A stretch of 63,778 nucleotides of DNA, filler included, from Craspedostauros australis (lineage: Eukaryota), in the NCBI GenBank assembly GCA_030167865.1. It is 8 parts of 8 records of this genome, joined end to end, with 100 filler letters (N's around TTAATTAATTAA, not from the genome) between each part and the next. Parts side by side here need not be neighbours in the genome. Positions count along the whole stretch, not along the records: positions 1 to 25,008 come from JALAGF010001915.1; 7 more parts are not named here. One strand, written 5' to 3'. The first letter of the stretch is position 1, and each line of letters opens with the position of its first letter. The notes under the pieces are model-generated. The model saw only the letters and a program-made list of their open reading frames with translations, made no database searches and was not told where the DNA came from. The translations under genes were made by a program, and so were the position numbers. Below, one piece after another: positions 1 through 63,778 of this stretch.

Positions 1-1756
1 GGAGTGCGCTTGGAGTTGTCCAGTTGATTGGATCTCTGAAAACGGCCTGTGCAATACATCGATATGCATAATACTGCACAAGGCAATGCATACTGTGCAG
101 TTTTGTCCGACGCAGTACTGCGTGGTATCAGCATCCATAGATTTCGATAACTTCCAGATGGCTCTAACACTGCAGGCTCCATGGCCGTACTCTTGGGAGT
201 GTGCTTGGAGTGGTGCGGTTGGTATCATCAAATATGCTTGACCTTTTGTATGCACAGTACACACAGTGACTGAACGGTATTGCAGGATTGGACTACATGT
301 AATCTGAAACTCCTCGCAGTTGGGTCTGGACCATCCCAAAGTGGGTACATGCCAATGGCTGATGTCAGTATGCAATATAATTGGTTTAACCCTCTACTCG
401 CATTCCACAGAACAGGATTCATCAACATCATCATCGACTTGTCTCGTCTACTCTACTCTACTCGACTCTACTGGGAAACGGTTGACATGTGTATTTCGCG
501 GCTAAATTAATATTTTCGTCGTTGTCGCAAGGACGCGCCTGTCAACAGTCCGGCCATTGTGATTGGTCAGACACCAAAACGACCTGGTTAGTGAACTTTA
601 GCCTCAAAAAACGACCTGGTTAGTGAATTTGCTCATAATAGTTCCGTCGGAGTGCCATTACGGTAGCTCCATTGTAAAATAGAATGGTTCCATTGTGGTT
701 CCATTACAATAGATTCATTGGAGTTCCATTGTAATAGTTCCATTGATCGATCGCACAAGGACGGTGGCGTCGCGCCATTCGAGCATTTTGAATGGTCATG
801 TTTTCAGCGGCCGTGAGAGCTCGCGGCACCCACCACCAGAGCAAGGAAGAATTGCCTGCCCGCAGCTCGTGTTTGTACGAGTCGAGGGGAATGCTCGTTG
901 GGAGCACGCGTGAGCACACACAGACCCATCCGCATGCACAATGCACGGAATGAGTCAAGCATGTATTTCTTGAACTCTATCATCTTTTCTCCGTCCTGGT
1001 CTGGGTGCGTGATTGCCACTGCAGACGGTGCTTCTTCTCTGGTCATCACACGATGTTCCTGTCTGGTACTGGGCGAGTGGAACAGTGGCCGGCATGGACG
1101 TACGTGTATGGTATGCAGTCATGCACAAAATCAATCACAAAGGGTGTTTGTCCCAGGGCACCCGACGCGTTGATTTCCGCCAGTCAAGTGCGAAGTCGCT
1201 TTGGTGCTTGTGCCTGGTGAGAAATTCACCACAGCTTTTTTGCCACAAACCTTCGCCTCTGGAGACCTCTACGACTGTCTGCGTTTGCGCCATGTCGCGT
1301 GATGTGATACAGCAGACATCTGCAAATGTTCATCTGCCCAACAGAGCACAAGGTCACCACTAGAGGGACGCGTACAAGCACGGCTGCGCGATGGCAAGCG
1401 TTTCTCATCCATTGTTAGATTCCATTGTGTAAAATTCTGTTCTATTCTATTTTCGCAGCGGCCAAGCACGCGGTTTTGCTTCAAGAGTGTCATTCATGCA
1501 CATAAACCTGCTCGTTTGGGTGCAACATTCTGGAGCGTGCTTGGGCTGTGGTCGAGGACATCGTTTGTCGCCATCTACTCGCGTTGCAATGTGATGGAAT
1601 TGTATGGTGGCGTTCGTCTCGTCCTCCCACGCGACGAGACACACGCGGCTTTCTATTTCTTGAATTGTATTGTGCAATAGTATGCGGATATGAAATTTGG
1701 GACGCCGTTGCTCGAGGCATTCCAAAAGCGGGTGAATATGTGATCCATCACGCCGT

Positions 1757-2137
1757 TCATTGATCTTCGCCATACCATATCGCGCACTCGTACTCTTCGT
1801 CGATGTAGCAGTCCTCATCATCGATCATGTAGTCCTCGTCGAGATCGATCATCCCCGCTTGGAACATGCGCCCCAGAATCCCGCTGCCGTTGCTTTCGTC
1901 GTCATACTCGTAAGATTGCGAGAAGAATTCATTATTCTGCTTCATGTTGCGTAGATTCTCCGGCGCGGGCAGGACAGGAATGGCCTGCAGCAACCGACGC
2001 AACGGAGAGATCGTGCACAAGGACTTGACTCTGGGTGGGATGGATCGGATCATGAACGCGTCGGCGCTGTGCATTGTTTGGAACGGCTCCGACGTTGTCA
2101 GGAAGAGCAAAACGATCATCCTGGTCAAGATCGTCAT
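1757..2137 (-). CDS. Small acidic protein with signal peptide, possibly plastid-targeted; function unknown
   Basis: Internal ATG at 2137 of the 1757-2446 ORF gives MTILTRMIVLLFLTTSEPFQTMHSADA-FMIRS (hydrophobic signal, A-F cleavage, basic transit-like stretch), then an acidic C-terminus (DLDEDYMIDDEDCYIDEEYECAIWYGEDQ). The upstream part of the ORF is CAA-rich, UTR-like sequence. Confidence 0.5.
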   Translation of the reverse strand: MTILTRMIVLLFLTTSEPFQTMHSADAFMIRSIPPRVKSLCTISPLRRLLQAIPVLPAPENLRNMKQNNEFFSQSYEYDDESNGSGILGRMFQAGMIDLDEDYMIDDEDCYIDEEYECAIWYGEDQ

Positions 2138-3128
2138 CGTCGTTTTCCCTATCGTTGTTGCCGTCGTTGTTGTTATTGTTGTTATTGTCTTTGTTGTCAT
2201 TGTTGAGGTGTGCTGTTGTTGCTGTATCGTGTTATGTGTTCGTGTTACGCGCTGTGTGTCGCCGTGTGTTGTGGTTGTTTGGTCGTGGTGTTTGCTGGTG
2301 GTGTTTGTTGATGTGTGTTCTTTGGCTGTCGTTTTTTGTGGGCTTTCTTCATCCGTTGCGCCGCGCTCAACCTCTCGCTCGCTCTTTTTGAGCAAACCCG
2401 CGAACAGCATCGCTGTTCCTCCGCTCTTCTTGTTGCCAGGTCTCACTCTGTGATGTGCTGTGTCGTGCTGCCGTGCACTTTTGGTCGGAGATTCGTGTCA
2501 TCCAGGCACCCCAGATTCGATGCCTTCCCATCACAAGTGCACGATTCCAAGATTCACAGGGAAGAAACCACAAGCATCGGAACAAGGGGACGTGACACGC
2601 GAACGAGAACCGAGGGAAAGACCCGAACCGATGACAAAAAATGGCCGACTTGTCATCTTTTGGTCTTGGTTGTCAAGATACCTTTTTCAGCCTTTGTGGA
2701 ACTTGAATAGTCCTCGGAATTTGAATTATACACGACTCGGATTTCTTCTCATCGGAACTTCGTCCTTTTTTCGGTTCTTCTTCTTTGGTTGCGTCCACGT
2801 GTGTGCGCATTTTTGTGGATGTGTTGACGTCGGCAATCATCCAATCGTTCTGCTGGCATCATCCTCTCACATCGACGTCGTTCATGGCACCAACATCACC
2901 CAAAGAGGAAGAAGGGAGGCGATTCTTGCAGTAATGCAATCGTGTCATCTTGCCTGATCATCATCGACTTCATCACAACATAACACAAGACACCAAAACA
3001 GAAAAGAACAGAACATAAAGCGACACACCATTTGCGCTTTGAGTACGAATACAATCGCACAACACACAATTATCGTCCACATCATCGTCCACATCATCAT
3101 CCACACGACCATCCGCATCCATTCCACC

Positions 3129-4534
3129 ATGGCGTCCACACATCAATCATCAACAAGAAGGAGGCAGCGCATGCGCAACCTTCACAACGATTCAACATCG
3201 GCAACGACATTTGCGCGGTCCAAGCCAGAAATTGCTATTACGAGATCTACCGCCCTGTTTCTCGTGCTTCTCCTCATCCAATCCTGCCAACAGTGCCACG
3301 CGCTCGCCATCCTTCCCGATCCAGCCATTCACTTTTCCGTAGGCGCCGTGGCTGGTGCGACGGGTGCCATCGCGGCGTATCCCTTCGATTACATCAAATC
3401 CCAGATGCAAACCGAGTATGGTGCCAAGACCTACAAGAATGGTATGGATGCCTTCGTCACCACCATCACGCAAAAGAACCCACTCGATCTGTACAAGGGA
3501 GTTGGCGTGCAGGTGGCAGGCATCGCACCTGAGAAAGGCATCAAGTTGGGCGTCAACGATATGCTGCGGGCAAGCTTCGTGACGTCGATGGGCAGCTTCC
3601 CACTGTGGGGTCAAGTCCTGAGCGGCGCGGCATCCGGTGCCTGCCAAGTTGTGGCATCGTCGCCGCTGGAAGTGCTCAAAGTCGGATTACAGACGTCGGA
3701 TCTGTCGTTTTGGCAAGTCTGGAAGACGGTTGGTGGCTTTGGTGGACTGTTCCGAGGTGCCGAAGCCTGCATCCTGCGGGATGTACTTTTCACGGCCGTG
3801 TGCTTTCCGTTGTATGCGTCCCTTGTCGATAGCGGTATGAACAGTAAGTCTCGTCCAAATCATCATCATCATCATCATCACTGTGTTGCCTGCGTGCGCG
3901 AGCGGCGATCATAATCGGGCCCAACGAATCATACCCGAACCATCACTCAAACAATCTTCCAACTCGTTCCACAATTGTTCACATCGCTTGTATCGTACAA
4001 TGCACGCGTGCCTGCGACTACGGCATCACAGCCTTTGCAGCTGGAGCCGTGTCCGGCGTCGTGTCATCCTTCGTTGCCACTCCACCGGATGTGATCAAAA
4101 CGAGGATACTCAGCCAGGATAAGTTGAGCCAACAGAAACGCCAGATCGGCACCATTTCACAACAACAGCAACAGCACATGTCGTATCCAACGTCTCCTGC
4201 AGGAACCAGTTCGAGCGACCCCGTGGCAAGCTTTGCATCTTCCGCAGCCATGTATCCATCTGATTCCACCGCGGCTATCGCAACACCCATCCTAGCAACG
4301 GCGCAACAACAGCAACAAAAGTCATCGTCGTCAACTCCAAACGACGAAAAGAACCCATTCGTCATTGGTAAGCAAATTGCGGAACGGGAAGGCGCCGCCG
4401 TGCTCTTTAGCGGCGTCACGGAGCGATGCGTCGGCGCCATCCCTCGCTTTGGTACCACGATGGCTGTCCACGATTTGTTGGAAGATTTCGTTGCACATGC
4501 TGGTTGGCTATCGCATCATGTTGGAAGCATCTGA
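3129..4534 (+). CDS. Mitochondrial carrier family (SLC25) protein, aspartate/glutamate-carrier-like, 2 exons (3129-3843, 4032-4534)
   Basis: Three carrier signatures (PFDYIKSQMQ, PLEVLKVGLQ, PPDVIKTRIL), LYKG/LFRG/LFSG motifs and APEKGIKL. The GTAAGT...CACAG intron (3844-4031) keeps the frame (MN-T-FAAGAVSG). Confidence 0.9.
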
Positions 4535-4748
4535 ATGCAAGGATGGAACGAATGCAGCCATGTTCAAATACATGCACAAGGATAGCACCGGATGATCTCT
4601 AGAGATCGCCCGATTTACGAGTAGAGAAGATATCGTCAGCACGCAAAACGATTTGTTCTGTTTCTATTTCTGTTGCTCGAACAGTGCGCCTGCCAAACGA
4701 GCAGGTGGAGTTGAACCAATGCCTTTATACTCCTTTGCTCTTACACAT

Positions 4749-5192
4749 TCAAGGGCACGTTAGGAGCATTCTGTGCAACACGTTCCCGTCAGGCGAGCAA
4801 TCTGTGGTCAATGACGAGAATCTAGATGAATCGCCAACCTCGCAGATGATGCTCTCCAGATTGCTCCTCAGATCGGGATTGTTGTGCAAATTCAGTGCCA
4901 TCAAAGATACGAGGGTGGCAACTCTTGATGGAATACTGCCAGCCAGACGATTGCTGTCGAGTTCAAAGAATTTCGATTTGTGAATTTGTGAAAGAGAGTT
5001 GCGAGAGAGCCGGAGTTCATTCAGTTGCGCCAACTGTGAGGGCAGAGCGCCTGCCAAGCCGATGCCTCTGCTCGGATCATTGGTAAAGTGGAGCTTGGTA
5101 AGATCGCAGAACTTGCTGATAGATGTTGGGATCAAGCCGGTCATTTTGCTTCCATTACCACTCTCTCCGAGTACGAGCTTGAGAGGCATCAT
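4749..5192 (-). pseudogene. Leucine-rich-repeat receptor-like gene fragment
   Basis: Plant/diatom-type LRR units (GLIPTSISKFCDLTKL, GALPSQLAQLNELRLSRNSL, LDSNRLAGSIPSRVATLVSLMALNLHNN) and a C-terminal TDC motif. Repeats are irregular and no clear N-terminus is present. Confidence 0.6.
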
Positions 5193-5390
5193 ACTCTTTC
5201 ATGCTCGTATGGTACATGTGGAGACGCACGCTGGACGGAACTGGATATTTTGCGGATATGGAACTGGAATACCTGTGAAATATTATACACTGCTCATACC
5301 ACTATAGGCACCATCCCATCGATGTTTGTATTGGTACATCTCCAATGCAATGCAAGGCAATACAATGCAAAATCGTCTACTCCATCCCAT

Positions 5391-8300
5391 TCAACCAGAC
5401 TCATCGGTCAGGACAGAAACGTTGTCCGCACTGTCGCTGTCTGCTCCTCGAGACGATTGGGCGATACGGCTTTTATCGCCATTCGCAGTCAATGCGATGC
5501 TCCCCACGCCACCGTACTCATGCGTGCCCCCAATCGCACTCAGTTGGCCCATCTCGCCGAGTACGTGCAAAGGCTCCTTAACGCTCTCCTTGCCAACAAG
5601 ATCAAACGTGAACACATTCTGAGCTTGTTGGTGCCCAGAGGTCGCGTGGTTGCGGTTGTTGTTGCCGTTCTTCGCGTCTCCATTAGTGGCCATGGACGAT
5701 TCCAAGTACGCCGATCGTCTCTCCGTGATATCCTGCACCTTGATGACACAACCCCATCTTCTGTAGAAGTCGACAGAGCGGGTCATGTAGCCGCGGATGC
5801 TCTCCTTCATACGACGGCGAATTGACACGGTGTCATCCCCCCGTTTGCTCTTACTCCCATTCGTGCTCGTGAGGGTGTTGAGTATCCTGATGAAGTATTC
5901 ACCTGCGAACTCGCATGCCATTGCTGCATATTGCATCATCTCGGACTTTTCGGCGACGAGGATCGCTGTGTCGTAAGCCTTTTGGGCTCGGGAGATCCCG
6001 GCGGGGTCGAACTTGGGGGTCTTGAGAGATATGCGCTCTGCGTTGAGCAGCAGGAAGAGGCTTGCCACGTTCTGTCCTTTCTTCGATAGGATCTCCTTGA
6101 GAGTCTTGGTGTGCATCTTGACTTCTGCCTTGTACTTGCGCTTGTTCGTCTTGCGGAACATTCCGGCCGCAACAAGCCCAGATGGCAGGATCCTGAATGC
6201 CATGCAGCCGATGGACCTGAAATGGTCGGCGCGCACTTGGAGAGATGCTTGCATGCACCGGCTTGCGATGTCGTATCTCTGGAACATCAGCGCAAGTATC
6301 GCGTGGCATTCGCACTTTCGCTTTGCTGCAAACGTCTCCATCGAATCCAGGGCGCCCTTCTCGACGATCTGATGTGACATGCGATCGATGCTGTCCCAGT
6401 TGATCTGCCGGTCTCCTGTCATGTATTCCACCACCACCAGACCCTCGGCGGGGATCCCCCGCATGGCGACGATGTTGTATGCTGCATATTGCCGGATAGT
6501 ACTACGAAGGCTACTCATCACATCATGGAGATTCCGCCCGCCGCAATACATGACATCATCATGCGCCGATCGACTCATCAGACCGTTCTCGAATTCCCCT
6601 TCCTCCATCGCAATGGCGTATCCCTTATTCGCAAGTTGCAGCGTCTTTTCCAACGGTCTGTTGAAGGCGAAGGCATAATGGATGCTCACGGTATGGACTA
6701 TCCCACTCGCTCGTTTCCCTCCAGTCTTGTTGAATATGAGCATCGAGATGTCGAGGCATCGCAGAATAGACGGATGGTCTCCCATTGCCGTGTTGAAGAA
6801 CATGGCCAGGCCTCCGAATCCTATGGCTGATTCCTCGCACAAACCATACCGCATAGTCATGCGAACCAATCTGCAAGTTTGGACAAGCCAGAGCAAGTTC
6901 TGTCCCGTGAGGTGTGATCGCACTCCGATGTCCTTGATGAGTTGCATTGCCATGATCTTCTGGAAGTCATCCTGTAATGGCATGTTGAGGATCTGCTCAT
7001 TCGTCGTCTTCTTCAAGAATGTCTTGATGACACGAAGGTCGTTCATGATGTGGAAGAGGTACATCCTCTCTGGGAACTCCCCCAGCATCCGAACCACCGA
7101 CAAGCTCAGCTCAAGCGATTCGGTGCTCTTGTTCTGTCGTCCCAATGCACGAGCCATCGACAAATATGTCGGCAGTTTGTCATCGACGCAGTTAGCCTTC
7201 GCGATCAGTGTGTTGCCGACGTCGTATCCAACATCAAAGTTCGCCAGCGAAAGCTCCACCTCAGATCGGCATCGGAAGAGTCGTACGCAGATGCCATAGT
7301 GCTCATCCCACGCATTCCGGACCATCCGCAAGCTGGCTGCCGCCTTCTGAAGATAGGTAGCGGCAGGTGCCAGCGCAGCCACATTGAGTGCTCTCTCGCC
7401 AGCATCCAGGTTGATCTTGACGAGGTGCATGTGATCCTTGCTCGCCACGCTGTTGAGATGGTCGACAGCAACGAAGAGAAGGCCATCGCTGATCTGCGCT
7501 TGCTGGCGCGGTCGATCTTCGCCATCGCTTGTGTCACCGTTGGGATGGTCTACAAGATCAAGGTTGGATTCGTGGTGCATGTCCAAGAGGCAGTTCCCAA
7601 TGCGCAACCGGAGCTTGTCTCGAGCCTCGCCATACGGGATCAGCCCATGCGCTGCCTGTTGGATGCGATCGTGAGCGAAATGGTACTGGCTTCCACCAAT
7701 GGAATTGATGACCAGCCGTTCCATCACAGCCCCCTCCAGGATGCTGTTCAGCTTCTCCGTTGTCCATCTCGTCGATGCTTGCGATGATGCCGAGGCAGAA
7801 GCTGGAGGTGCGGTCGTGAAGCGAGGTGCCTCCTTGTGTGTGGAGGATGTGGAAGATGCGAATGTGAATTCAGCATCCATCCCACCATCCCTGTCCACGC
7901 ATTGTAGCACAGCTTGCAGCGTGGGAAGCTCGAAACTGGAACGGATGTAGGCTGCGATGCACAGCACATGCTGAAGCTCGATCGGAAGCTCCCTCATGCG
8001 TGACATGATGGCAGCCACGATGTCATCGCTGATCGGCAGATCCTGATCATCGTCGATGAATTGGTCCAGATCCCATTCCCACCGATGATCGGCATCGCTG
8101 TACACGATGACGTCGCACCGCTTGAGCTGTTCGATTGCCTGCAGCGTGAAGTATATGTTGCCATGAGTCTTCTTGAGGATCTTCTGTGCCAGCAGCACCA
8201 GATCCCTGTCGTCCTTGGGGCGGTCGAGCAGATGGGATAGCCAAGTGGCTGAATCATCGAAGGATAAGTTGCCGATGACAACTTGCTTGAGGTATCTGGT

Positions 8301-9767
8301 GCCGCTAGGAGCAGCAACATCGGCGCCACCAGGCTGGCTGGTCAAAGGAGTGAGGAAGTGCTTGTTGAGAGGCGATTGGCTCGACAGCTCCACGGCCTGT
8401 TGGCTTTGCGTATCCATCTCCTGCCTGATGACGCCAAGGAGCATGAAGTTCTCCAGCTCTACATCGGAGATGAGTGCTGCCAGCAGCTCCAACCCGGCGG
8501 ATGATGACGACTGGAGATCATCAAGGTACAGATACACTGGCCTTTGTGGGGTCGAGATTACCTTCATGAACTTGATGAAGATGTAGCGAAGCCGATTCCA
8601 CGCGCTTGTCGCATTGGCGCTGGCCCCGTGCCCGTTGTTGTCGTGAAAATTGAGGATGGTAGAGCGACGGTTCGCGCTGGAAGTCGATGCTATCGATTGA
8701 TGGTCTCCGATTCCTCGCATGCTGCCATCGACACTGGTGTTGTTGTTGTTGCTGTTTCTGTGGAACATGGATCGATGGCCGCGCAGACTTGATTCGGGTA
8801 ATAAAGTATATGATGCCGTGTGATGGACTGAACCTGAAGCGCTGGGCAAGAGGATCGATAGGGACGGTACCAATGAGATCATCGCAGCCACGGCTGATTG
8901 AGTGTGGGCATCATCAGTCTCATCGACTACATCAACGGCGTTCGTGTCTTCAATATCGCGGTTGCCACCATATGCCATGAGGACGCATCGACGGATACGT
9001 TCCAGCTCATCGGATGGACCATCCTTGAGCTGCGATGCGAAGGCATCGAGCGCCTGGACGATGGCCGAGAATGGATCCTTGCTGCCTGTGTACTCATCGT
9101 ACTTTCCGTGCAGGACGTAGCAACAGGTGCACTGATTCAGGAGAGGTGCGGTTTCCTGTTTGTGCGCCATGGTGTTGGTGTTGTGAGCAGCGGCCGCATT
9201 TCTGCCATCATCTTGAGACAATTCCTCGACGGTTTTGGCGCCGCAGGTGCAGCAGAATAGATTCAGAAACTGCTCGACCATCTGTGACTTTCCCGTCCCG
9301 CTAGTGCCCCAGACAAGTGCGGCGGGGTAGACGGAGGGATCAAGCTCGTTTCCACGAGATCCTTCAGATATGACTCCATCACCTTCATCCGTTGCTGGAT
9401 ATGTGGATGATGTGGAGTGGCCACGGCTCACCTTGTCAGTTCGTTGAGATTCCTTGGCGGGAGATGCATTGTCAGCGTTCGCTGGTCTGGCGATAATGCG
9501 ATCGCGGATGGCGCAGAGCTCCTGAAGCTCCTTTTCTCGTCCAAAGAAGGATCGTTTGGAGAAGAGAGCTGGGACGGCCGGGTTCGAAGCTGCAGCTGCG
9601 TCCGCATGGCGTTGCTCTTTTCTCGCCTTGGACGACATCTGCCTCTTTTGGTGGGAACTGTGCATTGATTCAGATGTTACGGAGGGCAGTCCCGTGCCTC
9701 CGGTCGCTGCTTCAGAGCGGTTACAAGTGTTGAATTGCATCTCTTTGTCGATCGTTGACGTCGCCAT
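5391..9767 (-). CDS. STAND-class / AAA_16 P-loop ATPase with helical (TPR-like) C-terminal region; resembles the central part of multi-sensor signal-transduction kinases (COG3899-like)
   Basis: 1458-aa uninterrupted ORF. FFGREKELQEL upstream motif, Walker A GTSGTGKS, GKYDE, Walker B LYLDDLQ, KTHGNIYF, YHFAHDRIQQAA, and C-terminal 'AYDTAI...ACEFAG...FYRRWGC..KV' motifs. Confidence 0.85.
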   Translation of the reverse strand: MATSTIDKEMQFNTCNRSEAATGGTGLPSVTSESMHSSHQKRQMSSKARKEQRHADAAAASNPAVPALFSKRSFFGREKELQELCAIRDRIIARPANADNASPAKESQRTDKVSRGHSTSSTYPATDEGDGVISEGSRGNELDPSVYPAALVWGTSGTGKSQMVEQFLNLFCCTCGAKTVEELSQDDGRNAAAAHNTNTMAHKQETAPLLNQCTCCYVLHGKYDEYTGSKDPFSAIVQALDAFASQLKDGPSDELERIRRCVLMAYGGNRDIEDTNAVDVVDETDDAHTQSAVAAMISLVPSLSILLPSASGSVHHTASYTLLPESSLRGHRSMFHRNSNNNNTSVDGSMRGIGDHQSIASTSSANRRSTILNFHDNNGHGASANATSAWNRLRYIFIKFMKVISTPQRPVYLYLDDLQSSSSAGLELLAALISDVELENFMLLGVIRQEMDTQSQQAVELSSQSPLNKHFLTPLTSQPGGADVAAPSGTRYLKQVVIGNLSFDDSATWLSHLLDRPKDDRDLVLLAQKILKKTHGNIYFTLQAIEQLKRCDVIVYSDADHRWEWDLDQFIDDDQDLPISDDIVAAIMSRMRELPIELQHVLCIAAYIRSSFELPTLQAVLQCVDRDGGMDAEFTFASSTSSTHKEAPRFTTAPPASASASSQASTRWTTEKLNSILEGAVMERLVINSIGGSQYHFAHDRIQQAAHGLIPYGEARDKLRLRIGNCLLDMHHESNLDLVDHPNGDTSDGEDRPRQQAQISDGLLFVAVDHLNSVASKDHMHLVKINLDAGERALNVAALAPAATYLQKAAASLRMVRNAWDEHYGICVRLFRCRSEVELSLANFDVGYDVGNTLIAKANCVDDKLPTYLSMARALGRQNKSTESLELSLSVVRMLGEFPERMYLFHIMNDLRVIKTFLKKTTNEQILNMPLQDDFQKIMAMQLIKDIGVRSHLTGQNLLWLVQTCRLVRMTMRYGLCEESAIGFGGLAMFFNTAMGDHPSILRCLDISMLIFNKTGGKRASGIVHTVSIHYAFAFNRPLEKTLQLANKGYAIAMEEGEFENGLMSRSAHDDVMYCGGRNLHDVMSSLRSTIRQYAAYNIVAMRGIPAEGLVVVEYMTGDRQINWDSIDRMSHQIVEKGALDSMETFAAKRKCECHAILALMFQRYDIASRCMQASLQVRADHFRSIGCMAFRILPSGLVAAGMFRKTNKRKYKAEVKMHTKTLKEILSKKGQNVASLFLLLNAERISLKTPKFDPAGISRAQKAYDTAILVAEKSEMMQYAAMACEFAGEYFIRILNTLTSTNGSKSKRGDDTVSIRRRMKESIRGYMTRSVDFYRRWGCVIKVQDITERRSAYLESSMATNGDAKNGNNNRNHATSGHQQAQNVFTFDLVGKESVKEPLHVLGEMGQLSAIGGTHEYGGVGSIALTANGDKSRIAQSSRGADSDSADNVSVLTDESG

Positions 9768-11869
9768 GGTATGTATAATATAATACTCTATGTATAATGC
9801 CGTATGTATATAATAGATGCGAGTAGACTGTATGTGTTGTATGTGTTGTGAGTGCTTCTGCTCGTTGTGAATAGGAGAGTGCTTCAGAGAATCTGACTCG
9901 ATTGCTTTGCGTTTTGTGTCGACTGCGTTTCGTTTCGTAACTTCGTGCGCGGCACCGGGGTCGCAGTTGCCGCTACCACACCAAACTCCTTTGCAGATTC
10001 ACTTCGTTTGAACAGACCCGCATCTCTTTGACGGTGGTAGTTGCGGGGAAGGTCGTTCTTGTTCGAGCGTGCGCGCAGGTATGATAGAAGTGGTGGCATC
10101 ACACGCATTCTTGTGCTTGTGAACGCGATCTGGACCGGAAAGACGGCGATCATTCGTTGGCTACGACTGGCGAACTTGGAAAACATCAGTACCTGACTTT
10201 TCTCATCACGTTGCCACGCTTGTGCCACGCCGCGGACAGTTTGGGCCTCTTCTTGCTGGTGATCATGTTAGTCACGATCGTGGGTCATTCAGAACATCAA
10301 TCTGCGGTCCCACATGAACGGTTCCTACGAAGGCCATTGGAGCACTGTCGCGGCGATCCAAACACCTCGAAAACGCGGAAGGAGCTCGTCCCCATTCTCG
10401 GAGGAACAAGCACCAATGCCCCAATACCAATCGCTGTCCTCCCACCACAAACATTCAAACCCGCAACGATGGAATCTGGGCTGCGGTGCAAACATTGAAT
10501 GCTCTGGTGCAGCAGGCATGAAGGATGGTACAAGTGCATCGATGTACGAGTATGATATGATAAAATGCATGGCACTGTCGCATCACAACCTTGTCGTTGG
10601 TGTCTGATACGGTGAAAGATCGGACAATGCATGATAGCCGCTTTTTGTTTGGGTGTAAACCGCTTGTCCTCCATGTCGCCACTCAACAAGATGACGGAAA
10701 GGGTTGCCCAAAGATGAGCATCGGCCTTTGCCTCTCGCGCGATCAGGAATGTGGAGGGCTCCTGGTCCTATTTCATGTGATTTCTATCTTGTCCGTGCGA
10801 AGAAGCCACGAGGACCAGAATGACAGCATTCGCAGGTGGTCGTGACATGGCGACGAACCCATGAGAATTGGATGAGGAGACGAAAGACTGGGAGTGCTCA
10901 TCATGTCGCAAGCGTCATTGTGGAGAGAGAGAGAGAGAGAGGAGTACGTAGAATAGGTCGTAGAGCAGTCCCTTCCGGCGCTGCGTACCTCGTTCGCGCC
11001 ACCATCCTGGACGTGATGAGGTCTTGACAGGAGTAGATCACGTACGACACGAGCGCGGAAAGGCAGCGGAAGGATTCGGCCGACCAAGAAACCCCAGCCC
11101 GGCATCAACATCACCCAAGCGGATCGTTGGCAAATCGAAAACGGCCTCCGCCTGCCTGGAACGAGATGCGGGAAAGTGTCAAGAAGAAGAGCATGTCTAC
11201 TACTCGTGTACTCTCAAATGTATCACAATGCCATACACGGATAAATCTTCTCCCAACAACACAAAACGAACTTCCCCACCCTGGTCAACCTCCTTCCGTT
11301 TGATACACTCGAAGCCTCACAGGCAGACACGCCAAATTGTGAAACTGCAACAACGAATCTGACGCTTGGACCAAAGATGTCCGAGTAGATACATGCAATA
11401 AATATGTATTATTTTCTATTTTAACGCAGCTTTTTCTATTTGCACGTTTGAGTTGGTCGACTGGATCATGACTCGAATCGAGAAAACCACGGAAGACTAA
11501 AATTCCGAATTCCAACCGAAAACACAAACCAACGGTCAACCATGATGAACGGACAGAGAAAATCGCCACAAAACCAACACGACGCAACACGACACAGGCG
11601 ATGAGACAGCGCCTTGCGGCAGATGGCAAATGGCGAAACCCAGTCACAGCCACCCACACAAACTCCACCACAAACCTTGAGCGAAGCAAGCAACACACCA
11701 CGCTGCGATCAACAAGATTACTTCGCGCCGATCAGCGCGAGCATTGTTTGAACACGACACTCTATCCTCGCACACAATAACACTTTGTTGGGTACCACAC
11801 CATACCCTGCTTCTGGGTATACCACACTCCACTGCAGCGCAATAGCACAACAACGACCCTGCCACCACC

Positions 11870-13610
11870 ATGGCCAAACGCAGATCGAATGGTGGCTACA
11901 ACGATGGTGGCGGCATGGGCCGTCCTCCCCACGGCGATGAACGTCGTGGCAAGCGGCAACGTCGCGAGTACTCTGGTGGTGGTCGAGGCAATGGACACGA
12001 CAACCGCATGAGCTACAACAAGACCGTCTTTGTCGGAAACCTTTCCTTCGACACGACATGGTACACGCTCAAGGACCACATGCGCCAGTGCGGCAACGTC
12101 GACGTGGTGAGTCTCTCGGCACGCAATTTTGCGTTGCCAAACAACGTGATGAGGAACGGAAAAATGGCTGCGGACCATGATCAGTCGTGGCAATGTGCAC
12201 ATCTTCGAAGAACTCTGCAACGTACTCTTTGCTCATGCGTTTGCGCATCCATTCGTTCATCCATTCATTTGTCTGCTCATGCATTTACTCATATTCTACA
12301 ACATATTCCATTCCATTTTCCGATTTCAACAACAACAATGACAACGACATTTCCAGGCCAACATCTTGATCCACCCTGATGGCTCATCGAAAGGCTGCGC
12401 GTTGGTGGATTACCAAGACGCCAGAGATGCGCAGCGCGCCCTGCGCGAGCTGAATCACACAATGCTGGATGGACGCAGCATTTCCGTCATCCCTGACACC
12501 AACGATGAAGGCGCCAATGACCGTCGCATGCCAGCTTCGCACCCACCATCCGCTTCGTCGTCGTCAGCACAAACCGCGACCGTGTTTGTTGGCAACATCC
12601 CGTATGAATGCAAAGGATCGGAAGTTCGCAACATGTTCAGTAAGTTTGGCAGGATTCTCAGCGTCGAGCTACCGCAGAGACAGAATGGCAGACCCAAAGG
12701 CTTCGCGCTCGTGGAGTTCAAGCATTCTGACGATGCCTCCGACGCCATCGAACAGATGCACCGATACCAATTCCAGGGCAGACGATTGGATGTCACTCTC
12801 AGCCGGGAAAGCAGCAGCGATGGCAAGCGCGGTGGTGGTGACTTTGGCGGTGACTCTTTCCATGACCAACGCAACCACAGCGGACCTTCATCGACTCCTC
12901 CATCCCCCATCATCCTCTTCGTGGGCAACATCCCACCCAACACGCGCTGGCAGGACCTGAAGGATCACATCCGAACCACGTCCGGTCCCATCGCCGACGA
13001 CATCCAGGTCCATGAAGGAATCCGCAGGACGTACAGCACCGTCATGCTCAAGAGCGGCATCACCATGGACAACGCACAACATTGCATCGATCGCCTCAAT
13101 CGCAGTCGATTCCAAAACCAAGTGCTCGAGGTCAGGTTCGATCGCAAGGACGCGCAGAGCCACGCGGCCGCACCGCCGCCGCAACAGCAACAGCCCAAAC
13201 CGGCCACCTACAGCGATCGCAACATCTTCGTGCGCAATCTGGCGTATGGCACGTCGTGGCAGAACCTGAAGGACCACGTGCGCAAGCATTGCAGCGGCTT
13301 TGGCGTCCATTCGGCCGATATCATTGGCGATTACCGCAGCGGCAAGAGCAAGGGCGTGGGGACAGTCACATTCGACACGCACGATGAGGCGGTCAAGGCC
13401 GTGGACATTCTCGACGGCACGGACTTGGATGGTCGCGCTCTGGAAGTGCGTCTGGATCGGCCGCCACCCAACAGCGGCGACGGTGTGCCCAGCGAGAAGA
13501 GGGAGCGGCCGGCACGCAACAACAACATCAAGAAGGAGGAGAACACGGCGGAGGTCATGGAGTACAACTTGGAGGCTGCCTTGGATGGTGCGCTGTCTTC
13601 CTCCAGATGA
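11870..13610 (+). CDS. Multi-RRM RNA/ssDNA-binding protein, Gbp2/Hrb1/GBP1-like, 2 exons (11870-12106, 12357-13610)
   Basis: Four RRM-like units (VFVGNLSF..W..LKDHMR, VFVGNIPY...KGFALVEF, LFVGNIPP..WQDLKDH, IFVRNLAY..SWQNLKDH...SKGVGTV). The phase-0 GTGAGT...TTCCAG intron restores RRM1. Confidence 0.88.
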
Positions 13611-13972
13611 TGATGATGAAAATGATGGAATGAGTTAAGATACTGACACTGCTGCTCTTTGAAAGCGTGGCGCACCGCTAGATACAATTGCCCGCTCTGA
13701 ACTAACGCAAAACAAGTTAATTTGAGTCAAGCCGACATTCCATCTTTCTCTTGCAGTACCATACATGCACAAGTTGTCATTGTAGCAGAACACGAGAAGT
13801 GGAGCATTTGGATTGAATCGTCCCTACGAGAGTGAATTGAGTGTGCTTGTGGTGGTGTTCTTCCATTGGCGCCAAGCATGGTAAAGAGACAGCGATGTTT
13901 TTTTTCTCCCAATGACTCTACTCCACCTCCGATCACATCGCATCACACAGTTCACGTCATGCCATTTTCCTT

Positions 13973-15069
13973 TCATGCCGTCGCCGACGGCGTCGTGAGA
14001 TCCACATCGGCGTCTTCATCGTAAAAGTACTGCGCGGGCACGGGTATGACGTACCGACTCGGCACGCGACGATGCGGCGTGTTGCCGGTGCCGTCCTCAT
14101 CGTCTTCGAACTTGACGATGATCTCCTTGACGGCCGGCACGCCGGTGTAACGATCGAGCTTCCACAGGGGCGCCTTGCTGACCTTGGCCTTGTAGAAGGA
14201 GGTCGTCTCGGGAAAGATGGCCATGCAATCGGCCCCCTTCTCGAAGCAGGCTTCCGTACCAGTCGACAAGCGCATGACGTGCGACCACGGCAGGCGGATC
14301 AGCTTGGACGTGTCGTCCTCATCCTGCACATCGTACGTGGCCGTGTCGGAATAGAATCGCTGCACGGATGCCAGGATCCAGGAACCGTTCTCGTCCGTGC
14401 GCGTGACCTTGGCCGCGACCTGCTCCCCGGGTCGTGCCGATGTCTTGTTGCGCTTGCGTTTGCGCACGTGGACGGGGAAGAGGGCGTCGTAATGCGCCGT
14501 GGTCCGCGAGTATTCCGTCTTGGCGTTCGTGCCGCTGCCGCCGACCTCGAGGCGTTGCAGGAATCCGCCGACGCAGGCCTCCTCGTCGACCTCCATCTGT
14601 TCGAAGTGACGTGCGACCGCGACGGCCAGTTCCGATGGCGGTGCTTCCTGTCGCACGGATACGCCTGTTGATATTGTGTTGCATGCATTGTGCATGTGGA
14701 TTGCGGACGTGTGCACGAAACACATTTGGATGATCACCCGATGTGCGATGCGTGCATCAGAGGTTGGTGAGCAATGGGTGTCAGGAGATTGGGGATGACA
14801 TGATGATGGATGACTCAATGACATGATACGCATGGCATCAGCAGACCACCCAGCAGGTATATGAGCAACGCGTGGACATCGCACTCACCATGATGATCGA
14901 TGTAACTGGCCAAAGTGAGGCCAGCCAGCTTGCGGAAGTCCAACCCAACACCGCGCGGATAGGATCGCGAATGCGACGTCTTTCCCGACGATCGGCGGCG
15001 TGGATACGATGGAGCGGAGGATCCCGTTCCTCCACCGCCATTGTCGCTTCCCAGCGTTGAGGTCTGCAT
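13973..15069 (-). CDS. SGF29-like tandem Tudor protein with N-terminal SAP30 Sin3-binding-like domain, 2 exons (15069-14889, 14664-13973)
   Basis: The C-terminal half has SGF29 motifs (PGEQVAAK..WILASV..YDVQDED; AIFPETTSFYKA; KFEDDED..VPSRYVI). The phase-1 GTGAGT...AACAG intron joins LDFRKL..LTLASYIDHHG to VSVRQ..ELAVAVARHFEQMEVDEEACVGGFL. Confidence 0.85.
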
Positions 15070-15952
15070 GCTTGCCACGCTGCGTTCGGCCGTCTGTGGC
15101 TGTTGTGAATCGAGGTCCTGTTGGATGAGCACGACCTGCGGAGTATGAATTGATCGGCTGTTGCTTGCGTTGGATGCACAGATAGCGGTGATGCTCTTCT
15201 TCTCTCTCTGTCTCCACGCTCGCGATGAAACCAAGGGATCACGAGGCAATGAGGAAGCGATGTAGAGGATGATGCCAACCCAACCCAAGTATTATATGAT
15301 ACTCTCCAGAATAGTAGAATAGCAGCAGACGGAGTATGGAGCAGATGAAGTGCGCCGCTTCTCCTCTCTTCCTTGCTTTGCTTTGGCTTTGGCTTGGTCT
15401 TGCATTTGTGATGTTTGGTGTTCGCGCGTTGCCATCTTGTTCGGTTTGGCCTCTTGGCGCAATGTGTCGATTGACAAAAATGTCGCCGCCGTCTCATTCA
15501 CGCTTCTTCTTTCAGCTTGCGGGATACACACACGTACTTGTGGAGTGTTTTCTGAAAGTCGCTTGATTACGCCGACTGGCTAGCAAATCGAACAAATCGA
15601 GACATGCGTCAGTTCGACACAACGCATTCCGCCAAGTTGACCATGGCGCAAGGGTGATGTCAGACAGCGGCGGATCTTCCGATGGATCGGCAATGTGCGA
15701 TGGCATCACGGTGAAAGAAGAACCGCACCCACCATGAAGGCGGATTGTTCTTGTCGTCACAAAGATACACACCACAGATGCGGCACTTCACCACATTTGT
15801 CCAGACAAGACCACATTCTCCATCGGAATACTGCTGCATCTAACCTGCACTGCAACTCAGGCACTTGAACCACCACCGCAACAACAGCAGCAGCTTCCGA
15901 CAAGCGCATTCAATCGATATTCCACAAACGAAAACAATCCGAACAAGAAACA

Positions 15953-16943
15953 ATGAAGATCAGTTTGGGAACCAGCCTCGTGCTGATGGCGACCGCCGTC
16001 TCGGCATTCCAGACGCCACAACCCACGACGACAACGGCGCTGTCCATGTCGGCCGATGAAGATGCCGCCATCAGCAGACGAGGCATGTTCCAGAATGCGA
16101 TCGCGACGGCCGCTGTCGGTGCGATGTTCGTGCCGGACGCGGCCTTTGCGTCAGGCGGTGCCACGGCTGGCAAGTACACGTGAGTTTGGTTTGTCTGGCC
16201 ATGTCGCTGCATTGATTTCTTGCGATGTGTGCATGCGGGAACAGCAGAATATGCAATGCCAGTACAATGCAGGTGATTGCCACTACAATTGTATGGCTGC
16301 ATCGGGACTGTCTTGTTTCTCACCCTTGCACCATGATTGACTGCACGACATACCTATCGCCATCGCAACTATTCTATAATCCATATTCCATGCTTCACGG
16401 AATTCCCAAAACAGAACCATCCCGATCGCCAAGCGACGATACTACGGACGCGTGCAGGCCGCCGTCCACGACTTCCTCCTCCTCGGACCGTCCGTCATCA
16501 AGGGCGATATGTCCGACCCCACCATCCAAACCTTCTTCGACTCCAACGCCCTCGTCGTCGTCAAGGCCAAGCGCAAGGACGTCAACGGCCAGTGCACGAA
16601 GAAGGACAACGACTGCAAGGGACAGGAGATCCGCGATTCGCCCTACAACGACATGAAGACCTCCATGTACCTGCTGGGCAACGCCTTCCGCATCAACCAG
16701 ACGAAGGCACCCGACAATCTGCCCACCGTGCGCGCCGCCAAGGCATTCTTCAAGGACATGGACGCCATGGAGAAGCGCGTCAGGAAGGGCAAGGCCAACG
16801 ATTCGGCCGCCATCGCCAATTACGCCGCGGCGTTGCAGGTGTTGGATGAGTATCTGGATCTCGTCGAGCTGCCGCCCACGGAATCGGGGCATTACGATAA
16901 GGAATTCAGTCGCGAGGTTGGTGACAGCGCCCGCATCACCTAA
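15953..16943 (+). CDS. Plastid thylakoid-lumen protein (signal peptide + transit + twin-arginine Tat signal), 2 exons (15953-16179, 16415-16943)
   Basis: MKISLGTSLVLMATAVSA-FQ bipartite presequence, then SRRGMF...hydrophobic...AFA lumenal signal. The GTGAGT...ACAG intron gives a continuous ...GKYTTIPIAKRRYYGRV. Strongly C-ending codons suggest high expression. Confidence 0.85.
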
Positions 16944-17788
16944 ACTTTGCGTGTTGCAAATTGCGAATTGTATGGTGACGAAGACATTGACGCCGATATT
17001 GGCGTTGGCATTGGCGTTGGCATTGATTGTGACGATGATCTGGATGATCTGATGGGAGCTAGCAGTATCATGCGAATTGTGAGACGGAAGGCATGGTCGT
17101 GGAGCAGAGCCTCGTGCGGAACGCAACGCAACGACAAGCTAAGAACGATGTCGAGAACGATGACGAGAACGATTGGAACATGAGACTGCGCAATCTGTAT
17201 GTTCCATTGCGTGGACTGCTTGATTGACTGATCGAATCTTCGAGAATAGAGAAGAGCAAACCAACACATGGACATTCACTCGGCTTTTCTGGAGATATCA
17301 TCGACGCCAGGATGCTCACATACATGCAAAAGCCGGAACTGATGGTGCCACCACTTCCTCTGCAAAACAAGAACAGCTTCAACGGCGCCCGCACCATACA
17401 TCCAGTTAACTAGAGAAGGTTGTATTGCTATCACCAGTGTTTGGAATGCTATTATTTGTCACATCAAGATTACGAAAGAGCATGTTTGGAGCATCGTACC
17501 ATACGTCATGATATCTGTGCTGTGTGCATGTATCATGAGCATTGCGTACATGGATGAGTGCATGTTGTTCATACACGCCAAGTAATGGAAGATGCACTTC
17601 ACCCATACGGAGAGACTCCTTGGATTCTCCACCGCCACGACCGCCCGGAGATGCCTGATTTTCTCTTTTCCTGACACAGAACGAAGCCAGAATCATTAAT
17701 TATTGAGCCAGACGAAACAAACAAAAACGAACCAAGTCCTCCACTCGCACAACGCAACAACTTGCACGATCACAACCATCACATCATC

Positions 17789-18546
17789 ATGAGATCGTTG
17801 CTCACCCTCGCAACCAAGGCCGCCTCGAGACGCATGCTTTGCACCACAGCGGTGCGGACCCGCCAGCTGCGTCTCCCATTGCCGTCGTTGAGCGCCGTGC
17901 CCTCGTATTCGTACAGCACATCCCTGTTTGCGTCATCAGGCGAAGGGAAAAGCGACGACAGCGTTCTCGTGACTTCCACAAAATCGGCGAATTCGACGCA
18001 GGACTCGACGGGTAAGTGATCGTTACGGTTTTCGATCTTTGAAACGGCAGCTCCGGAGCCAACGGCGCATCTCGCTCATGCTCGTGTCGAGCAAAGCAGA
18101 ACAGTGCATGCGAGTGAGATGCTGTACTCTGCCATGCTATGCCATGTCATGCCATGAACCTTTCACTCACAGCACAATGTGTCCTTTGCCGTCCCTTCAT
18201 GCCGCCGCCACCACGTCGTATCGTATTCGCTATCCGTACGGTTATCGCTGCATACTCGTGACGACACACAATCTCATCTCAAACAATTCGACGAGCAGTC
18301 TCTGCTGCTGCTGCATCGCAGGATGACGGCAGCAACGAGAAGGTCCTGATCAGCGCTTGCGGTGATGTCAACGAAGATGGAGATGATGACGACGATGACA
18401 TGGAGGAAGAGGAGATGTTCGTCGATGCGCACGAGACCTTCCAGTTCCATCAACGCGAGTGGGGTGGACCGAGACGCGGCGGGCGGCTGCCGGAGCCAAC
18501 CAGGTTCGGTGACTGGGAACGCAAGGGACGGTGCACCGATTTCTAG
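17789..18546 (+). CDS. SDHAF4: Succinate dehydrogenase assembly factor 4 (DUF1674), mitochondrial, 2 exons (17789-18011, 18299-18546)
   Basis: Arg/Ser-rich mitochondrial presequence. Exon 2, read in a frame absent from the ORF track, ends EWGGPRRGGRLPEPTRFGDWERKGRCTDF*, the diagnostic DUF1674 C-terminus. The exact acceptor (18299) is inferred from phase. Confidence 0.9.
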
Positions 18547-19707
18547 AGAGAGAGCATGGAAAAGAACGAGTGAAGAGACGCAGGAGGAAAGATATGTGAT
18601 AGAGCAGGTTCATAGTTGGCACAATACGAGCACGGTGAAGTTCCTCTACACTACTTGTCAGGATATGCCACAACAATCATCCAAAGCGCACTTCCGCAAA
18701 CGATGGTTCCAGTGATCAAAATGTCCAAGCCAGTGCACACATCACTGAGATGTATAATAGTCCTATTCGATACCGCCATTAGATGATGGTAGCGCCTTAT
18801 CTTCGACCAAGTCTTCAACCCAAACCGAGGCACTATACACGTGAGGGCAGAACGGTTGATGCCGCCAATCCCATGACAATGCATGTCTTGCGTTGAGGGC
18901 GTTGAGCTTGTTCCACCTTCACCATTGTCCACGCAATTGCACCCAACGTCTTGTTGCTTTGCGTTGGGTGGTGCGCAAACGTTTCAGTGATTAGGCACAA
19001 GGTGCTCGCAGCGTGGTTTGAATTTGAAATTATTGTTGGGCCATTTAGGCGCCTTCGACCATGTTGGCGATTCCCAAGATCAAGTGCGCCGAGCCAACAA
19101 CAAAATCTGTCGTCGCCTCATTTTTTGTCCGCATCCGGCCAATCAACCGACCAACAACCACCGGACAAGCGGGACAAGTCCACTAGCTTCGGTGACACGT
19201 GAGGAAACAAGACTTTTGTTCCTTTACCACATGCGAGCGGCAGCCTGGATGATGTGTGCAATGAAGAAAGGAGGATGAGATGTGGGAAAAGAAGCAATTC
19301 AGCAAGTGAAGAACTGGTGCAAGGAGGACAACACCATGTTCGTATCGAAGTTGCACTGTCCGCCCAAAGTGAAGTGGAGAAGTTGTTTGTGGTTTGAAAA
19401 AAAGGAATTAGATATTTTTATGATTGACATGAGGACCTGGCACCGCTTCAGTGTGTTTTTTGTGTATTGTTTTCGTGTGTGCTTGGGTGCAGATCGTTCA
19501 TGAAATGAATTTGTCGTAGAGGGTTCTATTTGATTTGGTTGATTGATGGATGATGGTGTGGCTGTCCATGCCGCTGATGTGACTTCGATCTTCTTCGAGC
19601 TCTTTGTTGTCGGTAATGTTTGATTGTTGTCGTTTTTGTGTTTGGTTTTGTGATTGGAGTTGCTTTGGATTTGGGACACGTGCGTTGCAGTGCTTTGGGT
19701 CCCCAAG

Positions 19708-21212
19708 TTAGGCATCCGCTTCATCTGCCGAGAGGTTCGGGGTGATGAGATGCGGGTAGAATGCGCGAGGTGGGTCAGCGGAGAATGTGACTCGGCGCTT
19801 CCTTCGCGAGTTGCAGCTATCGTCGGGAGACACCAGATGGATCAGAGGCTGTTCTTGTGGCGGCGGAGATGAGCATCTCATGCGCTTGCAGCATGGCTCT
19901 TCGACTGGGATGGAGCAGTCGGCTGGAAGTGTCTCCAAGGAGTCGAAGCTGCGCTTGGACGACAGACCAGTGCATTGCAGGTGGGACAGGACGTCGCGTG
20001 CAGATGTTCCCAACGCGTTATACCTGGTGTTGTTCTGGACGATGATGCTGGTTCTGGAGTATGCCATTGACTTGGCCGCGGTTGATGCTGGCGCATCAGT
20101 TGCAGGCACGGTATGTGGCACGGAGCTGATGCTGGCCGAGAGATCGTTGAGACGAAAGCTGAACGACTTGAGCATGAAGCACGGGGCGCCCTCGCCACCG
20201 AAGCGGATCATGCTGCCCTGCCGTATCTTGTGCGGGACGATGACGCCTCCAGCTTGTGGAGTCGAGTGGATGCGTGCGCCGTTGACGTACGTTCCATGTG
20301 CGGATCCGCAGTCGACGATGTAGCAGCTTCCGTTCGAGTGATGGAAGAGCAGGGCGTGTCTTCGCGACGACGTCGCGTGAAGCAGCTGCACGTTGTTGGA
20401 TGGTGATCGGCCAATTCGGAAAACGGCTTGTGTTGTCAGGTCGACTGGTGTTTGGACGCAGTCGCAGACAGGCTGTTGGAGTTGATGGAAACGACGATGT
20501 GGATGTTGGTTTGCGTGTTTGAAATGCGGATAGATTGGGGAAAAGCAAGAAGGGAAAAGACCGTGTCAGTTGTGGGTCAAACATGAAGGGAGGTTGATTG
20601 TGACATGCGCTTCAGTTCTTCCCATTGTTGCTGGCGCTGTGAGCAACACCGGAAGGGTGGAAACATCCTGGGCAAAGCTGGTTGTGGTTGTTGCTACAGC
20701 TCTTGCTGACGTACCTCAAGACGCGCGTCACCTCGGGCTGGGACGGCCCATGATGGTGCCTCGATGTTGGAGATCGGTCTGTGTGGCATGGTGTTGTTTG
20801 CGTTGTTGCTGCTGCTATTGTTGATGCCGTGATTGGTTTGGTTTGCGCGTTCTGTGGATGCCAGACGTTCAAGTTGTGAGCACAGCAGCTGTTGTTGTTG
20901 AACAGTCAAGAGGCTGGTGTTTGTGTTGACACTGCCATGGTTGTTGCCGATGATGGCTTTGTTGCCGTCGCTACCGTTGTTGCAGTTGCGTCTGTCAGTG
21001 TGCGTTGAAGAGTCCCACAGCTCGCTGGAGCCGTTATTTGATGGGATTGAGGGTGCGCATTGCTGAAACTGGTGTGAGAGAGGAGAGGTGTCATCGCCGG
21101 ATACAAAATGGCGAGACCTTCTCTCCTGTGCACCGCAGCTCAACTCTGCGCGGGGGATCGAACCGCAAAGTCGAACATTGACTCGAGGAAGGGAGAGCAC
21201 CGTCGTGGTCAT
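19708..21212 (-). CDS. FHA-domain protein with PP1-docking RVxF motif (NIPP1/PPP1R8-like), 2 exons (~21212-20715, 20472-19708)
   Basis: Splicing GTACGT...AACAG gives PSWAVPARGDARLE-PVC...FRIGRSP..SSRRHA..DCGSAHGTYVNG..IRFG (FHA domain), followed by KRRVTF near the C-terminus. The start codon is uncertain because the ORF stays open to 21659. Confidence 0.8.
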
Positions 21213-24200
21213 GTGTGCGCTGGGGTTGTTGTGAGGATGATGCTGTATGAGCAGTTGTTGGGGTTGTGACTGTTGTTGTTGATTGTGTCGTTTCTCTGAT
21301 TTGGGCTTCGTGGGACTGGTGGCGACGAATGTGGGATTCGACGTTGGAAAAGAAGCGAAAGGCTGAGGTTGCTCTGAGCTTGATGCCTGGTTGTGGGTAT
21401 GGTTTATGTTGTTTTTGATGTTGTTGTTGTCGACGACGTTGATGTTGTCTTTTCTTGGGGCTTCTTGTTGGGGTGGGATGGTGGGTGTGTTTGTGGGTAT
21501 CGTTGTTGTTGTTGTTGTTGGAGGACGAGAAGGCTGGAATTGACCACTCGGGAGAGGGGGATAAACCCAATCAAGAAAGCGGACAGAATCAACCTCTGTT
21601 GTTGTATCGTCGATGTCGTCAATGTTGGTATCGTTCCAGTTCGATGGGCAGCGGTTCAAGAGCGCGCCATGGTGGAGACGGTGACGATGAAGCCATGTTC
21701 AGCATGAAGCGCAGTGTTGGTGTACAACGAAAGGAGGAGAGAGAAGCAAGAAGAGACGGGTGAGTCTGGTGTTGGAAAAGGGTTGTTGTTGTTTGACACG
21801 AAGCAGCAGCAGCCCGGTTTTCCGACCAGCTCACAACCACAGACAGCTGCAAGCACCAACATCGACCCGTTTCCTCGTGCTTTTCCGTGTTGCAGCCTTA
21901 TTCCTGTACAGTGGACTGGGTCGTGTCGCTCGTTGGCTGCGGGTGTCCGCGTCTCGCCGTGTTATTCTTGGAGAAAGAAATCAGACCTCGTGGTCACCCT
22001 CCGATAGCAATAATTGGAATGTGTCGTGCATCATGTCGCACCCTTATGTAGCGTGACAAAGAGGCTGTTGTGGTTTGTGAACGCTGGCGCGGCGGGCGTG
22101 CTGCTCTTCGTGCATCAACAACAACAAGCACCACCACAGTAACGTGATCGTTGCTTTGGTTCATGGTTGTTGTCGTTGTTTTTGCTCTGGGAGACAACAC
22201 GCAAGGTGCCTGGACCCGCACGTTTGCCAACCAACCCGCCAACACCACGACAACAACGGTAATGGCCAAAAGGGTGACAACGATGATTTTGAGCAGAGCA
22301 TCCGTGCTGGTGCTGGTTGTTGCTTCATCATCATCATCATCATCGCCATGGAAATGGCGGCTGCGGGCGTCCGTCATGCTTACCGACTGAATTTACTGAA
22401 AGGAGACAGGTTGCATTATAGGAGTGATTTGTACAAAAGGTGAAGATGGCTGCTCGTCAACTTGATGCGGCAGTCTTTGGGGAGAGGGGGGTTGCGTCTT
22501 TGTGCCGTGCTGTGGTGTGGTGTGCTGCGGTGTGCTTTTTGTGGTGGGAAGAGGTTTGTTTCACGGAGAGGGGGTTTCGGCACAAAATTGTGCGCACATC
22601 GAGGCGTCCACCCGCTTGTTTTCGTGGTTGTTCGTGCTCCTCGTGGGCGAGCAGCACGAAGAGTCGTGAGGTGAGGCGTTTTTTGTTCGTGGTGTTCCTG
22701 TGTTAACGGCGTTGTGTGTTCGTACGAGTGCTCGGTGTTGCTGTGTGTTGCTGTGTGTTGTGTTTGTTTTGGGTGAGAGGCAGATGGTTGCTGTCTCTTG
22801 TCGCGTGTGGGCTCGGTAGGGCCCTCACAGGCGTTTGCCATTTCAGTACCAGCACGTAGAATTGTACACCAGACCGGCACTCAAAATCGATTCAGTCGAC
22901 CAATCTCATACACGAATCAACTCGTGACATGATGAGAACGTTGAAAATGTCAGAAACAACACGCGACGAACGCACACGCAACCTGCACGCAACACGGGAT
23001 GTCTCCAAAAACGCGAACAGCACATCAACTCCCACCCATTCCGTCCACAATTTCAGCCTCTGCGCGTATTCTACCCGCCATTTTATCATGCTAATACTGG
23101 TGCGGTTGGTATCGGTTGAGCAGCGTACCAACTCATGCTGTGCGAGCTGCTCCTTCCAGAGTGCAGTTCGTATGGCGGGTCGCACGACGACCAAAGGCGC
23201 TGGACCATTTTGTCCACAGTCTTGATTCTTCGGGTTCTGATATCTGTTTGCCTGTTCCTACGCGATGGCATGATTCCGTCTTCTTGTTGTGACAGTCTTC
23301 TGCATTTTCGATGTTGGCATCGTCATGATACTTTTCGACGCAAGCAGCGATAACCATTTGAGATGTCATCGGCACTTGCTGTGGAGGAGGATGGATGGGG
23401 GTGGGGATACGAGCTTGAGAATAGAAAAGTGTTGATACTTGTCGTCATAGTCGTAGGTAGCTCGCATGGTACGAACGCTTCGGGCGAAGAGATGTGTCTT
23501 GCCGCTGCCCAGCGATTCCCTTCCTTGTTTGCCTTCTTGAACATCGAGTCTGTGGGAATTCGGGAGCGGGTCGATCGGTACAAGGGAACCCGAAGAAAGG
23601 CGAGAATGCGAAGACAGATGCGGTTGTTTGCCAAACAGCCACGAGCTCGAGAGGGTAGAAGCCACAGAAAGGACCGAGATTCAGGTATCGTGACAAAAAC
23701 TTGTTTAGTTGCGGAAAATCGGGAACTGCGCAGCCAAGGAACGAAAAGAGAAACGCAGCCAGACAACGGCGAACGGAAGAATCACTCGCGTCGGAATTGA
23801 AGATTCGTCCCAATTGATGCACGCTTCGCCTCTCCTTCTTTGCGATGACTTCATGGATCACAGGTGCAAACATCATGGAGGGGTGGCTGGGAGGGGTTGG
23901 TCAGTTGGTCGGTTGGTTGCTGTTCCTGGATTTTGGATGACTTGGTTGTTCCCTGGAGCCTCACTCGCCATCATGTGCGGTTGCAACCAACGTGCCAACA
24001 TTTCACGCAAGATGCGAAACGTTGCTCCGGATTCATGCCACACATGCACATAGAAGACTGCGCGAACTTGTCCACCAGCCGTGCGCCGTGCGCCGTTGCC
24101 CTCTGCTCATGGTTGCTCGACCTTACTTGAATAGCGTCGCTGATGCCTGGACGCGTGACATTGACACGGAGATGAACATGTTGGCAAACCATGCGAGTAC

Positions 24201-25008
24201 ACAACCGTGGTCATCGCTGGTATCCCTTGCTGTTTTTTCATTCGTTTGCATGATTGCAATCGCCATGTGTGAGTCGGCCGTGTTTCTGTGCTGCATGCGG
24301 TTCTGCATGCTGGAACGAGATCATGCAAGATCGCAAACAAGACAGCAGGCAGCCAACCAAGGGAAGCGAACAGGCAGGCAAGTTGTTGGCATCTGCGGGA
24401 ACGAGAAAAGCGACCCTCCGTCGCACAGCGCGCTTCCCGACGGAAAGTGCTTCGTGGCAGCCTTTCGCGACCAAGAACAATCGATCTCATCCATCACGGA
24501 ACAGATGAAGCGCGTACTCTCAAGGATGAACGGAAACAAGTGAGTTCGTCCTCTTTCGTGGTTGAAGGCAGATGCGAGACGCGAACTCCCTAGGGGGGCA
24601 GTTCAAAATGCAATAATTGGCTCTATTTCATAGCGTTTAAGTCATAAATTGCTTGTTTCCGCCTAGTTCTTATCCTCGACGGAANNNNNNNNNNNNNNNG
24701 TTCTTTTTTGGATAATTGGTGCTTTCCCCCCAAAATTCGCCCGAGTTGCTTTCGCTCTTCGTCATTGCTCCATTTCCCCACTTTACGCTGCGTCGGTGTT
24801 TGCTGCGCGTGTTTTCGTCTCCGGTCCGCGCAAAACAAGGCTGCTGTCTTGGGCCAGCACAGAGCACACAAAACTCACAACCCCAACACTCTCCACAGAG
24901 ATCGTTGCTCCACAGAGCACTTCATTCCTGTTACAATCACAATCACAACAACAACCACAACAGGTACAGCAACATCACCACCGCAACAGTGTTTCGTCCA
25001 TGGGTGGC

Positions 25009-25108
25009 NNNNNNNNNNNNNNNNNNNNNNNNNNNNNNNNNNNNNNNNNNNNTTAATTAATTAANNNNNNNNNNNNNNNNNNNNNNNNNNNNNNNNNNNN
25101 NNNNNNNN
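25009..25108. other. Assembly gap linker N-TTAATTAATTAA-N (also at ~32853, 49218, 57534, 58827, 60847, 62483)
   Basis: Identical 12-mer with stops in all six frames, centred in ~100-base N blocks; an artificial scaffolding spacer. Confidence 0.97.
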
Positions 25109-25430
25109 AGCAATGAAGAGCTCACAGTTCAGAGAAGTAGATTCTAACAAACGATTAGTTCTCTACTATCATACCACCCCGGATTTCCAACATGTAGATA
25201 CACTGTAGTGTAGGCCATGACGCATGTTGGTGACAGTCATGAAGCAGTGGTTGTGGCTGGAGCTGACCCTCGGATTCCATTGCTCAGGTTGAAGCAAGTT
25301 GGATACACATGTTGAGACTACGGCAATNNNNNNNNNNNNNNNNNNNNNNNNNNNNNNNNNNNNNNNNNNNNNNNNNNNNNNNNNNNNNNNNNNNNNNNNN
25401 NNNNNNNNNNNNNNNNNNNNNNNNNNNNNN

Positions 25431-27990
25431 TTGAGTCATGATGGATTCGTGAATGGAGGAGAGAAAGGAGGAGAAAAGATTTGGTGGTCGATCAAGTCGG
25501 AGGATTTCGCGCCAAAACGAGAATTTCCCCATCTGGTTGATACCGTGTTCGGTAATAGTCTGTCCCTCATTGAATCTCAACTCTCACCAACAATCAATAG
25601 CAACAACAGTAACAGTAACAGAAACACTTACGACAAAGAGTGTGACTACTACCGATTCTCCGTGCGCGGAGCCTTCCAACAGGTCAGCAGAATGTCATCA
25701 TTGACGACAACGACAACGACAACGACAACCACAACAGCGAGCCTACGAGCATGATATCCGATGGCAAAGGGGAAGACAAGCTCTCAACTGCGGACATCTC
25801 GAGAGAATCCGATGACTATGAAGCAGTGAGGATTCCAGATCCTCCCCAGTAGCGGATTCAGGGGCGTATCGACACTCTGGCTGAGCGAGCATGATGAGAT
25901 GTTCCAAAATCAGATCACAACAGATGATACGAACGAACCAGCAATTACATCCATCGCAGGCCACTCATTCCAAGACGGACATCTCCATCTCAATGTGAAA
26001 TGGGACAACAATGAAACTCAATAGTTCCAACACGATATCCTGAGGGCAGACTATCCCGAGCTCGTGGCGCGATACATCATCACTAACGAGCCAAAACGGT
26101 GCGACAGGCACAATCGACAGTCAACAACAATACTAAAATGGGCAAAGCACGCTGTTCGCGCGATACACAGACGCCTGCGACGAATCGAGCGCACGCACAT
26201 CTTCACAGTTGACAACAACGACAGCATCGCCATCCTGAGGCGCATACGACCAGGAAAGAAGAAGCCGAACAAGGACTTCTTCGCTACAGTATTCCAATAC
26301 GGTGTAGAAGTGCCATGCAACATACGGCACGCACTCCAACTTGACGAAGCCAATGGCAACACATTGTGGAAGGGTGCAGCAAAGAAAGAGATCGATGCTC
26401 TGATTGACCTTGATTGCTTTGAATTCCATCCATCCACTCACCGACCTTCATCGTACTACCAGAGCACCAAGCTCTGGCTCATCTTCGCTGTGAAATAGGA
26501 TCTGCGGCTCAAGGGGCGGCTGGTAGCTGGTGGTCACCTCATTGAACTCGCTGACAACATCGGAGTATACTCGTCCACGATCAAATCAACCAGTGTACAG
26601 ATACTCGATATCATCGCGGACACAAACAAGCTGAAGCAACTCTGCAGCGACGTGGGGAATGCAGTTGTCAATGCCTACACCAACAAGAAGATGTATGCAA
26701 GGGCAGGAAAAGAGTTCGATCACAGAGAGGGTCAGACAATCGTACTCAGGAAGGCATTGCATGAACTCCGATCGAGCGCGCAAAGCTTCCATGCTCACCT
26801 TGCAAATACACTCTCATCCATGGGGTTCTCTCCATCACAGCATGACCAGGACGTGTGGATCAAGTGGAGGGGCGACACTGAGTATGACTACATATGCATG
26901 CATGTTGATGGCTTCAAGATTGTGGCAAAAGAACCAGACCAATACATGAAGGCCATCCAGCAAATCTACACCATCAAAGACATTGGACCACCCAAATACT
27001 ATCTGGGCAACGATGATTCCAGGAATGTGAAAGACAAATGGAGCGTTGGATGTGACAATTACATCGCAAACGTGATGGAGAACATCGAGCGGCAGCATGG
27101 AACGCTCCATGACCAGCATGTTCCCATGCGGAACAAGGATCATCTGGAAACGGATGACTCCAAACTACTCACACCAGACAAACACCAACAGTTCCAGCAG
27201 CTCATCGGCATGCTGAACTGGGCCATTCAACATGGACGTTTCAACGTCGCTTTTGCAACTTCTTTACTCTCTCAATTCACTGCATCACCATGGAAAGGAC
27301 ATCTACCAAGAGCACTCAAGATATGGAGCTATCTCAAGAGTGTGTCCACACTCAGAACACAAATCGACTCCAGACCCATGATATTCAACAACTTCAACTC
27401 GATACCGTCCAACCTAGAATTGGTGGCACAAATGAAGGAAGAATACCCTGAGACACAGGAGGACGTCAACGACCGGTCACCAAAGCCAATCTATCCAGAG
27501 CTGCCAATGTATGCATTCGTCGATGCTGACCATGCGCACGATCTTGTCACACGCCAATCAAACACCGGGATCATCCTTTTCCTCCGCAGGACGCCTGTGT
27601 GCTTTTCGAGCAAGCGGCAGACATGAGTCACAATGTCTACATCCGGAGCAGAATTCAACGCGATGCGATCAGTGACGGAAGAAATCATTGCACTCCGATA
27701 TGCACTCCGATCACTGAGAGTCCGCGTCCAATCACCGACGGTCACATTCTGCGACAACAATGTGGTGATCTCGAAAACGACGATCGCAGACAGCCTATTG
27801 CAAAAGAAGCATGTGGCAATATCATTTCACCAAGTCCGTGAGGCTGTGGGAGCTGGGACACTGGTTCCAGTCCACATCCCATCAGCTCAGAACTTTTCTG
27901 ACATGCTCACCAAGGCATTGGTGAAGGCAACACTAACACTTCTTGCCACAACCCTGTTCTAGGGGGGTCCACCTTGAGATCAAGGGGCGT
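25431..27990 (+). mobile_element. Decayed Ty1/copia (CoDi-like) LTR retrotransposon pol: RT + RNase H
   Basis: YGVEVP..HALQLDEANGNTLW..KE, K*DLRLKGRLVAGGH, LRKALHELRSS, HVDG (degenerate YVDD), YYLG, FVDADHAHD..TRQS.TG, GAEF, FCDN, KKHVAISFH.VRE, NFSDMLTK, all in one frame with in-frame stops (26496, 27624). A purine-rich tract follows the stop near 27980. Confidence 0.92.
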
Positions 27991-28537
27991 GACAGCTTTC
28001 TCTGTAACTTTTACCTCTCTACAAATCATATTAGTCAAAATACTGGTCGGGGGATTGTCTTCAGACAACTCACAATAAAAGAACAAGAGCTCCAACCAGG
28101 GCACACAACAACGGGCTAATACGTCTTCAGCAATTTCTTGTGCACTTTGACAGCAGGGATGGCAATGGTGACAAGGCAACAGGTGATGGCGATAGCGATG
28201 GAAGGGATGGCAATCATCTTGAAAGCCCTGCGATTTGTAGACATCAAAGGCACCACGACGTTGCTGGTTGATGCTTCCCTATTGAAGGGCAAGTGGCTGA
28301 CTCACTGTACGAGCCCAAGAGCTCGATGGTCTACAAACATGCTTGGTGTTCCCAACACTCACGAGATTCAATATGAGGATGAGAAAGCTTGATTAATTGA
28401 AGCTTCGAATGTCACCAATGCCAAAATGGTGGAGGAAGAGGCTTGGGAGTGCTCCGTTGTGAACGAACTTGGCGCGACGGTAAAGGAAGACCACAAGTAG
28501 TCACACCAACCAGTACCAGTGGATACAAAATGGCAAG

Positions 28538-29182
28538 ATGAGGCGAAAGGCCCAGAAGAGTGTGAAACAGGGTGAAGCGAATGTATTCAAAACAGCCCTT
28601 TGCAACAACCTCATGGAAACTGCTGGTCACGACGCAATGTGGAAGGATACAACTGCTGCTATGGATCTTCCTCCTGTTGCAACACCGGGTTGCGCCGCAA
28701 AGAAGACTCGATCGTTTGAACCTATCCCTGACTATTTGTTGGCAGAGCTGAACAAAATCTGCGTACTTGCTTGCCATGACTCAAGGAACAGAATAGCGGA
28801 GTACGACGCACACCGACAACTGATGGCGATGGAACGGGTGAAAACAGACTGGTACACTCAACTACAAGTATCACCACTGAGAGTAAAGCATACCTCATCA
28901 CGGACTATCTCAAGTTCAAAACAAGAAAAGAAGTCAAAAACCGCTGAAACGATGGAGTGCACAATGGTAAGTATGACTGCGAGCGCCAGTGCGCAACCAA
29001 CGCTGCATGATTCTGGTTGTGACGAAGAAGAATTTGGACGGTGCAGAGCCAAGGAAGACGAGAATTTGGAGCAAACCCACAATGATTTGCATCCACGTGC
29101 GGCAAAACAAGCAGTCGAAAGTGCGGAAACATTGAAGGAAAATGAGACGTGGAAAATTGTGAATCGTGTCAGGACCAGATAG
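28538..29182 (+). CDS. Hypothetical 214-aa ORF between retroelement remnants
   Basis: ATG-initiated open frame with protein-like composition; no recognised motif. Confidence 0.3.
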   Translation: MRRKAQKSVKQGEANVFKTALCNNLMETAGHDAMWKDTTAAMDLPPVATPGCAAKKTRSFEPIPDYLLAELNKICVLACHDSRNRIAEYDAHRQLMAMERVKTDWYTQLQVSPLRVKHTSSRTISSSKQEKKSKTAETMECTMVSMTASASAQPTLHDSGCDEEEFGRCRAKEDENLEQTHNDLHPRAAKQAVESAETLKENETWKIVNRVRTR

Positions 29183-29433
29183 CAAGCGACAAATAATTCA
29201 AAATAGGAACAGGTGTGACATCATCAGCGAGTTTTGGCGATACCCAGCGAAGTCTAAGGAAGGTCTACAACGGCCGAAGACCAAAACTATTGCAAGGTCT
29301 ATAACTTTTGATCCACAACTCTCCCGATTTTTAAATTAAATCCCCCTCGACAGAATTTTACGTAGATTCCGAACATGTACTTATTTTGTTAAATTTTAAG
29401 TCACGATCATGCACGACTGCACCTTCGTTCACT

Positions 29434-29526
29434 CGAGTGGGTCTTATAAGACCCACTCGTATCTATTGTGCACAAGTCTAGGTCTTGTGTCACCAATAGT
29501 CTATCTAGCCTCCCGTCTAGGGCACT
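29434..29526 (-). mobile_element. LTR fragment (inverted copy of the Gypsy LTR start at 58441-58508) with adjacent 26-bp perfect palindrome
   Basis: 29459-29526 is the reverse complement of 58441-58508 with 2 mismatches in 68 bp. 29434-29459 (cgagtgggtcttataagacccactcg) is self-complementary. Confidence 0.8.
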
Positions 29527-30140
29527 GTCACGAGCAGTAGTGATTGACTTCAAACACACAAGGCAACACACAATAGCATTCTGGACTGTTGACCAACACG
29601 CCGCCCGAAGCAGAATGAAGCGAAGAATGCAACCATGCCATTCACTTGGGCAATAGACAAAATAGAATTGGATGCAGGTCTTTGGAAGGCCGTCGATCGA
29701 GATTGGACGACAAAGCAACAAATTTCTGTACCAGAATGTCGTAGACTCTACGCAGATACCAATGGTTACCAACAAAAAAAATGCGGATTCGTGTCCGCAC
29801 GTCGTCTACATGAAAAGGTCAGTCAGAAGAGGCATCAAGGTGAACAGGAAGCGGAGACCGTTTGCCAACAGAGAGCTCTCACTCTGCTCTTTCTAATGAT
29901 GTGAAGATGTCGGTCAACGGCCATCAACTCATCGAATGGCAGCTTGTGCCATCAATGATAGGCGAATGGTTACCAATAATTACCAACAAGTGCCAACAAA
30001 CCGGAAAATAGCCAATAGCCACTGGATAGTACACTGCAGCTAAGTACATGTTCATTCCAAACAACAAACTGCCTGCACTACTATATGTCGACCAACGTCT
30101 TGTCGTGATAATGAATGATACACATAACATAGCGCCAGCT

Positions 30141-31637
30141 CTAATACACGCCCGGTATCAACCATTTGCGCGTCGATTGGTACAGTTCGTACTCGCGTCC
30201 AAATACATGCCGCAGCAGCATCTCTTCTTGTGGAATTTGTAGTTTGACGACATGCAACGCGATCCAAACAGCCGGCGCCGCCTGCAGGCACGACGTCCAC
30301 AGCCAAATCCCCACGCAGCACAGGATCCATGCCAGCGCGGTCGGGTGCTGACACAGGGCGTAGGGTCCCGTCTTGCACAGGACGTGCAACGCGTTGCGGC
30401 TGTGCATCGTCGTGGTGCGCGGCAACCACAGTATGCAAGGGATGGTGAAGTCCAACGAGAGACGCGTGCCATGTGGCCGTGGTGGAAGGAATTGCGTCAC
30501 GAGGGATGACAGGATCTTTGTGGATTTGTGGATGGACGCGTGCTGCAGCAGGCTATGATGTTGCGTCGTTGCGGTGCTGGACTGCGGTGGATGGAATGAC
30601 GATGCGGTGCTTTGGCGTGCTGAGAGGTCGGCGATTGAATCATGCTGTGGTTGTTGTTGTTGTTGTAGTTGTTGTTGCTGTTGTTGCTGTTGTTGCTGAC
30701 CAATGTCATCCGTCGCACTTGTGGCGCTGGTGATGGAAGTCATGGATGCCAGAGACGACGACGCAGAATTGCTCTGGCCGTTGGCAGCTGTTTTGTTGGA
30801 TTTGGAGAGATACGAAGACAGTTGTTGCTGCTGTTTTCGTGGTGACGGCGTCGTTGATCCCGTGAGCTCCATTTTGGTTTCCTCGACGTTGTCGCTTGTG
30901 CCCGAGTCCATCACCGGCTGGTGGTGTTCTTGCGTGCATACATGGCTGTCGTCGCCGTTGCTGCTGCCCACTCGCTCGCGATTGTTCTCAAGCTTGGCTG
31001 TCTCTCTCGTTGTGGCGGTAACAGGCATGGTCCGAACGGGACCGGACTTGAGATGGTGCTGACACAGCACCCGGATGACGAACGACGTGATGATGCAGCA
31101 CGCACCGAGTACACGCTGCACATCGCGCATGCCATTGATTGTGCCGTTGCTAGCAACCGCATCTGCCATGAAGCTGCGATACGCCGAGACGACGATGGGA
31201 AGCACAAAGAGGATGGGCAGAATGAATCTCTGATGACGCACGGGGACGATGCCATTGACGACGTTCTCCCAACCCGACAGCGTGGACGGCTCCATCTTGA
31301 GGAACGTCGTCGTTGCGACCCTGTTGGCAGCGATCGCGCTCGATGCATGGGGGCCAGTGCGGGCCGACGACGACGATCTGCGCTGCTTCTTCATCGTGGA
31401 TAGGCTCATGAAGGAAATGGCGCTGGCGCTGCTGCTGGCAGGTCGCACGACGCGATGCGGCGGAGCCAGCGGTTGCGCGACGCTCGTCTTTGCATCCAAG
31501 ATGCGTCGCTTGCCGCTGATATCTTCCACAAGGATGGGAATCTGCAACTGCGGAGCAGTCAAGCCAATGTACCACACCATGATGGCGATCAGCAGCGGGA
31601 ACGCAACCTCGTTCGGAACCGTGAAGAGGTCCATCAT
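30141..31637 (-). CDS. ICMT/PEMT-family membrane methyltransferase-like protein with long Q/S-rich insertion
   Basis: C-terminal LCKTGPYALCQHP...IPQEEMLLRHVFGREYELYQSTRKWLIPGVY matches the ICMT/PEMT family pattern; several hydrophobic segments. Confidence 0.75.
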   Translation of the reverse strand: MMDLFTVPNEVAFPLLIAIMVWYIGLTAPQLQIPILVEDISGKRRILDAKTSVAQPLAPPHRVVRPASSSASAISFMSLSTMKKQRRSSSSARTGPHASSAIAANRVATTTFLKMEPSTLSGWENVVNGIVPVRHQRFILPILFVLPIVVSAYRSFMADAVASNGTINGMRDVQRVLGACCIITSFVIRVLCQHHLKSGPVRTMPVTATTRETAKLENNRERVGSSNGDDSHVCTQEHHQPVMDSGTSDNVEETKMELTGSTTPSPRKQQQQLSSYLSKSNKTAANGQSNSASSSLASMTSITSATSATDDIGQQQQQQQQQQLQQQQQPQHDSIADLSARQSTASSFHPPQSSTATTQHHSLLQHASIHKSTKILSSLVTQFLPPRPHGTRLSLDFTIPCILWLPRTTTMHSRNALHVLCKTGPYALCQHPTALAWILCCVGIWLWTSCLQAAPAVWIALHVVKLQIPQEEMLLRHVFGREYELYQSTRKWLIPGVY

Positions 31638-32908
31638 CGTTCGTTTCTTCGTTGCGCTTTCTCTCCAGAGACAGTTCTGAGCGTGTTGAGCGTGTTGAGT
31701 GCGCGAGAGTGAGGCATGTGTTGGTCGTCTTCGTTCTCGATGTTATTGCTGATGCTCTATCTCCTACGCTCTGTTGTGTGATGAATGTCGAAGTCAATGA
31801 ACATGAACATGAACATGAAGATTCGGTGCTGGACGTTGTGGCCTTCCTTCAATGAAGACAGCACCTCCTTTGTGTTAGTCCGCATGTCGTGGTCGTATTT
31901 TGGGAGGTTTGTCGCAGAAGCGCGCTTCTCTTCCGTTTCTTGGTCTTGTTTATGAGCCCGATCAGCGAGTCGACCAACTGTTTGCAATCAACATTCCATA
32001 TTTTTTTCCCGGATTTAAAAACTAAGCTCATATTCATAATNNNNNNNNNNNNNNNNNNNNNNNNNNNNNNNNNNNNNNNNNNNNNNNNNNNNNNNNNNNN
32101 NNNTTATGGATCGATGGATTTGCACATTCGTCCATCTCCTTCGGGTTTCAGCCTTTTGGCTACGACTACATCGATCCAAGTTAACGCGTTGCTGTTCTTT
32201 GTTTCGGCAAGGTTGTTCCCATTTTGAATTGTTTAGTCTCTTTTTCAGGGAGGTGCGGTAATGCTATTTATCGAAATATAATTTCATGTTTCTAAATAAT
32301 CCACAGAAGTGCAAGGCAATTGTCATGTCCGATATTTCGGTCCATTTCACAAGCTTTTAGGACAAGGAATAACAGGTTTTGTTTTGGCATCTAATGGAAT
32401 ATTGTTGCACGCTGCTCAGTTTTCTACAACTANNNNNNNNNNNNNNNNNNNNNNNNNNNNNNNNNNNNNNNNNNNNNNNNNNNNNNNNNNNNNNNNNNNN
32501 NNNNNNNNNNNNNNNNNNNNNNNNNNNNNNNNNNNNNNNNNNNNNNNNNNNGACTATTCCTCCTCTTCAGATTCGTCGCTGCCGGAATCGCCACTGGAAT
32601 CGTCACTGGGGGCATCAGAATCGCTGTCGCCACTGCCATCCGATTCCTCTGATGACTCCTGTGGATCTTCATCCACCCCCAAACGCTCGTGTGTGCTCAC
32701 TCCGATCCAGTCCATGTCTGCAGGATCAACGATGTCCGCAATGGGCACATCAATCCCTCCTTCCACCTCCATCCCCTGAGCTTGCACCGTCTCTGGAGCA
32801 AGCACATCNNNNNNNNNNNNNNNNNNNNNNNNNNNNNNNNNNNNNNNNNNNNTTAATTAATTAANNNNNNNNNNNNNNNNNNNNNNNNNNNNNNNNNNNN
32901 NNNNNNNN

Positions 32909-34050
32909 GTTCCGCCACCATCTGGTAGTGCTCATACCATGTACGGACATGGTGAGGCTCCAGACTGCTGAGAGGAGTGACATGGGCATCAAAGAAGCTG
33001 CGCTTGTCAACTTGAATGCGCGAGCTGGCTTGATACTGCCACGTGGGATGCTTCTTGAGGTCAACACCATAAGGCGCGGAATCGTGGTACCTGGCGCGGT
33101 GTGCCGAGTCTTCACGCATGATGTCGTCAAAGAAGTCGTACCCAATGGAGCCGTCCACGTGAGTGCGCGCGTCAGCAGCAGCACCACGTTGGTTGGCACC
33201 GGTAGGAGCCCCGCGATTGCCATGGCGAGGCGTGCGGAAGTCGGGCGTGGGAATGCCACGCTCAAACATGTCCACGAGCTCAGGGTCGTCGACCACTGAC
33301 CGGTCAAATGCAACACCACCGTCATCGCGCTCGCGAGCGACGGCGTCGTTCGCAGGGGCGTCGGCATGCGTCTCAGTCCTGGACCGATCACCGCGGGCGT
33401 CGAGTCTTGGAGTACTGTCCCGTCTTGGCGTGAGCACCACCGCAGGGTGTGTCGCGACAGGCTGACCGGCTGCAGGGCGAGCCGAAGGCGCCCCCAACGA
33501 TGGAATGGTCACGGACATATCGGAGGCGATGGGATCACCACCCTGATAGAGAGCTGCGGAGAAGTTCGACCACTGGAAGCCATCTGGCAACGTGGATTGC
33601 TGGTACCATTCGCGCAGTGTCTTGAGCTCGTTGAGGTCAGGCTTGCTGATGGACCCGTACAGATTGACCTGCGCGGCAGCGTGCTGGTCACTGGAGATGC
33701 AAAGAAGATTGTGGAACCGCCCCCACACTGAAGGTTCGTCGAGGCAGTTTGTGAAGTATTTGGCCACCGTGGCGGCACCGGCTGGAGAAAGGTAAGCCAC
33801 GCGAAGAATGGGTTGCACGAGTGTGCCAGGATCGAAGCTTGCTGGCATCGCACCGTCGTCGAGCGTTGCATTGTTGTCATTGGTATTGCCAGTGACACCT
33901 CCGCCGCAAGCGTTGGTACTGCCCCCGTCGCCACGAGAGTTGCCCACGCCGTCGCCAGGCACAGCATTGTCAGCACCAGTGCCAAGCGCGTCATCGCCAG
34001 TAAGGCTGGATTGGTGGGTGGTGGTGGAGTCGGTTGTGTTGGTCGTCATG
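32909..34050 (-). mobile_element. Probable gag-like ORF of an LTR retrotransposon, truncated by a gap
   Basis: Intronless low-complexity N-terminus followed by ...VRTWYEHY running into the gap, a layout reminiscent of diatom copia gag. A TG...CA segment at ~34335-34199 upstream could be a short LTR. No decisive motif is seen. Confidence 0.4.
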
Positions 34051-34785
34051 GTGATGGACACGAATGATGTTGCAAAACGGAAAGCGGAAAAAGAATTTTG
34101 TGTGTGAAAAGCAAACTACGCGTGAAACCACGAGGAGAGAGGTCAGCAATGACGCAAACTTCGTGTGTGACCGCGGCAGGGATGCGCGAAAAGATCGTGA
34201 GATCAGAAAGAAGGCTCAGAAACCTGTGAGAGTCTGTGTCAGATGGAGAAACAGAGAATTTATGAGGTTGTTCTGCTGTTGTGGAGAAGGCAGACACAGC
34301 TGTGCCAGACTGACGTCGGCCAGACTATGACAGCATGTTCTTCTCTGTTGCGTGCCTTCGTTCACTGGAAGTCGCGGTAAAATACAACATTGACTCTTAA
34401 TTGTCGAACACGAAATCGAACAGGTTTGGTCGACTTGGGTATTCCAATACCATTTCCGTTGTAGCAACAAGTCGTGCTTTCGAGTCTTGTGTAGAAAGCG
34501 ACACTTTATCAGTACCCCATCGAGAAAAAGATGCGCAAAGAAAAATGTCGATCTTTTGCCTCCACAACAGCATGGTGTTGTGTGTGGCGTGTTGTTCTTG
34601 CTTCCACGATGTCGCCAAACACGCCTGAGAGACCACTCCTCGCGGGTGCGGAAGCAACTGCGATCATGATTCTTGCTAGCCGTACCTCACAGCAGAGTCA
34701 GGGTATCATAATCTCAAGTGTTGGACGCACACAACAAAGCAAGTCAACAGAGCGGACAACGTGAACAAGAGAAAAGACGAAGACA

Positions 34786-37700
34786 ATGAGTGGGTTCCTG
34801 CCAGGTTTGGCGGATTGGGCATTGCGTGGTGGGGCAGGCAACGGAGATGAGGACAATGTCGAGGGAAGCAACGATGGTGAGGATGGCGACAGCAGCAGCA
34901 ACGACAACAACAACAACCATGGAAGCCACGCTGAGGCCAGCAATGCGCCGATCCAGCCAGCGGCGACGGAGGATGAGATGAGGGCGCGACGTCTGGCTCG
35001 GATGGAGGCAATGCAGAAGAGACAGGCGGAGCATCAGCAGCAGCAACAGAATGAGAACAACAAGGAGACACCCATGGATGTGGACGCTGACGAGGCCGAT
35101 GGCAACAGAGCCGATCAAAAGCAGCCGCCAAAGGTGGATGCCACCTCTGCTGCCACCACCTCCGCTACGCCTATGGACGTATCATCCACCGACAAGGCTG
35201 CGGCTGACAGCACAAGCCCGACCCGCAAGACCAAGCAGATGACAGAGGATCAAAAGGAACCGGCCAAGAAGAAGAAGGATGCCAAGACAACGCCCAAGGA
35301 TGATGCCGCACGTAAACTCCAGCGCAAGAAGGAGCTCTTGCTCAAGCGCGTGCTGCTCCTGAGCCTGGCGGAAACGGCCACGGCGACTGACTCTGCATGC
35401 GTGACGATCGATATCGGAAGCACCAACATCTCTTCCGCGAGCGTCGCGGAGATCCTTGCGACCAGACTGTCGCTTGAGCCAACTTGCACGACTTTGCAGA
35501 CCGTTCCTGCACAGAAGAATCTCATTCCCTACCTGGGACAATCTCACCGCAGGGCCTCGGAGGAGCTCAAGACTCTGCGGCAGCAGACACAGAGCAAGCG
35601 GGAGAAGTCGGTGGAGCTGGAGCAGATCTTGTCAGAGATTCAGCGCCAGGTCGTCAGCTACGCCGCCAGTTCCTTGATGGAACCCACTCTGTTCGATCTG
35701 GGCCACGATGGGCCCACCCAGCTTGCCAAGTCGTTCATCGTCGTCGACCCGGCGGAGTCCATCATGTTTGGCGTCTCGGGACCAGGCACCTCGTTTTACG
35801 ACTGTCTGTGCGATGAGCTCATGACGCAGGATGCGGCCGCCTTTCAGAACGTCATCAACATGGTCTTGACGAACCTGATGGAGCGCATGTCCAAATGCGA
35901 AAGCGTTGACGCCGGAGTCGGCGATGCCAATCCCGTCACCCTGTTGTCGGCGTTGACATCCATCGTCTCCAACAAGAAGGCCGCGGGGTTAGTGGCGCAG
36001 TCCGCCACCTTTCTGCTGCCAGCTGCTGGAACCCCGCAAGCCAGCGAGCTCGTTCGTCCATCGCTACCGCAAGGCGTGGACCTGTTCCGAATGCTGTCGG
36101 CGGAGAATCGACCATACAAGAGACGCAGTGGGCCAGGCCTTGAAAAGAAGACCCTCTTGGGCCTCGTGCTGCGTGTCGGTGCCGCCAAGGACAACCCAGC
36201 CTTCTCTCCAAACTCCATCCTGAGACAATCTTTGGACAGCGTGGAGAGAACGACATCGTCGCAAAGGGTGCAGCTGCGCAACTACCAAGAAATGTGCAAT
36301 CGGTTCGTCATGAACCTCATCAAGGGAGGGCCTGCGGCTCGGGGAAGGGTAAGTTGATGAGACGCTGCTGTGTTTCGCGACAGATATTGCGTAGAGTGCG
36401 AGGATGTGGCTGTGCCTTGTGCTCTGCTTGTTGCATCGCAGTACATCGGCTCGTCGTTATTATTTATTGAGTGCGGCCTTCTTGACGATTGTCGGTGCAC
36501 GGTGTTGTCACATGTTGCTCTGAGTGGCAAGCACGCTTGCTTCCATCCATCCCTTTATCTAACGCTACTTCTGTCGCCGCCACCGCTACTGCTCTGTGAC
36601 TTGCTCGATGCGCCATTTCAATGCTATTTTGGCCGTGGATGCACATCATCACAACACAGGTCATGACATGGTTTACCGACTGTCTCAAGCTCAATGTTGG
36701 AGCAACGGCCTTGCGACCTGACCAGACAAAGGTTTCATCAACCGCGTTGCTTCTCAACGCGCAGACCGTGTTGCTGAAGCTGTGCGAGCCATTCGTGATC
36801 GCTGATAAGAAGCACCATTTGATCGATCCAGGCTTTGTGTCGTCTGCTGCGGCGCATGGTGGAGTGTATGCTACAGAAGGTGATGATGCTGTCCCGCGGC
36901 TGGGTGAAGCACAGCCAAGCAACGAAGAGTACAGCCCCAAGAATTCTTTCATTCCACAATGCTTCTTCTTCGCTGCTCGTTCTGTGGCATTGGGTATCGT
37001 CCCTGCACTTAGCCACCACGAAAATCTCATCCGTCATATCGGACATTCACATTGGGAAATCACATCGCAGAACAGAGATCTGCAGTCCGACCCGCATTTC
37101 CGCATGCTTGTCAGCCGACAACGGTCAGGGGAGGTGGCGCTCTTTCAACCAGAACTCGTGCAGGACAGCCTCCGCTTTTGCAACCTCGTTGCTAAGTTCA
37201 TGACCCAAATACCCGATGAAAAACTCGGTGGCATGCCGGAGCACTTTGTGGACAATGTCTGTGACATCGTCATGAGCATCGCCAAGATGAAATCCAAGCT
37301 CTTGCGTGGGGTGGAGCTCCGACACATCTTTCAGCTCGTCGTCAAGCTCCTCTCGTCCAAGTACGCGAACGTAAGTGCGATGCTTTCTGTGCGGGCAACT
37401 TTCGTATGTCACTGCTCTGTGTCATTATGCTCCGAGAGTCCGCCGGGGAGTCTCAATCCACTACATTCACATCTCTCTCACATCCACACGCACACGAACG
37501 CACACTCAACTGCCTTCTATCTATCTTATTTGTACGCTTCTATTCAAATACAAACACACAAATGCCGCCCATATCCTCACACTTGCTGCCTTGGGATCGA
37601 TGGCGCCATGTAGATGGTGCGCAATTACAACTTGCGAGCAATGCTCGGGGATGTGCTCTACGAGCTGTACCTCCCATCGAACTCTGAAGATCGCAGAGAC

Positions 37701-39084
37701 GTGCCATCCAGCGTTACGTGCGATCCATTGGCAAGTGGACAAACATTCCTGTTGTCTGACAAGTACGCTCAGGAAACGCTGGCTCCGTCGTTGCTGTTGC
37801 TATACGGAGAAGTCGAACACACTGGATACTATGACAAGATGAGCCATCGGGCGAAGATCTCATCCTTGTTGAAGTACCTGTGGGAAAGCTCCGAACATCG
37901 GCCTGCATTCCGTTCCATCACCCAAAACAAAACCTCCTTCATCAAGTTCGCCAACGGCATCATGAACGAGACCAACACATTGATCGCGACAGTGATGCAG
38001 AAGTTGCCCGAAATCAGAGAAGCTCAGGAGAAGATGGCGAACCCGCAGGAATGGGGACAGCTCTCCGAGGATGAGCAGAATGTCATTTCCAGCCGTCTGG
38101 AGGACAATGAACGCGAGGTCAAGCACGCTCTTCCATTGTGCAACAAGACGCTGCAAATGTTTGGCTACCTGAACACTGACGAGGACATCCGGAGTCTGTT
38201 CCTCTTGGAAGAGCTCTGTCCTCGGTTGGTGACGATGCTCCTCCATGTTCTCACGAAGCTCGTCGGTTCGAAGGGGCTCGATCTGAAGGTACGTTCTGTC
38301 TGTGCTGCGTCACGCAACGAGTACGCAGCTTTGCTCCATCATGTCGCGGCACAAAATGCTGCGGCTGCGGCTACTCTTGATCAAACCGTGTGGTATCTTA
38401 CAGTGCCCCGAGACCAGATTTGGAGATGTGGCCTTTTGCAAAATTGCTTGCTCACATTCGCCTTGCCACCAATCGTCTTCGTGAAAATGCTTCCCTTCCT
38501 CATCTGCAATTCCAACTGCAACTGCGACTGCAACTGAAAATACAATGCGGCAACGACTGTATCATTGTGATGACAACTCCGTACAGGTGAACAACCCGGA
38601 GCAGTACCACTTCCGGCCAAAGGAAATGCTTCGCGATCTATGCGCGATCTTCGCGTTGTTTGCATCCACGAAGGAATTCTCGATGGAATGCGCGAAGAGC
38701 GGATGCGATCCCACCTTGCTCCGCACTGCAGTCAAAACATGCCGACGCCTGAACTTGCTGACAGGCGAATCGATGACAGCCTTCGAATCGCTGCCCACCT
38801 TCGTCGAGGACGCGTCGCGCATAGTGGCCGAAGATGAGAAGCTTCTGTCCGATGCTCCGGACGAGTTCCTCGACGAGCTGCTCTCCACCTACATGAATGA
38901 TCCGGTGATCCTGCCAAGTGGGCACATCGTCGATCGATCCACCATCACCCAGCACCTGCTCAACGATCCAATCGACCCGTTCAATCGTGCCGAGATGACT
39001 ATCGATGACGTGAAACCAGCCACGGAGCTCAAGGCAAAGATGGTCACATGGTTGGAGGAGAAGCGTGTCGCAAACAAGAAGTGA
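34786..39084 (+). CDS. UFD2: Ubiquitin conjugation factor E4 (UFD2/UBE4, U-box), 4 exons (34786-36348, 36660-37370, 37614-38288, 38587-39084)
   Basis: EMRARRLAR N-terminus; Ufd2 core motifs (LKLCEPF, MPEHFVDN, VRNYNLRA, VEHTGYYDK, FIKFANGIMNE, GSKGLDLKV-NNPEQYHFRPK); U-box APDEFLDELLSTYMNDPVILPSG..VDRSTITQHLLND..DPFNR. Introns are canonical GT-AG. Confidence 0.95.
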
Positions 39085-39968
39085 TTGGAGACCGTTCGTA
39101 TTCTCACAGATGGGCACGAAAGTTGTAGAGTGGACGGAAACAGGTGATAATATGGTAGAACACTGCAATGCGGCATGATACGATACACCACAGCCACCAA
39201 GGGGCACTAACTCTAGAGTACGTACTCATACTGCACCTGGCTTCGAGCATGCGCCACGAACATGAACATACTACACGCACGCAAGCAAACCGAGCAATCA
39301 TCATTTGCAAACGGCGAAGCGATCGCAGTGTATTGTTGGGCGCCTGTGCGGAGACTGCCCTGGCTGGCTTCCTGATACGCACACAGCAGCTCCCAAGATT
39401 GCAAAAACACAACGTACCACAACACTCGTACAACACTCGTACAACACTCGTGCAACGCAAGGCAATGCAACGCAGCACATTGCAGTGCGCTCCAACGTTG
39501 AAGTGGCAGTCCACTGTCGCTGGAAGGGAGGGACGGGAGTTCGCTGAAGATGCAACTCTCAACGCAGTCGCACCTGCTACTGCAGGTGGTGGCAGCGTCT
39601 CTACGCTGGACGCAAAGAGTAGATGAGAACGGAAGCTGTGGATTGGGATGCCGCATGGTGCCATGCGATGCAGCGCAATGCGACGCGACGCAAGGCCTCG
39701 AAGATACGCAAGTGAACGGAATGTGTCAAGGAAGTAGAGGTATAGTACGAGTATTGAGTTCCTACTCTCTGCGTGTATCGACTTGGGGACGTGATGCAAT
39801 CAGCGAATCCTACACAGTGGTTGGATTCGCTGATGTTCGACCTCCTATTCATTGACTTGTAGATGCCCGTTGACTTGTGTCGGTTGGGCTGATCTGGTCT
39901 GAATAGACGATGCGCGAGCATGCATTCCGTATCCCTCATCCATAGCAACATAAAAGCAGGCGTGACTC

Positions 39969-40415
39969 TCAATCATCGACCTTGGTATCTTTGTCCTGAG
40001 GAACAACCGCCTGTCGCTTGGTTGGCGGTTCCTCGCTGTCCGTGTCACCGCTGTTCACATCGCCAGTTCCCATTGCCTTGTCGTTCTCATCGGCCTTGTC
40101 TTTGTCGTTGATGACGTCTTCGACATCGTCGCCATCGTCTTCCTCCGACATGGATTGCGCATCGCGTTTCAGATGCACCGACCACAGCTCCTCTCCGATG
40201 CTGGTTGCGCGCTTCCTTCCTGGTTGTTCCACTGCGACGGCAGCATCCTCATCCTCATCATCTCCAGCCTGGCGTGTCAAATGAACCAAGAAGAGCTCCT
40301 CGCCGGGTGTCACCTTGCCGTTCAGGGTGCCTTCCGAAGTCAATTCTGGTGCTGTTCCTCTTGTCTCAACTTCGTTCATCGTAACGGTAGTCATTGTTGT
40401 TGTCGTAGCTGCCAT
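39969..40415 (-). CDS. Small acidic disordered protein with duplicated GEELxxVHLxR motif
   Basis: ATG at 40415 follows a CA-rich UTR; 148 aa; contains PGEELFLVHLTRQA and IGEELWSVHLKRDA, and a PPTKRQ basic patch. Confidence 0.6.
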   Translation of the reverse strand: MAATTTTMTTVTMNEVETRGTAPELTSEGTLNGKVTPGEELFLVHLTRQAGDDEDEDAAVAVEQPGRKRATSIGEELWSVHLKRDAQSMSEEDDGDDVEDVINDKDKADENDKAMGTGDVNSGDTDSEEPPTKRQAVVPQDKDTKVDD

Positions 40416-41705
40416 CGTCGGTTGTTTGTGGAGTCTGGTGGCCTGTGTATGTTGGATATAGTTCGAGTCCGTGTGTGCAGTCCGTTGGTGAGGAGTGGTG
40501 TTGTGTGCGCTGATGTGGTATCGTTCGACCTCTCGCTTGTGTTCTCGCTTTGCCTTGGTGCTTTTTGTGCAAGAACCTACAGGCGAACTCTGACAGGGGG
40601 TTGATACGAGTGTTCCCCTTGTGGCTGATGATACGCGCGCGCAACCTTTCTCGTTGTTCTTTGGCGCCATGCAGTTGTCACCTCGTCACATCAGCCTCTC
40701 TCAGCGTGGGGTCGACATCGTGGAAATCAACACAACCATGGAGGAAGTACACGCGAAGGGCACTGGAAATGCTGTCCTTCGTGATTTTTTCGTGTGGTCC
40801 TCTCTGTCCACGACCGGGGTTCGGGACTGGGCGGTTCGTGTTGACCTGACAACAAAGCGAACTGGTGTCAACATTGATCGCGTGATTCGAAGAAGCCGCT
40901 CTCTTGTTCTGGTTTTGAAAGGAATTTGGAATTTTCGTTCTGGTGTCTTCCTGTTTGTATTGTAGCTCATCCACCTATTGATGATAAATAGAATCCAATA
41001 AATCGGCGCAATCTGCCCAACAGCAACAAGGCAACAGCTGACCATGGCGCTGCCGGAGCATGTCAGTGCCGTTTGCTGTTGTTACTGTGGCTGTTGTTGC
41101 TGTTGTTGTTCCCTTGTGTTTGCGCGCTTTGTACCTTTTGAGGCCCCTTTTCTGTGTGCGGGCGCATGGGCGCGTGTTTGTGGTGGAGACGCCGCATGTT
41201 CTTGCATCGGAACGAATTGCCCGACCAGCCCCAACCTCCTTGCCTCTTGCAAGAACAACCACCAAGAGGGGCAACCACCAACACCAACCTCTCTCTGGAC
41301 ACTGCTGACCCTCGGGCAAAAGCGCAACGCGCTGCGTGATCCAAAGTTGCTCCGCGCATTCGCAGAGTGCCCACGCCGATCGCTCATCCTCACCGCCTTC
41401 GTCGCTGAGCAGCTCCCGCCGACACCGACAAGAGAGGACGGATCCGAAGCGACGCAGAACCAAGCCAAGATCGGGAGGAAAAAACGCGCTCTGCTGGACC
41501 AAACTTCGTCTTGCTCTGCCTCGCCTCGCCTCGCCTTCCCTCACCTGTTCTGGCGGACTATTTGGTCTGTCGAAACAAACAAACAACTCTGCTCTACGAC
41601 TATACCCATACCCAACAAGAAACACAGCCTGCAGCTTCGATCGCAGAGCGCAACAAACACCGCGCCGGTAAAGTACTTCTACAGCATCCGTGCATACTCC
41701 ACACC

Positions 41706-43635
41706 ATGTCTGACTTTGGCGGTTCTGGTGGACAGGGACCACCGCCGTCGGGCAGCCGAGATGGCCCTGGTCGCGGAGGCCGCTCGCAATCGCCGCCACC
41801 ACGACGACGGGGTCACAGCCGCAGTCGGAGCAGAAGCTGGAGCCGATCGAGGTCGCCGCCGCCGGGACGCCGAAGGTCCCGTTCACGCTCTCCCCCCAGA
41901 AGAAGGCGCGCCAGATCGAGGAGCCGAAGCAGGTCGAGAAGCCGATCGCCGCACTCCAGGGTGAGTGAAAAAATGATGAAATCGTTGCGTGATGGGAGCT
42001 CACTTGGTGGTTTTCTTTCGAAAATCATTTGAGGGAATGGAACAGAATGAACAAGCAAGCAAGCGTCCTCACATGTTACATGCCACATGCTACATGCCAC
42101 ATGTCGGCATACACGCAATCAAACACCCTTCTCTCACCAATTCATTTCTCGTTGTGGTCTATGATTTCGATTTGTTGTTCTTCCTTGTTGGTTCATTGAA
42201 TCATATCATCTCATGTTTCCGTTCCTCTGGCAGGGTGGAAGATTCTCTCGCGGTGAATACTTCGATAGACGAGGAGGCCCGCCACATGGGCCGGGTGGAG
42301 GGTACGGACCGCCTGATGACTTCAGGGGCGGGCCAGGCCCCCGTGGCCCCTACGGTGGTAAGTGGCGCTGCTTTCAAGATATTCCAACCAAGTTCGAAAG
42401 GGAGGGTGCACAACAACGGGTTTGATGACATGTCGTGATGAAATGGCGTGGTTTGATGCGATTGCAAACAGAAGAGAGTCATCACGCTTACATCGAACCG
42501 ATCAAGGCAACACAACCATGGTCAGCGCGGGGCATTCAGTCACATTGGCGATGAGCTCAGAGTCTCATGATAAGGCAACTCAACAACCCTTTTCATCATA
42601 CCGCTTGCAACATTTGGATTCAACAACCCTCAAACACAATGCAACACAATGCAACATGCGAAATGTAAACGCAGACCCATACGCGAGACATAGCGACTTC
42701 GGTCCACGAGGGCCGCCTCCATCTCACGGCCCACCGCCGCGCGGAATGGATCCGTACTTTGATCAATACGGTCCCGGAGGCGGCGGCAGTGGCAGTGGCG
42801 GTAGAGGAGGGCCATACGGACCGCCAAGGGGTGGCCCACCGCCCTCTCAATTCGGGGGTAGCAGAGGAGGCGACAGACGTCGACGAGACGAAGGGCCACC
42901 AGGCGTCTCATTGCTCATTCGAAACATTGCACCCACAGTCACCGCACATGATCTTCATGGCGCCTTCGGTCGCATCGGAGAAATCCGAGATGTCTACATC
43001 CCACGAGACTACCATTCGCAACAGCCCAAGGGCTTTGCATTCATTGAATTCGCGAGCCCCCAAAGCGCGCGCGAAGCCAGGGACGAGATGGATCGTTTCA
43101 TGATGAAAGGCCGTGAACTCGAGGTCGTCTTCGCGCAGGAGCGACGGAAGACGCCGAATGAAATGAAAACTCGTTCAGGACCAACGGGCAGGGAGCGCGG
43201 ACCAAGGAGTTTTGATCGGTAAGCAACAACAGCCAGCGAACTGCGTCATACTATGGTGCTTGGTGCGATAGATGTCACATGTGTGGAAATTTCATCGTGA
43301 TGTTGAGATTGGATTGGACTGGGTTGGGTTGGGCACAAGGCGTGATGACGGCGGTCAGCCACATGAATTCTGGAGGCGCCTCCTCGTAAGTTGATTGGTT
43401 TGTTGGCAAGGTCAAGATTCTCACCAGCGCCATTCTTTGTTCCTATCTATCTTACGTCTGCTATTCGATACCACACTTCATTTGCCCTGACGCCATTGTC
43501 CGCTGCAGTTCGTCGTCCTTCGAGCGGCAGAAGTACGGGCAGCGAGGCATCAAACGAGAAGAAGATGGTGACGGCAGAAACCAAGGCGATGGTCCTGGCT
43601 CGAGACCGGAAAACGAACAACGAAACGGAGCATGA
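41706..43635 (+). CDS. SR-type splicing factor (SC35/SCL/SRSF10-like RRM with N-terminal RS domain), 4 exons (41706-41960, 42234-42357, 42675-43218, 43509-43635)
   Basis: RS repeats, GGPP-rich linker, and RRM SLLIRNI..IRDVYIPRDYHSQQPKGFAFIEF..VVFAQERRKTPNEM. All three GT-AG introns are phase-compatible. Confidence 0.9.
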
Positions 43636-45100
43636 ATGTGAACAATCTCGACCACTCAACGCGACGCACAGGCTTCCTAACCGTCGCGAGACTGCGGCCC
43701 AGGTATTGACGCCGTGAAGATACAGCTAGGAGCCGATGCGGTCGCCCGGATTCATCCAGTGCCGCCGGTGCACGCATCTCTTTATCGGTCCATGAGCTTG
43801 TGGGTGCACGAGCGCATTTGATCGACTGCGGCACAGCACCGAAGAAGCACACAGCTCCCTTCCAACCGACAAAACTTTCGAGCGATCATTCGATGAGCAC
43901 ACCTCCACAATTGCAAACGGGCAATCACCAGCAAGTATCATCAGGCAGGTGGCATGCAGCATGATTCTACGACGATACACACGACCACAAGACGCCTCAT
44001 AGTACAACCCGCAACGAGAGCAAGAGCGTCGTTGCTAATTGTCACCACAACAGGTGCACCAGCAAGCCACGCTCCTCGACTCAATCAAGACACCACAAGG
44101 CACAAGACAAGCAAACAACGCCCAGGGAAGACACTGACACAAGGCGCAACGGACAACAGACGAGGATACAAGGCACAAGACGCACAATGTTGGAGAGGCC
44201 GAGCGCAAGCGACCTTTGGGTAGCAAGAACGAATTTGTAATAATTCATGAAGGATATTTATCAAATTTCAAGACCAAGTCCAAGTCCAAGATCTGCTTTT
44301 GTCCATTGCAAGACAATAAGGAGGGCACAGAGGGAGCACATGACGAACAAGATTGAAGCCCTCGGCGTCGCCGCCGTCGCCCCCATCTCAAAGAATCGCG
44401 ATTGTTTGAACTGTTTCCCCAAGTCTTTGCAAACCATGTACCACAGAACACGCACGGGGTGAGGTCGCAGCGGATGCGCAGTTTTCTCTCCCCTCTCTTC
44501 TCTGGTCAAAGGCGCGGCGGTCAGTTGCCGCGAGTGCATGAAATGGAAGAAACGATGACAACTTCCCACCACTGCTTCATCCGGCAAGGCACATATGAGC
44601 AAAGCAAACGCTCTGCAATGCAATGACAGAATGAAATGAAAGGGAGCCGATCCAAACTGCGCTGGGACGGTGTGAAACGCCTTCAAACTGTCCGGGCGGC
44701 ACCACGGCTGACCATGCCGCACACATCAAGGAGGGCAGCTGCAACTGCAACTGCATCACTCGATGTAAGGTTTCACTCAATGGTTTGGACGGAAGTGGTA
44801 AGATGTGCGGACGTAACCATGGTATTGCAGTCATGTTGGCACTCTCAAGATAGTGTCAAGAGGATGGAGGTTGTGTGCTCGTTGTGTATGGGTTCTCTAC
44901 GAGTATAATGTGTGTGGTATTATAGGTTGTAAGAGATACTAATTCTGCACTGTGAAAACCTTGTATCATAGAATATGAAGTTGTAAATGAAAGAAGACAC
45001 GGATGTTGCCATCTGTGGCGAGTTGGCGGAACTGCTCCAGGTGCGCATCTGAATGGCCTGCTTTTCAGACATTCACTTATACCCGTACGTCCTCCGCGCT

Positions 45101-46018
45101 CTATCTATGTTTGTGATTGCAGGATGCTTGACCATGATCGGGTGCGTCATGAGAATGATCATGAGAACAGTCAGTATGGAAGGCGCAACCTTGCCGCTGC
45201 GACATGTAGTTGGAAGACAGCAGCATGGCACAACCAGAGATATTGACGAGGCGGTGCATCCAGCCTCCGCACTGGATGGCGTGCAACCACCGCACATGGC
45301 CCACAATCGGCAAAGCATGGATGTGCGAGTTGGCCAACCCCACGACGCACAACCCGACAATGCCCAGACTGAGGATCCATTTCTTGCCGTGCGAAATGTA
45401 ATTAACGGTGGAAGTGAGACTGCCCACGGGCAGAACGAAGTAGAGCGCCAGCTGATGTCCCAAATGATGAATGGAATCCAAGCGCGCCGGACTGAGCTGC
45501 AGGAATCCGAGCAGCGGCAACACCACCGTGATGATGGGTAGGATCGTGCAGTCCAACACGCAGAGGATGGATGCAACGTTGGAGAGCTTGCGCAGTTGGT
45601 TGATGAGCGCGTTCGGAGGCGTCAATGGTGCTGGCGATGTGCTCTGTGCAGATGAGGTTCTTGCGGCGTCGTTCATGTTGTTGTTATTGGTGGGATCGGT
45701 GCTTCCAACGTCGCCGGTGCTGCCGTCGGCAGTGCTGTACAATGGCAACATCTGCGCGCCATGCGAGCATGAACATGCATTGCCTCTCACTGATTGTGAT
45801 GATGCTGCGATCTCGAAGCACGTCAAGGGATCTCTGCGTTGGACGAACATGGATGCGTGTCGTCCCGCGAATCCATGGACCTTGGCTGGCATTCCCACGA
45901 TGATCGTGATCACCAGCAGTGCACGGATGACGATGATGTTGCAGCAGCTGGTGCTGTAGCTGCTTTTGGTGTTCGTGCGGATGGGAGATTGCGCTATCTT
46001 GATATCTGATGCCCTCAT
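45101..46018 (-). CDS. MerC-like membrane protein with plastid-type presequence and His/Cys-rich tail
   Basis: Hydrophobic signal ending VHG-F; ASILCVLDCTILP (MerC-like CxxxC in TM1); four TM segments; C-terminal CAFHTDCSHDHSHDAPDHGQASCNHKHR. Confidence 0.75.
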   Translation of the reverse strand: MRASDIKIAQSPIRTNTKSSYSTSCCNIIVIRALLVITIIVGMPAKVHGFAGRHASMFVQRRDPLTCFEIAASSQSVRGNACSCSHGAQMLPLYSTADGSTGDVGSTDPTNNNNMNDAARTSSAQSTSPAPLTPPNALINQLRKLSNVASILCVLDCTILPIITVVLPLLGFLQLSPARLDSIHHLGHQLALYFVLPVGSLTSTVNYISHGKKWILSLGIVGLCVVGLANSHIHALPIVGHVRWLHAIQCGGWMHRLVNISGCAMLLSSNYMSQRQGCAFHTDCSHDHSHDAPDHGQASCNHKHR

Positions 46019-47502
46019 TGGAAGATGGGTGAGATTGCGATCAGCGGTTCATTGGTCTGTGGGGTGGTCTGTGATGTGGTCTGTAGGTTGGAGAATTGGG
46101 ATGATGGGTGACACAGTTGGGGTATGATCCATTCTAACGCATAAGACTTTTGCGCCCTGTCTTTCCCGCCTGTCTCTGGATCTTTTGTGGTGCGATGATG
46201 GGTCAGTGAGGCGGAAAGGGACATCACCACAAAGAGCCTAATTCTGATGCTCGTGAAGAACAGCCATGTGTGCAACACGACATTCTTCCTTTGGCGAAGG
46301 GCCGCGTGTTGGTTAGGCTGAACATAGTACTATATCTCGGCCGCAGGCATCAATTCCAGGCGTCCTCCTGGGTCGTATAATACCATGCGACTACTCCAAG
46401 CAACACATCATCAGCAGGCGCAGGCGCAGCGGTGTTACTCGTGCATCACGTCATACTCTTCAAGTAAGAGCGCCGGCATGTGGCACCCACCGTTCTCCTC
46501 AACAAGCACCCCAGCGTGGACATGATCATGCAGAACGTGGAGAAGGTGGCCTCCACGCACCGCGGAACGGCTCATCGAAGCCCACGATCGCCAAGGACTC
46601 TTTGACAGCGTATCTCACGAAGACGCGGACGCGGACGCGGATCCAGGCGACGACACGGACAATGGCCAACGCATGCAGCTGCAAGCGTGTGACACATCCG
46701 CAAGGCATAGCATCGCAGCATGCGCGCAAGCATCCCAGTGCTCGTCCTGCGGCGATGTGATCAATGAAGGGCACGATGTGCACAGCTTCTTCCAGTTCGA
46801 GCGCTCAGAGGAGGACATGCGCTTGCTGTCGAGGATTGGTGAATGTTCGATACCCATGGATTTACTCTCAAGAACATCACGGGCAAAGTCTGAGGCAGAC
46901 GCTTCCACTGTTGATCGCAGCGTGTCAACAGGTGGGAGGAAGATTGGTATGTGAGCGGGGTTCAGGAGGGTTCAGGACCGCGAGAAATGGGTCCACAGGT
47001 GCGGAATATACCTATTCCGTTTGTGGCAGCCGCAACGCCCAATCCTCGAGCGCCATCAAGCACGTCCACACCAGCAGTGTTGGCAACTGCGCCATCACCA
47101 TCAACTTGGCTGCAACAGCGACAGCGACACATCTATCCTCATCGCCATAGTCAGAACATGACGCGTCATGGCGAGCATTGAGATCGACAGCTCCACTGTG
47201 GCGTATGGAACCGACCGCACCTCCCATCAAACCGCTGAACACAGGGGCATTGTCAAATGCATACCACCATTGATAATCACAACAGATACAGTACATCCAA
47301 CAGCAACGGAAGCAACAGCAACAGCAACAGTCATCACGGCGGCAGCTCTCAACCAACCCTTGAGCTTCATGGTACGCGAACTCCAGAGAAGTGCATCACT
47401 GCGTGATAGAATACGTGTACTACCTATACTCATCGCCCCCATCGTCTTTGTCTTCTGTGTCATCATCGTAATCGTGATTGCAGTCTTATTAATCTTAGTT
47501 GT

Positions 47503-49173
47503 TTACGTTGTCGTTGTCGCCCAGGTCGTTATGACGCTGTGTTTGTCCATCTTCTTGTGCGGATCGCGGGCATCTTCAAGTTTGTTCATCAAGTCTGGTA
47601 GGATCCCTATCTCGTCGGTCGGGAAAGACGCATACGGCGCACGCCCAATTTCCTTCTCCTCATTGACGGCGTCCTCTCGAGGGCCGTCCACTGCATCCCC
47701 ATTGTATGTATCTGGCAGCTTCTCCTTCTTGCACGCCAAGCAGTACGGACCAGTCTTCCCGAAAGGAATCTTGAGGAGCTCATCGCACGCTCTGTCCTTG
47801 TTTTGGCGGATCTCCTCGAAGTCGAGGTCGGAGCCGTCGGCGCGGATCTTACTTTGGATGAAGATGGTGTACAGCGCGTGATCCACCAACTCTGACTTGT
47901 CTGCATTCCACTTCGCACCGATGAATGAGACGCTTCCATCGGCGAAATTGCTGTCACTCCCAGCCACAGTCGCAAGGGCGGGGAACAGCGTATGTGGTGG
48001 TTTCCCCTTGTTGTCTGCCAGCTGTTGAAGACCTTTCACCAGGTCTTTGTCCATGAACAGGGTCTCCATATTCGCCGCTTCCGCTTGCGAAATATCAAGG
48101 TCCTGCTTTTCCACGCTGGAGAGGTCGCATGGAACATCACCATCACTTGGTTTGGCCATGGTTACCTTCAGCTTATCCCAGTCGCCCATCATCTCAGTAT
48201 TCCCGTCTTCGTCTCGCTTGTTCAACCACATCGCGGATTTCTGAGAGTACATGCCATCCAAGGTGAGATCGCATTCGGTTGAGACAGGAATCACGTCTTT
48301 GAATGCCTCCCACGCCTCTTTGATCTCCTTGTCAACATGTTCGGCTGTGTCGTCGCCATCGTTGGTGTAACCTCTCAGGAACATTTTGAGGCTCTTTGTC
48401 AAGATGTGGTGCAGGTCTTTGCGTTTCTTCTCCTCGATGGTCATGGCTGCTGTAATGGCACTACTCACAAGCTGAGTTGACAGCACCTCGAACCCAAACG
48501 AATGGACTCCCAACAACGCATTGGCCTCCCTCGACCGTTTTCCACTGCTCGCAAGCCAGATGCACAGTAGTCGCATCACGTCCTTCATGATGAACGGCTG
48601 TGATAGTGTTTGCGTTTCGGTCCACTTGCCTGTAAACTCTGCCGGTACCACGATCCCGTACCTGCGAACGAGCAGCCGCATAGGTGTCGGCCTGTCATCG
48701 TCCTCCTCGGCAGGAGCAGGTGCAGCGGTTCCACGGAACGCGTTGTAGAAGCTATGGAATGAAGGGCCGTAGCTGAGCGCCCTTGCCTTCGCTTGTGCTG
48801 TTGTGTCATTGGCGGGTAGTTCGAAGGGCTCTGGATAGAGAAGCGCCGTAAAGGCTTGCGATGATGCAGCCATCCTGTCCTTTGCTGCAATGATATCTTT
48901 GTCCCGCAAATGTTGCGAGTTTGGGACTTCCGCTAGTGGTACACCTGGCTCGGCATTTTTGTTCGAGCCTTCATGGCCGCTCCACAGCGATCCCATTGCA
49001 TTTGAATTGATGAACTTGTCAAAAACCAAATACATCAGTCGGATCTCATCATAGGGATTGTTGTACAGGAACCCCGAATGGAACATTTGATCGATCAAGA
49101 TGGAAGCCATCCGTGCATTGCCCTGGGCGATGATTCCCAGGAATGGCCGCGTCTTCAGATCTTCGAATGTCGC
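47503..49173 (-). CDS. Hypothetical protein (>=556 aa), 5' end lost in a gap
   Basis: Long intronless ORF with globular-looking composition. The frame stays open from the gap edge at 49173 through the ATG at 49110. No recognised family. Confidence 0.6.
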   Translation of the reverse strand, partial: ATFEDLKTRPFLGIIAQGNARMASILIDQMFHSGFLYNNPYDEIRLMYLVFDKFINSNAMGSLWSGHEGSNKNAEPGVPLAEVPNSQHLRDKDIIAAKDRMAASSQAFTALLYPEPFELPANDTTAQAKARALSYGPSFHSFYNAFRGTAAPAPAEEDDDRPTPMRLLVRRYGIVVPAEFTGKWTETQTLSQPFIMKDVMRLLCIWLASSGKRSREANALLGVHSFGFEVLSTQLVSSAITAAMTIEEKKRKDLHHILTKSLKMFLRGYTNDGDDTAEHVDKEIKEAWEAFKDVIPVSTECDLTLDGMYSQKSAMWLNKRDEDGNTEMMGDWDKLKVTMAKPSDGDVPCDLSSVEKQDLDISQAEAANMETLFMDKDLVKGLQQLADNKGKPPHTLFPALATVAGSDSNFADGSVSFIGAKWNADKSELVDHALYTIFIQSKIRADGSDLDFEEIRQNKDRACDELLKIPFGKTGPYCLACKKEKLPDTYNGDAVDGPREDAVNEEKEIGRAPYASFPTDEIGILPDLMNKLEDARDPHKKMDKHSVITTWATTTT

Positions 49174-49273
49174 NNNNNNNNNNNNNNNNNNNNNNNNNNN
49201 NNNNNNNNNNNNNNNNNTTAATTAATTAANNNNNNNNNNNNNNNNNNNNNNNNNNNNNNNNNNNNNNNNNNNN

Positions 49274-50137
49274 GCAATCCGCAGAATGCCCCAGGTGCGG
49301 CAGGCCGGAAGACAACACACACATCCTCATGTGTCCCAGCGCTGCGAGCCAGTCCATTTGGGCCAAAGCCATCCTCAAAGTGCGGTCAATCGTGAGACCG
49401 CCCACCACCCCACCCGAAGTCGCCCAGCTAGTTTGCACGGCAATCAAGCGCATCACATCTGGAGGCATTCCTCCCTCAGGCATAAGGACGTCGCCCACTC
49501 AGAACATCCAGGTGAGACAGGCCAACATCGGTTGGGTAGCTCTAATCTGGGGCGGCTGGTCCACCTCGTGGCGAGACCAGGCCCCTCCAATGGCTCCTCA
49601 CCGGAGACGACGTGCTCCCAAGCTGCTCCGAGACTGGCAAGTGAGCATCACAAACCTCATGTGGCATACCGTCCTGCAACAGTGGCATGACCGCAACGAA
49701 ACCAAGGCGGAGCAGACGTCGCAAGGCATGACGGCTCTCCTTCAACAACAGCTTCACCGCCTCCGTACAACACCCACCGACGCGATCCCAGCAGTGCTGC
49801 GACCGCTATGGTCCAACCCACCAGCAACAGCCCAAATCGCCGCCCTAGTCCCGTGGGTCCAAGCGATGCAACAAGGACTCGGCCTCGCGGCACCGGACAT
49901 CCCGACCGTACTCACCAACTGGATGAAAAACCAGCGACGTCGCCACCGAGCACCAGCCACTCGCCCCTCGAACCCAGCCTGATGCTGACCCGACCTCAGA
50001 GCAGACGCCTCCACACACCGACACCTAGTGTCAATCCGTTCCCGCTGCGTGCATACACGTTGAATCAACGAGGCGGAATAAAAGCGCCCTCGGCGCATGA
50101 CTTAACAGTTATAATCCGTGTGTTATATATATATATG
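49274..50137 (+). mobile_element. 3' end of non-LTR retrotransposon (LINE; diatom Ambal-like C-terminus)
   Basis: CPRCGRPEDNTHILMCP zinc knuckle at the gap edge, QANIGW..IWGGWS..W..Q, W....W..RN, stop at 49982, short 3' UTR ending in a (TA)n tract at ~50124-50136. Confidence 0.75.
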
Positions 50138-50848
50138 TTGTCCAAACATTAGATGCTGTTGCAAGAGGATAGAGTACTCTTCAAGTGTCTCCAGAGAGAG
50201 AGTGGAGTTGTGCCCTTCGACAAAAAGAACAACCCAGAACAAACTCTGGCAACGCGGTGATGGCGACATCAAAGAGCGTGCCTTCACAACCTCGTGAACC
50301 AATTCTCTGCAATTGCGATGGAACATGGTCCCATTCCTCCTCACAAACTCCTCCACCTTTGTTCACAATTTGCATTTGTGGACATCCCCAGCATTTTGAT
50401 TGGTCGTGATTCACACAATTGCCGCAAGTGTGCATTTAACTCACGCTGGGAAACAGCGAAATCCGAAAGAACACGTCACGGGGTGGGTAATTTCAGCGCA
50501 AAAAATGCCCCCCACAGCGCAAGATCTTGACTCACCTTGTTGTCGCGTTGTGCAGAACGGCGCGTGGTGAATTGTGGTTGATTGCTCTGCGTTGAGTTGT
50601 TGTGGCACAGCTCGCACTCGTATTCTTACGTTCAGAGACCAGTGTCCGTGCATGGCCCTATTTGTTCTGTGGTGGATGGCGACACCGCACTAAACGTGTA
50701 TTAGCGCCATACGCGCACACAACAACCAGTGCACAGAACAAGAGAAAGGTGGATTGGTTGTCGTCATCACATTGAAGATCGCGCTCCCCTCGTTGCCAGT
50801 AAATCATCAGCATCATCATCAGCAGCATTTGAGGAAGGAGCCGCTGCC

Positions 50849-53776
50849 ATGCCGTCGATGGTGCATCAGGTTGATACGAATGATGATGGGAAGCTCGAGA
50901 TGATGATCGAAGATGTTTGCGTTGATGTCCATGATGTCCGTGCTGAGCAAGATACAGGTATAGATGCAGGCATTGATGCAAATGCACACACTCACATCCA
51001 TGGTGGCGACAGCAACAGCAGCAACAGCATCAAGGACCCAAGCCTGACGGACCATGATGGCAACAGCAGCAATGCTCATTCCAAGGACAGCAACAGCGAC
51101 ACGAGCAGCAGCGATGATGATGACGAAGATGACGACGACGATGACAATGGGTACCTCATGCAGCTCTACGAGAGCAGGAAGAGGCGGATGCGAGACTACG
51201 ATCGCAGGGTCCATTCGAGCAGCAGGTACAGATCCCTGTCCATGTCAGGTCTGTCCGAGGAGGCGCCCCATGAGGCTGATTACGGAGAGTACACCGACCA
51301 GGATCGTCGCCTGCCCATCGAAACGCCGGATGCGGGGTCCGTTGGTGTTCCTGCACCACCACAATCAACAGCCCAGAGACTTAGCCTGGAGGGGGTTGAC
51401 CACAGTGAACCGTCAGCGACCTCGCAACCAGCCTCAATGATTGGTGTGCCAGATGTCACGATGACGAGCCCATCAGCTGTGATGACATCACTCACGCCGC
51501 AAGCAGCCACACCCAACCCAGCACCACATGCAGTGGTACCATCAATACCACCCTCACTGTTACCACCAACATTGTCGCCAGCGACGGAACCTACGAACGA
51601 GACGGTAGATCCATCCGGCCGCGAACCACCCACACAGATCCTCGTGGGACAAGACGGCGAAACATTTGCCAGCGAAGATGAGCTCACCCAATCGGTCTCG
51701 GAGCTGATGTCTCTCGCTTTGACCGAAGGAACGGGCGCTTCACTGTTGCACCCGGCTGACGATGCCCACCACATCCAGGACGACGCGGAGCAGCCGCACA
51801 ACTCACACCCAATCCATGACGCAGTGTCGATCGAAGATCAATCGGCGAACAAGGATTCGGCCATCATGGTGGCATCGCACCTGGAGTCATCGCACCTGGA
51901 ATCATCGCAAGGATCGCTGCGGGGGACGTTGCCAGAGGTTGGCGCAGACATCGAAATGCAGGCAGAACTTGTGTTGGAACCTGCGCCAGTCCACGATCAT
52001 ATCAGCGCCGATGCTGGTGCGAGTGCAGACGCGAACGTTGATCCGTGCGATGATCTTCACAGCTCCGCGCACCAACCTCAGGAAGAAGGGGCCAACATAG
52101 CGAAGAACGACTCCAATCTGTGCCTGACGGAAGAAAGTCATCTCCCAAGCCACCAGCCGTTTTCGCACACAGCATCTCCAGATTCCGAGTACGACGTCTA
52201 CGCGTTGCTCGTGGACAACGAACAGGATGATCGAGCAGTGGAGATCCCCCTGTACACGGCCTCGCGACCGCATATGCGGGCATTTCACTTTGCGTGGATC
52301 TCATTCTTCATCGCCTTCTTCACCTGGTTCGCAATGACGCCGCTCCTCAGCGAGATTGCCAGATCGCTGGACCTGTCTCGCAAGGAGATATGGACGAGCA
52401 GCACTCTGGCGGTCGCCGGGTCCGCCGTCACCAGGATCCTCATCGGCCCCATCAACGACATCTACGGCGCGCGGTGGTGCATGTTCGGCACCTTGCTAGT
52501 CAGCGCCGCGCCTTCCCTCATTTCCGGCCTCGTCATTCATAATTCGGTGTCGCTGTACATGGTCCGCCTCGTCATCGGCGTTGCAGGATCCGCATTCGTC
52601 ACGTGCCAGTACTGGACGACCTCCATCTTCACGACGGAAGTTGCGGGGACGGCCAACTCCCTTGCCGCCGGCTGGGGCAATCTCGGCGGCGGCGTGGCGC
52701 AGGTGGTCATGGGATCGCTCCTCTTCCCTCTCTTCAAGCTCATCTACGGCGGAAACGCCTACGGCAACACGGCGTCAGCACCAGATGACGACCATACCAG
52801 CGCCAGCATCGACGTCAGCAGCAACGACGAGTTCGATCGTCCCTCCGACCTGGCCTGGAGGACCGTCATGGTCTTCCCGGGCCTCGCCTCCCTCGTCATG
52901 GCATTCGTCTGCATCCGATACTCCGACGACTGTCCCAAGGGCAACTTCCGCGCCCGCCGGCTGCTGGGTCTGATGAGGGACAACACGGCCATGGAAGCCT
53001 TGGTGGGCGGCGCGGCGAACTGGAACACGTGGTGCCTCTTCATCCAGTACGGATGCTGCTTCGGCGTCGAGATTACCATGACCAACGCCGCCGCGCTGTA
53101 CTTCCAGGAAGAGTTCGGCCAGAGCACGGAGAGCGCCGCCGCGATCGCCTCCATCTTCGGGTGGATGAATCTGTTCGCCCGGAGCATCGGAGGGCTCTCA
53201 TCCGACATTGCCAGCTCGAGGTACGGCATGCGAGGTCGTCTGTGGGTCCAGACGCTGAGCTTGCTCGCGGAAGGCGGCCTGGTCTGCCTCTTCTCCATCA
53301 CCGACACCATGGCGATGGCGATCCTCGTCATGGTCGTGTTCAGCATCTTCGTGCAGGCCGCGGAAGGATCGACGTTCGGCATCGTCCCGTACGTGGATCA
53401 TGCCGTGACGGGATCCGTGTCGGGCATCGTCGGCGCCGGTGGCAACGTCGGTGGCGTCGCATTCTCCCTGATCTTTCGGCAGCGCGACAACCGCACGGCC
53501 CTCCTCTGGATGGGTTGCATCGTGCTGATAAGTTCCTTGGTGTCGGCCCTGGTGCACATTCCAGGCCACCGGTCCATGCTGCGCGGGGATGACGCAGTCG
53601 AAGTGCGACGCCGCAGAGCGCAGCAGAACGAGCAATTCGGCAGGCTTCCCAACGTCGACTTTCACCGCGCGGGCGATGAGGATCCGCGCATCTCCGTGCG
53701 TCGCAGCGAAGACAATGGCATGACGCAGGACGCAATGGAGGATGTGTCCAGCTCCGGCCTGGAGGAGGATGTTTAG
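50849..53776 (+). CDS. NRT2: High-affinity nitrate transporter (NRT2/NNP family, MFS) with long acidic N-terminal extension
   Basis: RPHMRAFHFAWISFFIAFFTWFA, GSAFVTCQYW, nitrate signature AGWGNLGGG, QYGCCFGVEITM, FGWMNLFARSIGG, GMRGRLW, FGIVPYV, GIVGAGGNVG. First in-frame ATG is at 50849; the transporter core starts ~52190. Confidence 0.95.
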   Translation: MPSMVHQVDTNDDGKLEMMIEDVCVDVHDVRAEQDTGIDAGIDANAHTHIHGGDSNSSNSIKDPSLTDHDGNSSNAHSKDSNSDTSSSDDDDEDDDDDDNGYLMQLYESRKRRMRDYDRRVHSSSRYRSLSMSGLSEEAPHEADYGEYTDQDRRLPIETPDAGSVGVPAPPQSTAQRLSLEGVDHSEPSATSQPASMIGVPDVTMTSPSAVMTSLTPQAATPNPAPHAVVPSIPPSLLPPTLSPATEPTNETVDPSGREPPTQILVGQDGETFASEDELTQSVSELMSLALTEGTGASLLHPADDAHHIQDDAEQPHNSHPIHDAVSIEDQSANKDSAIMVASHLESSHLESSQGSLRGTLPEVGADIEMQAELVLEPAPVHDHISADAGASADANVDPCDDLHSSAHQPQEEGANIAKNDSNLCLTEESHLPSHQPFSHTASPDSEYDVYALLVDNEQDDRAVEIPLYTASRPHMRAFHFAWISFFIAFFTWFAMTPLLSEIARSLDLSRKEIWTSSTLAVAGSAVTRILIGPINDIYGARWCMFGTLLVSAAPSLISGLVIHNSVSLYMVRLVIGVAGSAFVTCQYWTTSIFTTEVAGTANSLAAGWGNLGGGVAQVVMGSLLFPLFKLIYGGNAYGNTASAPDDDHTSASIDVSSNDEFDRPSDLAWRTVMVFPGLASLVMAFVCIRYSDDCPKGNFRARRLLGLMRDNTAMEALVGGAANWNTWCLFIQYGCCFGVEITMTNAAALYFQEEFGQSTESAAAIASIFGWMNLFARSIGGLSSDIASSRYGMRGRLWVQTLSLLAEGGLVCLFSITDTMAMAILVMVVFSIFVQAAEGSTFGIVPYVDHAVTGSVSGIVGAGGNVGGVAFSLIFRQRDNRTALLWMGCIVLISSLVSALVHIPGHRSMLRGDDAVEVRRRRAQQNEQFGRLPNVDFHRAGDEDPRISVRRSEDNGMTQDAMEDVSSSGLEEDV

Positions 53777-54147
53777 CATCCGTGATGAACCATTACGAAC
53801 GCGCCGATCTCGGCTCCCCCAATGTATATCTGTGTGAATGCAATTCAACGACATGTGTCCGCAGTCCGCAACTACGAATGCGAGCATATGTGCATCGTGG
53901 ACTGCGATGTATATTCAATTTTTCGACATGCTGCTCGCAGTGAAGGATCTGATTCCACAAGCGGACAGACTCACAGCTCGCCATCTACCATCCACTACAC
54001 TGCGATGACAATGGCGACAGTAGCAAGTGCATCATCTGTGTAAATGTAATTGTTCATGTATCACTAGTTCATGGCACGCCTTCTTCATGCTCGTAGAGAC
54101 GATAGGATGTAGAGTAGTCGTACGCGTGCCCTGATTTCTCGTCTTCT

Positions 54148-54606
54148 CTACAGCTCTTCATGCTCGATGGTTCCTGGTTCCAGAACGTTGAAATTGCGAT
54201 GCACGCTCCAGGCACTCCATGCATCGTCCACCCGCACGCGCAGATTGAAGCGGTTGTACCCCGTCGGCGCGCCTGGCATGACCAAGCACGGTCGGTTGCC
54301 GCATTCTCCGCTGCGTCCGATGGGAACGTGCCGTATCTCTCCCATGGTGTCCAAGATCCCGGTGGCGTCATCGACGGTGCACTGATGGCACACCTCGTAT
54401 TCCTCGGCATCCGCCACGCGATCCCATTGCAAGATGATCTTGCGCAGATCCTCTTCGCCTTCCACCATCTTCCCTTCGGCGCCGCGACGATGATTCTTGA
54501 CGCGGGCGGTCAGATCGAATTCCGGTCGCTGCGGGATGTCCGCGGCTGTTGTCGTGGCGACGGCACTGAGCACGGCGCAAAGCGCAATGGGGAGAGTTGG
54601 CTTCAT
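54148..54606 (-). CDS. Small secretory-pathway protein, single FN3-like domain, WSxWS motif, C-terminal HEEL
   Basis: Signal peptide MKPTLPIALCAVLSAVATTTAA; I.LQW..V..A..YEV and F.LRVR...WSAWS FN3 pattern; four cysteines after the signal peptide; ends HEEL*. Confidence 0.8.
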   Translation of the reverse strand: MKPTLPIALCAVLSAVATTTAADIPQRPEFDLTARVKNHRRGAEGKMVEGEEDLRKIILQWDRVADAEEYEVCHQCTVDDATGILDTMGEIRHVPIGRSGECGNRPCLVMPGAPTGYNRFNLRVRVDDAWSAWSVHRNFNVLEPGTIEHEEL

Positions 54607-55249
54607 CCTTGCTCGTGCTGTTGCTTCTTCTATCTCTGGGGAGAGTTGGTGGGAATGGACCTATGGCTCGGTGGAGCGAATGTGCAGGAGGTCGACGGAA
54701 AGTATGAACACTCTCGTGGTTGCGTTGGTGTGTTGATTCCGTTTGTGTTGTCATTGGTAACGCAGAATCTGGCCGTTTGGCGCGAAATCCAATGAAAAAG
54801 CATTCTTGGGAGATTCAGCGATATTTTGGCCAAAAAGGCTAAGAATATACCGAAGGACAGACGAAATCAGTTCGTTTTCACGCAACATGACACGCAAAGA
54901 TCGAAAGATGTTGTTGTGGGCGTCATGTTCGCAATCAGGATCAGAATCGTCCCCATGTCCATGCCCATGCTAATACCAATACTCACAGCCACCACTGCGA
55001 GAACATGATGAATGCAGGAGATGACTGGGCGGTGAAGAATAACGCAGGGGTTTGGTGGATCCGCGTGATCGAAGAATGATGTGCTGATGACCAATCGGTC
55101 GAGAGAGCATGGAATGATGGATTTCAATTGAGCGTGGTAGTCGTACGAGTGCTGATACGACTGTGGTCGATGAGTTCTTCGTCACAGTGGCAGCATGTTA
55201 CGGAGGAGGAGGAGGAAGACGAGGTGCGTTCCTCAATTGGCTTGTCGCA

Positions 55250-56290
55250 ACAGAGACTACCGGGGAGACGAGCACACAGTGGGTGGCAACTACGCTTTGG
55301 GAACCAGAGGTCGTAGCTGTGATCACAGCCGTTCCTCTCCTCTCGATGGTTGTCGAGTGTCCAGGTATCATCGTCACACAATATCGTAATAACACTTCCT
55401 TCTCTACTTCCATTGACGCACAATGTTTCTTCTACGATTGTTGTGCTGGATTGTCTGGAGCAAGCAAGGAACATTAGTGCCCATGTCGTCTTGTTGCGGA
55501 ATGAAAGAATCAAAGCAACGAACGTTCATCCATCATCATCTCTTCGGATTGTGCCGATCGTGTTCTGTGGCCAATCGTTTGCGTGTTTGTGTCCTCGCTT
55601 TTGGATACGAGTGGCGTGTCTTCGTACTTGGAACATGATGATGAAGCGTTCTTTCTCACTCAGTCTGATCTAAGATCATCAGGGTGCTTGACTCAACATG
55701 CGGCACGGCTTTCGTGCCCACTCCTCACTTGAATCACAACTTTGGAACTCCTGTTGGTCCAAAGGCAAGCAAAAGCAGGAGCAAGAATCCCAACACCATC
55801 TTTCCATGGCAAGATCGAGCTTGGTGCTGTGGAAGACACAGACACCGCTCTCTTGTTGTGCCAAACCACATGTTGATGTCCACCGACAACCTCCTCCTCA
55901 TCTTCATCTTGATCTTTGTCCCCAGGATCGTCCGAAGTCTCGCTGACGACTTGGCGGCAGGTGTCTCCGACATCATTGCAAGCACTCTCGGTGGCACTCC
56001 AGCAGAACTCGTGGGAAACTCCACCCTTGCAGCAGTCATAGACGACAACAGTGAATAGTGGTGACTGCTGAAGATTGCAAGACCAAGGCAAACAGAAGCA
56101 AGCGCATCTTCAAGTCAGGAAAGGCCACGATCGTAGTCAAGAGCGATGGCCCGTGCGAGTAGAGACATGATGGTAGAAGCCTTGGGTGAGCGACGAAGCT
56201 GGGGATCCTCCAACATGATGACACTGTATGCTCTACCTATCAAATGGCAATGTTATCAATAGTAACGGAACCTCTCTAGAGAGAATCGAG
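55250..56290 (+). pseudogene. Possible decayed single-pass receptor-like (LRR-RLP type) gene N-terminal part
   Basis: A TM segment (LLLIFILIFVP) followed by a helical stretch and later LYLSNG, resembling the pre-LRR region of diatom LRR receptors; broken by stops and frame changes. Confidence 0.25.
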
Positions 56291-56504
56291 CCGTTCGGAA
56301 GGCAAGTGCAGTCTCCGTCGCGGCCATGCCCTGCCACTCCGCTAGCAAGACATGATCAGATACTCAAAGCCTTGTTTGGACATACTCTTACGTATGTGCG
56401 TATGAACGTCCAAATGTATGTGTGGTAGTCAAGATGTCTTAGTTTACCTCCATGCTGTCGACGAACAGAAGTGAGCAAGTCGATACCTGTTGGCAGCGCC
56501 CCTA

Positions 56505-57482
56505 CTAGTTCACCTGCTCCTTCAACACGCCGGAAGCCTTGAACTTGATCCGTTGCTTCTCAGGGATCTTCATTTGGGCCATCGTCTGTGGGTTGGTGCC
56601 CATTCGCGCCTTGGATGTCTTTCTAGACAAGCTTCCGAACTTGGTGAGTCTGACAGTCCCGCCATCCACAATGGTCTTTTCATTGGTGTGATCAAGAAGC
56701 GTCGTGAGTACAGAACGGCAGAGAGAGAGAGAGAGAGAGTGGTGAGTTGTTGAGTGCAAGATGTGGCAAGGTGACTGTATCATCATCAGCAGAAGCAGCA
56801 ACAGTGGTGACGCTATCTCGTCATTGGAATGACACATGCTGATGGGCGATCATCAACACAACGGTCCCAGTCAATGATCCGATTTACGCGCGAAGTCAAG
56901 TACGAGGACTCATTGTTTGCTGCCAACAACCGATGAAGCGATGATACAATGGATCAACCACAACCACGCATGCACACAGCTGTGGAACGAGCTACCATGA
57001 GATCACATGTTCATCCACTCGCCCAGTGCAATGCAATGCAACTCAGCCCAACCCGTCTCTGATGGATAGATGATGGATCGTGCCGTGCGAAACGAATGTG
57101 CGTGAACTGGAAGTGTAGAATCACCTCTACTCTAATATGCCACCTCCCACCAGCCTGTGTGTGCGTATACACGCATCGATACATCCATGCATCTGCGCTT
57201 GTTGCGCTGACTGAGGTTCCTTACTTGTGTCATGAAGTCAACGATGGAATCCACAATCCGCTTCGACTTTGCCTTGGAGAGTTCGTGTTCGGCGGCAACA
57301 TGTTCAGCGATATTGATCTTGGTGATGAGATTGCTCTTGGACTTCGATTTGGCTGCCATGAGCACGCTCTGCGTGCTGGAGAAGGGCCGCGCCATGGCCA
57401 TCTTCATTGCGCTTGCGCTTGCTGCGCCATGCTGCATCTGCAACCGCCGCAGCACCATTCGAGACGAAGAAGACATCATCAT
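56505..57482 (-). CDS. Bacterial-type histone-like DNA-binding protein HU with mitochondrial-type presequence, 2 exons (57482-57225, 56675-56505)
   Basis: Exon 1 ITKINIAEHVAAEHELSKAKSKRIVDSIVDFMTQ plus exon 2 TIVDGGTVRLTKFGSL..ARMGTNPQT..IPEKQRIKFKASGVLKEQVN forms an HU fold. GTAAGG donor, AAG acceptor with a CTCAC branch-like site, phase 0. N-terminus is Arg/Ser/Ala-rich (RPFSST). Confidence 0.9.
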
Positions 57483-57589
57483 GTTGCGTNNNNNNNNNNN
57501 NNNNNNNNNNNNNNNNNNNNNNNNNNNNNNNNNTTAATTAATTAANNNNNNNNNNNNNNNNNNNNNNNNNNNNNNNNNNNNNNNNNNNN

Positions 57590-58740
57590 AGAAGAACCAA
57601 AAGAAGTATGGTCACTTACCAGCGAAACAAGCTGAAGTAAACCCATGAAAAAGAGTCAATGTCGACCTCATTGGGCCATACACGATCACCACTCCATCTA
57701 AAAAGAAGCGCGAGATGAGAGCAATAACAGTGATTGATCCAGCAACTGGAAGGTTCGGAATTGCCGCAATTGGCAAACCAAACAATGATGAAACCTAAAA
57801 GGCCTTTGATAGCCAATGGCTCGCATATTACCCACGAACCAGCCAATGCGGGTTCGATAATGGAAGCGAGTTCAAACTCCTGCTCTCTATGATGTGCGAT
57901 ATCTTCAAAATCAAGAAGAAAATCACAAGTAGCTACAACCCACAAGGGAATGCCATCGTAGAGCGAATCCATCAAGTATTGGGCGATGCGTTCTGCACGT
58001 TCAAACTAGATGCGATGGAAAATGAAGGTGAAGAACCTTGGGAGCCCTTCCTGATGGCAGTTGCCTATGCAGTAAGGACCATGTACCACACCACACTCCA
58101 AGCAACCCTTGGACAATTGGTGTTTGGACGAGACATGCTCCTACCAGCCCGATTCAAAGTAGATTGGGCTCACATCGCACAATGTAAACAGGATGCTATC
58201 AATCGATCCAATCAAAGAGAAAACTCTCTCAAAGGATTGCACACCAATAAAAAATTGGGGACAAAGTCTTAGTGACTAAGCCAGACATCCTTCCAAAGAT
58301 GGCCCAGCCATGGGAAGGACCATACACTGTCAAGGACGTATTTACGAATGGCACACTCCTAGTACAGAAAGGGATAGTAACCGAATGCATCAACCTGCGT
58401 CGGATCACCCCATTCTTCGAGTAGTGACCATCGGGAAGCGAGTGCCCTAGACGGCTGGCTAGATAGACTATTGGTGACACAAGACCTAGACTTGTGCACA
58501 ATAGATACTAGTCATCAATAAGTCACCCAAGCAATCACATTGCCAGTCACACCTACNAGTCGTGTTAACAGTCAATCAAGACTGACGAGTCGTGAATCAA
58601 AATTGAAATCAGATTAGTCAAGACTCAAACTGAAGTCGGATGAGTCAAGGTTCCAACTGGAAGTCGGATGAGTCAAAGCTCCAGTTGGAAGAATGATCGG
58701 TCAAGATTCAATCGTAAAAATATTTGCATATGAAAGGAAT
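57590..58740 (+). mobile_element. Decayed Ty3/gypsy integrase, polypurine tract and start of 3' LTR
   Basis: KYGHLP, VDLIGPY, ID.ATG, YPRT..CGFDNGSEFK, YNPQGNAIVERIHQV, YHTTLQAT.GQLVFGRDM, PWEGPYTV..V.TNGT, INLRRITPF* (stop 58424). Purine tract at ~58432-58442, then TGCCCTAG. Confidence 0.9.
58604..58710 (+). repeat. About 4 degenerate tandem units of ~27-28 bp (core gaagtcggatgagtcaa)
   Basis: Direct reading: gaaatcagattagtcaag / gaagtcggatgagtcaag / gaagtcggatgagtcaaa / gaagaatgatcggtcaag. Confidence 0.65.
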
Positions 58741-59030
58741 ATCGCCATCCAAACCCTGACCTCCATCCAAAACGAGAAGTCTNNNNNNNNNNNNNNNNNN
58801 NNNNNNNNNNNNNNNNNNNNNNNNNNTTAATTAATTAANNNNNNNNNNNNNNNNNNNNNNNNNNNNNNNNNNNNNNNNNNNNAAATATCTCGATGAGGTT
58901 ATATTGTACTGTGGGAATTGCTATTTGTAATACAATATCACTCATATCAGAGCGAAGTCGCAGGTCGATAGTCTGGAGAGAGCAACTGATTCATCGCCCA
59001 CTCTAATTTCCGTCATCAGCCTGAGTCTCA

Positions 59031-59170
59031 CTTTGTCCGGCTTTGTCTGATTTTGTCTACTTCTGTCTGACTTTGTCTGACGCTTTCTGATTCTGTCTGG
59101 TTTTGTCTCACTTTGTCCAATTCGGTCAAATTTTGTCTGACATTGTCTGACATTGTCTGCCATTGTCCAA
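59031..59170 (+). repeat. Degenerate 10-bp minisatellite (consensus ~ytttgtctga, ~14 units)
   Basis: Successive decamers ctttgtccgg, ctttgtctga, ttttgtctac, ttctgtctga, ctttgtctga ... cattgtctga, cattgtctgc, cattgtccaa. Confidence 0.85.
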
Positions 59171-59942
59171 CTCATTTTTAGGCACAATTTCGGATCTCAG
59201 ATGACAAATGCAAAGAAGCAAAAATATCCATTTTTCCATTCAAGAACAATTTCTCAGCAATAATCCTCCATTATCGAGTCCCGTAATGAGTAGTTGACAG
59301 AGAAAAACTCATGAAATGGACAATTTGTTGGGTGTCCCTGATGTTTGCTTTGGGACACTTGTTCTTCCTTGCCGTGATTGAATTCTTGGCGCTGTGACCG
59401 GGAAGCGGGTGCGGCTTTTGACGCCTTTCGGGTCGCTTTTCCTCTTTGTGTGGATGAAGACGATTGGCGGGGCGAGTGTCTCTCAATAGGCCAAGTAAAT
59501 GGGATCATGTTGCCGCTTGGACGGACCCAGAATTGGGATTCCCGTGTCATGACACTGCTGCACATTCCAGCTTCCGACATTGACCCAAGAGAGCGAAGTC
59601 ATCAAGTCCAAACGCTGACTATGCGCAAGAGCTTTCCGCCTCCCTTCACGCACAACGAAGACCACAGCGCCACCACGCCCAAACCGACATCAAGAATGAC
59701 ATCAAGACTGCCAGCAACGCCACAGCAAAGGCCATGTACGCACCTGACTCGTACATGTACTAATACACGGTCGGCGAGACCAACCACCAATCTCAGCGAA
59801 AGCGAAAGCGCCAAGCGCATGTCCTGATCACAATCTCAGGCGCTGCCACAACCGCAATCACAATTACGCCCACGATTACGCCCACCAGCCCACCAACGAG
59901 CACACTTACCAACACAAACGCAGACACGTTGAGACTCTCATC

Positions 59943-60802
59943 ATGGCGGCGCGGATGATCGAACTGAAGGCGAAGCGCGCAACGATGTCCCATCGCGACA
60001 TCGCCCCGCTGTTGCCGACCACAGGCAAGGAGTCACCCGCTCCAACTCCGGGCGAGGAGATCATGAAGGAGATCATCACGTCGAAGGCCAAGCTAACGAG
60101 CACCGTATCTATGACGGACAACGATTCCTCCTTCGACCTCGCGTCCAAGCAGTCTCTCAACTTCGACCGCGCGGGTCTCGTGGGACGCGACAAGGAGAAG
60201 CGGATCATGTCCAACGCCATCCGCCAGCTGCTCAAGCAGCAACCTGCCGACGGCGAGGCTCTCAAGACCCTGTGCCTCATCTCCGGTCCGTCGGGTTCCG
60301 GCAAGAGCAAGCTCGCCACGCACTACCGGCAGCACTGCCTGGACAGCTTCGCGTTCTTCGTCTGCGGCAAGTTCGATCTGCATCAAATGGAGGAGCCCTA
60401 CGCCGGCATCCGTAGTGCGATGGGGGAGCTCATGGAACAGATCAAGTTGCTGCCGCCCAACGACGTCGTCGGCGCAACCATGGACGATCCAAGGAGGGTC
60501 TCGCGCGTGCATCAGGCGCTGGTCCGCAATCTGTCGTCCAGCGAGCTGAGGACGCTGCACAAGATCGTCCCTGGTATGTACAAATGGATGACGGGCGAAG
60601 ATGCCGTCACCGTCGGCACGCGGCAAAGCAAATGTGCGGACCTCACCAGCAGGGATGCAACCAGCGACGATGTCAACAACAGCAATGTCAACAACAGCAA
60701 TAATGATGACAATAGCGACACTGCAGCCATCATCACGAATACGGAGCTGGTTGGCAGTAACTCCATGATCCAGCAGAAGTCGCTTGCAACCCTATCGATA
60801 GG
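59943..60802 (+). CDS. N-terminal part of second STAND/AAA_16 ATPase (paralog of 5391-9767), runs into a gap
   Basis: LVGRDKEK, Walker A GPSGSGKS, FVCGKFD..EPYAGI..AM.EL, collinear with the first ATPase. Confidence 0.85.
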
Positions 60803-60902
60803 NNNNNNNNNNNNNNNNNNNNNNNNNNNNNNNNNNNNNNNNNNNNTTAATTAATTAANNNNNNNNNNNNNNNNNNNNNNNNNNNNNNNNNNNNNNNNNN
60901 NN

Positions 60903-61316
60903 CAACAGGGCACACTGTGAACGCCTAAGTGCAGCGCAACGCAGTACACCGCATCAGCCTGGATGCGTCAACAACAACAACAACAACACCGCATCAGCGT
61001 GAATGCGTCAACAACAGGAACATCACACGAGAACCAGCAAAGCAGGCAGACATCACAGACAGAGAGCGCTACTCCCCAGAGTAGATCACACAGAATAACG
61101 ACAACAGCACGAACAAAACCAAAACAAACACCAAAAAACAACGAAAACAACAGAAACAGAAACACAAAGGAGAGCACTAACTAAGTACTCNATAGTAGTA
61201 GGAACAAACAAAGTACCATGATGGGTGCACATCACATATTTATGTCTAATCAAGTACCTAGTCTTGCCAATTCCGACATAAAAAGTAAGCTTTTCTCCTT
61301 TTCCGACAACTCCCAG
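60903..61316 (+). repeat. 414-bp segment duplicated at 62539-62952
   Basis: The two copies read the same, including the ambiguous N (61191/62827); both start right after a gap linker. Confidence 0.9.
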
Positions 61317-62438
61317 ATCCGCATGACGATCCAATACGGAATCGGGAAGAAATCCGCCTCGGCTTTCGCAGTGCTGGGCGTCATCTTCGATATCTCCGGT
61401 GACGATCGCGCGCTGGTGCTGCGGTGCGCAGGTATCGCACAGAAGCTGCTGATGAGAGTTCAGCAGCAATCCAGTACGGTGTACTCCATCACGGCGGGCT
61501 GGATCTTTCCATTCAGCGAGTCATTTCCCATGTGCATCAAGACCTTGGACAAAGGCTACGCTTTCGGGATGGAGTCTGGCGACTTTGAGCTGGGGTTGAC
61601 CAATCTCCGGTTCCGCAACGTCTTGGCATTCTACATTGGCTACAAGCTCCGGCAGCTGGTTGCGGCTCTTGAGCACACAATTCAGCAGCACAAGGTCTAC
61701 AACGTGACATTCAACAATGAAACGACGATCGCCGTGCTGATGATGACAAGGTACCTCGCTGGTCTCGATCCAATCGACTGGAGCGACATCGAACGCAAGC
61801 TGGAGCGCGACGCCAACGACAAGGCTGTGATTCGCAACGAAGTGCACCGACTGATCACCACCTACTCGGGCCTGCCTTTGCTGGCGTTTCTGTTCCGGAA
61901 GTACGAGCTTGCACAACGCATGATCGCACTGTATCGTCAGCTCCCGGGCAACGCCACAACCTTCGGTTCCGAATCCACGACCATGCTCGTGCAAGGACTT
62001 TCAGCATTCGCCTTGTACAAATCCACGGGCAAAGCGAAGCACAAGAAAGAGCTGAAGCGTCAGATTGGACTTGTCAGGACGTTCGTGACGAAGAAAGGAA
62101 GCAACGCGACCAGCATCTTGCAGCTGCTCAAGGCCAAGCGGCTCGCGGTGAACGGCGTCAAGCCAAGCCTCGCCAACATCTACCGGTCCGAGAAGGCGTA
62201 CGACACAGCCATCATGGTGGCAGAGAAGGTCTCCCTGGTGCACTACTGCGCCGTCGCATGCGAAAATGCAGCCGAAGACCTGATCCGAACGATGAAGAGG
62301 CTTCCGCGCAGCAAACATTTGAGCGCAACCGACCGCAGTGTGAAGAGATTGCTGCAGGAATCGATCTGCAAGTACATGACGCGTGCCGTCGCATACTACA
62401 ACGAATGGGGCTGCTCCATCAAGGTGAAGGACATCCAG
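61317..62438 (+). CDS. C-terminal part of STAND/AAA_16 ATPase paralog, runs into a gap
   Basis: IRMTIQYG, KGYAFGMESGDFE, KAYDTAIMVAEK, ACENAAE, YMTRAVAYYNEWGCSIKVKDI align motif by motif with the C-terminal ~490 aa of the 5391-9767 protein. Confidence 0.85.
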
Positions 62439-62538
62439 NNNNNNNNNNNNNNNNNNNNNNNNNNNNNNNNNNNNNNNNNNNNTTAATTAATTAANNNNNN
62501 NNNNNNNNNNNNNNNNNNNNNNNNNNNNNNNNNNNNNN

Positions 62539-62952
62539 CAACAGGGCACACTGTGAACGCCTAAGTGCAGCGCAACGCAGTACACCGCATCAGCCTGGAT
62601 GCGTCAACAACAACAACAACAACACCGCATCAGCGTGAATGCGTCAACAACAGGAACATCACACGAGAACCAGCAAAGCAGGCAGACATCACAGACAGAG
62701 AGCGCTACTCCCCAGAGTAGATCACACAGAATAACGACAACAGCACGAACAAAACCAAAACAAACACCAAAAAACAACGAAAACAACAGAAACAGAAACA
62801 CAAAGGAGAGCACTAACTAAGTACTCNATAGTAGTAGGAACAAACAAAGTACCATGATGGGTGCACATCACATATTTATGTCTAATCAAGTACCTAGTCT
62901 TGCCAATTCCGACATAAAAAGTAAGCTTTTCTCCTTTTCCGACAACTCCCAG
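62539..62952 (+). repeat. Second copy of the 60903-61316 segment
   Basis: Offset 1636 bp; sequences diverge after ...gacaactcccag. Confidence 0.9.
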
Positions 62953-63778
62953 GGAGGTGAAGTGGAGACTTTTCATCCAATTTTCTGTTGGACCAAATCG
63001 CAACGCGGCACGCGCACTTCTTCTGGATCCAGGATCGCCACAATTGTTTCGTGCCTCATCGTCATTAATTGTAATAACGTTCCTAACGCTCAATCGCCAT
63101 GTTTATTGCGATGTGGATGTCACCGAGACTTCGTGCACGCCTGATTGTTTGTCCTCGCGCCGTTCTCCCATCACGCTACCAACACACAACCCCCGCCAAA
63201 GTCATTGACATTGGTTTCGTGCCAATTGTAAAACGCACGCTTCGGGAGTAGAGGCCTATCGCATTTCACATTGGGAGTCCCACGGTACAAAATAACCTGA
63301 TAATGATATTTTTAGAGGGGCAACATGCGAACTTCCCCCTCGGAAAGTGAAACTCGATTGCGTTTTAGGAGCCAAAAACACAATTGAGTTTCACATTGCA
63401 GTCCCGGCAANCCAACCTTCCACGTGTTGGAACGAAACNAATGGCCAATCATTTCTCTTCATTTGCAGAAATGTTGAGTCGTCCTTGTCGTAACAATGAT
63501 ATTTTTTTGAGATGCTAGTGATGATGAAACTAGCATTCCGAATGAGAGGTGCATGGAGCGATAGAGAGCGATTAAGATGTCGAATATGCCTGTAAGCTTC
63601 ACATATGATATCTACGCGCAAATATAAAAGGACCCCTTCATGATCCAGCTGAGGAATCTTTGCTCATATCCTAGTTCACCCGATACAACATCCACGGCGT
63701 GTTCCTGATGCTCTGAGGACTAGTGTAGTCAGATACGACCAGGGACTTCGACCAACGCGCATTTTGCATCTTTTGGAG

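What the first reader, a model, noticed from the sequence alone, without database searches (positions are those of the whole stretch)
13973..15069. Apparent fusion of a SAP30 Sin3-binding domain to the SGF29 H3K4me-reading tandem Tudor
Seen: after splicing the 14888-14665 intron, the N-half reads LDFRKL..LTLASYIDHHGVSVRQ..ELAVAVARHFEQMEVDEEACVGGFL, followed by a basic linker (RKRKRNK) and a complete SGF29-type double Tudor. Known: in animals and yeast SGF29 is a SAGA/ATAC acetyltransferase subunit attached through an N-terminal coiled coil, whereas the SAP30 C-terminal domain (xDxxxLxxxTLxxYxxHF...ELxxxVxxHF...VxExxxIxxF) binds the Sin3 deacetylase complex. Inference: this protein could bring Sin3/HDAC rather than a HAT to H3K4me3 promoters, a rewired chromatin module. 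The intron splits the domain, so it is invisible in the ORF track.
Basis: partly seen in the sequence, partly recalled or inferred. Interest (0 to 1): 0.78.

Follow-up and report, generated by a model that had tools for sequence, protein, structure and literature searches.

The report
SAP30-SGF29 Tudor fusion gene in diatom
A two-exon diatom gene joins the part of SAP30 that docks onto the Sin3 histone-deacetylase complex to the SGF29 double Tudor that reads methylated histone H3K4; the fusion is real and conserved across diatoms and other ochrophyte algae, but its function is untested.

Summary
On the minus strand, exon 1 (15069..14889), a GT..AG intron (14888..14665) and exon 2 (14664..13973) give a 290-aa protein with no internal stop. 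Exon 2 alone passes Pfam's cut-offs for SGF29_Tudor (98.4 bits) and for the C-terminal two thirds of SAP30_Sin3_bdg (26.4 bits). Transcript-derived diatom orthologues read straight across the predicted junction and match the whole SAP30 domain.

The fusion is not peculiar to this genome. 88 of the 120 best relatives carry both domains. Named carriers include diatoms, eustigmatophytes, xanthophytes, brown algae, a dictyochophyte and Chrysoparadoxa. Tribonema minus and Chrysoparadoxa also keep a separate canonical SGF29, so the fusion is an extra paralogue there.

The H3K4me3 cage residues are conserved, and the N-terminal domain matches human SAP30 bound to Sin3A PAH3 (2LD7, E 2.5e-6). The best reading is an H3K4me2/3 reader built into a Sin3/HDAC docking subunit. 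This is the same logic as ING2/Pho23 in Sin3L/Rpd3L, with a different reader.

Binding to Sin3 and to H3K4me could not be tested. JGI product names already list both domains, but I found no paper on the fusion. Verdict: a new variant of a known kind, of moderate interest.

The parts
14889..15069 (-). Exon 1: start codon at 15069, 60 codons plus the first base of codon 61. It holds a low-complexity N-terminus and then the start of the SAP30-type domain (YPRGVGLDFRKLAGLTLASYIDHH).
   Evidence: It aligns to the N-termini of full-length orthologues in A1.
14665..14888 (-). Intron, 224 nt, GT..AG, phase 1, lying inside the SAP30-type domain.
   Evidence: GTGAGTGC...ATCAACAG; GC 0.50 against 0.63 in the exons; the unspliced frame stops at residue 85. 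Transcript-derived orthologues P0015 and P0026 are continuous here. Database models P0009 and P0158 carry an in-frame insertion at exactly this point, as expected of an unremoved intron (inference).
13973..14664 (-). Exon 2, including the TGA stop at 13975..13973. It holds the rest of the SAP30-type domain, the linker and the tandem Tudor.
14552..14961 (-). SAP30-type Sin3-interaction domain (spliced residues about 37-98), interrupted by the intron. The model predicts an N-terminal extension followed by three helices.
   Evidence: Pfam PF13867: 26.4 bits on exon 2 alone and 31-40 bits on 7 of 7 full-length orthologues. A profile of the domain hits human SAP30 SID 2ld7_A at E 2.5e-6. In the AF2 model of the 80%-identical P0006, residues 31-100 have block pLDDT 82-93, with helices at 46-56, 66-79 and 84-97. 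Four of the five best Foldseek matches of the domain-only model are SAP30 entries by title.
14444..14464 (-). Basic stretch RKRKRNK in the linker, a likely nuclear localisation signal (inference).
   Evidence: A basic run is conserved at this position in the orthologues.
14036..14428 (-). SGF29-type tandem Tudor (spliced residues 140-270). Cage residues are F211, Y218, F246 and D248. D175 and D177 align to the human H3A1-pocket aspartates.
   Evidence: Pfam PF07039 at 98.4 bits. phmmer against human SGF29 3me9_A gives E 1.7e-11 with a residue alignment. Foldseek against 3me9_B gives E 5.6e-10. Cage identities come from passages of PMC4589357.

Best explanation
This is an intact two-exon nuclear gene of a pennate diatom. 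It encodes a 290-aa chromatin adaptor that belongs to an ochrophyte-wide paralogue family of SGF29. The C-terminal tandem Tudor is the SGF29 type. The N-terminal helical region that ties SGF29 to the HAT module is replaced by the SAP30 Sin3-interaction domain, without the SAP30 zinc finger.

Shown here: the gene model, both domain identities, conservation of the fusion across ochrophytes, conservation of the methyl-lysine cage, and coexistence with canonical SGF29 in two named species.

Inferred: the three-helix N-terminal domain docks on the PAH3 domain of Sin3, as SAP30 does; the Tudor binds the H3 N-terminus carrying K4me2/3; and the protein therefore places or holds a Sin3/Rpd3-type deacetylase on H3K4-methylated 5' nucleosomes to trim acetylation there. 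This is the job done by ING1b/ING2 (Pho23) PHD fingers in animal and yeast Sin3L/Rpd3L, here hard-wired into a SAP30-like docking subunit.
For: Gene model. Continuity across the junction in transcript-derived orthologues.

Domains: Pfam hits above the curated cut-offs in the window and in 7 of 7 full-length orthologues. A profile of the N-terminal domain alone (A3, 9 fragments) hits human SAP30 SID in complex with Sin3A PAH3 (2ld7_A) at E 2.5e-6 over 66 residues, followed by yeast Sap30 chains at E 0.05-0.12. The domain-only AF2 model has SAP30 entries, by their titles, as 4 of its 5 best Foldseek matches (9a07_A 6.8e-3, 2ld7_A 9e-3, 8hpo_I 0.21, 8ga8_J 1.2). The Tudor part is closest to human SGF29 bound to H3K4me3 (3me9_B, E 5.6e-10).

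Cage: human Y238/Y245/F264/D266 align to F/Y/F/D. The Y238F variant of human SGF29 binds H3K4me2/3 like wild type (PMC4589357 passages). Across 36 fusion proteins down to 29% identity, D166, D168 and D237 are invariant and F202, Y209 and F235 nearly invariant. In the N-terminal domain L49, Y52, H76 and F77 are invariant (P0006 numbering).

Spread: 88 of the 120 listed relatives carry both Pfam domains (my count). 48 of 83 representatives of at least 200 aa carry both by Pfam (my count), and 57 of 83 by a family-specific profile that hits 0 of 23 canonical SGF29s. Named carriers are pennate diatoms, Nannochloropsis, Tribonema, Pylaiella, Scytosiphon, Rhizochromulina and Chrysoparadoxa.

Paralogy: canonical ochrophyte SGF29s form one clade with 99% SH-aLRT support, with all fusion Tudors outside it. 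Both kinds occur in Tribonema minus and Chrysoparadoxa.

Context from papers: SAP30 occupies Sin3A PAH3 constitutively at about 10 nM (PMC6295471 passages). At least three Sap30 helices engage PAH3 in yeast Rpd3L, whose Pho23 PHD binds H3K4me3 (PMC10224958 passages).

Supporting hint: 6 of the 48 fusion representatives, plus 2 Tudor-only ones, also show a C-terminal Forkhead match. A DNA-binding domain next to a Sin3-interaction domain is the classic repressor layout (only P0148 passes the Pfam cut-off).
Against: No binding was tested.

The SAP30 matches are short (about 50-66 residues) and modest in score. The structural matches of the domain-only model are weak (best E 6.8e-3, no match at E <= 0.001), and that model has mean pLDDT 68.

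The structure models are of orthologues (P0006, 80% identical over exon 2; P0172), not of the window protein itself.

The SAP30 zinc finger is absent, so the protein is not a canonical SAP30.

No named diatom canonical SGF29 turned up in two word-limited searches (24 and 29 hits). In diatoms this protein might therefore be the only SGF29-type reader and could still serve a HAT complex.

No RNA read of this organism spans the intron.
Confidence: 0.6

Rival explanations
1. The protein is the diatom's working SGF29 for a SAGA/ATAC-like acetyltransferase module. The N-terminal helices only resemble SAP30 and bind ADA3 or another HAT-module subunit.
For: No canonical SGF29 from a named diatom was found (24 and 29 hits, all named ones from non-diatom ochrophytes). 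The Tudor is a bona fide SGF29 type. Short helical docking domains can change partners.
Against: The N-terminal domain passes the curated SAP30_Sin3_bdg cut-off in the window and in divergent relatives, and it hits the solved SAP30 SID at E 2.5e-6. Canonical ochrophyte SGF29s have a different N-terminus that matches Pfam ING (PF12998). They form a separate clade, and none of 23 matches the fusion's N-terminal profile. The two searches that missed diatom SGF29 are word-limited and capped, so they are no evidence of absence.
Confidence: 0.12
2. The SAP30-like domain has been redeployed. Either it binds a partner other than Sin3 PAH3, or the protein competes with a canonical SAP30 for PAH3 as a regulator without recruiting deacetylase activity to H3K4me.
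For: The zinc finger and other SAP30 parts are missing. Sequence similarity to animal and yeast SAP30 is modest. No partner was tested.
Against: The hydrophobic signature shared with human and yeast SAP30 (D..L..L..Y..H, EL..V..HF, V.E....F) is retained and invariant or nearly so across the family. That conservation is as strong as in the Tudor, which argues for a conserved, ancient partner. In the solved complexes this region is the one that wraps PAH3 (PMC6295471, PMC10224958).
Confidence: 0.22
3. The fusion is a gene-model artefact: two neighbouring genes or a pseudogene joined by an imagined intron.
For: No RNA evidence from this organism spans the intron.
Against: Exon 2 is one open frame that already contains two thirds of the SAP30 domain plus the whole Tudor. 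The splice sites are canonical and restore the frame. Assembled transcripts of relatives (MMETSP P0015, P0026, P0140, P0152) encode the joined protein. The architecture is conserved in at least 57 clusters at 50% identity.
Confidence: 0.02

Closest known systems
SGF29 (SAGA/ATAC-associated factor 29; human SGF29/CCDC101, yeast Sgf29)
   Same: C-terminal tandem Tudor of the same Pfam family (PF07039, full-length match). Best sequence and structure matches are to human SGF29 (3lx7, 3me9). The H3K4me2/3 cage is conserved as F/Y/F/D, and the two aspartates that align to D194/D196 are conserved.
   Different: It lacks the N-terminal helical region that canonical SGF29s carry, which in ochrophyte canonical SGF29s matches Pfam ING, PF12998. 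It carries a SAP30 Sin3-interaction domain instead. Its Tudor lies outside the canonical ochrophyte SGF29 clade.
SAP30 / SAP30L / yeast Sap30 (core subunit of Sin3L/Rpd3L)
   Same: The C-terminal Sin3-interaction domain (PF13867), with three predicted helices preceded by a conserved extension. It aligns over 66 residues to the SAP30 SID solved with Sin3A PAH3 (2LD7).
   Different: There is no zf-SAP30 zinc finger. The domain sits at the N-terminus and is followed by a histone-reader module. Binding to Sin3 is not shown.
ING1b/ING2 and yeast Pho23 (H3K4me3-reading subunits of Sin3L/Rpd3L)
   Same: The proposed function is the same: a flexibly tethered H3K4me3 reader that brings or holds a Sin3/HDAC complex at methylated promoters (PMC6295471, PMC10224958).
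   Different: The attachment also differs: a SAP30-type PAH3 dock in the same polypeptide, not a coiled coil with Rxt2/SAP130. This is an analogue, not a homologue.

Membership tests
SGF29 tandem Tudor (Pfam PF07039) | Full-length match to the family model above the curated cut-off | tested here: met
   98.4 bits against a cut-off of 23.8, profile 2-132 of 132, on the window's exon 2.
SGF29 tandem Tudor (Pfam PF07039) | Tandem Tudor fold like solved SGF29 | tested here: met
   In the AF2 model of P0006 (80% identical to exon 2) most of the Tudor has block pLDDT 86-96 (one block 78). The best Foldseek matches are 3me9_B, 3met_B and 3mev_B (E about 6e-10 to 1e-9, TM 0.61-0.63 on the target). The test was made on an orthologue, not on the window protein.
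SGF29 tandem Tudor (Pfam PF07039) | Methyl-lysine cage Y238/Y245/F264/D266 (human numbering) | tested here: met
   The alignment gives F/Y/F/D, which are window spliced residues F211, Y218, F246 and D248. Cage identities, and the finding that Y238F binds like wild type, come from PMC4589357 passages. These residues are invariant or nearly so in 36 fusion proteins.
SGF29 tandem Tudor (Pfam PF07039) | Acidic pocket for H3 Ala1 (D194, D196 in human; residue roles recalled, not found in a paper read here) | tested here: met
   One search aligns D/D, and both are invariant in A4.
SGF29 as SAGA/ATAC subunit | N-terminal helical or coiled-coil region that anchors SGF29 in the HAT module | tested here: not met
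   No such region was found. The N-terminus is low-complexity followed by the SAP30 SID. Canonical ochrophyte SGF29s carry an ING-like N-terminus (PF12998) that the fusion lacks, and 0 of 23 canonical proteins match the fusion's N-terminal profile.
SGF29 as SAGA/ATAC subunit | Binding of H3K4me2/3 peptides | not testable with these tools
   Needs ITC or a peptide array.
SAP30 family | Sin3-interaction domain (PF13867) above the curated cut-off | tested here: met
   26.4 bits against 22.2 on exon 2 alone (profile 17-51); 31.4-40.5 bits on 7 of 7 full-length orthologues (profile 4/5-50/51).
SAP30 family | Similarity to the solved SAP30 SID that wraps Sin3 PAH3 | tested here: met
   profile A3 against 2ld7_A gives E 2.5e-6 (30.9 bits, 66 residues) and yeast Sap30 chains give E 0.05-0.12; 4 of the 5 best Foldseek matches of the domain model are SAP30 entries by title, but with weak E-values (6.8e-3 to 1.2).
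SAP30 family | N-terminal SAP30 zinc finger | tested here: not met
   No zinc-finger family was reported at E up to 10 on exon 1 or at E up to 1 on 7 full-length orthologues.
SAP30 family | Binding to Sin3 PAH3 and presence in a Sin3/HDAC complex | not testable with these tools
No complex model was made.
ING/Pho23 readers of Sin3L | C-terminal PHD finger and ING N-terminal domain | tested here: not met
   The fusion shows no PHD or ING match. The likeness is functional only.

The most novel reading that the evidence does not exclude
In ochrophyte algae the SAP30 docking module of the Sin3 deacetylase core has captured the SGF29 H3K4me2/3 reader, so that reading the 'active promoter' mark is built into the HDAC core and not delegated to an ING/Pho23 PHD subunit. 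In brown algae and Chrysoparadoxa the same polypeptide also gained a Forkhead DNA-binding domain, giving a one-chain repressor made of a DNA binder, a histone reader and a corepressor dock. An Atlas cluster, mostly Ascomycota, in which 12% of members carry the SAP30 domain next to the SGF29 Tudor (an untested lead) hints that the fusion may be much older than the ochrophytes.
Probability: 0.3. Interest if true: 0.65.

Novelty: new variant of a known kind. Interest (0 to 1): 0.5.

Why it matters
SGF29 is the textbook link between H3K4me3 and histone acetylation by SAGA/ATAC. A conserved paralogue that carries the same reader on a Sin3/HDAC docking domain would link the same mark to deacetylation. 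Ochrophytes include diatoms, kelps and Nannochloropsis, which matter ecologically and industrially, and their chromatin machinery is little studied.

The prediction is a concrete, cheap experiment: tag the protein, do IP-MS, and run peptide binding. It would also be a natural example of reader swapping between opposing enzyme complexes. On the practical side, orthologue gene models in public sets are often wrong at this intron (P0005, P0009, P0020, P0158), so the architecture is under-counted.

Tried and rejected
The window's own genome is not held, so I could not search the same genome for a canonical SGF29, SAP30, ING or Sin3.

RNA evidence: no RNA holder is listed. The single run found (X1, kind guessed) gave one 506-letter contig on 13807..14307 only, which does not reach the intron.

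Complex prediction with Sin3 PAH3 was not run, because no Sin3 sequence could be obtained from the window (Pfam scan of 28 further long ORFs) or from any search result.

Canonical SGF29 in diatoms: searches with Chrysoparadoxa P0238 and with a 20-sequence alignment returned 24 and 29 hits, none from a named diatom. These searches are word-limited and candidate-capped, so the question stays open.

The whole-protein profile (A1) against PDB gave only E 0.6-1.1 for SAP30 chains. A domain-only profile was needed.

Foldseek of the full-length model returned only Tudor proteins, so a domain-only model was folded.

The paper on the SAP30-PAH3 structure (Xie et al. 2011) is not held. Interface residues could therefore not be checked one by one.

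Earlier findings of this scan held nothing relevant.

Literature: 0 papers hold sap30 + sgf29 + diatom and 0 hold sap30 + sgf29 + tudor. Eleven hold sap30 + sgf29, of which 10 were listed, none about a fusion by title. Seven hold a Pfam name or accession of either domain, none about this architecture by title. Searches for diatom chromatin inventories listed no paper, by title or abstract start, on a diatom SGF29, SAP30 or Sin3. Subscription journals and supplements were not searched.
Full report
**What is in the sequence.** Read on the minus strand, an ATG at 15069 opens a frame that runs for 181 nt to 14889. It is followed by GTGAGTGC, and 224 nt later the sequence ...ATCAACAG ends at 14665. 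Joining 14889 to 14664 keeps the frame: the split codon gives Gly. The joined CDS is 873 nt and encodes 290 aa with no internal stop, ending at the TGA at 13975..13973. Left unspliced, the frame stops at residue 85, and the intron is less GC-rich than the exons (0.50 against 0.63).

**Domain identities.** Exon 2 alone (P0002, 229 aa) matches SGF29_Tudor over the whole model (E 4.3e-28, 98.4 bits, cut-off 23.8). It also matches positions 17-51 of the 53-position SAP30_Sin3_bdg model (E 8.7e-6, 26.4 bits, cut-off 22.2). Exon 1 alone gives nothing, which is expected because it should hold only about 16 model positions. The SAP30 domain is therefore split by the intron but is not entirely hidden from an ORF-based scan.

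I did not hand the joined protein to the external tools. I used orthologues instead. All 7 full-length orthologues tested, including two assembled MMETSP transcripts (P0015, P0026), match SAP30_Sin3_bdg over positions 4/5-50/51 at 31-40 bits, and match SGF29_Tudor as well. In alignment A1 the window's exon 1 and exon 2 abut on these proteins with exactly one residue (Gly) between them. In a script, the spliced product aligns in one stretch (residues 26-286, 350 bits) to a profile of 36 fusion proteins. Two database models (P0009, P0158) carry an in-frame insertion exactly at this point, as an unremoved intron would give. P0005 and P0020 have foreign N-termini. The intron position therefore appears conserved and is often mis-modelled; this last point is inference.

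**Is the N-terminal domain really SAP30-like?** A profile built from nine fragments that contain essentially only this domain (A3) hits the human SAP30 SID solved in complex with Sin3A PAH3 (2ld7_A) at E 2.5e-6 over 66 residues. Yeast Sap30 chains from Rpd3L structures follow at E 0.05-0.12. The shared positions form the hydrophobic signature D..L..L..Y..H / EL..V..HF / V.E....F.

An AlphaFold2 model of P0006 (80% identical to exon 2, alignment of 36 sequences) gives block pLDDT 82-93 for residues 31-100, with three helices at 46-56, 66-79 and 84-97. A domain-only model (P0172, mean pLDDT 68) has SAP30 entries, by their titles, as four of its five best Foldseek matches in the PDB: 9a07_A at 6.8e-3, 2ld7_A at 9e-3, 8hpo_I at 0.21 and 8ga8_J at 1.2. 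These E-values are weak and none reaches 0.001. No zinc-finger family is reported in exon 1 or in the orthologues.

Passages of PMC6295471 say that SAP30 occupies Sin3A PAH3 constitutively through a tripartite SID, with about 10 nM affinity. Passages of PMC10224958 say that at least three Sap30 helices engage PAH3 of Sin3-I in yeast Rpd3L. The paper on the 2LD7 structure is not held, so individual contact residues were not checked.

**Is the Tudor a competent H3K4me reader?** P0006 aligns to human SGF29 (3lx7, 3me9 and related entries) at E about 1e-11. The Tudor part of the model is closest to SGF29-H3K4me3 complexes (3me9_B, E 5.6e-10). PMC4589357 (passages) defines the cage as Y238, Y245, F264 and D266, and reports that Y238F binds H3K4me3 and H3K4me2 like wild type. 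In the alignment these positions are F, Y, F and D, corresponding to window spliced residues F211, Y218, F246 and D248.

The two aspartates that I recall as the H3 Ala1 pocket (D194, D196; not confirmed in a paper read here) align to D175 and D177. Across 36 fusion proteins down to 29% identity, D166, D168 and D237 are invariant and F202, Y209 and F235 nearly invariant. L49, Y52, H76 and F77 of the SAP30-like domain are invariant too (P0006 numbering). Both halves are under comparable constraint.

**How widespread is it?** The first search found 437 relatives. Of the 120 listed (all E <= 3e-93), 88 carry both Pfam domains by my count. The named ones are pennate diatoms: Seminavis, Entomoneis, Cylindrotheca, Nitzschia, Epithemia, Mayamaea and Pseudo-nitzschia. 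Four JGI entries are already named 'SGF29 tudor-like domain/Sin3 binding region of histone deacetylase complex subunit SAP30'.

An exhaustive HMMER search of 1.84 billion cluster representatives found 554 hits at E <= 0.001. I scanned only the 83 of the 150 listed that are at least 200 aa long. Of these, 48 of 83 carry both domains by Pfam at E <= 0.001 (my count). With a family-specific profile, 57 of 83 carry both, and that profile hits 0 of 23 canonical SGF29s.

Named members are Nannochloropsis gaditana and N. salina, Tribonema minus and T. gayanum, Pylaiella littoralis, Scytosiphon promiscuus, Rhizochromulina marina and Chrysoparadoxa australica. The ESM Atlas holds a 203-member cluster with PF07039 on 100% and PF13867 on 85% of members, commonest in Bacillariophyta.

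**Relation to canonical SGF29.** Other representatives have a Tudor preceded by a helical N-terminus that matches Pfam ING (PF12998): P0238, P0240, P0245, P0261, P0268 and P0271. Named ones come from Chrysoparadoxa, Tribonema, Vaucheria, Discosporangium, Chrysophaeum and a pelagophyte.

Tribonema minus has both kinds (KAG5176280.1 is the fusion, KAG5190445.1 the canonical form), and so does Chrysoparadoxa. In a quick maximum-likelihood tree of 80 Tudor domains (136 columns), the 23 canonical proteins plus P0256 form one clade with 99% SH-aLRT support. All fusion Tudors lie outside it, and the rest of the backbone is unresolved. The tree is unrooted, so the order of events is not shown.

No canonical SGF29 from a named diatom appeared. 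Those searches are word-limited and returned only 24 and 29 hits, so this question is open.

**Most likely mechanism.** The steps shown here are the gene model, the two domains, their joint conservation, the intact cage, and paralogy with canonical SGF29 in at least two species. The remaining steps are inferred. The N-terminal three-helix domain docks on Sin3 PAH3 as SAP30 does. The basic linker (RKRKRNK, 14464..14444) serves nuclear import. The Tudor binds the H3 tail with K4me2/3. Together they would place or retain a Sin3/Rpd3-type HDAC on H3K4-methylated nucleosomes.

This logic is already known for Sin3L/Rpd3L, where the PHD fingers of ING1/2 and Pho23 read methylated H3K4.

A further hint comes from Forkhead matches. 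Six of the 48 fusion representatives (among them Chrysoparadoxa P0170 and Pylaiella P0220) and two Tudor-only ones (among them Ectocarpus P0200) also show a C-terminal Forkhead match. Only P0148 exceeds the curated cut-off. A DNA-binding domain next to a Sin3-interaction domain is the usual layout of a Sin3-recruiting repressor, a comparison that rests on established knowledge of Mad/Mxd-type repressors and was not tested here. I put 0.6 on the Sin3/H3K4me reading.

**Rivals.**
- A HAT-module SGF29 with a look-alike N-terminus: 0.12.
- A redeployed or decoy SAP30-like domain: 0.22.
- A gene-model artefact: 0.02.

**Novelty.** The domain combination is visible in automated annotation (JGI names; Pfam shares in the Atlas). 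In the library I could search, no paper holds sap30 + sgf29 + diatom or sap30 + sgf29 + tudor. The 10 listed of 11 papers with both names are unrelated by title, and none of the 7 papers that cite the Pfam names or accessions concerns the fusion by title. Subscription journals and supplements were not covered.

I rate it a new variant of a known kind: a known principle (an H3K4me3-reading HDAC complex) carried out with a reader borrowed from the opposing HAT complex.

**What stays open.**
- Sin3 binding and H3K4me binding.
- Transcripts of this organism across the junction. The one run found covers only 13807..14307.
- Whether diatoms keep canonical SGF29 and SAP30.
- Whether the fusion reaches beyond the ochrophytes. 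An Atlas cluster, commonest in Ascomycota, with PF13867 on 12% of members is an untested lead.

Noticed in passing
Related proteins P0137, P0146, P0148, P0149, P0170, P0220 (both domains) and P0200, P0219 (Tudor only): These carry a C-terminal Forkhead match after the SGF29 Tudor. Named ones are Chrysoparadoxa australica, Pylaiella littoralis and Ectocarpus sp. Only P0148 (29.3 bits) passes the Pfam cut-off of 27, and P0220 scores 26.8. This would be a DNA binder, a histone reader and a corepressor dock in one chain.
   Followed up: partly
Related proteins P0238, P0240, P0245, P0261, P0268, P0271 and most hits: The N-terminal helical region of canonical ochrophyte SGF29s matches the Pfam model of the ING N-terminal domain (PF12998). 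Five of the six score 34-55 bits against a cut-off of 23.9; P0271 scores 22.1, just below it. This suggests a shared helical docking module between SGF29 and ING readers.
   Followed up: no
Related protein P0254 (1108 aa, unnamed source): It combines 2OG-FeII_Oxy_2, SAD/SRA and an SGF29-type tandem Tudor in one protein. P0255 combines a SAP domain with the Tudor. The SGF29 Tudor seems to be a mobile reader module in protists.
   Followed up: no
ESM Atlas cluster seen: A 167-member cluster named 'SGF29 tudor-like domain-containing protein', commonest in Ascomycota, carries PF13867 (the SAP30 Sin3-binding domain) on 12% of members. This is a lead that the same fusion may exist in fungi with a divergent docking domain.
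   Followed up: no
Related proteins P0005, P0009, P0020, P0158: Public gene models of orthologues are wrong at the conserved intron. Two read through it in frame (P0009, P0158) and two start from a foreign N-terminus (P0005, P0020), so database counts of the two-domain architecture are underestimates.
   Followed up: partly
window 12342..13610 (+): A 422-aa open frame with four RRM_1 stretches (E 4.1e-54) converges tail-to-tail on the fusion gene. Only 362 nt separate the two stop codons.
   Followed up: no
window 36600..37613 and 37614..38537 (+): Two adjacent open frames each match a consecutive part of Ufd2P_core (profile 68-336 and 338-555). This is one ubiquitin E4 gene interrupted by a stop, a frameshift or a very short intron at about 37613.
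   Followed up: no
window 26499..27626 (+); 5391..9998 (-); 59748..60854 (+); 19708..20565 (-): A copia-type reverse transcriptase fragment (RVT_2, E 5e-12), two large open frames with AAA_16 ATPase domains (1535 aa and 368 aa), and an FHA-domain frame.
   Followed up: no
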